Shown here in pieces: positions 1-64,000 of a DNA stretch of 64,000 bases (positions within the stretch are counted from its first letter, which is position 1; every line of letters begins with the position of its first letter). The notes under the pieces were generated by a model. That model worked only from the letters and a program-made list of their open reading frames with translations. It was not told the origin of the DNA and did no database searches. The stretch comes from Neodothiora populina. Taxonomy: Eukaryota. Location of the stretch: positions 1,364,001-1,428,000 of the forward strand of contig NW_027191404.1 of the NCBI RefSeq assembly GCF_041146345.1. The letters are read 5' to 3'. Both the position numbers and the translations under genes were made by a program.

Positions 1-1315
1 GTCCCTGCTGCTGCTCCTTTCGTTTGCCTCGTGCAGATAATTAATGCTTATCTAAGTGGAGGGGGCGAAGTCTTACTCGTTCGAGGCGTATCTTCAATAC
101 AGCCCAATTAGACGGCCTTGAGGAATGAAGCGTGTTTCGTACCGAGTCTTGGGGCCTGGTGGTGACCGGTCTTGGGTGCCGCAGGATGACAATGGCGCAT
201 GTTCTCTTCGAAACGCACTCTTTCGCCTCCGCTTGATCGTTTCCACTTAAGCAATCCATGCACAGCCTGGCAAGATGATCTAGGTCTGGTGACCGCATGA
301 AATTAGCATTATGATTCTGCACCTCCCTGGACCTCAACGAAGCAGCACCGCGGGCAGCCTTTTTCAGCATAAGACACAAGATGCACATTCCACCGTACAC
401 AGGTCCTGGCTGGATGCAGAGTGCGAAGTCACAGGCGCGTAGTGATAGACAAATATGTAACAATTGTGTGACATTATGCATTATTAGATAATAGGCAAGA
501 GCGCTACGGACCTCCAAGTTCTCGGAAGGCGGCCAAAGAGGGAATCGAATGCTCTCTTGACACGTATGGGACTCAAGCCTCCCAGGTTCCCCTATCCCAT
601 TTGTTGCGCGGAAGAGAAGAAAACGGCTAGACCAAGTGCAAGTCACTTCGGATCATGATCTTCCGCCCTCTCAACCGGTGTGCACTGAAGGAAAGGAAGA
701 TGCCAATAACAATCGATGGAAGGCAGTGGTCGTGGCATTATATACAATTATCTCCGCAGCGAAACAGAATATATGGTTTCTCTTGTGCGCTTCAATAGAA
801 GAATTTAATTATGTTATGGTTTTTGTCCAGAAACGTGATTGTTAATATATCGGAAGCGACAGTCGGAGATTATAATTCCTGACATTTGGATTCCGAGGGT
901 TGCCATACAGGAAAGATGTGCGGACTATCCGAAGATGGATTAGATCAAGGGCTGTTTCAATAGCTGCTGTCTGGAGGTTTCCATTGCGATGGGGTGGCCG
1001 ATAAGGTGAAATGGCCAGTTTCAGCAAGAATACATCCGAAGAGGTTGGAATTGAAATGGCCACGTCGCGCCAGCCAAGGTAATACAGGATGCCACAATCG
1101 CGGCACAAGCCCTAGAACGTGCCATGGACGATGCGGAAATATAACGCCGGGCTATGCTATACGTGAAGATTCGTGAAGAAGAGCCGTGAAAAAAGCGTTC
1201 CGCCCATCATGAGATCCAGAAATAGGTCGTGGGCTGGCTAAAAGCGACAAAGAAAAGAATACGCAAAAGAACAGCAAAGATCGGGGGCATGCGGAATTGG
1301 TCACATCCCGATCGC

Positions 1316-2728
1316 TCAAGATTTTTGGTATTCGTTATCAGACGCCGAGGCCAATGTCTCGCCCTCCCACGTGTCCTCGGTAGGGCTTCTCATGCCCACT
1401 GACGGGCTGCGGCTGGATGAAGCGACTGAAGAAGATGAGCCAATGGTCCACTCGTCGCTATCCATGTTCATGGGACGGAAATCGTCATCCAGATCGGTCA
1501 GGCCATAAGCATAGCCTTCCTTGGCCTCTCCAATCTCAACATAATCGTAATCCCAGCGGAACATTTTTCCAGGTTGGACTCTTGGTAGGAATTTGCCCTT
1601 GGCAATGAAATAAGACATGGCAGCAAGCAAACTACCGCCGACGAGATCGACGGCGTAGTGGTGAGAGAGATACATGGTCGCCCACCAGAGCCAAAGGGTG
1701 TACACGACGAATAATGGGCGAAGTTTGGGGAAAGTGAGACTCATGAACAGCGCCTCAATGGTAGCAGAACCCGAATGCAGCGATGGGAAAGCACCGAAAA
1801 CCATGGGCGAGGCTGTGAAGGACGAGGTGTACAGATCGATACCAAAGAGCTTGTCGATAGCGGCGAGACCAGCAGGAGAGCCCGACATGGAGTAGTTTGC
1901 CGGAGCCAAGCCATACTTGTTCTCATACCAAGGTGGAGCGCAAGGAAACAGAAGCTGGATCACAACACCGATCATGTTCATGTACCCAAAAGCTCTTGCA
2001 AATACAGGCGTGGTTCCGGGAGGTCCGAAGAGGAACAATATTCCGGACACGACAGCCGGGGCTCCAAAGTGGGTAATGCCATACGGCAACCATGCCAAGA
2101 CGTCAAGGGCCACTGCCTTGTGTGCGGACAGGATGTTGCTCAAGTTGGCACCGTACATGATATTTTCGAGAGTCGGTAGCACTCGAACCCAGATTGGAGG
2201 TCTGTACTCGCCAGAGATAAATCTGTCGCATACACGGTTAGCTAACGAATGCTCACGTAAGAATCGGAAGGCGCGGGGAGCGTCGACTTACCCGCAGGAG
2301 TAGAACAAGATGAGCCATGCTGCGATAGGGAGGAACGGCAAAAAGAATTGCCGAGTGATAGGCAGGAGCAGAGATATCATCAAGAGTGTGGCGACCAAAG
2401 TCTTGATCAAAGCACCAGGGAACTGGATCACACTGAGAGCAAAGATGCCGATGACAGCCAATAAAATGTATTGAGCATCATAAGCCGACCATTGGTGCAT
2501 GCGAAGGGCCTTTAGGGTGTCTGCAGGATTCCAGGAAGTCTGTAGAGAAGTGATAGACGATGTGGGTGTCTGTCTGCTTCGGATTTTTGACCGAGTCGAC
2601 CTGAACTTTCGCCTTATGCGATGCGGCACGAATGCAGGCATTGACGGCCATGACACTGGAAATTTTGCTTTGGTGAAGAATCGTTGCGTTCCATCATCGT
2701 CGCGTAGGAAGGAGTAGTTGCCACTCAT
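1316..2728 (-). CDS. AUR1: Inositol phosphorylceramide synthase (aureobasidin A target)
   Basis: Exons 2728-2292 and 2222-1316. Intron 2291-2223 reads GTAAGT...GCTAAC...CAG, and the splice gives YSCG-FISGEYRPPIWVRVLP. Aur1 motifs present: WLPYGITHFGAP, FGYMN, PPWY, FGAFPSLHSG, MYLSHHYAVDL. Confidence 0.96.
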
Positions 2729-5700
2729 TATGATGTTCTATCGGCGAAATACAGGTTGGTGGTGAAGGAGAGACGAACAAATTAATCCACGGATAAAGCT
2801 ATCAGGCTTCCACTTGAGGGCTGGGGCGATGTTGCCAATGTTGATGGTTATGACGCTCACGCGTGACGTCCAGTCCTGAGATGGGAATAAACCTAACCGA
2901 CCGCAGACGAGACCTGTAGCAAGACAACCAGCAGGTTCGAACGTAGAATGCTGGAAAGAGAAATGCGATGGGTGTCGAGAATGCGCAGAACAATGAAATG
3001 GAGCAAAAGGGCGAAACAGAAGAGCGAGTATCGAATCGAACGACCACCGTAAAGTAATTAATGCAAAGTTATGAAGTCAGGCCTTCTTTCTGCTCTCACA
3101 GTCTTCACCCTCTGCATCCGCCAAACGTCGGGAACGGCAGATAGAGGCACCCGTGCAATGGTGCCTTGGCGCTTATCTGAAATTGGAACCACCCGATTCT
3201 GTCGCGCTCGGATGCAATTTCAGAATCTTGCCGTAGATGCTGTCCTCTGCTTTTGTACTCAAATAAACAACCCGATCCAGGAGATGTCTGATTTGTTTGT
3301 CCGCACTCTGTCTATTCTGATGCAAGAAAGTCTGTGTCTCGATTGCGTTCCGGGTCCACGGGCCTCGAAGCTCTAAGCGGATAGCAGACCTCTCTGCTAT
3401 AGAGCTGTATGTACTATTTGTATCTTGTCAGGCTGGCCGGCTGTGCGCGGATACAGTCAACGCTGCATCATGACTTCAATGCTGTCGATGGGAATAGGCT
3501 TGGCTTTGCTTCGCCCATATCAATGCTCGCGTTGAACCTTTTCTCAAGGTGATTTCAAGCCTCGCATATCATCGAGCTGCCACGCTGCAGCTCGAATCCA
3601 TCACGTCACACAGCATCTCCTTTATTATTCACCATCGGGTATGTCGACATGGGGTTGCGCTCGTGCTGAATGAGAGCACCTTGCTGCTGGCGCGAGCGCA
3701 TCAGACAATACGTCTTCGAGTAATTTACAGCCAGAAATTCGCGCAAATGAGCCTGTGAGATTGGCATAGTCAGACTCATTCGCTTACTATCGCTCTAGAC
3801 TACCGCCGTAGGTACCTTGCTCTGGCGGCATCCATCTGATGCGGGAGTGGTACAGTATGCCCTAAATCTGCTTTACCCTCTTTTTTTCCCCACGAAATCT
3901 TGACAAACGTAGAAAAGCCATTTGAGGTTGAAGAAGATTAGGGTCACTAAGCAGGCCGCAAAACCCGAACCGTACCGGTCGGTTAGCTCATCCTTCCATG
4001 GCAACACTCCGTTGCTGTATGCCGCTCATGCATGTGACCTGCATACGCCTGGGTTCGTTTCATGGTGAATCAATTGCATACGAACCGTTGACAAGGAATA
4101 TGATTGTATGCTTGGTGCTGATTGGATTCCGATGATTCTCAGGGTGCAACAAATGTTGTGAGAAAAGGCATACCTCAGAACCACTCGTGATGGGCATCTG
4201 TCAGGGCTGCTTTAGAGCGATTTGCGATACAATTCTACTTCAACTTCTCGAACCACTACTGTACAGTCTGTATTTGCAACAAAAAAAAGAAAGAAAAAAG
4301 GTACCGAAGTCAATTAGTTGTACTCGGCATGATGGCGGAACACGCCGATCGTCAAGCTGTCCATCGAACCGTATAGCGCTGTGAGACCGAGTGCTATACT
4401 GCGCCTTGCAATCTGCCTATCCGTCCGTGCAATCTATTGATTGGTTGATCGGTTGGCGCGGTCGTTGGGCTTTGCCGTCGCGCCCGTCAACATCCGACAA
4501 GGGGTCGCCCGGTTTTCGAGCGTTCACGTTATTTCATCGCAAGGTCCGAGCCCCTTAATTATGCAATGGTTCGGCATCTTGCGTATGACCGGATATCACA
4601 ATCCGGTGTGAAGACTTACAGCAGGTGCTCAATCGATAAGCTATAGATATTTGTCTATACAGCTGACTCTCAGTTTGTTGGACATAATGAATCTAGGAGG
4701 GTTTTCATTGCATGGTAGATGCATAATATACCACTTACCACGACCGACTCGAACCTGATTTCACCGTACAGAGGCATGCTCCATATTCCGGTACGTTATA
4801 AGAAGGCTCGATGGGAAATTTCTCTGGCTCTTTGTGTTTCACCGTGAACATTCAAGGTACACTAAGCTCCAGCTCTTTCCGTATCTCTGCTGGCCGGCCA
4901 TAATCTTGCTCTCCGCTGCTCATTCCGGCATCTCAACAGAGCACCACATCTCCATCTTCGTCAACACGAAGCCTTCACATCTCTTCCTGCTCCATCATCT
5001 CTCGCACTTAATCATTCGTGAATACAAAACGAAACACCAGCAACACCTGCCCCAAATCAAAAGCTTATCCACATCCAGCACGATAGCTCCACCCTGCCAT
5101 AGCTACCATTAGGACATCTCACACCACCCAACAACCACAAGTGGGTCTCGCGAAGGGCCACAACCCAACCCCGTCCCGCCCGTGAATTTGCAGACACTAT
5201 CGTACCCTGACCCATACCTCACTCATGCTACTACTGAACAAGCTACCGTACATTTGCCTTCTTTTCTTCCGTTGCGTGCTCACGAGACCTTAAATGCCGA
5301 TCGTCAGCTCCAACTTATCCGAAATCGTAACCATGGGGCGACAGAGTACTCATCAGCCTTATGCTTTGGTAAAGGGAGGAGCGCGAGAGTGAAAGCATAG
5401 CTAAAGAAAGAGAGACAAAAATGGTCCTGCTTGTTGCTCTTGCTGCTACAGAACTGTTGCTGCAGGTATAGTGCAGCGTGGCAGAGACGCTACTGTACGC
5501 GCGCGGCAGTCTAGCGATGGCGTATGGTGCTGGGTAAAGGTAAGGTTTGTAGTCTACCTAGATCTCTTTCCTTCATGTCACTCTTGGGATCGTGGGGTGT
5601 GATTGTGGGGGATCTGTGGAGGTACAACACATAATCTATCAGTGACGAAGAAATAAATTTAGATCTATCAGACAAATGATCAGGGGTGTTGGAGGTCGGT

Positions 5701-6403
5701 TGCAGGATCTCGAGAGGGCACTGATCACTTGATAATAGGACAGTGAGGAGAGACGACAAGTGTGGGAGAATACAAGATTTGCTTTGCTATGGTAGGTGAA
5801 GGACCTGAACGACAATCTAGAAGTCCATCATGCTTTCCTTCCTTTCCTTTGCTATCTATCATCTTTTCCCTCTCCTAGTCTGCCTCCAAATTCAAAAGAG
5901 AAAGAAAGAACATCCCAAGATCCTTGAGAGATCTGAGAAAATCAGCCATGTATCCAAGGAAGATGACATGCTGTACAGAAACGAAATGAACGTAATGAAG
6001 AGGAAATCGTGTGAAGCATTCGCTTTGGCAGCAGCGGCAAGAAAACGCCAGACGAGCCTGGGGCCCTCGAGATGCTGTTGGTACATGCGAGCCTTCGCCA
6101 CGAGTCCCGTCCGAGATGGAAAAAGAAAACCTGAACGCCTTGTGAACACCGGGAAAGTCCTATTGACACATTTCGCAAAAACCCGAAACCCTTCGCTTCC
6201 TTCGTACCTTCGTGGCTATCAAAAAACAAGGGAAAATTTCGTTTCACTTCTTCTTCTCATAAACTCTTCGTCTCATTCAGCGATAAAGGGAAAAACTTCA
6301 TTCATGCCTTTCGTGTACTTTGCTCATCATTTTTTGCGTTCGTGTGCGTGGTTTCGTTAAAAGAAGTTTCGTCAGCTGCAATTTGTGTGCATGTACTGCT
6401 TCT

Positions 6404-8392
6404 CTAAACCGTCCACTCCCAGGAGTCGGTCGCGGTAGTGAAGAGAGCTTCAGCGGGACCGTACATGCCGTTGTTGAAGTCGAGGATGGCATCTGCACCC
6501 ATAAAGGTCTCGGCTCCAAAGTGGGCCTCGGGTGTATGATGATCATCACTACCTTGACTTGAAGACTGGGCAGGCGAGAAGGCGTCGAAAGCTTGCTCAG
6601 CAACCTTTGGCTGAGCATCGAGTGGACCAAAGTCGAAGACTGAACTGTTGAAATCATTGGCCGTGGCCTGGACGCCTAGCACTGGTGAATGCGTGGCTGG
6701 TGGAGGTGACGACCGCGGCGATGATTGGCGTTGCACAGACTCTGCTACAACCTCTTGTTGCTCGGTATCAAGGGACCAGAAATCACCCATAGTGGTCTTA
6801 TTACCAGACTTGGTAGGCGACGAAACGACAGGGGAAGTCGGAGGTGTCTCTTCAAAGGGCTTCATGAAAGAAGTGAAGTTGGCACTGAAGGGATCTTCCT
6901 CCAAGTTCGCGCTTGGCGGCGTATCAGGATAGTCTCTGTCACTTGAGGAGGAGCTCTCGTAACCGGGTAGCTCAGAGCCACGACGAGCATCGAGCATGCG
7001 TGCTCTATTCGCCTTCTCCAAACGGTCCGTCAGCTCAGGTCTCATCTTGCGAGGGCGACCGCGCTTGACCTCACGCCTCTCAAAGCCAGGGAGGGCGCCA
7101 TCGCACACACCACGTTGTCTGTGACGGGTCAATGCATCCTGTCGAGCAAAGCCATTGCCGCAGGGGCACTTGTGTGGCTTATCACCACTGTGGATCTTGG
7201 CGTGGCGCTTGAGATCATGTTGTCTCACGAAGCATTTGCCACAGTGGTTGCACTTGAATTGGCGGTCACCGAGATGGGTCTGCACATGCGACTTGATGTT
7301 TTCTTTACGGCCAAACTTCTTGTAGCAGCCATCGAACAGACAAGTCCACTTGCCATCAGTAGGATCTTGCTCACTAATGTATTGTTGGACTTCCTCGGCA
7401 GAGATGCCGGTGTCTTCGATGCTTGCATCGATGTCAAGATTGGCAATCATCATCTCGCGCGGTGACATGGGCACCCTCATGGGCGAGTCGGTCATGTAGC
7501 GAAGATCGGGAGTACCAGACGCAGCTGAAAGTAGCAGATCTGCACCGAAGCCACCGTGTGACGAGACGGGCGAAATGCCCTCATAGAGGGTAGGCAAGCC
7601 AGCCGAAGAGTTTTGTCTGATTGGTGAGCGCATTGGTGATGAGGGATCCACCATCGACGATGCGTATGAGGAAGGGTAGCCATACTCACTACCAAAGGAC
7701 TCTTGGAGCATGTGAGGTGCTTCCGGGCTTGTTTCCTGGATCTGCAAAAGAGGCACATTGGTAAAGTTGGGCATGGAGGCAACATCAACGACTCTCTCAG
7801 CCCGTCTTGGCGGCGCCGAGGAAGGTGCAGGTGGGATGTAGTTGTTGATGGGGGTAAAGGGTCTCTGCACTACGGTTGCAGACTGCGAAGAGTGTTGAGG
7901 AAATTGGGCAAGTTGAGGACGAGGCTGCGACACGATGTTCTCGTGGACAGGGCCGAATCTTTGCATGAAGGTCTGCATGTGCTGATTTAGCTGTTGCAGG
8001 GCCTGCTCACGCGCCGCAGCATCGTTTGCCATTGACTGATTTTGCACGAATTGTGCTTGGAGGAATTGTTGCTGGTTGTAGTAGTTTTGTAATTGTTGCG
8101 GGTCCATTTGAGGGCCCGGCTGGGTGGGTATGTGCAGCTGCGCTTGCATTGAATGCTGTGACGTTGGTCGTCCTGTGTTAGTAGTCATACTTACGATTGG
8201 TTGTTCCTGATCCTGCAATTGGAAAGGTTGGTTAGTTGATTGGTCCAGAGAAAGTCCACGGCGGTGGTATCCTTGGGGTCGTCGTGAGTTTGCAGAGATT
8301 GGAGCTGCGAGCGTCGGCACTTCGAGAGAGTTTTGTCTCCTGTGAAGTTGTCGTCGACGTTGAATGCTCGAAGTAGTATTGGTTGACAGCAT
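6404..8392 (-). CDS. Ace2/Swi5-family C2H2 zinc-finger transcription factor
   Basis: ATG at 8392 (MLSTNTT). Fingers: CLFDGCYKKFGRKENIKSHVQTH, CNHCGKCFVRQHDLKRHAKIH, CPCGNGFARQDALTRHRQRGVC. The N-terminal HRRQNS and HRRGLS fit the Cbk1/NDR HxRxxS consensus seen in Ace2. Confidence 0.88.
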   Translation of the reverse strand: MLSTNTTSSIQRRRQLHRRQNSLEVPTLAAPISANSRRPQGYHRRGLSLDQSTNQPFQLQDQEQPIVSMTTNTGRPTSQHSMQAQLHIPTQPGPQMDPQQLQNYYNQQQFLQAQFVQNQSMANDAAAREQALQQLNQHMQTFMQRFGPVHENIVSQPRPQLAQFPQHSSQSATVVQRPFTPINNYIPPAPSSAPPRRAERVVDVASMPNFTNVPLLQIQETSPEAPHMLQESFGSEYGYPSSYASSMVDPSSPMRSPIRQNSSAGLPTLYEGISPVSSHGGFGADLLLSAASGTPDLRYMTDSPMRVPMSPREMMIANLDIDASIEDTGISAEEVQQYISEQDPTDGKWTCLFDGCYKKFGRKENIKSHVQTHLGDRQFKCNHCGKCFVRQHDLKRHAKIHSGDKPHKCPCGNGFARQDALTRHRQRGVCDGALPGFERREVKRGRPRKMRPELTDRLEKANRARMLDARRGSELPGYESSSSSDRDYPDTPPSANLEEDPFSANFTSFMKPFEETPPTSPVVSSPTKSGNKTTMGDFWSLDTEQQEVVAESVQRQSSPRSSPPPATHSPVLGVQATANDFNSSVFDFGPLDAQPKVAEQAFDAFSPAQSSSQGSDDHHTPEAHFGAETFMGADAILDFNNGMYGPAEALFTTATDSWEWTV

Positions 8393-8646
8393 TATATGAT
8401 TGCAAGAAAGAGTCCGGGAAGTTGGTGTCGAATAGTCCGAGAATAAGTTAATATCTCGTGGGTCCGGATCTGCGCAAGTGAGGTGCACGGTAAGTAAATT
8501 TCCAGCCACCCCATTTGTATAGCGGTCGATTGCTCGAGGATCTGGGATGTTTCATACCTCACACAGCGCAAGCCGCGACCGCCGGGCTACGGTGAAGACT
8601 TAATTTCTCTCAGTCGAGAGAGATTTCTGCGAAATCGCAAGTGGTA

Positions 8647-8654
8647 TTTATATA
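8647..8654 (-). promoter_or_regulatory. TATA box upstream of the Ace2/Swi5-like gene
   Basis: TATATAAA on the minus strand, ~255 bp upstream of the ATG at 8392. Confidence 0.4.
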
Positions 8655-9261
8655 GGGCCTTTGGCCTATGAGAGTGTTTAGAGGATGTTCAGGCGATGAG
8701 CCTTGGAGCGTTTATGATATGAGTTTTGACTCTCTTGTGAGTGTGTGTGTAGAATATATGTACAACTGATTTTAGAGGGAAAAGAGTTGTTTGTGAGGTA
8801 TGTGAACAATCAAGGTGAGAAGAGTGGTCTACATGTGGACGACCATCAGGTCATTAGTTTACTCCAGTCGTTTACTTGTCGTCACTTGGAGATGCCGGGG
8901 CAACGCACAAGCTCCAGCCCAGCCGCCCGGGCACGAATCAACGCAAGCCCAAAACACGACAGCCTGATCTGATCCGCCCGATTGACGATGCATGCGAGCC
9001 GCAGCGGCTAAGATTGTTTTGATAGCATCTATCGATAAGCAAATGATGCTTCGAGGCCCGGGGTGTGGCGCTATTGTAATCCTGTGGGTAATTCTGAGCA
9101 TGACATTAACAAAAATCTTCGTCGAAAGCAGAAAGGCAAAACTCGCCAAGATTTGACGTGGCCCGAGCGCACACAGCGGGTCTTCAAATTCGCATCCGCC
9201 TCCACCACCTGCGCCTCTCTTTTCTTTCGCCATAGCGACTGAGGAAGGCATTTCTGTCTAG

Positions 9262-9925
<664 letters not shown>

Positions 9926-10735
9926 GCGGCTAGCATCGTTTGGGACGATTCATTGCGATATGCAGAGTCTTTGGCTGCATCAAGTGGAGGACCTGTTTTG
10001 TTATGTAAGATATCTCGATGAATCGAACCACTCTGTCAACCAAAAGACACCTCCCTTGCCATAATTGGCATGTGAAATCCTGTGATTATCTTTCGTGCGA
10101 CAAGCATCTGTAACCAGCTGGCTCTGGACTACCAAATCACTCCTGTCTGCTTTTGTCTCATCGATACGAATCTGTCGTAACATCAACGATTTAGCTAGTG
10201 AGTGGCAGGCAGAAATGTAGTCCGATGTGAAGGATGAAACCTATGACAAGGCGCGGCCAGTCAAGGACAGGGTTGCCCTGCCCCAAAGCAAATACTTTCG
10301 GCATCACTACCAAACAACCATGATCAGATGAACTGCATCCACTTTGACCTTTCATTCTCACACACACCATACCCACTCCATCCATAGATCCATGCATACT
10401 GTAAACAATAATTACCTTTCTCCTCTACATCACGAATTGTAGGAGTAGTAACGAAGAATGCATACCCAGTCCGCCTAGCCCAGATATCATTAGATAAGAA
10501 AAAAATGGGAATTATCAACATGTGGACGCAAACCACCCATCCGCTCACATCAACATCATTGTAGTCCCAACCCCATCCCAGATATCGCTGCCGAGATATA
10601 AAGATAAACAAAAAAAACTCCGCTCAAAAATGCTGGTGAAAGAAGATGATTTGTCTCCCTTTGTCTATGTGTGTATAGTGATGAGCTCCCCCCTATCGTC
10701 CTAGTGTCCCGAACTCTCGCTAGTTGTTCATCCCT

Positions 10736-13199
10736 CTACGGCGTCCAGGTATGACCCCATAGAATGGAGTTGAGAACGCTATACGGACTGTCCTCGTTCG
10801 CGGCTATCTGGGCACCAGCCGCATACATGGACGCATGGTCCACGCCTGGGGCATTAGTCCCCGCGCCGCCACCACCAGCTCCAGCTGCGGAAGCAAAAAC
10901 CGTGTCGTCTCCACTAAGAGGCGCCAAGGCCGGACTGGCTGTCGCGCCCAGGGCGATGTCCTCTATGAATCGCTGCGGTCGGTTCTCCTGGATGTTAAGG
11001 CGTTTGAGCGCGGATATCGCACGCTCCATGGGCGCAGCGAGTTCTTGCGGGTCCAGCCCTGTCTGCATGTCTGACATGATTGTCACGAAGCGACCGAGTA
11101 AGCGGCGCGCGCGCTCGTTGTGCACGTGTTCGCCCATGATGCCGAGGAGTAAGGCACAGGACAGAGAGCGATGGACAGCTGCCCATGATTGTCGTGCGTA
11201 GGGAGTCACGTTCTGTAAGCCAAGAAAACCCTCGACCGTCGATACGAGACTGTCGATGCAGGTTTGCTTGAAGGCTTTGCTGAGTTCGTAGCTTGCTGTG
11301 CTGGGCGAAATGGCCGGTCGGCAGAGCTCGGAAAGTATGTACGATGTGTGCAGGTAGAGAGCCCAGTGCTCTAGGGACTCTACCACTGTTCTACACTTCC
11401 GTGAGTCGCGCAGGTAGTCTGCCGTCTCGCGCATGGTCTGATCGATTTCGTTGCGGTGGCTGGTGATCCGTGCGAATAATTCGCGCGAGTTCATGGATTT
11501 CGTCCTGTCGCGCACGATCTCCAAGCCAACGCGACACACCTTGTACATAGAAATGTGATAAGGAGGGATGCTGGTGTATTCATTCGGAGCAGGCATCGTG
11601 GCAGGATCAATGTATGCTGTCGTTGCAGCACGGTCATACGTAATGGACAACAGACTGTCCTGCCAAACAATCGCCCACCTGGATAACATTAGCATGCTTT
11701 CTCAACACCCCTCTAGCTTGTGTTCGACATACCAAACTTTAGATTTCGTCGCTTTCAACTCAATCTCTGACGTTAATGGGCAGCTACGATGTAAGCCCAA
11801 ACTCATTGCTAATCTCAGCGTAAGGCCCATTAAAGACCAGGCGGTGCCAGCATTCATGTTGTTAGATATGACCTATATAGCACTTTGTCAGGATTCATGC
11901 TACAATCGCGACAAAAAGAATCCGCCATCCGAGTTTTGCCACTTACGTTTCCTAGTATGAGCAGTGTCTGAATAGTCTCCAGTGTTGAATGAGATAGGAA
12001 ATTGGTGATCCTCAAGCACTCAAAACTACAGCACACTATAGAAACATTAGTACAGCCTTACGCAAGGTCTCATGAGTGGCAAATATCTTACTGTAGACTT
12101 GCGATGTCAATTCTCTCTCTTTGCGCATCAATCCAGAACATTGACAACCACTGGCGAGTATCCCGAACAGCAGTCCTATCCACTGCAAGTTCTTCTCGTA
12201 AATGCTGTTCTCCGTGACTCCTGGCCACGGATTACTCGGACTTTGGGTAGCACTGTGCTCGGCCCTTGTCATGAGAAACAGCGTGAGGTCACTTTCGAAT
12301 TGGACCAAATCCGCGACACCCGGGAAGATAATGTTGCCTAGGTCGCGGTAGTAGCGAAAAAAGGACAAGCATTGGCTGTCAGTAGGAATGGTCTTCGCCA
12401 GCTCTTGGACTCGAGCTAATGATCCGTGAGCGAGTCCCCATAGATCAACGAAAGGGTATGTCGCAGTTTCGTTGTCTAGACCGAAGATTGGTAAGATTGA
12501 TCTGCCTAAGATCTCCTGTACGGAGGGTTGCTCGCGGTTGCCTTGTCCTAGGGCCATGACAAGGGCCGGCACAGACGAGCCGCCTAGATGCACAGTCTGA
12601 CCGGTCAGATCGTTTCTGGCGTGGATTCCATTGACGTCGGTATGTCGAGTCGCCTGGTTCTCGAAGCGAGATTGCCCTGAGGCGTCCATACGCAAGACAT
12701 TCTGTGGATTTGGAGATGAATTTCCTGATATCTGCGCGGGCGTTCGGTTTTGCGAGTTCGATCCGTTATTGGTTTTAATTTCGCGCCGAAGTTCTTCGAG
12801 CGTGCTTTCCACATGATCGAGTTTGCGACAAAGATGCTCGAAATCCCCTCGACCCAGCGTTATGGTACTACCATTAGGAGCGTGGTTCGCCGCAGCAGCA
12901 ACACTGCTGCCGAGGCCGACTTCACTTTTAGGCACAACAGCGCTACCAGTAGCCACTGTGGCTTGCTTTTTATTCGGTGGATGATAGTCGCACAGTTCTG
13001 GATGTTCTCTCTCGACACATGTCCGACATGGTCGTGCCAAATCGCATCGAACTTTGCGCTGGCGACATGGGTAACAAGCTTTGTGTTCACGAGCTTTCCG
13101 CTTTCTTCGAAGAAAGTCGTCGACTTCAGCTTTTGCTGGGGTTTCGCTCATATTCACAGGTGATGTAACAGAACTTTCTTCCATACTGTCCAGTGTCAT
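10736..13199 (-). CDS. Zn(II)2Cys6 transcription factor with fungal-specific TF middle domain
   Basis: Exons 13199-12092, 12035-11947, 11872-11733, 11678-10736, all GT-AG and frame-consistent. The cluster is ACYPCRQRKVRCDLARPCRTCVEREHPELCDY, and the middle region has LTLRLAMSLGLHR...WWAIVWQDSLLS. The start could be a nearby downstream Met. Confidence 0.9.
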
Positions 13200-13689
13200 C
13201 TTCGTGACAAAAGAAAACAATTATAAGTCCGATGTGCACTGGTCTGCTGATGCAGAGCGACCGACGATGGAGGGGCGGCGGGAAGGGTCCAAGGCAATCG
13301 GCGGGCATTTTTCCACAATTGAGTTTACGCCGTTGGCCTGGGGAAACCGTGCGAGGGACATCAGACGTGCGAGTATCACGGCATAAAATCGGGAGATGTC
13401 GCAAAAGATAGTGCACGGGGTATGAAGACGTTGCCGCGAAGGTCCTCATTGAGCTCGAAGACAATGGTGAAAATGTCAAGTAGGATTCATAAATTGCAAC
13501 TTGTGCTTATTTTTTGCTTTAAGCAGCTACAGGAGAAGTCGAAACAACGACGGGGGTATCTATTTGAAACTAGAGGTCCGAAAAATCCCTCTGCAATGAC
13601 GATCTGCAAAACGCTACATCATGAATCTTTAAAACAACGCTCCATTAGTATTTCACCTCATCCGTTGACAATGCATGTTGCAAAGTCAC

Positions 13690-16600
13690 TCAAAGTGACT
13701 CTCCATTCACCAGCATGCTGTCCTCTGTACCAGCTCTCGGAAAACGGGCATTTCTGCGAGAGCGTCGTGGGCGCGCCTCGTCATCAGAATCATTTTCATC
13801 CGAGTTGTAATCTGAAGCTGGACTTGCAAAACCGCTTCCTCCACCTGCGGTAGCAGCCGAGCTCCCTGCTGGAATCTCTTCAGCCCAACGATCAGCCATC
13901 GTAGCATCATACTCGCGTTCGCGAAGACGAACTGACTCCGGGTCGAGTTCACGCGCAGTTGCGAGGAAGTCGACAGAAGCATCGGACTCTGCGTCCTCGT
14001 CATAATCGTTATCGCCGTCTGACTCAACATCGGTTCCATTGCTACTCCAGGGTGCTAATTGCATCGGTTGTGGCACAGCTTGAGGGGCGGTACCGGCACG
14101 CCCGTCTTGTGCAACAGAAACGGGACTGTCGTCGTATTCGTCATCTGACTCGTCAGATTCGTCGAAGTCAATGTAGCACGAGGCCGGAGGCAGCCGCGAA
14201 GGGGGAAGCTCTCTCTGGCGCATTGACAGGACTTCCTTGTGAACTGCAGTACGTCCACTGTGGCATCCTTCATCATGCTCTAAGATCTTCTCGATGCGGT
14301 CTGGATATTTACCAGGAGCAAAGGTTCGATTCGTTTCGGGAGCAAGGTGATCTGTAGCTGCATGTTTGGTCTGGACATTGATGGCGAAGTTATCGGCGGG
14401 AGAGACACCGCCTATTCCTGATGCTTCCAAATCGAAAGGACTGCGTTCCGTGCCTGAAGTGAGTGGCGATTGAGCAGGAAAGTCCAATTCCAACGACGGC
14501 GGGATAGGATTGTCAGCAAGATCCATGGCCTCGGGTAGACTGATGGCGTTGTCCAGTGGACCCTTTTTCTCTGACAGGACACTCTCACGAGTTGGTGGTC
14601 TATTGTCTCCGACAGGTTGCGAAGTTGCAACATGATACATGATTGGATTGTAGTGCATGAGCTCCTCAGTCTTCCTATCGCCGCTGAGATCTGTGCAAAA
14701 CTTCGCGTTGCTGTAGAATATCATAGGTCCACTTTGTCGTTTACGTCCCTTTCTAGGAGACACGTTGTTAATATGCGTACCGCCAGGAGTCAATTGAGGT
14801 GCAGACGACTCCCCCAGCTGAGGACCTGAATCGGAATCAACATAATCCTCGTCATCCGAGGATTCGAAACTACTCTCTTCACTAGTGCGACGAAAGAAGA
14901 GTGGAGTGTACGAGAGTTTGTTCAGCGGCTCTTGTTGATTGTCGTCAGCCTCGGTGGCGGCGTGAGAAATTTTGACCCTTTTTCTGGGTTTCTGTCCGGA
15001 CATCGACGTTGGGAAACTCGACGCTGAATATTCACTGCTTGTACGCACAATGCCCCAGTCGCGACGCCAACGAACTTTGCGACCATCGCTGGAAAGTTCG
15101 AACCTGGTACTGTATTGTTGCAAAGCATCCTTGACAAAATCGATGGTGACGTTGATTGTGTGCAGCTGAGCCATATTCATGAGCAAATTGAGATAAATCC
15201 AACCATGCCCCTCTTCAGGAGAGCGGTCAGAGTAAGCATCGGGTGGCGAAAAACCCAGATGTCGGATGTACTCGATATTCTCCGATGGAAATTGAGCCCT
15301 TTGTGGGTCCAGATCTAATGGCCGAGTTGGACGCTGTTCCACTGTTGCCTCGAGATTAGGCGAGCCTTCATCAGCATTGTCTGGATCAGGGCTCTGTCGC
15401 TTGCCATTGATATTTTTGCGGGATTCGGAAGTCGCACGTCGTGGTGAACCAGTGACTAATGCAGGATTAGACGTTTGTTCCTCCGGGTCTTCGGGATCAG
15501 TATCCATAATGCGCGCTTCTCGACTTCCTTCTGCTGAAGCCTGTTGACCAGTGCCTTCTCTCGCGTTTCGCTCTGCTTTTGCCGCAGATTGTGAAACCTC
15601 CTGTTGTTGCATCGGATGTTGATGTCCAGTTGACTCGGCGCCTTTGCCAGAAAAAATCTGCTCGAGACGGCGAACGACAAGCTTTTGCTTTGCTTTCTCA
15701 CTCATGTTCGCGGTATGTCTGGGTAGAAGGTTTTGAGGAATTTCGTCGAGGTATGAGTGTATGTTGTGATGCCTGGCGAGCGCGGTGGTCTGAAATGGAT
15801 TCTTCCGTCCACTCGCCGATGCAGATTGAGCGGACGAGCCATGGCCAGATGCAGAGGCGGACGCGTAGGCGGAGTCGTTGAAGTTGGATGCCTTGGACGA
15901 GACGTGCGGCACAAGTCCTGGGACAGAATTGCCGAGGGTTGTACCGGTAGAGGTCGAGGATGGCCCGCCAATAACGCCAGTCGCTCGTGTCTGCTCATTA
16001 CTCATTTCAACAGTGAATTTGCGGAGCATGTCTTCCAATTGCTTCTTTTTATGTGCAGACAGGCCATGAACACGGACTTCGAAAAGCTTGTCCTTGTTTA
16101 GATGGGCGTCCTGTAGAGTCTCGTATTTCTTCAACCTCCTCTTCAATTTTCTATTTTGAATAGTAAGATCATCAATAACACTACGGAATTCATCCGTGCT
16201 GCTGCCATCACCACCCATCATAGCGTGGGCATGATGAAGGTTTTGAGCATTCAGCTTTGCAACACCCATTCCAGGATGTTGTGGGGAGGTTTTCTCTTCC
16301 GATGAGGAATGTTGGAGAAAGAAAGGTGGATCGTCTGCCACGAGTTAGACAATCATGCTAGACCCTCTGCACGTCCGTGTATGAGCTTACTGTCATCTAG
16401 ATCGGCGTTGTGAGCAGCGGCGTCGTTGTTGGAATTGTCAAACCACTTGTCGGCATTGCTACTTTCTCCAGAATCATCCTTCGACACCAGAGGTCTTGAC
16501 TGAGAAGATGACTTGTCGTTGCTTGCTGAGATGCTGTTGTCACTGCTCTGATCACTTCTGTCCTTCATACCATCTGGCGCTGTGTCACAAGGGTCGGCGT

Positions 16601-16733
16601 CATGGTTCCATGTTTGCTGTAGGGGCGACGCTGGTTTTCCGACCCTAGGCGAATGAAGCAGGGACACCGACATGTGCGCCGGTGGCCTACGAGGGTGGAC
16701 CGGACGCAGGTGTTTGTCCGGGGAGCTATCCAT
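13690..16733 (-). CDS. frq: Circadian clock protein FREQUENCY (995 aa predicted)
   Basis: Exons 16733-16391 and 16334-13690; intron GTAAGC...CTAAC...CAG. FRQ hallmarks: coiled coil FRSVIDDLTIQNRKLKRRLKKY, LFEVRVHGL, KLVVRRLEQIFSG, EQRPTRPLDLDP, GWIYLNLLMNMAQLHTINVT, LSSDGRKVRW, and tail SSAATAGGGSGF. Confidence 0.96.
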
Positions 16734-18467
16734 TGTAGATGTGCCGATAGTAATCAGACTGTTCTACCTAATTGGCTGGACTTCCATCCGAGCAAGTAAT
16801 AGGGCAAACGATTCGTAGTGTAAAGAAAATTGTACAGGTTACGGGTCGATCTTTGAGGAAAGGTGCAGCATGATGTTCCGTGGTGACGGGTATGCGAAAT
16901 TGATGATTGCTAAATGAATAGGAAATGCTAGGAGAGTGGTTTGAAGGAAAAATGCATGATGCAACAGACCGGGGGGGCTCAAAGAGTGATACACGAAAGC
17001 GAGCCTTTACCAGAGGCCTTCTCTATCGTCGACCGTGAGGTAGATCGAGCATTGCATCAAACGGTAGAATCATGGAGGCAAGTACCAAAAGGGGAAACCT
17101 ACAAGCATAGAACAGAACAGAAATTCCGTGTAGGAAGCGCGCATCGTGGTAACGCTGAGGCATCGCCAGTCTATCATCTGGTAATCGCTTTTCTCGATCC
17201 GTACGGATTTCAGTTGCTTTGTGGATCGGAGAAGAATTGTTGGCCAGTCGCTCTATTCTCAGCCTTGACTGGACCCTGTGATCTTTGACCCGTGCAGGGC
17301 CTAGATCGACCCTAGGGTCGACATGACGTACTGAGTCCACTTGCCGTTAGGACGCTTTGCCCAGAATGCTGCCATCCGTACGGAGTACTCTCTATCGACA
17401 TACCTTACTGCGATCTATTGATGATCTCGATTGGTATCCTCCTGCTCTTATCATATACGTCGTCCTGGGTAGCTGCATCGCAGCATACGCAAGCCCACTG
17501 CATAATTACTTTGCCATAGCACACAGCAGCGGTGCGCACATGTAAGGGGAAGTTCTTCGCTTAATTGGACATAGAGATCCACTTCTTGCGAAACTCGTGT
17601 ACCAACAGCGACAGCCCCACTGGTATGAAGCCCGTCATCAGCAACGACCAAAGGGTAAGGGTTCGGCAGACTAAGCGGTGGGAACACGTGACCTGACATA
17701 ACTTTCCCCTACCTTCCCCCAAACGATCGGCTTCCAATCGAACCTTGCATCGACGATCATCTTTTGTTATGAGGTTTCTACGTTTTGCTTTTGAGCTTGT
17801 TGCTCGCGATGCAGCTGTCTTCAGGCTGCTAAGCATGTTAGCATCATGTATTCAACTGCCTGTTCGCGTTCCGCTTCCTGAGCGACGCGTGCCTATTCCC
17901 GAACCAGTACCCACTATGAACACCTGTATTGGGCCTGGGCCTGGCATCAACAGGGAAATGACCACACTAATCAATGACCGCAATCTACTCGCCGTGTCCT
18001 GTGCCAAAGGTAAGAGTCAGGCCAACAACCACCCTCCCTGATCGCCTGTCCGCCAAAATAGAAGGGATTCAGGAACTCCCAGCTGTGCAGCAACCTTGTA
18101 CCGACTAGTCTGGCAACGTTCCGTACTCAGCGCTAGATCACCACCCCAAACATGTCACACATGCGGGCACTACGCTCGTCTGTTCCCGTCCATTGCGAAC
18201 ATGGTGGCTGGCAGACGTGGAAAGATTGTCACTTTGCCTCGTGGCAGGCGCTATTGACCATGTCGATCTTTCTTTTGTATATTACATTTCTTTTAGGCTC
18301 ATTGCACAGAGTATTACTAAAGTAGGCACCACACCTTACTGACATGCATACTGCAGCAATTTGAGGCTATTCTGCTAGGCGTGATAGGACCACGGAGTCT
18401 GTACATAATGTACAGCACATGTTGATCCGCCCAAGATTTTCATCAAGGATACCAGCACCATTGGCAC

Positions 18468-18524
18468 CATCATCATCATCATCACCAGCAGCAGCAGCGG
18501 CAGCGGCAGCAGCATCAGCATCAT
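18468..18524. repeat. Compound trinucleotide microsatellite (CAT)5 CAC (CAG/CGG/CAT)n
   Basis: Read directly: catcatcatcatcatcaccagcagcagcagcggcagcggcagcagcatcagcatcat. Confidence 0.85.
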
Positions 18525-19799
18525 CGTTGCAGTAATTAGCCCAAGCCACCGTTGAGAGGACCCGGACGTGGGGACGCTTTGATGCGAACGCACACAAGAC
18601 ACCACGGGACCACTTTCGCAATCGCCGATGGAATCGAATTGGGGATGCGGGCTTCCACACCTTAACAGAGGAATGGCTTTCCTATACAAATAGCATGTCA
18701 CCCGGTATGACATAATTGGATCTGCCTTACCCACCCTTTACCTACGCCTTCTATTCGGTTTACACCGCACTTGTGGCACGTACAGGCCAGACTCTCGAGT
18801 GCAATCGTGGAAGTGTGTGAGATCTATCCAAGAGAGTCACCAGGGTCCACCTTTAATTCTGTTCGGTACAAATCATACAGTTTCCAATATGGGTCATGTA
18901 AGTGTTGTGGTCGAAGGTGGACCACGCTTTTACCGCACGCTCCATGGTTCATCCTTCGGCACTACGATCTACGCGAGCCTTTCATTACCAGCATCACCTG
19001 TGCGCTGAACTTGTCTAATGACGACGTTTCCATTTGACACAATACTGGCCCATCCAGAAATCACTGTTGTGTTGCTGTAGCACATTTGGTTTATGGTTCT
19101 GTTGATCAGGCGGTGTGATTGGCATATCTCGCGGAAACTTCTAGCCGAGTAGAGAGACAAAGCCTCGCGCCGCTTATGCGCTGTCGTGGTACCTGACAGT
19201 ACCTGAAATCCGACCCTGACATCAGCTTGTTTCGTGTGATCTGTGATCCGGATCGAGAACTCGGCGCTTGCTCGTTGTTGGGAGAGAGGGGATGACACAC
19301 TACGTCGCTGTCTAACCATTGCTCCTTCTCCTATAGGTTTGACCCGAGAGATACTGTACACCGGTAGGCAGATAGGAAGGTAGGTCTCGGGCAAGCAAAG
19401 CGTGTTGATGGCATGTCATGAGGGAACTACAAGCATACACACATGCTGTCTCTCTCCGACACTCACTCTGTTGCTCCCTCTCCCTCGCTTATATGCACGC
19501 AACCACGCTGTCGCATTAACGAAGGCTGTCCGAACCGGCCGAGACGGCATGCTATCGCGACGCAACTTTTCTTTTCGATTCCTCTTGACTAGGCGCTGTA
19601 GTAAGTGCAGTCTATACCCACTGTTTCTATTCAAACTCTCGTTACATCGTCCCAATCGTTCACCTACAGTCTGCTCGGTTGCCTGAAAAGCATGCAATGT
19701 GGATACATTCCATCCTGCCAATATCAGAACGCAATATCTTTCAGCGATCCCTTATCTTTTTCTTTTTCCAGTCCCGTCATAGCGCCCACTGCGAGCAAA

Positions 19800-22700
19800 T
19801 CAACCGTAATTGAAAGGATTTCTGCAAAGCGGGCAGGTCGAGGCATTGCTGGTCTTGAACCACTTGAACAGACACGAGCTGTGAAACAGATTCTTGCAGG
19901 TCAAGCAGCGCTTGCTGGGTAATTGCTTGTCGCCGCTGATGATCGAGTAGCAGATCGCGCACTCGGTCTGGCCCTTGAGGGCGCCTGTGACGTTTTTGCG
20001 CCAGGTCGAGAGGCCGTCGATAAGGTTACCGTTCTGATTTTCGTGATAATGTCAGTTTCGTGGTTCTTTTTCTTTCTTGAGATGTTGTGGAGTGAAGGAC
20101 GACAGTCAGAAGCAGGGAGGGATGGAGAAAAGAAAACTTACACTGAACGTGATGACACCCTGGCAATTCCTCAGCCAACTCTGCCACTTTCGATCGTCCA
20201 CTGCAACTCGGTTGACGCCTTCGACCTTGGCGCCGCTGAGAGGATAGTCTTCCGGCAGCCGGACCACAATGGCCATGGTCTGTTCGTCGACGAGGTATCC
20301 CACGTTGACTTCCCTGCTGCGCATCGACACCTTGACAGTCAGATTCTCGAAGTCCGGATCGTCCTTGGCGGATGTCGCTGACCATTCCACTACTGAGCTC
20401 AGTGACTCGTTGATGATCACTGGGGAAATGTACTTGGCTGTCCATGATTCGACGGCGAGAGAGGTTTGACGCGCCTTGATGCCGAGGTAGTGTGACTTGG
20501 TCAGACTGGGTAGATTCGAGATGCATTGGTAGAACAAGTGCGCCAGCAGCCACTGCAGGCGCTTGTCCGCCTTGAGCTCGGTCTCGTAAGAGGCGTCGTC
20601 TTGCTCGCTGTAGTCGTAGTGTACAACGTCGTACTTGGACACATCGGCCGGCTTGCCGCGGGTATGCCCTAGCAGAGCATAAGTGAGATCTAGAAGATCA
20701 GGAAGGCTGTCTGCCTTCTTGAGACTTTCGATGTAGTCTGATTTGACTTTGTAGCTTGCGTTGCTGAAGTGGTCGAAGACAAGCTGCCAGCTGTATAGAT
20801 AGCCCTGCAGCTCGAGAGGGATCTCTTGCTTGAGAGCAGGGACGTCGATGTCGTCGAGCGCTGGGGCTTTCATGACCAGCGACAGCAGCTCGTCAGGTAG
20901 CTGTGCGGTCTTCTTCTCCAGCGCTGCATCGAATGAGATTTGCTCCTGGAGACTAGGGATGTAAGTGTGCAGGATGTTGAATGCCGTCTTCTGCAGGGGT
21001 CGTGATTCAGCATAGAGGAGAGGATAGAGCTCTTCGGCCTCTTCGAGCTCGACTCTCTGGAGCTTGCTCAACTCCTGTGCCAGTAGCTCAAAGGTCGCAG
21101 TGAGCGGGAGGTAGTCTGCGTCGGGCACGGTGTTGCTGGCTTTGAGCAGAGAAACCAGACCACGATATGCCGCATCCTCATGCTCTTTCCAGGATTCGAC
21201 AAGGTCGTCATTAGGGTCCTCACTATCCTTTAGAATTCTAAGTACGCCATATAGACGTAGCGCACCGTACATGAGCGCCATGCGACTGTGGTCGAGGGTT
21301 TCGGTTTCCACGTCCGCGAAGCCTTGAGACCAGGCACTGACGATGAAGTTCAAGATCTGGTTCCAATGTTCGCCATACATGTCGCTGATACCGGGGAGTA
21401 GAACAGATAGCAAGTTGCATGTCTCAGACTTGATGTTAGTCAGTATGGCTGGCTCCTCGAGCCATAGCAGTAGGTGCTTCATCAGGAAGATCATGCGCTG
21501 CTTAGCGATCAAGCCGTCGATGTGTCGATTCGCAAGAAGTGAATTGAGCATGACGAGCATGCTGAGCGCCTTTTCTGGCGGACTCTCCATGCTGAGACCG
21601 GTAAGGTCCGCAACGAGTTCGTTCGTCTGTCTGTCCAGCTTCTTGCTCGTGCTGAGGCTCTCGTGCAGCGCGGCGGCACATGCAGCAAACGGCATGACTT
21701 GCTTGGTCTTGTACAGCTGCAAGGCAAGATCTTCGTACTCTTGGACTTTGCCATGTGTGCTTCCATGCGCCGCTTGCAATTCGGCCAACGCATCACCCAG
21801 TGCCTCGGCACTGTGATATGCAAGAGGCCCAGCGCTCTTCGCATCCTCAAACAGAGCGTCGATTGCAAAACCAACGAACCCGTAGTTAGAAGATGAAATG
21901 TCGTCGTAGTTGAAGAAACAATCGGAGACAAGATGCACAATCTCGCCCTGCAATTTGCTTACAGGAATATCAAGTTCGTTGTCTGGTATGGAAGCCAACC
22001 CGGAAGGTCCACGCGCGTTCACACCGTCTTGCAATAGAGTGTTAGTGAGGGCGAAAAGCTTGAATAATTCAATCTGTGATTGAGGGCTGAGCTTTTGCAA
22101 CAAGTCTTGGTTGGAGAAGATCTTCGATGTATAGAGCGCAAAGCGCAAGGCCTGTGAGAAACCTTCCGCATCGCGGTGAATGGCTTTCGAAGCAGGTGAC
22201 TCTGCCGGCTGTACAAGGTAGACGCTACCACCTATCATGCTCGTGATTGCCTGAGATGCGGGAGGCGGTCGTGAGAGGAATGGTGATAATGATTCCTCCC
22301 AGATGATCAGGTCCGGAAGTGCCTGGTCTGCGATGTTTTCCTTCGCGTGTTCATCGTTTGTTTCATCGATCAACTTGGTGGCCATTTCGAGAACAGAGCT
22401 GATGGGAAGGGAGTCTGCAGAAACATGGTTGAGACTCTGGTGTACGACATCGAACAAGATAGCCTGAGACGAGCTCTTGTCTGCATCATCGACAATGCGC
22501 TTGCTCACGCTGGTTGCCTTCTGGGAAATGGTCTCATCCGGCGACTCCCGCAAATGCAGTAGATTTGGCAGAAGCTGGCCACCTTCGGGTTGAGCGATGA
22601 ATGCCTTCAAAGACTCTCTATTACCAGCAGAGATCTCATCCAGACCTTGTAACGCCGATGCTGCTCTGTCGGAAATTGACAACGAGGCTGTCAGATCAGC

Positions 22701-24809
22701 CAATATCGTAACGCTAGTGTCTGTCGTTGCCACACTTGGTGCGCGACGAAACATTCCCGCGACGAAGGCCCAATGCTCCCCTGAACCAATAGTTAATTCA
22801 TATTGCTGCTTCAGGAAATTCTGAATCTCCTGGTTTTGGGAGGCAAGATCTGCGACAGCTTGGCCTCGGGAAGCCGAAAGCAGTTTCCTGAGCGCGTCGA
22901 GCTTCTCAGGGGAGTCAGGGGCGTCGGTCAATGCGCTTGCGACATTGTTCCAAGCTTCTGTAAACGTGGCGTGTGTCTGGTAATGGTAGATTAGCGAGAA
23001 TAATTGACGTTGAGATGGCGAGAAGAGGAACTGAGGAAGCTCTTCGAGCACGAACGCGGAAATAATGCTGTGAGTTTCTTGGTCGCCAATAACCATCTCG
23101 CTGCAGTGGCGAACGAGCTCATCGACAACGGCAGCCGCACCATAGGGCTTTCCGTTGCGCGAACGCAACAGTTGAAAAGCTTCAAGTATGATCTGTCGAA
23201 GCGCAGTCTCGAAGACTTCACGAAGCGACGCAGGCAACTTGTCGTTGGCACGTAATAACTCGGATTGGAGGAGGGCCCATCTCTCGCCGGCTTGAGCTAC
23301 AGCAATCTGTGATTTGTCAAAGTCTTTCGAGCGCTCCGGAGCTGAAGTCTTCATATCCTCGATCAGGCCTGCAGCGTAGATTGACCACTTTTTCTCGAGT
23401 ATCGAAGGCACTTGACTGATCAAAGTCACCTTGGCTACTACCCATGCAGTCTTGGCACCGAAGACGGACCATTTAGATGTGTCTGGACAAGGTTTGAGAT
23501 ATTGCTGAACAACGGGCAATACCATTTCTTCGAGGATAGAATTCGACTCATCCTGAGAAAGTGTTGACTGAGCGATCAAGAGACTGACCACCCTGAAATA
23601 GGTGTCCCAAGCTGTGGATGCGTTGAAGCGCTCCTCTCTGGTGGAAAGACCATCGTGTAAAGAAGTGAGGAATTTTATAATCTCGGGACGTTGTTGGGGC
23701 CAGATTTCACTGGGGATCTTGGAGAATAGTAGCCACAGTGTGGTCCAGTATTCAGCCGATCCGGTTTGCGATCCCTTTTTCAAGCTCTGTCTCAGCCTTT
23801 CTACCGAAGCTTTCTTGCCGGTGTAGCTCGACGTCCACGCATGCGGGAATGCATCAGTTAGAGCGACTAAAGTTTGCAGCAGATCCAGGGCCGAGCCGGT
23901 CTGGTCGGCAGGTAGGGCCTTATCGATGTAAGCCTTGCTGACCCGCTTCAAGTTGGCCTGCACTGATGTCCGCTGCTTGGCCAGGTACGCTCTCAAGAGT
24001 CTATGCACATATCTTCGTACAGTGACGTCTTTGTAAGCAGCTAACTCCCAGATCTTGTCCTCGGCTACTACGGCAGTGTATTTGTCTTGCTGTTTCTCGG
24101 TCTCGTCGGACGGAAGGTCTCTCAAGAGATTGGTGATTACGGCCACGCTGGTCGCAATGACCCGTGAGTAGGTGGCCTGCGCATCCTCTGCGCTCACGAC
24201 TCTTTCATCGCTGAGACTCTGTACGGATTCATTCAAGATGGCGTCTCGACAGTAGTCCAGGATCTGCGGCTGGAAGGCCTTGCTGACACCCTGAAGCTTT
24301 TCCGATGAGTTGAAGACCTGTTTGAGAGCGTCCTGGGCGGCTTTTGCCACTCCTTTGTCTCCGTCTTGCGCACCAGCCAGCCACGGTCCAGAAATGGTCG
24401 CCATGTGTTTCGCTATCCTCTTTCCACACTTGGTCGCGATATGTCCCAGCACAACGTGAGCCAATTGGCGAACACGACGAGCGCTGTCAATGGACAGACG
24501 AGGGTATAGTTTGATCCAGGCATCCAGCACTGCCTCTTCTACGTGCTGCTCCGGAGCAGTGCCATAGTTCTGTAGGTCTTCCAGTGCTTTGGTCTTGGTG
24601 GTACTGTCTTTCTTGCTGAGGTTCTTGAAGGAGACGGCGACATTGGGGTCTGAGATTGTGGACAGATCTGGGGGTTCGGCGATCCAGGAAAGAGGGGACG
24701 AAGAGCCAAAGGACGATGATGCTCCTCCGAAACTTCCTCCAAATGATGCGCCAGCACCAAATGCTGCGCGGTTGCTGCTGGCCTGTGATCGGAACTGTTT
24801 CTTACTCAT
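19800..24809 (-). CDS. RKR1: E3 ubiquitin ligase listerin (ribosome quality control)
   Basis: Exons 24809-20142 and 20033-19800; intron GTAAGT...CAG. N-terminal NLSKKDSTTKTKALEDL, then HEAT-like body and RWD region (LPEDYPL). Exon 2 carries the RING ECAICYSIISGDKQLPSKRCLTCKNLFHSSCLFKWFKTSNASTCPLCR. Also called LTN1. Confidence 0.96.
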
Positions 24810-25218
24810 CTTGTAATCGTTTTAGTGGGGTTTGGAGTGTTCGTTAAGGTATTCAGACATGAGAGTCAAGATGCAAGGCAGACATGAGAATATATAGCAA
24901 TCGATCTATACAGCGAAGACTCCAAAAGACACACAGAGCGACAAGCTAAATGCAGGCGAAGGGGCAGTCGGTTTATTGCAATAATATCTTACCTGTATAC
25001 ACGGAAGAAAGATGTGGTGTGTTTTGTCCAATCACCTACGTCACTTTCGATTGACCCGCACTAGTCCCCTTCGGGCAATGTCAAGTGGCTGCCATCACCA
25101 TCTGCCATCTGCAGGTCTTGGCGATCCGCGATTCTCGAGCACATTATCAATAAACGACATCTTAGGCCCTGCCTCTTTTCTCTGCTTCATCGCGCCTCGC
25201 TAGGTGCGCATCGCCACA

Positions 25219-27966
25219 ATGAAGTTCTTCATCGAGTACGTCAAAGTGGTGTCGTAAGAGAGTATCTGAAAACCTAGTTGACGAGTACAGTGGCCTCCCG
25301 GTCCTCTTTCCATATCCTAGGATATATCCAGGTGAGCCTCTCCAGCGTTGTGTTGTATATTGACTTTATGACTGACCATTACATGCAGAACAATATGCGT
25401 GAGTCCACTACAGTCAAGAAAAAGCTCAATATGCCTTAGCCCCGTATCGCTGATTCGGACAATTTAGATACATGTGCGATCTCAAACGTAAGTCAGATCG
25501 GTGGCAATTATGAAGCAACATCAAGTTCACACTGTTTTCAGGCACACTTGATGCCGGAGGTCACTGTGTTCTGGAGATGCCTTCGGGCACTGGCAAGACA
25601 GTCACCCTGCTGGCCCTGATCGTTGCTTACCAGCAACATTATCCGGAACATCGCAAGTTGATCTATTGCTCTCGTACCATGTCAGAGATCGAAAAGGCTC
25701 TGGCCGAGTTGAAGAATCTCATGAACTACCGCACCGATCAGCTTGGATATGAGGAAGACTTCCGTGGACTGGGTCTCACATCGCGAAAGAACCTCTGTTT
25801 GCATCCCTCGGTAAAGCGTGAAAAAAGTGGCTCCGTCGTTGATGCGCGATGTCGATCACTTACTGCCGGCTTCGTCAAGGAGAAGAAAGAGAAAGGCGAG
25901 GACGTCGAACTTTGTGTTTACCATGAGAATCTCGATCTTCTTGAACCCCATAATCTAATACCACCCGGAGTGTGGACGTTAGATGGCATGCTCAAGTACG
26001 GCGAACAACAGAAGCAATGCCCTTATTTCACAGCTCGGCGAATGGTAAGATACCAAGTCGCTTGTTTCTTTTCGCAAGTCAAGAACTGACATGGGCCCAG
26101 ATGTCGTTTTGCAATGTCATCATATACTCCTACCATTATTTACTAGACCCCAAGATCGCAGAGAGAGTATCGAGAGAGCTGTCAAAAGACTGCATAGTCG
26201 TCTTTGATGAAGCGCACAATATCGACAACGTATGCATTGAATCGCTGAGTATCGATCTAACAGAAGAATCATTACGGAAAGCCGGTAGGGGTGCCGCAAA
26301 CCTGGAGCGGAAGATTACCGAAATGAAGTCCACCGACGCCAAAAAACTACAGGACGAGTACTCGAAGCTGGTGCAAGGCCTCCGAGCACAGGACGAAGCA
26401 AACGACGAAGGGGCTTTCATGCGGAATCCTGCCTTGCCCGACGATCTTCTCAAAGAAGCAGTCCCAGGAAATATACGGCGAGCAGAACACTTTGTTGCCT
26501 TTTTGAAACGCTTCATCGAGTATCTCAAGACACGCATGAAAGTACTGCACGTCATCTCAGAAACGCCGCCGTCCTTCCTACAGCATCTCAAGGAGCTCAC
26601 ATTTATCGAGCGGAAACCTCTGCGGTTCTGTGCAGAGCGATTGACATCACTTGTTCGCACGCTCGAGTTGTCAAATATCGAAGACTATCAACCCTTACAA
26701 GAGGTTGCTTCATTCGCCACATTGGCCGCCACATATGACACTGGATTTTTACTCATCCTAGAACCATTCGAATCAGAAACTGCAACAGTACCCAATCCCA
26801 TTCTTCACTTCACCTGTCTTGACGCAGCAATAGCCATCAAGCCGGTCTTTGATCGGTTCAGCTCAGTCATCATCACATCAGGAACGATATCACCTTTAGA
26901 AATGTATCCCAAAATGTTGGGGTTCAACACAGTGGTCCAGGAGTCATACTCGATGACACTAGCGCGACGGTCTTTCTTGCCGATGATTGTGACCCGTGGA
27001 AGCGATCAGGGCAGTATATCCTCCGGGTTCCAGATCCGTAACGATCCCTCAGTAGTCCGAAACTACGGCAACCTCCTGATCGAGTTCTGCAAACTCACGC
27101 CCGACGGAATCGTCGTTTTCTTCCCTTCATATCTCTACATGGAAAGCATCATCTCCATGTGGCAAGGCATGGGCATTCTGGATTCCGTATGGAAAAGCAA
27201 ACTCATCCTCGTCGAAACACCCGACAGTCAAGAGACCTCTCTCGCGCTCGAAACCTACCGCACAGCCTGCAGCAACGGGCGCGGCGCCGTGCTCCTCTGC
27301 GTCGCACGCGGCAAGGTCAGCGAAGGCATAGATTTCGACCACCACTACGGCCGCACCGTGCTGTGCATCGGCGTACCGTTCCAATACACGGAATCGCGCA
27401 TCCTCAAAGCGCGCCTCGAGTTTCTCCGTGAAAACTACCGCATCCGCGAAAACGACTTCTTGTCCTTCGACGCCATGCGCCACGCAGCACAGTGTCTGGG
27501 CCGTGTGCTGCGCGGCAAAGACGACTACGGCATCATGGTTCTCGCGGACCGCCGCTTCGCGCGCAAGCGCACGCAGCTGCCTAAATGGATCAACGCCGCG
27601 CTCATGGAGGGAGATAGCAACATGTCCGTCGACCAGGCCGTGGCCGCCGCCAAGCGCTTTCTCAAGGTCATGAGTAAACCTTTCCCTATAAAACTGCAGG
27701 AGGGCGTCAGTACATGGAGCTACGAGGACTTGATCAAGCATCAGGCGAAACTGGATTCGGAAAGAGACAGAGAAGCGAGGTTGGAAGGCGGGTATGGAGA
27801 TGACGGCGGCGCGAACGGGAACGGTGACGCGCAGCATTATCAGCATGAGATCAGTGGCCAGCAGGTCATGAGGGAGGCTGCGAAGCAGCAGTATAATGAT
27901 AATAGCCACGAAGATGAATTCGGCGGGGGCATTGCTGATGACGATATCATGGAATTGGACGCCTGA
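25219..27966 (+). CDS. RAD3: TFIIH helicase XPD
   Basis: Exons 25219-25235, 25291-25331, 25389-25398, 25468-25487, 25542-26044, 26101-27966. They splice to [49 protein letters not shown]. DEAH, Fe-S cysteines and GKVSEGIDF are present. Confidence 0.97.
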
Positions 27967-28272
27967 AGCGGTGCGGCCCGACTCTTTTTTTCTTGAATTG
28001 GGATCATGAAAAGAAACAGACAAATAAAATCATATGAAACCCGGATGCCTAATTTCCGCATTTTTGATTCTTTTCAGCTATGGTTCTTGCTCTTGTCCCC
28101 CCTCCCTACTGGGCTGTTTTTACCAAGTATGCGCTTGGTAGTGAAGCGGTGGTAACAATGGTGGGATCCCCGTTGTATTCGACATGGTCTATGTACTAGT
28201 CCGAACAAATCCCTGATTCTCCATCTCGGAATGCATGAAAGAAACCAGGCACAGAGATGGGATTGTACAACC

Positions 28273-28307
28273 TGATGTTGTTGATGATGATGATGATAAT
28301 GATGATG
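28273..28307. repeat. Imperfect (GAT)n microsatellite between convergent RAD3 and RPA190
   Basis: tgatgttgttgatgatgatgatgataatgatgatg. Confidence 0.7.
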
Positions 28308-28367
28308 CTAGATGAGATATACATATACAACAAACGCCTTTAGATTATCCATTTTCCCCGGGCTTTT

Positions 28368-31300
28368 TTACTCCTCATCACTGCTCCCCTCCTCAGACTG
28401 TCCATCGCTACTACTCTCATCGCCGGCCATTTCATTCGCGCCGCCGTTGGTACCATCAGTAGTCTCGTTCTCGACAATCAGCTCCCTCAACGGCATCATG
28501 ACATCGAAGCCACCGGTGCCGATACGGCCAGGCTTTCCGACGACGATTCTGCCCGACGGGCCCTTGAGGTCGTCCCAGTCCTCTTCCAGAACCGCGTCTC
28601 GTAAGAAACCGACAGTGGTCTCGAACGACATCTTCATGAACGGCGACACGTTGTTCTTGATGCCCATGCGGGAAAAGGCCTGGTAGCCGCCTCCGCGCGT
28701 CATGTAGTCTGCGATGAGCGACAAGTGGCGCTTGTCGACGCTGATGCCGTGACCGTCGAAGACGGCACTGACTTCGCGCACGATGCTGGCGCGGCAGGCT
28801 TCGACGCCGTACAGGCGCAGCATGGCCGCGATGTCGTTTGTGAAGATGCGGTGCGGGTTCAGCACGTCTTGGAAGTTCCACATTGCGCGCAGGTTCTCGC
28901 CTTCGGTGATGATGATGGGCATCTTGGATTCCGTGCCTGTTGTCGGGTCTTTGTAGTCGTCTTGGATTAGCGTGCAGCCGCCGAGGTTCTGGATGTTTTG
29001 GATCAGGGAGGTGTGGAGACAGTTTTCGACGAGGTGGAGCATGAGGAGCTTGGCTGTTGATGCGTCGTATTCGAAGGTGAAAGTGCACTTTGAGCCGGTC
29101 TTGTCGTCGAAACTGAATGCGGCGATATCTGAAGTGTATTTGTTGGACTTGATGCGCTCCTCGCGTGCTTCTGCGTTGGCGACGGCCTTGGCCTTTTTCT
29201 CGCTCGCGGATTCGCTGTCAGAATCCGAGTCGGAGCCGTCTTGAGAGCCGTAAGTCTCGTCTTCGTTGTCGCCATCCTCGTCGGGGCTGGTTTCGCGACG
29301 ACCGCGGGCGGCGATGTCTTCCTCGTCCTCATCGGGAGCCTCGTAGCCGCTCTGCATTTTGTTGCCCTTGGCCTTGTCGCGAGTGGCATCGTCGTCACCT
29401 TCGTTGTCAGAGTCGTCGTCACCGCCTTCGCGTTCGGCCTCACCACGTCCAGAGTCTTGTTCGATGGTACCAGCGGATTTGCCAATCTCGGGGAGAGCAT
29501 CATCGGGCTTGCGCAGAAGCTTCTGGTCGCCCTTCTTCTTGAGCTCCTTGCGAATGACGGATTGCAGCTTCGGCAAGAACTTGGTCTCGATGGTTCTCAC
29601 AACGTCAGCGACAGTAATGGCGTATTCGGCAGTGTACTCGTCGCTGGGGTACAGGTCAAGTGCGATAGTGTACATCTTGGCCTGGTCGTGCGCGATACCC
29701 TTGCCAAGAGTCTCCGTCACGGTGACCTTGTCCAGGACCTCGGCGAGAGAAAGCTTGCTGATGCCCTTTGCAAAGGTAGCACCGTCGGACTCGTTGATCT
29801 CGGGGTTGAGGTGCAGAGCCATGGTAGGCGTAGCGATCTGCGCAGATGCAGTCATGACAATTTCACGTAGACGGGGGATACCAAGCGTCACGTTCTTTGC
29901 CGCGTGACCAGCCAAATGGAAAGTGTTCAGCGTCATCTGAGTGGAAGGCTCACCCACAGATTGACCAGCAACCACGCCGACGGCTTCGCCGGCCTCGACG
30001 ACCGACTTCAGATATCTCACGTCAATGATAGCCTGGAGGTTCTTCTTCGTCAGGCCTGCGATACCCTGGATCTTGCGCTTCTTGTCAGCCACAAGCTTGT
30101 CTGGGTTATCGTCGAGGTACTTCTTGCTGGCACGCATAAGCTTTTCGGACGTGCTTCCTGCGAACCTGCTGGGTGAGTAGACGGAAAGAGCGGGATCACT
30201 GGCGCCAACATCGCCCGTCTTGCGGTACTTCTTCTCGGCGTCCTTGTTGTACTGGGTGGCCTCGGGCGACATGATCTTGGCGAACTCATCGCGGATTCCG
30301 AGCGAGTTGAACAGGGAAATGTAGTTCTCCGCGATGAACTTGAAGTCGGACAAGTACTTGGCCTTGCCGACATCGAGACCGTCCTCGCCGTAGAGAAACT
30401 GGACGATGGAGCCATCTGCATCGCGCACGGTGGTGTCGTACTCGGCCTTGAGACCCTCCATACCCTTGATCAGACATCTCTGCAGGTAGCCGGATCTCGA
30501 GGTCTTGACAGCGGTATCGATGAGACCTTCTCTGCCAGCCATAGCGTGGAAGTAGTACTCTTGTGGTCGGACACCAGTCAAGAAACGATCGACAATGTAG
30601 CCACCGGCCCTGATAGAGGACTCGAAAGGCTTGAAGCAAGGCAAGGTCTTACCAGAGACCATGACCGGCACTCTGCGACCCTCCAAGACCTGTTGACCGA
30701 GATTGCAAGAAATCTGGTTCGCGTTGACCAACGAACCCTTGGCACCAGAAACAGTCATGGCCTGCATTTGATTCTTGGGGAAGGGCTTGATAAGACCAGC
30801 GGGCAGACAAGCCTTGGTAACTATGGATGAGATTTCTTTGGCGGTGGCACCATTCATGACGGTATCCAGACCAGCCTGTTTCGCGTCCTCGCGGAGCACA
30901 CTCTCGAGACGCTTCTTTAGTTCTGCATTGTCGGAGTTGATCTTGTCGGCTTGCATGGAAACATACTTGGCCGACACTTCGAGACCGATAGTCTGCGCTC
31001 TGGCAAGCTGCTCTCTGCGCATATCCTCACCTTGTTGGGTAAAGACCAAGTCTTCCACACCACAAGAGAAGGCACGCATGTGCAGCATCTTGGTAAGAAG
31101 ACGTCCGAGCACGGAGAGCAGACGGCCGGCCACGGTGTGGCCATAAGCCTCGTAGATGGCGTTGACGACTCCTCCACCGCTGGGACCGATCTGAGCCTTG
31201 TCGAGGATACCGCAAAGCATTTCTCCGTCCTTGAAGATGACGACTTGTTCCTCGGAGTCGCTGCCCCAGTGATCCTTGGCGGTCTGTGACTTGGCCTGGA

Positions 31301-33680
31301 TGGTCAAGCCAGGCATACCGACGGGCGTGAGGTTCTTGAGCACGGTGGAGACAACCTGCTTACCGGTCCACATGGGACGGGGCTTCATGACGGCAGGTGG
31401 GACAGAAAGAAGCCTTCCAGATGTGGTGTGGTTGTTCTCGGGCCTCAGTCCAGCGTAGACGAGCTGTTGATAGTCTTCTCGGGTGAAGAAAGTATCCCTG
31501 TTGGTGAGCCAGACACCCATGGAAATATGATCCTGAATCAGACCTCTCAGAGGCTTGCCAGCAGTGCCGGAGAGATATTGATGGTCAGTGTCTGCGATGC
31601 CGACCGCCTCGGCTCTGGCCAGTTCGTTCTGAGGGAAATGCATGTTCATCTCGTCACCGTCGAAATCGGCGTTGTAGGTGTTGCAATTGGCGTAGTGCAT
31701 GCGAAGAGTACGCTCTCCGGGTAAGACGCGTGCTCTGTGACACATCATGGAAGGCTTGTGGAGGGTGGGTTGTCTGTTCATGATGACAATGTCGCCGTTG
31801 TTGAGATGGCGATGGACCTTTTTGACCTTGGCGCCGTTCATGTTGACGCTGGAGGGAGCTTGCAGCTGGTTAGCCAGAGCAGTGCGCTCCTCTCTGTTCT
31901 TGATCTGCAGGTTGATGACTTGACCATTTTCGTTTTCGATGGCGGCGGCACCGGGCCAGACGTCGGGACCGTTGATGACGGCGGCTCTGAGTTCGTCAAA
32001 GTTGTGATCGTTGACCGGCTCGGGATAGGTGAGCTTGAGGGCGAAGACGGGCGGGACACCAATCTCGTTTGTCTCAATGTTGGGGTCGGGAGAAATGACG
32101 GTGCGGGCGGCGAAGTTGACACGCTTTCCCATCATGTTCTTTCGGAACAGACCTTCCTTCTTCTCCAGACGCTGCTTGATACCATCCTCGTTTCTCTTGC
32201 CAGCGCCGCCCTGGACGGGGTTTCGGTCTCGGTCGAGCAGGGAGTTGACGGCGTCTTGTAAGCGGACCCAAGCGTCTTGGAAATCGGCATAGCTGAGTGC
32301 ACGTCTGCCCGTCTCGGCGACTGTGATGCCATGGAGCTGCTTGTGGATTTGCGCCATGAGGTCGCAAGTGTTCAGGATGTTTTTATAGAGTGAGTTCTCC
32401 TGGGCTTCGGCGATCTCGTCGGCTCCGGTCCTGGCCTCGGGACGGTATCTGTTGGGAGGAACAATGAGGTCCTTGATGAAGAACATGTCGGCGCTCAGGG
32501 GGTGAGCCTCGTCGTGACTTTGAGCGGGGGCTGTACACAAGACTGAGGATGTCGGTCTCTTGCTCGAAGAGCTGGATCAGGGCTGCGTGGACCTGTCCGG
32601 CGTTCAGGTAGCCCAGATCCGAGCCGGACTTCTTGCCAGACTTTGCTCTGATCGTACTGGCCTCATCGACGGCGTTTCCACCAGCGACTTCGTGCTCGAT
32701 GTCGAGCATCTCAATGTCGTCGCCCTCACCCTCGGATTCGGCGGGAGAATCCTCCATGTCGGCGATGCCCTCGTCTTGCTTCAAGCCCTCCTTTCTCGCA
32801 GCGGCCATCTCGATGTCTCTTCTCTTCTTGAGCAGGACCAGGGGATCCTGAGCCTTGAAGCCACCCTGGATCATGGCGAGCTTGTCCTTTTCGCTCAGCG
32901 GTTTCTTGAAGATCTTGACGAAGCGGTCTTTTCTGTAGCTGGGCGAAATGCCACCGCAGTTTCCGCACTTCTTGCCTTTGGTGATGCTGTAGAGAAACTC
33001 CTTGATGATGGCCCTTCTCTCGTTGGCGACGGCCTCGATCTTGGCATCCTCCCAGTCGCCTCTCTTTCTGCTGAAGCCGGCCTGCTTGATGGCGTTCCTG
33101 ACGAAGGCGTTTCTGCGCGAGATGATGTCCTTGGTGTCATTGTCCTGCTCGGAGTCCGAATCGTTGTTCTTGGCCTTGGCGGCGACGTCTTTGGACATGG
33201 GGGCGACGTGGATGTCGTCGATGTCGTAGCACTCTTTCAGCAGGCCGTACTTGACGAGGGTGAGCTTGCAGATGAATCGGTTGACTTCGGCGCGCGACAT
33301 CTTGAGCTTGTGACAGTAGACACACTTGGATCGGAGGAGGCGGAGGCATTGGTCCATGAAGGTGGGGTTGTAGACGTGGACGGGGAGCTCGAGGTGACCA
33401 CAGTGGCCGGGACAGCCAAACTTGAGGTTGCAGGTGGAGCATCTGCGACGGGGGTCAGTAGAGCTCAAGGCAAGCAGTTCTGTGACGAGACCACTCACGC
33501 ATTGTCGCCGAACTGGCCGAGCGCAGCATCGTAGAGACCGCCAGGCACGGGGTTCAAGAGGGTGTCGAAGGTGGTGGGGTTGGTGATTCTCTTGACGGAC
33601 AAAGCCTTGATCTCCTCTGACGAGAGAAAGCCGAACTCGACACTGGCAATGCCAGACGAGACGGGGAGAGAAGAGTTCAT
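28368..33680 (-). CDS. RPA190: RNA polymerase I largest subunit; apparent +1 frameshift near 32500
   Basis: Exon 1 is 33680-33499, followed by intron 33498-33443. Zn site CSTCNLKFGCPGHCGH, then GLFRKNMMGKRVN, active site YNADFDGDEMN, and TQMTLNTFHLAG. The reading frame changes between ILSLVY and SADMFF. Confidence 0.95.
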
Positions 33681-33864
33681 TGTGAGCAAAATGAGCGACG
33701 TCAAGCAACGGTTCACAGCTTGTCGAGCCGCCGTGGAAGGGAAGGATGGCGACGAGCCAGAAAGGTGATGAGATGATAGAAACAAGAATAAATCATCTCC
33801 GGCCAGAAACTTTTCCGACTTCTTGCCTTGTTTCGTTCTTTCGTTCTTTCCTTCTCCAGACTTT

Positions 33865-33877
33865 ACCCTAGCCCTAA
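33865..33877. promoter_or_regulatory. Tandem ACCCTA-GCCCTAA (TTAGGGCTAGGGT) telobox/Tbf1-like element in the RPA190-PRP3 divergent promoter
   Basis: Seen directly. It resembles TTAGGGCTA/Homol-E-type elements of fungal ribosome-biogenesis promoters. A TGACTCA (Gcn4/Cpc1 consensus) lies at 33927-33933. Confidence 0.35.
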
Positions 33878-34329
33878 CAGCTCGGCCGGTGGAACCGGCA
33901 GGCAACACTCCAGGGCTGACATTTCTTGACTCAATTTACTGTACCTGTAATTACCTTTGTAATAATCACAACACAAGAAACAAAAGAACAATCGGAAACC
34001 GGTGAATCTGATCCGCCGAGCCTCCGACACTTACAAGTGACTGCACTGGTAGATTGGGAGAATGATTGATGATTGTTTGAGGCTACAAAAGACAAAGGTG
34101 TATACCATCCAAGCTAAGATACCTTACCTTACACAACACCTCACTGTCTGTCTGTCTGTCTCCAGGTCAGACTTTCACGTGACAAACACAATAAACTCAT
34201 CTCCGGGGTTTCAGTCAAGAGGGAACTGGACTATATATCCTGCCAAACGACCAGCACTGCTCCATATGAGATAATCACACAACTACCATAATCTCTGCCA
34301 GTGCACCTGCTGCTGCACCCTGTCCCACC

Positions 34330-36363
34330 ATGACCGGAGAGAAGCGACCCTTCCCCGACGATGGACTTGCCCACGACGACACGAAGCGCGTGCGCTCCAA
34401 CAACCCATCGCCTGTCCCTCCAGCCAACGATGACATTGAAAGAAAGAAGCGAGAGGCTGCCGAGCGCATCGCCGCCATCAAGGCCAAAATGGCCAACGCC
34501 ACGGGACAGGGACAGTCTCCAAAAGTGAACGCTCCTTCTCCTTCGCCAGTCACTGCTGCAAGGTCAGCTGCTCAATCAGCCGCCGATCGCATTGCTGCCA
34601 TGAAGGCCAGAATGTCCAACGGCCCAGGACAATCAGCATCAGCAGCAGTAGCGACTGCGCCTGCTCCATCATCATCATCATCATCATCATCTTCTTCTGC
34701 AGCAACGTCAGGTGCTATCTCGGCCGCAGAACGTATTGCTGCCATGAAGGCGAGGATAAACGGCCAAGCGGCGCCCGCACCAGCTGCACCAGCACAGGCC
34801 GCCTCCCTGCCCTCTTCGTCTGCGCCAGACAACAACAAGCAAGCAGAGATCCAGGCTCGACTTCTTGCTATGAGATCCAGGCTCCAAGCCCCCGCCGCCA
34901 GTCCTTCGCCGCCTCCACCCTCGGACATCAATGAGCGCATGGCCGCCGCCAAGGCCAAAGCCCTCGAAATCTCCCAGCAGCGAAGAGGCCCCGCGCCTTT
35001 GCCTCCCGTCAGAGAAGATTCTATTCTCAAATCAAGAGGTGGTCTGAATGTCGGCATACATCCGTCTCTGCTTCAGCAACACGATCAAGGCCCCAGCCGA
35101 GGCCCGCAGAAGGGCAAGAGAGGACAGGAAAACAGACAGAAATCGAATCCCTACTTGGACGATGCCACCAACCCCGCCGAGGTCGGCGCCGCTCGAAAAG
35201 CCGATCCTTCCTACGATGCCAGCCTGACAACCTCGACCACTGCCGGAAAGACTCGCAAGTCACGACAGCTGCTGTTCAACCAGAAGGGTAAATTCATCGC
35301 CCAGGCCAATGCTTTGCGCCAGCAGGAAAAGCTCGAGGAGATGCGCCTGCGCATGCAAGAGGAGTCGAGAAAGAAGGCTATCGAAGAAGCGACGGAAAAA
35401 TCCTACCTCGTCCCGGCTCCCCCTGAGGTCGAGTGGTGGGATGAAGCTCTACTTGCCGAGCCCAACTACGACACTTTGGATGTCAACAACGCCGCCACAC
35501 TCAAGTTCGATGTCGTCACTCCCTACGTACAGCACCCCGTCTTGCTTGCCGCCCCTCAAGAGTCCCGCATGCCCGCTGCCAAGCCCATGTTCCTCACAAA
35601 GGAAGAGCAGAAGAAAGTGCGCCGTCAACGTCGCATGGCCAATCACAAGGAAGAGCAAGCCAAGATCCGTCTCGGTCTCAGGGCACCCCCACCACCAAAA
35701 GTCAAGAAATCAAATCTCATGCGTGTGCTGGGGCAAGAAGCTGTCAAGGACCCCACTGCAGTCGAGGCTCGCGTGAATCGAGAGATCGCCCAGCGCGCCG
35801 CAGATCACGAAGCCACCAACGATGAACGAGCCCTCACCAAAGAACAGCGCCACGAGAAACTTGCCCAGCAGCAAGAGGCAGATGCCGCAAAGGGCGTCTA
35901 TGTTTGCGTCTTCCGCATCGATAACCTCAGCTATGGCAAACATCGCTTCCAGGTTTCCAAGAATGCCGAACAGAACAATCTCACCGGCATGACCATCTTC
36001 AACCCGAAGCTTAACCTTGTCATTGTTGAAGGCGGAGCTCACTCGATCAATGCTTACAAGAAACTAATGCTCAACCGTATCCGCTGGACGGAGAATGCCA
36101 TGCCCACCTCTGTGCGCGAAGGCAACAAAGAGGCCGAGGCCGAATTCTTGAGGGCTACGGACGAGAGGGGCGTACTGAAGGACTTGGGTGGCAACAGATG
36201 TCAACTGGTGTTTGAGGGTGAGGAGAGGGAAAAGATGTTCAAGAGATGGTTCCCGTACCGTGTCTGTGAGACTGACGGAGAGGCCAAGGACATGTTGAGC
36301 CGGTACAAGATGGAAAACATGTGGACACTCGCACAGAGTATGGAGGGAGACGCATTTGCCTGA
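34330..36363 (+). CDS. PRP3: U4/U6 snRNP protein Prp3
   Basis: Intronless 677 aa. Motifs FNQKGKFI, PEVEWWD, YVQHP, KIRLGLRAPPPPKVKKSNLMRVL, AVKDPTAVEARV, and a C-terminal domain with LVIVEGG. Confidence 0.95.
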   Translation: MTGEKRPFPDDGLAHDDTKRVRSNNPSPVPPANDDIERKKREAAERIAAIKAKMANATGQGQSPKVNAPSPSPVTAARSAAQSAADRIAAMKARMSNGPGQSASAAVATAPAPSSSSSSSSSSAATSGAISAAERIAAMKARINGQAAPAPAAPAQAASLPSSSAPDNNKQAEIQARLLAMRSRLQAPAASPSPPPPSDINERMAAAKAKALEISQQRRGPAPLPPVREDSILKSRGGLNVGIHPSLLQQHDQGPSRGPQKGKRGQENRQKSNPYLDDATNPAEVGAARKADPSYDASLTTSTTAGKTRKSRQLLFNQKGKFIAQANALRQQEKLEEMRLRMQEESRKKAIEEATEKSYLVPAPPEVEWWDEALLAEPNYDTLDVNNAATLKFDVVTPYVQHPVLLAAPQESRMPAAKPMFLTKEEQKKVRRQRRMANHKEEQAKIRLGLRAPPPPKVKKSNLMRVLGQEAVKDPTAVEARVNREIAQRAADHEATNDERALTKEQRHEKLAQQQEADAAKGVYVCVFRIDNLSYGKHRFQVSKNAEQNNLTGMTIFNPKLNLVIVEGGAHSINAYKKLMLNRIRWTENAMPTSVREGNKEAEAEFLRATDERGVLKDLGGNRCQLVFEGEEREKMFKRWFPYRVCETDGEAKDMLSRYKMENMWTLAQSMEGDAFA

Positions 36364-37242
36364 TCACACTGTATATACCCCACCCCCTTGGCAGCAGCAA
36401 CAGGTCAATCGAGCAGATCCATGGTCAACAATGATAAGTCATGACGCTTAGGTCCTGCTGAAGCTCGGTATAGAGCTATCCTCGCTTTTTCCTAGAGGTT
36501 GTCTCAGACTTGATGATCACGGGTAGGGTTGAGATCTATACTTTCGAAACGCGACAGCATGGACGCCCGCCCTCGGTTGCTCATCCGAGCTGCGCAGCTG
36601 TTTCATCCCTTGTCGAAGCTCGACGCTCAGAAGCGCCCTCGCCTTCGCCTTCGCCTTCGCGGAACAAGCGAGGCTTGGCGGGCTGAACGTTGAAGCAGCA
36701 GCAGAAGTTGTGTTTCTCCAAGTCATGTTCCACTTGATCTTCAAGTCGTCTTGATGCTGAATGTATAGATCAGTATGTAGGCAACATGAAACATTTTCTA
36801 GAACAAAAAATCCAGGTGCATTCATGACAGTGATGGTGACACAACGTCGGGAGATCCGGATCTATCCACTCCCTAAGCATCTCGACATCAATCTATACGC
36901 GACCAGAGCGCCCGGACTAGTCCTCTTCCATGCGGGGCACTCGTCCCCCTTCGTCTCACATATGCTCTGGACTATAGGACCATTGAGGTCCTTCATCTCG
37001 TATCACTGCATGGCGGCGATGAATGCTAAAGCATCGTCCCTTCCAGATGATATATATCCTTCGCTGCCTCTCGTGCAAAGGTAGGTGTTGTTTTCCCAGT
37101 CACATATTGCCCCAGTCCACGGTACTGATCCCTTTTCACTCCTTTTTCTTTCTCTATACAGCGAGTTGATCTTGCATTCCATTCATTCATTCATAACAAA
37201 CCCTGGTCGATTCAGAAAGCCGGAACGCTTTAGCAGAAAAAA

Positions 37243-38322
37243 ATGATTTCACTCACTCCAGCCACTCTTTTGACCACCAGCGCAGCCCTGGTCGGCAACG
37301 CCTTCGCAGACGTTCTCTGGGATGGTCGTTTCAACAGTTCTACACAACCAAACCTCGAAGCCTGGTCTTTCAGTAATGCCGTTGGTGCATACCAATACTA
37401 CATCCACGGTAGCGGCGAAATGAACAAATACGTGAACTTCGACGCCGGCTTCAAGAACCCCGCCGACACCGGCAGCGAAGACGGTGTCAAGATCACGCTG
37501 GACGACACTTCGTACTGGAACGGCCAGAACATGCGCCGCACCGAGCTGATTCCTGAGACTGAGGCAGCAATCAACAAGGGCAAAGTCTACTACCACTTCA
37601 GCATCAAGCACGCGGCGACCAACGCTCCCAACACCAAGACAGAGCACCAGCTCGCCTTTTTCGAGTCTCACTTCACAGAGCTCAAGTCGGGCCTCATGTC
37701 CGGCAGCCAGGAACCATCGAGCAATTCCCTGCACTGGATGGTCAACTCCCAATCCCAGTGGAACATCTCCGACTGGACAGCCGACATCTGGCACAACGTC
37801 GCCTACGGCATCGACTTTGACCAGAACACTGTCGAATTCTACCACTCCACCGGTGCAGACGACCTGTCGCTCACCGCGGGTCCCATCTCAGCTACGACCA
37901 GCAGTGACGGCGCCGATTGGCACGTGGGCGCTCTGAGACTGCCTCCTTCGGACTCCAGCATCGGTGCCGGCGCCGAAGACTTCTACTATTCAGGCGTCTA
38001 CATCGAGAGTGGAGACGTAACGCTCTCCGTGGCTGGTCCAGGAGGCGCTGCCGCTGCTCCTGTCGCGTCTTCTCCGACAGCCCCAGTTGCCACCGCCGCA
38101 GCAATCGCCACATCGTCCTCCGTCGCGCCGTCTTCTTCCGCTCCTGCACCTACCACTCTGCAGACTATAGTCAAGTCTTCTTCTACTGTTACTGCTTCCT
38201 CATCTTCGTCGTCTGTCACTGTCTCTTCTAGCGAGGCCGCTCCCACTGCTACCAGCGCTGCTCCTTCTCCTCCCTCTGAGGCTAGCGAGGGCGATTGCGC
38301 CGTCGAGTATGTGTATGCTTAG
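37243..38322 (+). CDS. Secreted glycoside hydrolase family 131 beta-glucanase with Ser/Thr/Ala-rich tail
   Basis: Signal peptide (..GNAFA/DVLWDGRFN). GH131 motifs WSFSNAVGAYQYYIHG, WNGQNMRRTELIP, EHQLAFFESHFTELK, SSDGADWHVGALRLP. Confidence 0.9.
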   Translation: MISLTPATLLTTSAALVGNAFADVLWDGRFNSSTQPNLEAWSFSNAVGAYQYYIHGSGEMNKYVNFDAGFKNPADTGSEDGVKITLDDTSYWNGQNMRRTELIPETEAAINKGKVYYHFSIKHAATNAPNTKTEHQLAFFESHFTELKSGLMSGSQEPSSNSLHWMVNSQSQWNISDWTADIWHNVAYGIDFDQNTVEFYHSTGADDLSLTAGPISATTSSDGADWHVGALRLPPSDSSIGAGAEDFYYSGVYIESGDVTLSVAGPGGAAAAPVASSPTAPVATAAAIATSSSVAPSSSAPAPTTLQTIVKSSSTVTASSSSSSVTVSSSEAAPTATSAAPSPPSEASEGDCAVEYVYA

Positions 38323-38962
38323 ATTTATAACCAATCAAAAAAGGCGAGAACCACCTCGCTATTCGACGGTTACTTGGCTTCCAGGGGTCACAAGTTGGGT
38401 TGTGGAAAAGGGGGTCTAGTGGCTAGCTAGCTAGCTCTGACCTGCATCCATGTTCAGATCTAAAATATATGAAAGAGGACATAGAATCAAAGTAGATGGA
38501 ACCGAGAGGACGTCGTGTCTTGACCCTTGCGATTGATATCTGCTCTTTCGGCTCGTTCATTGATCCTGTATTGCAATGCTGAGAAATAGCGATAGGGGGG
38601 GCTGTGTCTAGTATAGTGCAGTATATCATATTGTGAGTCAAAGATATTGTAATCTATTGGTTTCGTGAGGAACATCAAATGAAATGCTGGTGTTACTACT
38701 ACCGCTGTTATCTTAACCGTTCAAGAAAAGTAGGTACTAAGGGGGAAGTGAAGACCAAAGTAGGAATTTCCCACTTCAGTACCTTGACATTCCCAAGTCC
38801 CCAGCTTTCGTTGTTCCCGGCTTCTTGATATCAGCCGATCCAGTAGACCTCTCAGATCGAGGAAGAAAAAGCCCAAACCTCAAACCTCAAAACCGCGCAC
38901 CAACAAAAGACCCTCAACTCACACCTCAAGATCAAGGAAAGAAGATAAGAAGAATAAAACCA

Positions 38963-39637
38963 CTACTCATCATCAACAACCCTTCCCACCCTCCGCTCCA
39001 CAACCCCATAAACCGCCCTGACCGCCCCCCTCCCACCGGCCCCACCACCTGCAGCACCACCATAATCTCCACTCCCAGCACCCGAAACCCGCCCCCTGAT
39101 CCCCCCGACCCTCTCAGCACACCACTCCAACTCCGCCCTCGTCTCCCTCGCCGCCTCGATGCCGTCTTCGAAGCTCGTTTTGGCGCGCGACAGACGCGCC
39201 GTCGCTAGGGATGTCAGGGCTGCTAGCTCAAGGGATTTAGAGGCTAGGAGGGCGGCGGATCGGTCGTTGTCGTCGTCGGTATGGTAGCGGGGTGGCGGGG
39301 TGGGGTTGTAGTAGGAGGATGTTGGGGAGGATGAGGCGGAAGAAGAAGAGGATGAGGAAGAGGAGAGGGGCAAAGAGTAGGTCTGGCCGCCTGTTGAGAT
39401 TGTCGATCTTGTTGTTGGGGCTGGAGAGGGGAGGGGTCCCGTGTTGATGTTGTTGCTGCCTGGTAAGTAGTACCGTGAGGCAGACTCTGGGTTTTTGGTT
39501 GTTGTGTAGGTTGTTGGGTTCAAGTGGGTTGCTTTAGGAGGCAGATGCCAGGGCTGCTGGTGTTGATACTGGGGGGCTTGAGTGTAGGGTTGCTGTTGTT
39601 GGTAGTGGGCGTAGTTGTAGGTTGATGTGGAAGACAT
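38963..39637 (-). CDS. Divergent KxDL-domain (Kxd1-like, BLOC-1/BORC) protein
   Basis: ATG at 39637 (MSSTSTYNY). A Y/Q/P/S-rich N-terminus precedes the coiled coil LLASKSLELAALTSLATARLSRAKTSFEDGIEAARETRAELEWCAERV, which resembles the recalled fungal KxDL pattern (..QARL..T...F.EG..DA.EVR.DLEW.QK.V). Confidence 0.6.
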   Translation of the reverse strand: MSSTSTYNYAHYQQQQPYTQAPQYQHQQPWHLPPKATHLNPTTYTTTKNPESASRYYLPGSNNINTGPLPSPAPTTRSTISTGGQTYSLPLSSSSSSSSSASSSPTSSYYNPTPPPRYHTDDDNDRSAALLASKSLELAALTSLATARLSRAKTSFEDGIEAARETRAELEWCAERVGGIRGRVSGAGSGDYGGAAGGGAGGRGAVRAVYGVVERRVGRVVDDE

Positions 39638-40385
39638 TTTGAAAGGAGTCTTGGTTCGGAATGTTGTAGTGGACGAGTTTTGAGACTTGAGATTGGGCTT
39701 TTGATAGTACAGTAGTAGGAAGAAGAAGAGATTGAAAGAAAAAGTGAAAGGCATGCCTCTTGATATACCCGACCTCCCCACCCTTTTCTCTCTACAGATG
39801 TCCGTACCCTCCATCGCACTCACGCAATGCCTCCCCCCTCTTTGTCCTCCCTGTACTCCAGACGGCAACACTAGCGAAGAAGCCACAAGCATCGAAGCGA
39901 TAGCAGAGCACCAACATCTGTACCACCATACCTTGACCGAAGCTAGGTTGGGCGTTACATTCGCACCCACACTTCTCCGGTAGTCACTACACTAGACGCT
40001 GCATTAACCCACACCCATCCTTGCAAGGAGGATCACAGCCAGACACCCATATAAAAATTTGGCGAGCAGCGGACGTAGTTATTCCATGGACGGACACGAG
40101 GTGCGTCTGTGTGTGTTCACGCCATCGAGTCGGGCAGCGAAAGGATCCACCAGTACATGTGGTAGACACTCACGCTCTGAAGACGCAAGCGAAGATAACG
40201 GCCTGGGCGAGGTGATTGGGAAGAATACCTTTTGAACATTGCATGATTGATGGCGGTATCAGGCAGCATTCGGGCGAGTGTGTATTCGAATCTACCATAC
40301 TACTACGGCGGGGATGCATGCTTCCGTCATGTATGGACGTTGAGCTTACTGTCTGTCATTCTTCGCTTCATGGGCTTTACCCAGC

Positions 40386-40389
<4 letters not shown>

Positions 40390-40416
<27 letters not shown>
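40390..40416. repeat. (TA)13 microsatellite
   Basis: Perfect TA run read directly. Confidence 0.95.
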
Positions 40417-41320
40417 GGTGCAATCTCATAGTAGAGAAGAAGCTAGTTGCTAGTGACAGTACTCAGACTCCGACCAATTGCTCATTATAGCACTGTATCG
40501 TATGCAATTGCCAGGCGAAACGAGCATCCATCATCAACAACAGCATGAGGTGAAGTCCAAACGGTTTCTCGGAAACAGGGTCTTCCACACGCGCAAGGGT
40601 CAGGCATTGATGCAATGCTGCCTCGCGCATCTCGCTGATTGGACAAAAGCAGGGATTCGGGCATCCTTGAACAGAAGCCACAGAAAGGAATGTATCGATT
40701 GATACCTTAATCACTCGTTTGTATCTTCGATTTTAAATGCCTCTCTGGCCTTGTAGTCATGAGCCTGATGCAAGCACTATTCCAAGCGAAGGGTAGTCGA
40801 CTTTTGGACTCGCTGCTGTTGGGCATTACTGATCGAGGTGTCGTTATTGTCCGATAAGACTGTCTAACAGATGTTGTCCTCGCCTCGTCGGAGACGACAA
40901 CTGCTTCGTTGCAGAAAGAGAAAGAATCTACTTTCTTAGTATTGATTCTCTTTAACACTTATCGTACATTTTTGATGTTGTGATCTTCGATGACACACTA
41001 TCCATAGTAAAAATTATACTTGGTATTGTTTGTATACCGAGGTGTGATGCACGGGTGTTTATAAATTCATGACGTAGTGTCAAACTATACTGTAAATCGC
41101 ATTGAGTAGAGAGCCAAATACAACATACAGTAGACCTGAGACTATCATATATTCATGCATTTATCATTATTACTAATTCCAATCGTCTATCGTCGAGTCG
41201 ATTAGTACTAGTCTAAGTCGAGTGCCTACAGACACGGGTTGTCGAGACCTCTTTCATTCTATATTCTAGCAAAAGTCGGACTGTAGATACTGTATATATG
41301 ACACCCAGACTACATGCATA

Positions 41321-42562
41321 ATGTCTAAGAGCGCCCTTCATGCCGCCTACAAGAATCTCCTAGAACGGGGCCGATTGACCACAAATCCAGGACAAGCGGC
41401 CTTAGTATCCCGATTGGTGACCCTACAAACAGACCTTGCCAACGAGCCAAATCCAGAAACTCCCCATACCGGACTCTACATCTATGGAAATGTCGGAACA
41501 GGCAAATCACGCATCGCGGACCTGTTCGCCGCCACCTTGCCCTCTGAGGTCTCCAAACGACGCATCCATTTCCACGAGTTCATGATGGACATCCACATGC
41601 GGCTGCACACAGCGCGCTCACAGTCCTCATACCGCGGCGATCCACTAGTGCAAATCGGCCATGAAGTCAGCAGCGAGAGCAAGGTGTTATGTTTCGACGA
41701 GTTCCAAGTGACGGACATCGCGGATGCCATGATTCTGAAACGACTATTCGGTGCCATCTGGAGCAGTGGAGGCGTCATGGTGGCGACGAGCAATCGACAC
41801 CCGACGAACCTGTACGAAAAGGGCCTCAATCGCTCGCTGTTCCTGCCCTTCATCGACGAACTACAACGACGCTGCGAAGTGTGGAAAATGGAAGGCAATC
41901 TAGACTACCGTATGAGCACTTCATCAAACGCAAACCAGCGCGATACAGTCTTCTTCAACGACGCCTCTCAATTCGAGGAATCCCTGCACGAAGCAACCCA
42001 CGGCGCCACTTTCGAACCAATGGAGGTACAAGTCATGATGAACCGCGTGCTGCACGTCACAGGCGCAAAAGTAGACGACAGCCACCTGATCGTGCACGCG
42101 ACCTTCGAGCACCTCTGCCAAGCCAACCGCGGCACATCCGACTACCACGCTCTATGCAAGAAAGCCAGCATCATCTACCTATCAGGACTACGGAAGTTCC
42201 GCGCCGACGAGCTGGACTTTGTGCGTCGCTTCATCACTCTGATCGACCTGGCCTACGAGTCCAGGACCCGCGTCGTGTGCCTGTCAGACGCGCCGCTGTT
42301 CGATGTCTTTAGCAATATCGTGCCGCCGGCGCGAGAGGGCATTCAGCAGCGGCTTGAAGATATGAGTGTACGCAAGGAGGGCGGCAGTAGCTCGAGTATG
42401 ATGAGCACTTTTATTGGTGAGATGGAGTGGAGCGCGACTGGTTTGCAGGGCGCTTCTCTCGCTAGTGGCGGCGCGGGCGAGACGGACGTCCGGTTTGCTG
42501 TGGGCAGAGCCGTGTCGCGTCTGTTTGAGATGGGCTCGAAGGCTTATGGTACAGGCGATTGA
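41321..42562 (+). CDS. AFG1/LACE1/ZapE-family ATPase
   Basis: Walker A GLYIYGNVGTGKS, RIHFHEFM, Walker B LCFDEFQVTDIADAMIL, VATSNRHP, RRFITLIDLAYE. Intronless. Confidence 0.92.
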   Translation: MSKSALHAAYKNLLERGRLTTNPGQAALVSRLVTLQTDLANEPNPETPHTGLYIYGNVGTGKSRIADLFAATLPSEVSKRRIHFHEFMMDIHMRLHTARSQSSYRGDPLVQIGHEVSSESKVLCFDEFQVTDIADAMILKRLFGAIWSSGGVMVATSNRHPTNLYEKGLNRSLFLPFIDELQRRCEVWKMEGNLDYRMSTSSNANQRDTVFFNDASQFEESLHEATHGATFEPMEVQVMMNRVLHVTGAKVDDSHLIVHATFEHLCQANRGTSDYHALCKKASIIYLSGLRKFRADELDFVRRFITLIDLAYESRTRVVCLSDAPLFDVFSNIVPPAREGIQQRLEDMSVRKEGGSSSSMMSTFIGEMEWSATGLQGASLASGGAGETDVRFAVGRAVSRLFEMGSKAYGTGD

Positions 42563-43150
42563 GAATGAAGAAGGCAGGCGGGAAGGAACGAATATCAGCA
42601 AGCGATTTGTGTCTTGATTACAGAGTGGGTCTTCCACAGATATGATATACGACACGTAATCTGCGTCCGCAAACTCGAGGGGTCAGTCGGGCAAGCACAT
42701 CTGCGCCATCTTGAAGACCGGGGCGAAGGTTCCGCAATATACAGTACCACTTACTGCAAAGCTTATCGCAAGCCACATGCCAACGGCGAGCAAACACGAA
42801 GACAGCCTACAGCTTAGCGTTGGAAAAAACGACCCATCCGATTCATCTGCAGGCGAGCCGCGGGTGAGAGCTCATGAGCAGTCACACACATCAAAATCGA
42901 ATGGCATTTGTACAAGTAAATCGCTTTTTTCCATACTCATCAGATGAGACATGTATAGATAGAAAAAAAGAAAATCTACGGGCATCTTTGTCATTGTCTC
43001 CAAATGTTTTTTTTACCAAGTCTGAACATCTGGCACTGAACAGACCTGGCTCAAAGAAACAGAAAAGCTTCCCCATCCTGCATCTATATCATGTCACATG
43101 TGCATGCCTTTTGTGGGTAGCTCTATCCCTATCCACAACGCTTCTTTTTC

Positions 43151-46100
43151 TTACTCGAAGGCCTTGTCTCCAAGATCGACGCGACCAACGCTCATGACCT
43201 CTCTCATATCTTCCTGCTCATCAGAGCTGAGGTTCAATCCACCAGCGCCACCTTCGGCTTCTCTTCTCTCTCTGGCCTGACCGGCAAGTCTCATGGCGAC
43301 ACGCTTGAAGTAGTCGCTCATGCTTCTCTTGGGACCGGGGCCGAGCTTCTCACCTTCGCTAGCCATGTACTTGTCGAACACAGCACTTTCCTCGTCGACG
43401 ACAGAGAACAAGGACAAGAACGCTGCTTCAGCGGCCAGCTTGATGGGGATGACCATATCGCGCACGCCACCGAAGACGGCGGGCACGAGGATGTTCAGGA
43501 ATGGTCGTGTGATGGTATTGTGGTCTTCGCGGGAGACGGTGCGGACAACGACAAGCGCTAGGCGGCGAGTATCGATTGACTGTCCTGGTGCGATTGAGTT
43601 TGCAAGACCTTCGATGATCGGCTTGACGGTCTCCTGTGACTTGTCTGAGGATGGTGCGAGGAGGTATTTGCCAGCTGCCAATATACTGTTGTCGCGGATG
43701 GCGGGGCTGGCGTTGCTCATACCCTGGACCAAAGTCTCCTGGAGCTCGGTGGGAAATTTCTCCGTGAGGGCTTCAGGAGATTCGACAAGGATACTATTGA
43801 GGGCAAGCACAGAGGGGTAGGTGAACTCTGGTGAGAGAACACGATGTCTGTAACAAAATGAGATTAGTGTTCAAACAGTGATCAACGAAAACGAAGATAC
43901 GTACCTGATCAAGCCTGCAGCGATATCCTCGGGTAAGACCTTGATAAGCGCACCGAGCAACCTGGCATTTGTGACGACCATGGCCTCGTCTTCTTCTCCA
44001 GTCTCTGAGTCGATGAGGCCTAGAATGGCGTTTCTTGAAGCCTCGTTCATGGTCGCGCCAGCTTGGCTTACCAAGTTGTAGAGGGCCTTAATCATTGCAG
44101 TTCTGACACCAGAATCAGCTGTCTTCGATCCGGTGACCAACTCGGCGATCAGAGGGTCAATTCTTGGGGTGAGCTTGATGAGGGTGCCCAAAGCCTTGGC
44201 TGCACGGATGCGCAGGATCTCACTCGAGTTGTCGCCAAGAGCCTTTGTGAACGTGCGTTGCAATTGCGGCAGGAAGGGCTTGAGGAAGAGAGGAATCTTT
44301 TCAAGAAGATTGTTAAGTGCATAGAGGATTGCCGACTTGACCTCGACTGAACGCTCGGATACAACACGAATAAGAGGTCCAGTGATTTGGGTGACGGATG
44401 GCTTAAGCGCATCAGCACTGGTGCGGTCAATGATGTCCGATATTGCGAGCGCAGCCTGGGTTCGCTGTTCTGCGGAGCCATTCATCAAACCTTGCAAGAA
44501 GATAGGCAAGATGGCGTTGATGCCCTTTGGCAAGCAGAAACCGGGCAAGTTGTGGCCTGCAACACCGACTTGGTTGAGTGTCTGGCGAGTGGAGATAACC
44601 AAAGACTCCATCTCCTCCTTGCGTAGACGCTGCGTGAGTGCCGTGAGGGCAGTATGTGCTGCCTTGACGACATCAGTGTCGCTGTCGTCGAACGAAATGA
44701 GCAGGGCCCTGATGAGATCTGGGTAGTAGCGCGACATGTCGACATCCGAGTTCTTGAAAAAGTTGGCGAGATGGAGATCCGCAGTACCGCGTCTTCTGTG
44801 ATCGTCATGCTTGACCATAGCGAGCATTGTGCTCATCGTGGTGTTCAGACCGTCATACTCATCGATTGACAGCAGGATAGCATCGAAAGAGCCCTCCAAC
44901 TCGGCCTTGGTGTCTACATTCTTCGCACCCAGGATGCTATCCATGATTGTGTTGAGGATGTTGGGTAATCTCCTTGACATTGCTCCACTGGCAACTTGTG
45001 CGAGTGAGGCAAGAGCTCTAGCATTGAATGGACTGACAGGAGGAGTGAGAAGAGTGGGCAGGAGGTTAGGCAAGATGATGTTGGATCTTGTCTGTTCGGT
45101 AAGCAGAGTAAGAAGGGCAGAGAGAGCATTCTCGGCATCGTCGTCCGAGCGCAGGAGATTGAGAAGGTACGGTAGAACTTGATCGACAGCCCTCTTGCCA
45201 AGGATCTTCTGCAGTGAGTCAAATGCCTCCGCTGCTGCCTCTCTAACGTCGTTGTCCGAATCGACAAGTGCAGTGCGCACAACTGAAATAAGAGTCTTCT
45301 CGTATTCCTCAAGTGCATCGGGTGAAGCCGAAGCGATGAGCTCGCGCAATGCAATACAGATACCTTGCTTAGCATCTGCATCGGTTGATGTCACCAAGCC
45401 CTCCTCGAGAGTGGGTAGCAAAGTGGCCAGGACACCTTCTCCAGCCTTTCTGATGAGCTCGCCCAGTGCGTTACCAGCAATCTCCTTCTGTTCCATGTTG
45501 GAACTAGCGAGGCGACGGATAAGCATCTGGGTGAGAGTGGGAACAAGCTCACGCAAAGTACGAGGCGAAGCAACAAGAGCCTTCCAGACATTAATGGATG
45601 CTGTACGGACGAGACCAGAAGTATCGCAACGGCAGATGTAAAGTGCAGAGAGAACCTTGTTACGCTTCTCTTCTCCAAGTACCTCAAGTAGAGACTGTCC
45701 AGCTTCGTTGGCGCCTTCCTCGGCTTCTTCTTGTTCAGGTGTACCGGTAATACCAGTGAGGTTGAAGAGGAGATCTCCAACCAATTCGACTGAACTGAGA
45801 CGAATACGGTAGCTGTCATCTCCGAGACCACGCTCGAGCTCAGGAAGCAGAAGGTCAATTGCACGGGTGGCGAAGTTCTTGACCAAGAGACGACCGGCTC
45901 GGAGAGCTGTCTCACGAATAGACTCGACGTCATCCGCCAGACCCGCCAAGATCGGTGGAATGATCTTGCTAAGGTAGTTGGAAAAGCTGTTGCCGAAACA
46001 AGCGGGCAAGAAGATGAACAGCGACATGAAACCTTCGCGAACAGATGGCTTGGAGCTGGTAGCGTTTTGGAGGATGGTTGGGAGAGTTTCTTCCAGACGG

Positions 46101-49100
46101 CCAGTACCAAGACCGGCGAGAACCTCGGAAAGAGCTTGTGCCGAACCAAGTCTGTCACCAGCACCAGTGTCGGACTTGAGGGTCGACATAAGACTTGGGA
46201 TGAGGTCGGGCAGAGCGTCCTCGCCAAGTTTCTCAATAAGTGAACCCAGAGCCTTGGAGGAGGTAGCACGCGTCGTTGGCACTGGATCAACGACGGCAAC
46301 TCTGAGGCCGGCAACAAGGATTGGTAGATGAACTATAAGATCCTTACGATCTGTCAGATGTGCCAAGCTACCAATAATTTGTGCTGACTTCCTCTTAGTC
46401 GCAGAGCGATCACCCAGACCACGCTCCAGGACACGAACGACAAGGGCAAGGGAAGGTGCATCAAGGTAGTGGATGAAATTGACCTTGATCAGAGCGTCCA
46501 AGGCATCGTCGGTGTACTTGGTTGCGTCGCTCAATGCCTTAAGCAAGATGCCAACTTGACTCTTGATCTCTGGGTTCTCGATGACTTCACCGAAGCGTTG
46601 CAAACTTCGGTTCGCAGACAGTCTGACTTCCTTGTGGGTGTCGTTGAGGACGTCTGTGAGAGGAGGAATGATATCGGGCAAGCTGATCGCCAATTGTTGG
46701 GGAGCCAAATAGGCCATGGCACCTAGAGAGTCGCAGGCACCCTTCTTACTCCGCCATTGCTGCTCGTCAAGACCATCCAGCAGGGTAGGGAGAACCTGCT
46801 TCACGCCGTATGCACTGAGAGAAGAGAAGCAAGTCTTAGCTGCATCAAGACATGCCTCGCGTACATCAGCGCTGCTGTCGCCGAAACCAACAAGAAGTTG
46901 TGGTACGATCTGAATGATGTAAGGCTCGAAAATACGACCAAGGATGAGAGACAGTAGCTCATAAGCGAGGAAAGCGCCTTGTCTCTTGTTCGGGTCCTTC
47001 TTTTCTTCGGTGGCTCCTGCTAGAGACGACATGATGCGGAACTCGCGAAGCGACGAAATGCCTCTGCCCTTTACGATACCGGCAAGACCGTATGCGGCAC
47101 CCCTACGAGTGGCGTACTTCTTGCCCAGTAGGAGCTCTTCCATCATTTGCTGTATGTACTGGGATGCCTCCTTGCTTGAGGCCTGCACAAGAGGTGGCAG
47201 ACATTGTGACACGGCATATTGTACAGATTCAGAAGGCGTGCTCAAGGTCGACAACAGGCGTTGGACGACCTTGGGTACTCTGCTGTCTCCAGCTGGCAAA
47301 TGACGGGCGAGAGCCCCATACAGAATCACCACCGCCTCGTTGACCAGGTCTTGAGCCTGCGATCCGGTGTCGGGTCCCTCGAGAGTGCTCTCGCAAAGCT
47401 TCATCAGAGGCTCGACTTGGACCTTACCCTTGGAGTTGATGATGGTGGTAGCTGCATCAACCATGGTGTCTCGGACAGTGCCGTTCTTGTCGCCAAGAGG
47501 GCCATCAGAGATCAGGAATTGCATGAAAGGTACGAGCTGCTCGCTCTGGAAGGTTGGCGTGAGTTCCTTGAAAGTCAAAGCAATACCATGCCTGGATTGC
47601 CAAGGATCCTCCAAGCTCATCTTGATAGGCATGCCGTACTTGTCGCGTTGTAGGGTTCTTGGCTTAGCGTCTTCCTTGTATGTATCTTGCAGCTGGGCGA
47701 GAACATCCGGAGATACATCTGGATGAGCTAGTACAACAGCAGCAATGGAACGTGCCGCAGCACGGCGAAGCTGCACGTCGTCCGAACGTAGGTACTCCAT
47801 CAGACGGGCAGCGGAGTCGGGTGAAGTCTTCAGGTCGTTCTCCTCCCAAATCGCTGCAGCCAGATCACGGTTCTCATCAACATCATCGTGCTTTGCCAAC
47901 CAAATCTCATCGTAGAAATCATGATCGGCAAGATCGAAAGACTCATCAATTGACTGAAGCACGACTGTTCGCACAGAGACATCAGGGACGATCGCGCCTT
48001 TCACAACCACGGCGACTTCGGCCTCGGTTGCGTTGGGTGCGACGCTTCTAGAAATGTCGGCAAAGCAGTCCTTCAGCTCCAAGAAGTGCTGCTGATAAGC
48101 CTGAAGCGAAGAGATGACGCAGGAAAGCAATTCATTTCGAGCAAGCCTGGGCTCAGCACAGATTTCGGCGTGGAAAGATAGAACCTCAATGGCAAGTACA
48201 ATCTGCTCATCAGCTTCGTCACCGGTGCGTCCAATTCCGCCATTTTCCAGTACAAGGAAGGTAAGCGGTAGGATATAGCTGAGTGTCACGGCGTCCAAAG
48301 GTCTTTGTTCTCCAAGGAATCGGAGGCGATAGAGTACACGTGTAACGAGCTCGCCGAGCGACTCTTCTTGTAGGGACTCGGGTAGTGTTGTCAGACCAGC
48401 TGCGCGTAGAGTGGCTACACCGACAAACTTCCGCATGGGACCAAGCCTTGACGAAGTCTTCTGAGCACAATCAAGGTAAGCAAGAGTGGCAGAATCTCCA
48501 AGAACAAGTCCAGCACCCGCATTGATGACATCAAAGAGGCGCGCAGTAGTGGTTGTGAACCAGCTCTCAGCCTCTGTTGGAGGACCGTTCACGAGGCCAG
48601 TAACCATACCAATTCCGCGTCTTAGCTTCGCGACCACACCGGCTACATCCTTTCGAATGACAGACTCCTTTTCGAGCTGTGCCTTGACCTTGGCTTGCTC
48701 CTCAGGTGTAAGTTTCTTGGTGGTACCCTTCTTAGCGGCGATGGATGCTCTGAGCTCCTGTTCCCATTTCAAGTCGTTGTAGTCCTTGCTGTTCTTGCTT
48801 GGTGCTTGTGCTTGTGTCTGTCCAGCCAGAACATCAACAAATGCAGTTCCCTCGGGCGTGCGGAAGATGGCGGCCTCCTCGGGCCCGATGTCTTTCAAGA
48901 GAGACGGGTCTAGGTCGCTGCAGATCTGGTGTAGTATGATTGGTAAGAGCGCTGTTGGCGCAACAAACGCTAGATCAGCTGCAGCGTTAAACGCGGCTTT
49001 TTGAAAAGCAGCGATGGAGACAAGAGACTGGTCTTCGGTCACGCGGGTAATCTGAGCGATGCACCCAGATGAAGCTCTCGTCGCAAGCTCGCCTGGGTCC

Positions 49101-51383
49101 GTGCCTGTCCTGAGACAAGTATCGATCCAAGAAGCTTTTGGTATTATATCGTTCCGGCACACAACGAGAAGGTCCACAAGCTGACTATCAAGCACGTCCT
49201 GCTCGATCTCAACGTCCTCTTCTTCAAGCTCTTCCTTGGTAAGAGAGATAGCACGAATGACTTTTTGCAGGTCGTGACGGCCGGTCTTTGAGGCTACAGC
49301 AGGGCTTTCCTTTGTCTCGAGTTCAACCTCAGAACACCATTGGTACAGGCCCTTGATGATGGTTTCGGCAGTCTGCTTTGGCTGGTCCAGGTAAACTCGA
49401 GTCAACGACTTGGTTGCTTCCTTCCTGGTCTTGGCGGGAACGTTTGCTGCGACGGCAGAATAGATGAAACCTTGTGACCAAGCTTGTGACTTGGGACTGG
49501 GAGCAGATATGAGACCGGAAGCACTCGCGGACAAAGCTCGTATGAACCAGAGCAAGTCTTCTTCTGCGGTGAATTTCGTGTACACGCGAGAGTTAAGCAG
49601 GAAGGAGGGCTTGGGTTTGAGGGTACTGGAACTATCCAACACGGATGCTTTCTTGATTGTCGCCGCATTCTTCAAGTCACTCAAATCTGCGAATTTGGTA
49701 AGGCAAAGAGCAGTCACCGCACAGGCCACAGGCGCTAAGCCACTCTGCGTTGCAGCCACGGGATTTGCGACAACTTCGTTGAAGATGTCTATCAACTTGC
49801 CAATGGTCGCATCTATGAAAGGCAGGACGTTAGGGGCTCGGAGCTTCTTCTCCGGCAATTGCCAGAATATGTCGGCAAGCCCGAAGGCCCAGAGTTTGCG
49901 AATGGGCAAGCGCTTCTCGCCAAGACCCTTGACAAAAGCGTCCGTAGTCTCTTTTCCTGGTGCAATGGACTGCTTTAGACCCCAGCGCAGATGTTTTGCA
50001 ATTGCAGATATTTCAGCAGAAGCGACAGGTTCGTTGGCTTCCTTGACAGCCATGACAGCGAGACCTTGGGGAATAGAAAGCGCAAGCTTCTCAGTAGTGT
50101 GCACAGAGGAAAGCATCTGGGCGAAGATAACTCTGTGATCGGCTGAGGGAAGCTTTCCTTGCTTCAAGGGAGCCAGGATGTCCTCGGCAGCCTTCTCTAC
50201 CAGCTTTGCGCTGTCATCGTCGTGACCCGAACGTTCGGCAACGGCAGTGAATGTACCGAGAGCACCTGAGCGGATGGTTGCGTTGGTAGATTTGGCGCTT
50301 GCGCTCAAGGGCTTCAGGAAATTGTTGGCGAGTATATCGGCAAGATCAATGTCCAGATCGATTGTTTCGATCATTGGGGCGATCAGGTCGTCCAGTACGA
50401 CCTCGGGAGCTCTCAGCAATGCTTTTTCGATGGCAGGCACGATGTCCTTCTTCAAGTCGTCGAAGGTCACGAAAGACTCGAAATAGTCGGACATGCCAGC
50501 TGCAATGAATCTGGGTAGCTTTGCCTTCGAACCGATGATTTCGCGGAGGTAGAAGGTGTTGTAGTCGGATTTGCGAGCCTCTAGCAGAGGTCTGCATTTC
50601 TCAAGGCGGGTGCTGACACCTGCAATGATGCCGAGGAGGAGGATGTTCTGCGGTACTGGGATGGATGCCTTTGCGGTGAGAGCAGTGACGCTCTGGTTCA
50701 AGGCCTCTTCTCCATTTTCTGACTGGAGCAACTTCCTGAATCCCCGCCGCGTGACACGCAGCTGAGTCTGCTTTGGACTTGATCGAGGCGTCGAACCCTC
50801 AAAGGTGTATGTGAGCCGCACCAAGGCATGGACAATCTTCAATCCCCATGATTCCCACAACTTCTTGTTCAATGCGAACTGCTGTAAGAAAAGCGAGCCC
50901 CATCGGATCAGCACCAGTGCGCTGCCAGGCGCAATTGCTGTCTTCTTTGATTCTGCTTCGTATCTGGCCAGGAAGGGAGAGAGTTTGTCCTCTGCATCGG
51001 GAGCGGCGAGGATAGTAGTAAGACAGTCCTCGGCCGTGTGTCTCGAATTAGTGTCGACATAGAGAGCGTGGGTCTCGAAGATTATGTTCAGGATATCGGG
51101 TAATTGGTCTGTCGAGATGTCTGTCACATAGAAAAATGTATCAAATCAGTTGAGTGTTCTTCAATCAAGAGATAGACCACATTGGCTTTCCACAGCTACT
51201 AGTCTGCTGGCATGGAACGGGCTATTATCTACATCTCACTACCAATTCCATACCTTTGTTCGTGATTTTCTCGCGCAAGTTGTGCAACTCAGCAGCCCGT
51301 TTTTTGCTCGAGTTGGACAACAGAAATTCACGGAGGTGTACCACATCTAGCGATTTCTCGCCGTTAGTAACTCCATCCGCCAT
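43151..51383 (-). CDS. GCN1: Translational activator Gcn1 (HEAT repeats)
   Basis: Exons 51383-51254, 51120-43905, 43847-43151. Motifs RRGAAYGLAG, WRSKKGACDSLGAMAY, HYLDAPSLAL, QITGPLIRVVSER, KPFLPQLQRTF. Confidence 0.97.
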
Positions 51384-51665
51384 ACTGTCGTGTCTTTCTC
51401 TGTATAATCGTCCCCTCAAAAGCGTCTTATGACAGATGAATGCCGCCTCTTGTGAATCTTCAAAATGAGCTTTGGGCGGCGTCTCAATTCGGCCAAGCCG
51501 CCGCCATTTGCATCTCCGTCTGGGGAAAACACGTCATTTCACCAACAAATCCATTTCTACCCCTCCACTAATTAAACAAATGCCACTCCTTTTCTTCATA
51601 TCAATCTGCGAGACATCCGGGTGATCCTCCGCACACGAGCTTCCTGCTGGTCAAAGGTCACTGTC

Positions 51666-54600
51666 ATGGTCGCCAAAAAGAAGAAATCCAAGCCAGCTGC
51701 AAACCCGGCTCGTGGTTTTGCAACTACAAGTATCGTCTCTAAGTCGAGAGTAGATTCCGAGAACGCCACTGTTGATACCACTGCCATCAACACTGCCGCG
51801 GAGAACTCAGGTGTAGCTTCCCCGGCACTCGCTTCCAATGTTGCTACGCTCGCATCTTCTGATAAGAAAGCAAGCGTGCCCGCAAAGGAAGCTGCAGCAA
51901 AAGAGCTTCATGAACTAAATCCTGAAGAGCTCGAGGCTCAGCTGAATCTTTCTGATCTGCAGAATCTAGTGGAACAACAAGGTCCTAAAGTGAAGAAGGA
52001 GTCTTCCCGCCAGGTGTCGCGCTTGCAGACTGATCGACGTGTCCTACGTTCGCAAGCCGATTTACTGACTGTGAGGGAATGGCTGCCAGATGAACTCATG
52101 CAACAAATCATTGATTTGGCTTTAGAAGAAGAGCGTACAATTGCTGCCAACAGCAACCCCACCGCGCTCAAACGCTTCAGCGAGGATGAACTGCTATCGA
52201 GAACATGGCAGTTGCACCTTGCTCTGATTGATCTCGACATACCCGGGGAACAGACGCAAAAGGTTCTTCAATATATATTAGCAAATCCGCCCGCGGATGA
52301 AGCTGGTAACTTCATCTGGGCCCTTCCTGAAGCTCTTGATTGGCTTGCCATACATTGTGAGTCTGGTCAGCTGCTCGGTTATGATACTCAAAAGCCCAAG
52401 CCTCAATCTACGATACCAGGTAAGTTGTTACATCGAGCATATTCGGTCCACGAATGCTTTTCCTTTTTTCGTCCGGTATCTGATTCAACCAGAGACGGCA
52501 AGTGCAGAAGATGATGACGCGCGTGAGGACTGGAAGAAGGCTAAGCAGAGGGAAGCCGCTACAAAGCCTGAACCATCCTCGGCCGCTCCTGTCATTGACG
52601 ACATACAAGTCAGCGATGCAGATAGTGACATGGACCCCGATGAGATGATTTCAACATACCTTCGCACCAAGGCGAGGCTGTTTGATCGTAGTCCAGATCT
52701 CGTAACCGAGCCTCTTATTAAGGGAAACAAGAAATCGAAGAAGTTGCAGACGAGACCCACTACTGTCAACGCGAAAGCAACGCCTGGCGAGGCCAAATTA
52801 CAACAAAGGCTCAAAAAGCTAGAGTCTGATGCTCTATTCGATCAATATACAGCCGATCTCAAATGGCTGGAACAGAGAAATGAACTTATGCAGGAACGAT
52901 CTGAAAGAAGGCGCCTGCGTCTTGACGAGGAACGCAAAGACACACCGCAGTCTGCGAGTTCGCCAAGTGGACACCCGTTGGACAGGCCTGCTGAGAGTAG
53001 CGCGACTGACGATATAATGGCCGAGGCTGAACGAGAGGCTCAAAAACTGTTGGCTGAGATGGAAGAAGACGACGGAATATCTGGCATGTTCGGCGAGCCT
53101 ACCGAATCTACTTCACGAGAAGACGGCGCCCCTGGAGACACGGGTGCCACGAATATCAGTGTAAGTATCCGGAACTTTGGCAAAATCACCGGCATCAGTC
53201 CTCGCAGAACTTTCGAAGAAGCATGTCGATCACGAGATTCTGGTGCCAAAGTATACTTCAAATTGGTCTCGCCAACGACATACTCGGCACGACACTCGGT
53301 GACTGTGACATGGTCAAAAGACCAGGATGCTGTAGACCCTGCTCTCATAGATGGGGTCAAGGTTCAGTCCTCCACGCGCAAGACTATCGTCACGATGACG
53401 GGTATTGCGTGCCCTGACACATCTCAAAGCGAAGCGTATGTCTCGACGGTGTCCTTGTTTCTTCTATTCTCTAGCTCGCCGAAGGAGGAGCGAGTTGCTC
53501 TGCGCTTGCCGCCAGCTTTCAGGGACTTATGGCAAGAATTCATCGACGCTCGCCGTGAGAAACGCGACTCCGCCGATAGGGATACCGTGAAGTCGCTTAG
53601 AGAGCTGATTCGTCTCCAGACAGAGGAAGAAGCGGATGAGGATATTGTTCTTACCGCAGGGTTCAGGAATCGCCAGAAAGGTCTCAGTGGTGTTTCTACC
53701 CCTGTAGAGGGTGAGAAGAAAGACGGGCGGCCAGCTTTAGAGGAGTCGCAGGCATTGAAAGATATGTGGCTACGCAAAGCTTCGACGCCGTCTTATCAGA
53801 GCATGCTTCAAAGCAGGATGAACCTTCCTATGTACCAATTCAGGGATGTCGCCCTTGACATCATAGAGAAGAATCCGGTCACTATTTTGTGTGGTGAGAC
53901 CGGTTGTGGCAAATCGACTCAGATGCCTGCATTCATTCTTGAGCACGAGTTGTCTCGCGGCCGGCCCTGTAAGGTCTATTGCACCGAGCCCAGACGTATT
54001 TCTGCCATCTCTTTGGCTCAACGTGTGAGCGAAGAGATGGGAGATGACAAAGGTGCAGTCGGCACCTCAAGATCACTGGTCGGCTATTCTATTCGGCTTG
54101 AGTCCCATACAACCGCGCAGACCCGCCTCGTCTACGCCACTGTCGGTATTGTTCTTCGCATGCTCGAGTCTGCCAAGGGTATCGACGATGTGACACATCT
54201 CGTCATCGATGAAATCCATGAGCGGAGCATCGACACCGATTTCCTTCTCATTGTCTTGCAATCGCTGTTGCTTCGCCGTCCCGATCTTAAGGTCGTATTG
54301 ATGAGTGCTACAGTGGACGCACAGCGTTTCTCAAGCTACTTGGGCAACGCTCCAATTGTCACCGTTCCTGGTCGCACGTTTCCGGTACAAGCAAAATTCC
54401 TCGAAGATGCAATCGAAGTCACCGGCCACACTATAGATACAGGCAACAAGCGCCCTGCCATGGAGGATGACGAGGATGACATTGACCGCACTGTAGATGG
54501 AGCGAAGGAGGGTTCCAAGCAGTTGTCTGGTTACAGTGCCAAAACGCGCGCAACATTGGCCGATTTTGACGAATATGGGATTGACTACGAACTGATCGTA

Positions 54601-56220
54601 AAACTTCTTGCACAAGTTGCTTACAACCCTACGTATACTCAGTTCAGCCAAGCCATCTTGGTCTTTCTGCCAGGTCTTGCAGAGATCAGGCAATTGCACG
54701 ACGCTTTGCTGGGACATCCCTCTTTTGCACAAGGCTGGCTGTTCTATCCGCTTCACTCAACTTTCTCCAGCGAAGATCAACAAGCAGCTTTCAATGTTCC
54801 GCCAAGAGGCATGCGAAAGATTGTACTAGCCACTAACATAGCTGAAACTGGTATCACAATCCCTGATGTGACCTGCGTGATTGATACAGGCAAACACAAG
54901 GAGATGCGATTTGACGAGAGACGCCAGTTGTCACGACTGATACAATCATTCATATCTCGAGCGAATGCAAAGCAGCGTCGTGGACGTGCTGGACGTGTCC
55001 AAGAGGGCATCTGCTTTCATTTATTCACCAAGTATCGCCATGACAACATCATGGCAGAGTCACAGACCCCCGAGATGCTTCGTCTGTCGCTACAAGACTT
55101 AGTCATGCGAGTCAAGATCTGCAAGCTTGGTGACATTGAGCATGCATTGTCACAGGCTCTGGATCCTCCTTCACTGAAGAACATCAGACGGGCTATCGAT
55201 GCCTTGATTGACGTCGACGCACTGACCCAGAACGAGGAATTGACACCGCTTGGACAACAGCTCGCGAAACTACCGCTTGATGCACAATTGGGAAAGCTGA
55301 TCCTTCTCGCCTCTATTTTCAACTGTGCCGACTTTGCTCTTACGACGGCTGCGATTCTGTCTTCTAAATCACCATTCCTGTCTCCCATGAATGCTAAGAA
55401 GCAAGCAGATACAGTTCGTCTTGGCTACAAGCGAGGCAACTCGGACCTTCTGACTGCTTACAATGCATATCTCACCTGGAAGAAGATCTGCCAAACCCCA
55501 GGCCAGTCAGAGTTTCAGTTCTGCAAGAAGAACTTCCTGTCGCCACAGAATCTCTCCAACATTGAAGACCTGAAAGGCCAACTCCTATCGTCTCTATCAG
55601 AGGCTGGTTTTGTCCATCTCAGCCCGGCGGAGAGGCAAGCGCTTAGTCGAGTCCGCGGATCATCCTCTGGTCGCGGAACTCGCAATTTCGTACAAGTCCC
55701 TGCAGGATGGGATCAAAACACAGAGAACGATCTTCTCCTGAATTCGGTCACTGCATGGTCTTTCTACCCGAAAGTCTTGCAGCGCGATGGCAAGGGCTGG
55801 CGTAACATTGGCAACAACCAATCCATCTCCTTACATCCCACATCTGTCAACAAGGGCAATAATTCTCTGGACGCGAAATTGCTGTCTTTTTACAGCATCA
55901 TGCAGAGCGCATCACGCTTCACGAATGCACAGGAGACTAGTCCAGTCGAGGCCATGGCGCTGGTATTACTCGCAGGCGACGCTCGCTTCGATGTCTATAG
56001 CGGCGTCATCGTCATCGACGGTAACAGGCTACGATTCAAGGTCTCCAGCTGGCGCGCCATGGTTGCACTGAAGATGTTGAGGGCACGAATGCGGGATATA
56101 CTCGCCAAGAGCATGAAAAATCCCGGTCGTGTGATGGGTCCACGACAGAGAGAATGGATGGACGTATTTGTGAGCATGTTTGAGCGTGTAGATAAAGAGA
56201 GGCGATTGGGCAAAGCATAA
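51666..56220 (+). CDS. DEAH/RHA helicase, DHX29-like
   Basis: Exons 51666-52419 and 52493-56220. Motifs GETGCGKSTQ, DEIHERS, MSAT, LATNIAETGITI, QRRGRAGRV, plus an HA2/OB tail. N-terminal KKKSKPAANPARGFATTS and a dsRBD-like segment fit fungal DHX29-like proteins. Confidence 0.85.
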
Positions 56221-56391
56221 ACGGCAACCAACAAAAGGACAAGGTGCCATTATTGGATTTTTCTGTTTCCCTACTGTACGAGTTCGTTGCTGTCAAGGGA
56301 AATTTAGACATAGAAAGGTCTTCAGCAGACCGGTAAAATCAGCACCAAAAAAAAGGCTTCTGCTTCAAAATGATCAAAACTATCCTATGTT

Positions 56392-56419
56392 TTCTTGTTC
56401 ACAAGTTCTTGTTCACAAG
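56392..56419. repeat. Tandem 14-bp duplication TTCTTGTTCACAAG x2
   Basis: Copies at 56392-56405 and 56406-56419. Each contains the inverted repeat CTTGT-TC-ACAAG. Confidence 0.8.
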
Positions 56420-56519
56420 ACACTAATTATTACTTTCGAACACTACAACTTCACCGATTCCTATGAGAATCAGAATAAAAGGAAAGTAAACAAAAAGAGC
56501 AAAAGTTGAAGTTCATATT

Positions 56520-56591
56520 TAGCTAAGCTTGGTTTCGATCCAAGGCCCTCCGGGTTATGAGCCCGGCGCGCTTCCGCTGCGCCACTCAGCT
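56520..56591 (-). tRNA. Initiator tRNA-Met (CAT)
   Basis: AGCTGAGTGGCGCAGCGGAAGCGCGCCGGGCTCATAACCCGGAGGGCCTTGGATCGAAACCAAGCTTAGCTA. Initiator features: A1:U72, GGG/CCC anticodon stem, GATCG T-loop. T-runs follow downstream. Confidence 0.97.
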
Positions 56592-57461
56592 GCTTCGGTG
56601 ATAATTCGGAAGGGTGAGCTTAAATATATTGCTACTACCACAAACTGATGTTCGAAAAGATATCGCAATCGATGGACCATAGGTTTTGTGTCAAGTGGTC
56701 CCGTAATAATTTCTCTGTTCCACGAAATGTACAAGGCCTAGAACTATGTCTCTCGACCCTTCACTTGTTCATCCCACCACAAAGATCGAACTGTTTCATT
56801 GCGCCCAGAAGGGCAAAATAGTAATTTATGCAATGCGTCTCTGATATCCAATGTGCTATAACCCGATCAGCGTCTCCTGGGGTCTGGTCTTCCTCTCTTG
56901 CTCTCTCTTTATCTTTCTGTTATGTCCACGCAGCTCTGGGTCATATTGGCGCATTCTTCGTTGTTGCTGCGAATGATAGTCGTAATGGGATATCTTCCTC
57001 TATGCGTCCATAGGTTCAAGCGCCTCAAGGCTAATGATGCGACTTGCTAATATGTCTCAAGCGCGCTTGAAAGGTGTATGTCAAATGATGATAGGTCAAC
57101 CCTGTCGACAGGTTGTGGAGATGCCCCAATGGTCTTTTGACCTCTCGATGGATTTCGAATATACTTCATCAGGAATAATTGCGTTGGCGTCGCAATTCGG
57201 TCAAAAGAGGCGCGGCACGACGCGTCCGATTCTTCGTATATAGCATAGTAGGACCATGTCTTTTTGACCAGCGACAGTGCCACATGGACGCTGACGAAGC
57301 CGGTGCGATTAGCTTTGGGCTCGATAGTGATGAAGTGTCCCAAGGTCGTCAAATAGCGAACACCCACGGCTGCGCCAGTATGATTGCTAATTGTCAGAGG
57401 CGGTGTGAATCGTAAGAACACTATGCAGTGTTTCAAGTGTTATATCGGTAGATGCACAGTC

Positions 57462-58058
57462 TCATTCCGCGAGCTCTTTCCAAGGATCCTCGATGAAACT
57501 GGGCATAAAGTACGCCATATCCCCTCTTGCATTTTGCACGCCTCGTCTCGACTTCGCCAATTCTTCACGGCTGGGCATGCCCTGAGGCCATGATTCGGCT
57601 CCTGCACCGCCGTAGTACTCGATCGCTGGTGTTGCTAGGACTGTCTCTGCAGCAAGAGGTTGCGACGGCACTACAGCTGGGGGCGCCTGCGAAGTGACAC
57701 TCTCTCCCCAGGCAATGTAGTCTGCCAGTCCAAGTGGAGGCCCGCCCTGCTTCTTCTTGCCCTTTGTCTTCTTCTTCTCGTCCCGCACATCTGTCTCGAC
57801 TTGGGTGATTTCGCCATTTGCATCGACATCGACATCGACGTCGGCACCTTGAGCTTGCACCTTACTGCGCACACCCAGAGCTGTCGTGTTCGCGCCACTT
57901 CCACTGGGCTGCTGGGCGCTGTCATCGTCGCGACTCTGGCCATCAACAAAGGTGTCGGCGTCATGGTTATATTTGCGTCGCTTGCTGTTGGGCTGAGCAC
58001 CAAAGCCTGTAAAGCCCATCGCTGCTGCGATCTCGGGGTCTATCTCCGAGTCATCCAT
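57462..58058 (-). CDS. Uncharacterised 198-aa low-complexity protein with MGFxGFG and YFxPSxxEDPW motifs
   Basis: Clean ATG-to-TGA ORF with protein-like composition. It has NLS-like KRRK and KKKTKGKKK, and two conserved-looking terminal motifs. Confidence 0.8.
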   Translation of the reverse strand: MDDSEIDPEIAAAMGFTGFGAQPNSKRRKYNHDADTFVDGQSRDDDSAQQPSGSGANTTALGVRSKVQAQGADVDVDVDANGEITQVETDVRDEKKKTKGKKKQGGPPLGLADYIAWGESVTSQAPPAVVPSQPLAAETVLATPAIEYYGGAGAESWPQGMPSREELAKSRRGVQNARGDMAYFMPSFIEDPWKELAE

Positions 58059-58670
58059 GTTCGTGGTTTTTGTCGCGACAGGCAGTTCAATACAGTATCA
58101 TATCCGGTTGTTCAGTAGCATAAAGATATGGTAGAGTATTGTTATTCCCCACATGCGGAAGGGAGTGCCACTCCAGCTGTGGCTGGTGCTTCTGTCAAGC
58201 CACTGTCGGATATATACTTATATTCACGTATCCAGAGGATGCTTTTTAGCTCTCCCGCCGAGTTGTCAATGAATGCAGCAACTGGAGAGACTACTCCGTA
58301 CCAGAGCCTTTGCTTCTCGAAGGCTACGGCGTTCTCATGCTTTTCGACAGCCTCTTGTGCTTAGTACCTGATGGCGTGTGTGTATCGAAGAACTAATAGT
58401 ATGGCTGGTACTGACCATGCTTATGGCATCCTTTAGTCCACTATTGCCACAAAAGCGTGCCAGCTCAATTGCCGAACGGCTGTCAAACGCAACATGAGGC
58501 ATTGTACATCCTCCAGGTACCCCGCTCCCACTCCGAAACCGAGTCCATCCTCCCACGTCCGATGTACAATTGAGGTAAGTCGAGACAGCCTTGTGTCAGA
58601 TCATGGCTCCTGATTTCTTTCCTCGTTTCCTCTCGCATTTCTTGTGGCTCTCTTGCATATCATCGTAGCC

Positions 58671-60094
58671 ATGGGCGCCAGGTTCAATATCATAATCGTA
58701 GGCGGTGGTCTCGCCGGCCTCGCCAGTGCTCTCTTCCTCCGACGACATGGTCACATTGTCACTGTCATAGAAGCGGCAAAGCAGCTCAGTGAAGTCGGTG
58801 CGGGCATCCAGATCCCACCTAACGGTACGCGGATTCTGGATCTGTATGGCTTGATGCCTAAGCTGGAGGAGATCGTGGTGAAACCTTCGCATATCAATCT
58901 TCGGAGATACGCGAATGGAGTGCCAATTGGCAAGACACCACTTGTGCCTGAGATGGTTGAGTCTTTTGGATTCCCGTAGGTCGCCTTTTGGGTTTTTTAA
59001 GAGGCTTCGTCGATACATGTGGTCTCGAGATGTTGCATGATCGACGTCTTTGACATGTTTACCTACCTTCTTATATATTAGGGACGTGTTCTGACGTGTC
59101 TAGATACTGGGTGATTCACCGTGCGGACTACCTCAATTTACTCCACAAGGCGGCCCTGGATGCAGGAGTACAGATCCGCCTGGCTTGCAAAGTTATAGAC
59201 GTCGATGAAGAGGCAGTGTCAGTCTTGCTGGAAGACGGGACAAGGCTCCATAGCGATCTGATCATTGGTGCGGACGGGATCAGATCCCCGATGCGAGCTT
59301 CGATTCTCGGAAGCGAAAATGTCGAAGTCATATCGTCCCCGAACTGTGCCTACAGAGCAATAATCTCACGAGAGAAGATGATGTCCGACCCACGCTCGGC
59401 GGAACTGATGAACAGCCCAGCTGCAGATTGCTGGATCGGACCAGGACGCCACATCATGAGCTATCCGATCCGAGGAGGCACCTCTTACAACATAGTCATG
59501 TCACATCCCGGAAAAGCGAGTGTTGGGAAGTGGAACGAACCAGGCGACATTGGCGAGATGAACCGGACATATGAGAAATTCGATACTGTCATCAGGCATA
59601 CGATGAGCTACATAGACACGGCACTGAAATGGACCTTGGCAGATATACCTACACTTCCACGCTGGCGTTCTCATAGCGGTCGTGTAGTGCTTGTTGGAGA
59701 TGCAGCTCATGCCATGTTACCTTATCTTTCACAAGGTGCAGCACAGGCCATGGAAGACGCCGCGATTTTAGCCCAATGTTTAGACAGGGCAGGTCATGTC
59801 GACGACCTACCCCGCCTTCTGGCAGCCTATGAGGTGATTCGCAAACCAAGGGCAGAAAGGCTCCAGCAGGGCGCGAGGAGAAACGGTGTAGTCTGGCACT
59901 TTGCGGATGGTGAAGACCAACAGAGGAGGGACTGGGCAATGCAAGGAGACCTCAAGGAAGGAGAAGTGAATCCGAATGTGTGGGCAGACAAGGGGTTTCA
60001 GCCCTGGTTGTTTGGCTATGATGCCGTCAAAGACGCGAATGAGAGACTAGAAATCATCCTGAGGCAACAGCAGCAGCCTCAGAGCCGGCTATGA
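58671..60094 (+). CDS. FAD-dependent monooxygenase (salicylate-hydroxylase-like) with C-terminal PTS1
   Basis: Exons 58671-58975 and 59104-60094. Motifs IIVGGGLAGL, EVGAGIQIPPN, LIIGADGIRS, VLVGDAAHAMLPYLSQGAAQAMEDA. Ends in SRL-stop. Confidence 0.93.
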
Positions 60095-60518
60095 TCTTGT
60101 TCTTGATTCCACTTACACATTGCATGCTTGTCTCGGCGATATAAAGAAGACGACTTCTCAATTTCTTCTCTTACAACCATCTCCTTGATAGTCCATCTAG
60201 GGTGCTATTCCATGGGATAAGCAGGATGAACTTGTCTATGCAAGATCTCACAGAGCGCACTCGCTCATTAAACATCGATCTTGGATCTGGACAGTCAACC
60301 CCGACCAGGGTCGCCGTCAAGCGCAAGAGAGTCAGGTAAGAATGCAAACACAAAACAAACGTCCACGCCAAGGATCGTGCTCCGTTCATCCTATCATCTT
60401 CCACATGATCAATCAAGATCAATCCATCATCCTTTTTCGCATTATCACAAGTCCATCACTCGTTATCTGTGTTTGATCCGGATTCAACGTCTCACGCGAA
60501 AGATACAGATTTCACAAA

Positions 60519-61361
60519 ATGTCCTCTCGTGGCGGTACCACTCTTTACGTTACTGGGTTTGGCCCAAGCACACGCGCCCGTGATTTGGCCTATGAATTCG
60601 AGCGATACGGACGTCTTGTTCGTTGCGACATTCCAGCTCCTCGCACTTCATCTAGCAGACTGTAAGCTCATCGAAGTTGTGGGTAGGTAGACAGGACATG
60701 AGTGCTGACGATACCGCAGTTTCGCCTTTGTTGAATACGAGAGTCGTCGCGATGCCGATGATGCCTACCACGAGATGCACAACCGCAGCATTTCCCGCAG
60801 CGAAGTCCTGAAGATCGAGGTGCGCATCCGGTTCATTCTTTCTGTTCATCTTGCAGCATTCTCACTGACACTGCCTCTTTCCAGTGGGCTCGTACTCCTC
60901 CATCAGCCTCCTGGCGCTTCGATTCTGGCGCTGACCGCCCTCGCGCCCCTCGTCGCGACCGTTCTCCCCGTGGCTCGCGCCGCTCCATGTCGCCTCCTCG
61001 TCGTTCTCGCGGTGATTACTCGCCTCGCAAGGATGATCGTCGCGAGCGCGACTACGATCGCCGGGACCGAACCCGCAGCCCTGTCGACGACCGTGAGCGC
61101 GAGCCCCGTGATGCCGACGTCAAGGATCGCGATGATGACCGTGAACGAGAGCGCGAGCGTGAGCCTGTCCCTGAGCGCGAGGGTGAGGAGCGTGAAGAGC
61201 GCGATGACCGCAAGGAGCGTGAGAACGGCACAAATGGCGATGAGCGTAAGGGTGAGCATCTTCTGCCTCTTTGATTACGTTCTGACAAACACTGACCTTG
61301 GCCAGAAGCACCTGCTGAATCTCCCCAACCCGCCCACGATGACCTTGACACTGCGGAGTAG
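60519..61361 (+). CDS. SR-family splicing factor (Srp1-like; single RRM plus RS/RD/RE tail)
   Basis: Exons 60519-60661, 60720-60819, 60885-61251, 61306-61361. [14 protein letters not shown]...[14 protein letters not shown]...[22 protein letters not shown]...[16 protein letters not shown]. Not captured by the ORF track because of the introns. Confidence 0.92.
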
Positions 61362-62684
61362 AGGTACCACTTTGCTTCCAGCATATGTCCCGTCACCACT
61401 AACCGTGATGTCTCCCTAGACTTGGGTCAGGTGTTGATGGTGCCGTGACGCACCAAAGCAATCTCGCTACAGCGATGATATCAACACATGCCTGGGCTCG
61501 GGAGAATCTGATGATCTTTCCTTTCTTTGCATTCAGCAGCCACGCCACCCAGCAGGATGTCCGAAGGGTAAACTGCACTGATGCTTAGCAGCATGACGGG
61601 CATGGGTTTTTGAAGTTTTCATGTCTTTTTCTTCTGGCGGGCGTTTTCTTCAGGCCTAATTACTTAACACTTAGCAGATCGGTCTAGACGGTTCGTCCGA
61701 CGCGAGCGAATGAACGATACACCGACGGACCGATATATCGAGAATCGAATCCCCAATTCCTTTCACACAACACTGTCGAACCGAACGACGCGTCCGACCC
61801 CCCACGAACCCCCCCCTCGCATATCCACGATCCTACGTCATGACCACTCTGTCTCTACGAACCTCTTTGCTCTCCTCCCCTCCGCCTCTTTAAGAACCCC
61901 GTCGTACCTTCCGATCGAGCGCAAGCCCCTCTTGTACCGCCTACCGTCATCGATATTACCTGATGGGTATGTGTTGCTAACACTTTGACTCTCTCCTCAA
62001 CGAGACCTTGCATTTCTGATGAGTGCTCTGAGGTGAACGTCATGTATATCAACTCGCATGACTTTCCTTCAGACTGCGATGTAGGATGGAGGTGTTGAAC
62101 AGCGCAGTCAGGCATGCAGTCCCTGCTCACCGTGTTACCATTTGTCTCACCAAGCCAAGTTCGTATCAAGATCGTTCGTTCACAATCATGTTTGGCTCCA
62201 ATTTTGCCATTTTTTGTAGTATGAGCCGAGGTGAGAATTTTGCTTGACGGCCATAACTTTTGGCCGACATTTGTGACACTGATATCATGTCACTATTGCA
62301 AGTGTACATGTAAATAACTCCGTCTTCCGCTATTGGAGCCTGCTGCACGGTATTTACTGGTCCCTCTAATTCTCGACGCAATATTGTCTCTTCGGAAATC
62401 TGGCAGATTTAGGTTGATAACTTTCCTCTTCTGATACAGAAAAACCGCGTGGTAGATGCTGGAGTATATGACAAAATCCGTAAGACGTTGCAGATCCTCT
62501 TGTTCACTTGGTACATTCTTGCTCATCAAGTCTCATCCCATCTCATGAAAACATCTCCGAATTTTCTCAATTTCTCCACCGAGTATAGCAGAGCGACTGT
62601 TTCAGATGGTGGTCAATGACCATTAAGGCGGGAAAACCCTTAACGTATATAAATGCAATGATCTACCACAATCCCATAATCAAA

Positions 62685-62793
62685 GGGCTTGTGGTCTAAT
62701 GGTATGACATCTTCTTAGCATCATTCAGTTTCTCATCCGAGCAACTGTGGTCCTGAGTGGAGAAGGTTCCGCGTTCGATTCGCGGCTAGTCCA
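62685..62793 (+). tRNA. tRNA-Ala (AGC) with 37-nt intron at 62721-62757
   Basis: GGGCTTG/CTAGTCC acceptor with the G3:U70 Ala determinant. Anticodon stem TCTTC/GGAGA and T arm CCGCG-TTCGATT-CGCGG. TATATAAA at 62646-62653 and a downstream T-run. Confidence 0.93.
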
Positions 62794-63450
62794 ATCATTT
62801 TTGCCTTTTTCCCAGTCTTCTCTTTCTCGTTTTTACCTTTCGTGCCGTGGTCGAAACGTGAGAGATGCTGTACAAGTATTCTTATGCCTTTATTTGCAAT
62901 CAGTAGAACTTGAAGCTGGTCGTGAGTAGCATGCTCCTTCGAGTAGAGGTCTTGACGTCGGCTTGGCGGATAGATCGACTCTATTCACCATAGCGATTAC
63001 CTTTCCATAACCACATACGGGCATCATCACTAGGTGCATTATCTATTTTCATACAATAGACGACAAGACAGCCTAGATCCATGTTATATCGGTCGTGAAC
63101 CATAGGACTTACCGCGTTACAAACTTCGATATGGAAGTGATAGCACCAGTACTGAGCTAACAAGTGGCCCAAGGTCCTACTAGCGAGAAGCAGGAGCAGC
63201 AATAAAATGATGAATACACACTCTGTCACTTGCACACCTCTATCTAGGAATTCAGCATCGAGTAAAGGCGAAGACAGGGACATGACTGCCATGTCGTCCA
63301 GCAGACACGACTTGCCTTATGTTCGACGACCGACAGACTACCTATAACGATCAACACTAAGGTAAGGTACTCAACCCGCTCCCCAAGCCTACCCAACCAC
63401 AGAAAAATACAAACGATATATAAGTAGGCGCGGGACATTTCATCAAATAG

Positions 63451-63540
63451 GGTCGGTTAGCTCAGTTGGTTAGAGCGTGGTGCTAATAGCTTCCGCTACA
63501 AGGCACGCCAAGGTCGCGGGTTCGACCCCCGTACTGACCA
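63451..63540 (+). tRNA. tRNA-Ile (AAT) with 16-nt intron at 63489-63504
   Basis: GGTCGGT/ACTGACC acceptor, TGGTG/CGCCA anticodon stem, GGTTCGACCC B box. TATATAA at 63417-63423 and TTTT terminator runs directly after. Confidence 0.96.
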
Positions 63541-63646
63541 TTTTATCTTTTTGTCTTCTTTTTGTCTTCTTTGTGTCTTCTCTCTTTCGCTATTGGTGAA
63601 TCGTTCCTCACGTGGGGGATTTTTTGACCCGAGGCTCTCTGGTTAG

Positions 63647-64000
63647 TTAGCATGTACATGCAAATGGGGAAAGTGTAATTATGTTAGATGATGTTTTGGC
63701 AGGCGGCATAGATGGGCTGCTAGTCGGGAACACGAGAGCCTGGGGGAGTGAGGAAGGAACGGTGTGGTATGGCATGGGTAGTAAGTAATTAGACACTCGT
63801 AACGTGTGTATCAAAGGTATATATCTATGTAAAACAAACGCGTAGTCTGGATCTCTAGATCTCTCGATCAATCTCCCAACCTCTATCATCTCCCAAACTC
63901 CTTGCTTCGTCCAGCTCATTGCAAACCAAAAAAAATAATTTAACTCATCGAGAACCGACTCCAACTCCTGATCTTTGCGCCATAGAAATAGAAAATCAAC
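63647..64000 (-). CDS. Possible 3' part of an unknown AT-rich gene entering from the window edge
   Basis: The frame is open from 64000 to the stop at 63647 (VDFLFLWRKDQELESVLDELNYFFWF...). No recognisable domain. Confidence 0.2.
   Translation of the reverse strand, partial: VDFLFLWRKDQELESVLDELNYFFWFAMSWTKQGVWEMIEVGRLIERSRDPDYAFVLHRYIPLIHTLRVSNYLLPMPYHTVPSSLPQALVFPTSSPSMPPAKTSSNIITLSPFACTC

Follow-up and report, generated by a model that had tools for sequence, protein, structure and literature searches.

A conserved, mostly disordered fungal protein combines an MPLKIP-type core with a peptide of spliceosome proteins and is a candidate Dbr1 adaptor

Neodothiora populina encodes a 198-residue protein that carries conserved elements at both ends of a largely unconserved chain: near the N-terminus, a short peptide that also occurs in three human spliceosome proteins, and near the C-terminus, a core of the MPLKIP type. 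We put at about 60% the probability that this protein is a Dbr1 adaptor of the MPLKIP/TTDN1/SICKLE type whose N-terminal module is unlike the human one. As such, it would act as a conserved, intrinsically disordered nuclear adaptor.

Results

The gene lies in a window of 64,000 nucleotides, the whole stretch of DNA analysed here. The list of open reading frames and their translations places the whole coding sequence at 57462..58058 on the minus strand, a 198-codon frame that runs from ATG to TGA (198 amino acids plus the stop, single exon). Relatives of the protein align with it over its full length, from M1 to the C-terminus, which argues that the gene is intronless. The gene is real, widely conserved and single-exon.

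Frames for the FRQ clock protein (13690-16344), listerin/Ltn1 (20106-24821) and GCN1 (43151-51145), all on the minus strand, together with the other Pfam matches, mark the window as part of an ordinary Pezizomycotina chromosome. The same window holds a gene for Prp3 of the U4/U6 snRNP (34270-36363, plus strand), and a 1312-codon frame for a DEAH-box helicase (52282-56220, plus strand) is convergent with the adaptor-candidate gene; we take it that these two lie close to that gene on the fungal chromosome by coincidence.

The protein is acidic (pI 4.6), and small, polar or charged residues make up 77% of it. An AF2 model built on a 150-sequence alignment has a mean pLDDT of 63 and a pTM of 0.23, with short helices only at aa 8-13, 111-120 and 164-171; the Atlas model has a pLDDT of 0.49. 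These values fit the original prediction of a mostly disordered protein with ordered-looking ends. Both of its motifs were found at the predicted sites on the minus strand, IAAAMGFTGFG (I10-G20) encoded at 58031-57999 and AYFMPSFIEDPWKEL (A182-L196) at 57515-57471, and the NLS-like basic patches that it described exist as well (KRRK, aa 26-29, and KKKTKGKKK, aa 95-103).

Conservation was assessed in an alignment of 150 relatives (A2), to which the conservation figures given below refer. This alignment revealed three conserved islands, at aa 6-39, aa 55-64 and aa 164-196. Eight residues are invariant (F16, F19, G20, R28, G173, F188, P192 and W193) while aa 65-166 are unconserved, and the motifs thus exceed what chance would give. 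The idea that the two motifs are the only ordered-looking parts therefore needs to be amended: both are present, but they are not the sole constrained parts, since there is a third island and since the C-terminal island extends over about aa 164-196.

The third island, G-A-N-x3-L-G-x-R, is picked out by the conservation profile at aa 55-64 (57867..57896, minus strand). Its G55, N57 and G62 are conserved at 87%, 93% and 85%, respectively, A, L61 and R64 complete its consensus, and neither Pfam nor the PDB yielded a match to it. Within the unconserved stretch that follows, AF2 predicts a helix, ADYIAWGESV (aa 111-120; 57699..57728, minus strand), as a block with a pLDDT of about 80; the corresponding GLADYIAWGN stretch is conserved in close relatives only (alignment A1).

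The protein had been described as an orphan, a description that does not survive database searching. An exhaustive search of cluster representatives returned 312 relatives at E<=1e-3, 141 of them at E<=1e-10; a word-indexed search at E<=0.01 found, apart from the query itself, 28 relatives; and a profile made from 150 members found 137 at E<=1e-3, having scored only the 7999 candidates that shared the most words, with the best 120 of the 137 listed. Among the matches listed, the named relatives belong only to Dothideomycetes, Lecanoromycetes, Sareomycetes and Vezdaeales, those in Dothideomycetes including Delphinella, Aureobasidium, Alternaria, Cladosporium, Cenococcum and Elsinoe. Class was looked up for Delphinella (Dothideomycetes), Bacidia (Lecanoromycetes), Sarea (Sareomycetes) and Vezdaea; the relatives from Trapelia and Lambiella we take to be Lecanoromycetes, and the assignment of the named Dothideomycetes other than Delphinella is in part likewise assumed. 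The matches listed include no named representative of Eurotiomycetes, Sordariomycetes, Leotiomycetes, yeasts or basidiomycetes, although a word-filtered search does not prove absence. One would expect a general splicing factor to be more widely spread, and so the narrow range of the named relatives counts against the adaptor reading. One clear family member (P0103) carries the source label Quercus suber and is probably fungal DNA within a plant assembly.

The joint occurrence of both motifs in relatives, which had been proposed as a check, held in essentially all of 166 proteins counted. Near the N-terminus, [ML]GFxxF is present in 165 of these, starting at residue 10-19 in most, and the single relative without it has an insertion within the motif. 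Near the C-terminus, [ED][DN]PW is present in 152, most often at a distance of 7-13 residues from the chain end, and 11 more carry one-residue variants (QDPW, GDPW, NPW, YPW, MDPW or DPDPW), such that x-P-W is kept in 163 of the 166. The three proteins that lack the C-terminal motif comprise one that is truncated, one with a divergent tail and one that ends in DPV. In the relative P0014, agreement with the family ends after RRGVKND and the MPLKIP core is lost, which looks like a frameshift or an error in the gene model rather than a natural variant. The 166 proteins had been retrieved by similarity to the whole query; many of them, however, matched in two separate stretches, so that each end would have sufficed to find them.

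The conservation profile places the C-terminal island at aa 164-196 (EELAKSRRGVQNARGDMAYFMPSFIEDPWKEL; 57471..57569, minus strand), with the consensus L-x-x-x-R-x-G-V-x-N-x-x-G-D-x-x-Y-F-x-P-S-F-x-E-D-P-W-x-x-L; with a pLDDT of 81-82, it is the best-modelled part of the AF2 prediction. The alignment to the Pfam family PF15502 locates within it the MPLKIP core, S-F-I-E-D-P-W (aa 187-193; 57480..57500, minus strand), which is encoded by the codons AGT TTC ATC GAG GAT CCT TGG and ends five residues before the C-terminus. Conservation is 97% at S187, 92% at E190, 97% at D191 and 100% at F188, P192 and W193. Where the core as published for SICKLE, S-[M]-[L/A]-E-D-P-W, has Met and Leu/Ala, the fungal protein has Phe and Ile, and the position of M144, which is mutated in patients, is an invariant Phe in the fungal family.

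The original prediction that this motif is of the MPLKIP type was borne out by PF15502, whose positions 22-37 (of 64) align to aa 182-197 at an E-value of 1.3e-4, with 22.5 bits as against a gathering cut-off of 28.9; the match thus falls below the cut-off, and the core that carries it is about 16 residues long. Of 29 relatives, 26 were matched at the same profile positions, the best of them at an E-value of 1.7e-6, and so were, at positions of about 22-37, 25 of 26 relatives in a second, partly overlapping set, in which only P0241 from Bacidia gigantensis exceeds the cut-off (30.2 bits). A precomputed PF15502 label is attached to 18 of the best 120 profile matches listed. By alignment, then, the C-terminal island carries an MPLKIP core in which the Glu-Asp pair (E190-D191) is kept.

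Searches for structural counterparts of this island were less informative. No solved structure among the PDB sequences matches it, a 49-residue C-terminal piece having returned a single TetR chain at an E-value of 1.4. The Atlas feature search with aa 150-198 gave no informative named cluster; an Atlas structure row for the same residues is a cluster from Ascomycota, with PF15502 in 14% of its members. We treat both as leads only.

Published work confirms binding of DBR1 by the MPLKIP core in human and in Arabidopsis. For human TTDN1, CR1-2 is reported to be necessary and sufficient for DBR1 binding, to which E146 and D147 are important while the effect of M144V is modest (10.1101/2022.11.03.515106); binding is direct, and raises catalytic efficiency 19-fold and lowers Km 33-fold (PMC10470207). 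For Arabidopsis SICKLE, a preprint describes the core as needed for DBR1 binding and lariat turnover: its replacement by seven alanines abolishes DBR1 binding in a two-hybrid assay, weakens co-immunoprecipitation, and yields a mutant that fails to complement lariat accumulation. E146 and D147 of TTDN1 correspond to E190 and D191 of the fungal protein, and in these alignments the residues that matter in the human and plant cores are conserved in the fungal family.

According to the same SICKLE preprint, InterPro family IPR028265 includes fungal proteins with the MPLKIP core. The proposal of an unrecognised fungal tether was to this extent overstated, given the size of the family and the fungal proteins already grouped in that InterPro entry, per the preprint. 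A 2025 review of Dbr1 names AQR, DRN1, SIC and TTDN1 as partners and, in the portion available, no fungal partner of the MPLKIP type.

We surveyed Dbr1 itself in fungi. None of the 21 long frames of the window scanned with Pfam is a Dbr1 gene, and PF05011 had matches in 0 of 14 control genomes. Dbr1 was found by means of a degenerate pattern for metal site V in metagenome contigs (117 loci); a Pezizomycotina-type Dbr1 frame from one of these (L021), used as a query, gave 5376 matches at E<=1e-30, the best 120 of which were listed, and 51 fungal Dbr1 sequences were aligned (A4). Both Dbr1 and a member of the adaptor-candidate family are present in Aureobasidium pullulans, Clohesyomyces aquaticus, Sarea resinae, Cenococcum geophilum and Patellaria atrata.

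Two features of these enzymes were seen in passing. The Dbr1 enzymes retrieved from Dothideomycetes and lichen fungi (P0274, P0322, P0256 and alignment A4) have GCGHG at metal motif I, a long acidic insert with repeated units resembling N-x-DEIDLDMDD, and an RGG-rich tail. The metagenome Dbr1 gene at L021:1754-3508 (plus strand) has a 57-base intron inside metal motif I (EGC / GHG); the intron is in frame and free of stops, and as a result the stop-to-stop frame reads through it.

The N-terminal island spans aa 6-39 (57942..58043, minus strand) and comprises IDPEIAAAMGFTGFG, KRRKY and D-x-x-V-D. Across the 150 relatives its consensus is I-D-P-x-I-A-A-A-M-G-F-x-x-F-G, a short variable spacer, K-R-R-K-[FY], and D-x-x-V-D. 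In the conservation profile, its MGFTGFG core (aa 14-20; 57999..58019, minus strand), the only such motif within an open frame in the window, is conserved at 95% at M14, 99% at G15 and 100% at F16, F19 and G20. In KRRK (aa 26-29; 57972..57983, minus strand), a putative nuclear localisation signal, R28 is invariant and K29 is conserved at 98%.

To identify proteins that share this island, we searched 177,635 distinct PDB sequences with a profile (A3) built from 25 N-terminal stretches only. Exactly three PDB chains matched at E<=10, all of them human spliceosome proteins: ZMAT2, in its C-terminal tail (aa 177-197, E 2.4e-5); WDR70, in its N-terminal tail (aa 16-35, E 0.0054); and SNRNP27K, at the start of its conserved domain (aa 98-116, E 0.65). 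Three matches in all, each to a splicing factor, is far from what chance would lead one to expect. A whole-family profile run against the PDB matched WDR70 (aa 13-35, E 0.0025) and ZMAT2 (aa 177-196, E 0.31) and, besides these N-motif matches, only TBP, through poly-Q; in an Atlas feature search with aa 1-45, a WDR70 cluster ranked second (0.79), which we treat as a lead only. The PDB entries that contain WDR70 are C complexes.

These results agree with the occurrence of MGFxxFG in SNRNP27 and ZMAT2 given in the original prediction, and add WDR70 to it. The fungal protein has the features of the shared peptide: an acidic lead, A-A-x-M-G-F-x-x-F-[GD], basic residues, and a position near the chain end. 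In the human proteins, too, an acidic lead precedes A-A-x-MGF-[STA]-[GS]-F-[GD] and basic residues follow it, and in ZMAT2 and WDR70 the peptide lies at a chain terminus, as it does in the fungal protein; the rest of these proteins differs, with a zinc finger in ZMAT2, WD40 repeats in WDR70, an RS region and an M141 loop in SNRNP27K, and an MPLKIP core in none. Judged by sequence, the N-terminal island represents the same short peptide that ZMAT2/Snu23 has in its C-terminal tail, WDR70 in its N-terminal tail and SNRNP27K where its conserved domain starts.

Two further readings of the N-terminal motif were tried and rejected. A G-patch had no Pfam match; a UBA domain had none either, and before the motif AF2 places only the helix at aa 8-13, with no three-helix bundle. 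The scans behind these statements covered the query, 29 relatives and 26 relatives at E-values up to 10, 1 or 0.5.

In human B and pre-B structures, as far as the accessible descriptions go, SNU23/ZMAT2 is modelled at aa 16-36, aa 45-75, the zinc finger and aa 118-133, without the MGF segment; the part of SNRNP27K shown in the structure paper is aa 137-153, again with the MGF segment outside it. The same descriptions lend no support to docking of an MGF peptide to the spliceosome, whether at the Sm ring or at Prp8. We found no docking site for the segment in the literature searched, and the strings MGFSGFG, MGFTGFG, MGFASFD, MGFxxFG and MGFxGFG were absent from that literature.

That the MGF segment lies outside the modelled parts of ZMAT2 and SNRNP27K favours an alternative in which the protein is an MPLKIP-type Dbr1 partner but its N-terminal motif is no spliceosome tether. 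The motif might, for example, serve nuclear import together with KRRK, protein turnover, or binding that takes place off assembled spliceosomes, in snRNP biogenesis or recycling. KRRK does follow directly after the motif and is equally conserved, and Arabidopsis SIC promotes DBR1 nuclear accumulation, according to a review. By contrast, the three PDB proteins in which the motif recurs are all components of the spliceosome, from three different stages, and a generic signal for import or turnover should also occur in PDB proteins outside splicing. We consider this alternative unlikely, and its several examples no less so.

A second alternative is that both motifs are short peptides that arose by convergence, and that the protein has some other nuclear role unrelated to Dbr1, for instance through a degenerate, UBA-like ubiquitin-binding element or in mitosis, the role first proposed for MPLKIP. 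Both matches are indeed short and below Pfam cut-offs, and the only usage of "MGF motif" that we found in print, in the accessible parts of the sources, refers to a loop of UBA domains. However, the permissive scans of the query and both sets of relatives gave no UBA or G-patch match, AF2 returns a six-residue helix in place of a three-helix bundle, and the exact residues that bind DBR1 in human and plant proteins are the most conserved in the fungal family. Convergence, in either of these forms, is in our judgement distinctly improbable.

Pfam SNRNP27 (PF08648, formerly anticipated as a match to the N-terminal segment) did give weak matches to N-island residues (aa ~6-42), in 11 relatives out of 29 and in 8 out of 26, the latter at 12-18 bits. 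The best of all these matches has 18.2 bits as against a cut-off of 23.1, and they cover profile positions 1-37 of 56; the 198-residue protein itself had none at E<=10. Weak as they are, the relatives' matches add to the link between the N-terminal peptide and spliceosome proteins. They are also what speaks for a diverged fungal SNRNP27K-like tri-snRNP protein with an acquired MPLKIP-like tail, a reading that we hold to be very improbable, as the matches stop at position 37 and so lack the half with the M141 loop, the 198-residue protein has no RS region, and it does not match PF08648.

Discussion

The reading that we prefer, that of a fungal Dbr1 adaptor of the MPLKIP/TTDN1/SICKLE type, assigns a role to each part of the protein. 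By analogy with human and Arabidopsis, the C-terminal island would bind Dbr1, the enzyme that debranches lariats, with stabilisation or activation of the enzyme as a possible further effect. The N-terminal island and the adjacent KRRK would take the Dbr1 complex into the nucleus, and could bring it onto the spliceosome or onto a spliceosome-associated or travelling factor. In doing so, the N-terminal island would stand in for the aromatic-rich region of TTDN1 that reaches the Aquarius/XAB2 intron-binding complex, and the unconserved middle would be a flexible linker.

The closest counterpart is human TTDN1/MPLKIP, which is likewise small and mostly disordered, with a conserved C-terminal region and the core x-S-x-x-E-D-P-W that binds DBR1 in human. 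The tether logic would also be the same, an N-terminal module combined with a C-terminal Dbr1 handle. The two proteins differ in three respects: firstly, the aromatic-rich, prion-like N-terminal region, which in TTDN1 binds AQR and XAB2 (10.1101/2022.11.03.515106), is absent from the fungal protein, in which only 13 of 198 residues are aromatic, 8 of them within the terminal islands and only 5 between aa 40 and 160; secondly, the fungal protein instead has the MGFxxFG-KRRK module and the GANxxxLGxR island; thirdly, it has Phe in place of Met144 and a Pfam score below the cut-off. The aromatic-rich region is reported for human TTDN1 only and is not shared by SIC; it is a lineage-specific feature and not one that defines the family. 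The same study describes conservation of TTDN1 as limited to metazoans (10.1101/2022.11.03.515106).

Arabidopsis SICKLE is similar in that it, too, is disordered and lineage-specific, with the MPLKIP core as its one element that is widely shared. It differs in being a proline-rich protein of 35 kDa, and the accessible part of its description, on which this comparison is based, mentions no MGF motif. Drn1/CWF19L1 resembles the fungal protein as an accessory protein that binds Dbr1, in yeast and human, but it is folded and is described as a non-catalytic Dbr1 homologue; its sequence is unrelated to the fungal family, to which none of our searches matched it.

Several elements of this picture were already known, namely the Dbr1 handle, the tether logic and, per the SICKLE preprint, the core's occurrence among fungal members of a database family. 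What is new is the delineation of a large fungal family, its architecture of three islands, and the connection of the peptide near its N-terminus with ZMAT2, WDR70 and SNRNP27K.

A bolder extension concerns the receptor for this peptide. MGFxxFG with its basic residues might be a single docking peptide, and one site might serve SNRNP27K, ZMAT2, WDR70 and the fungal, Dbr1-carrying TTDN1 analogue in turn; we regard this as speculative and, on balance, improbable. The succession that it would imply, with SNRNP27K at the tri-snRNP/pre-B stage, ZMAT2 in B, WDR70 in C, and Dbr1 last, is correspondingly doubtful. If there were such a common site, its occupancy would set when the debranching enzyme arrives as the splicing cycle ends, and the receptor could be sought with the fungal protein as a ready-made bait.

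SICKLE extended the partnership of MPLKIP and Dbr1 to plants, and the family described here would, on the adaptor reading, supply the fungal case. It is carried by genetically tractable moulds such as Aureobasidium. The family also joins three human spliceosome proteins through a short peptide, and so offers a testable lead to what this peptide does. Finally, if the reading is true, the Dbr1 handle would be ancient, and the targeting module would have been swapped between lineages.
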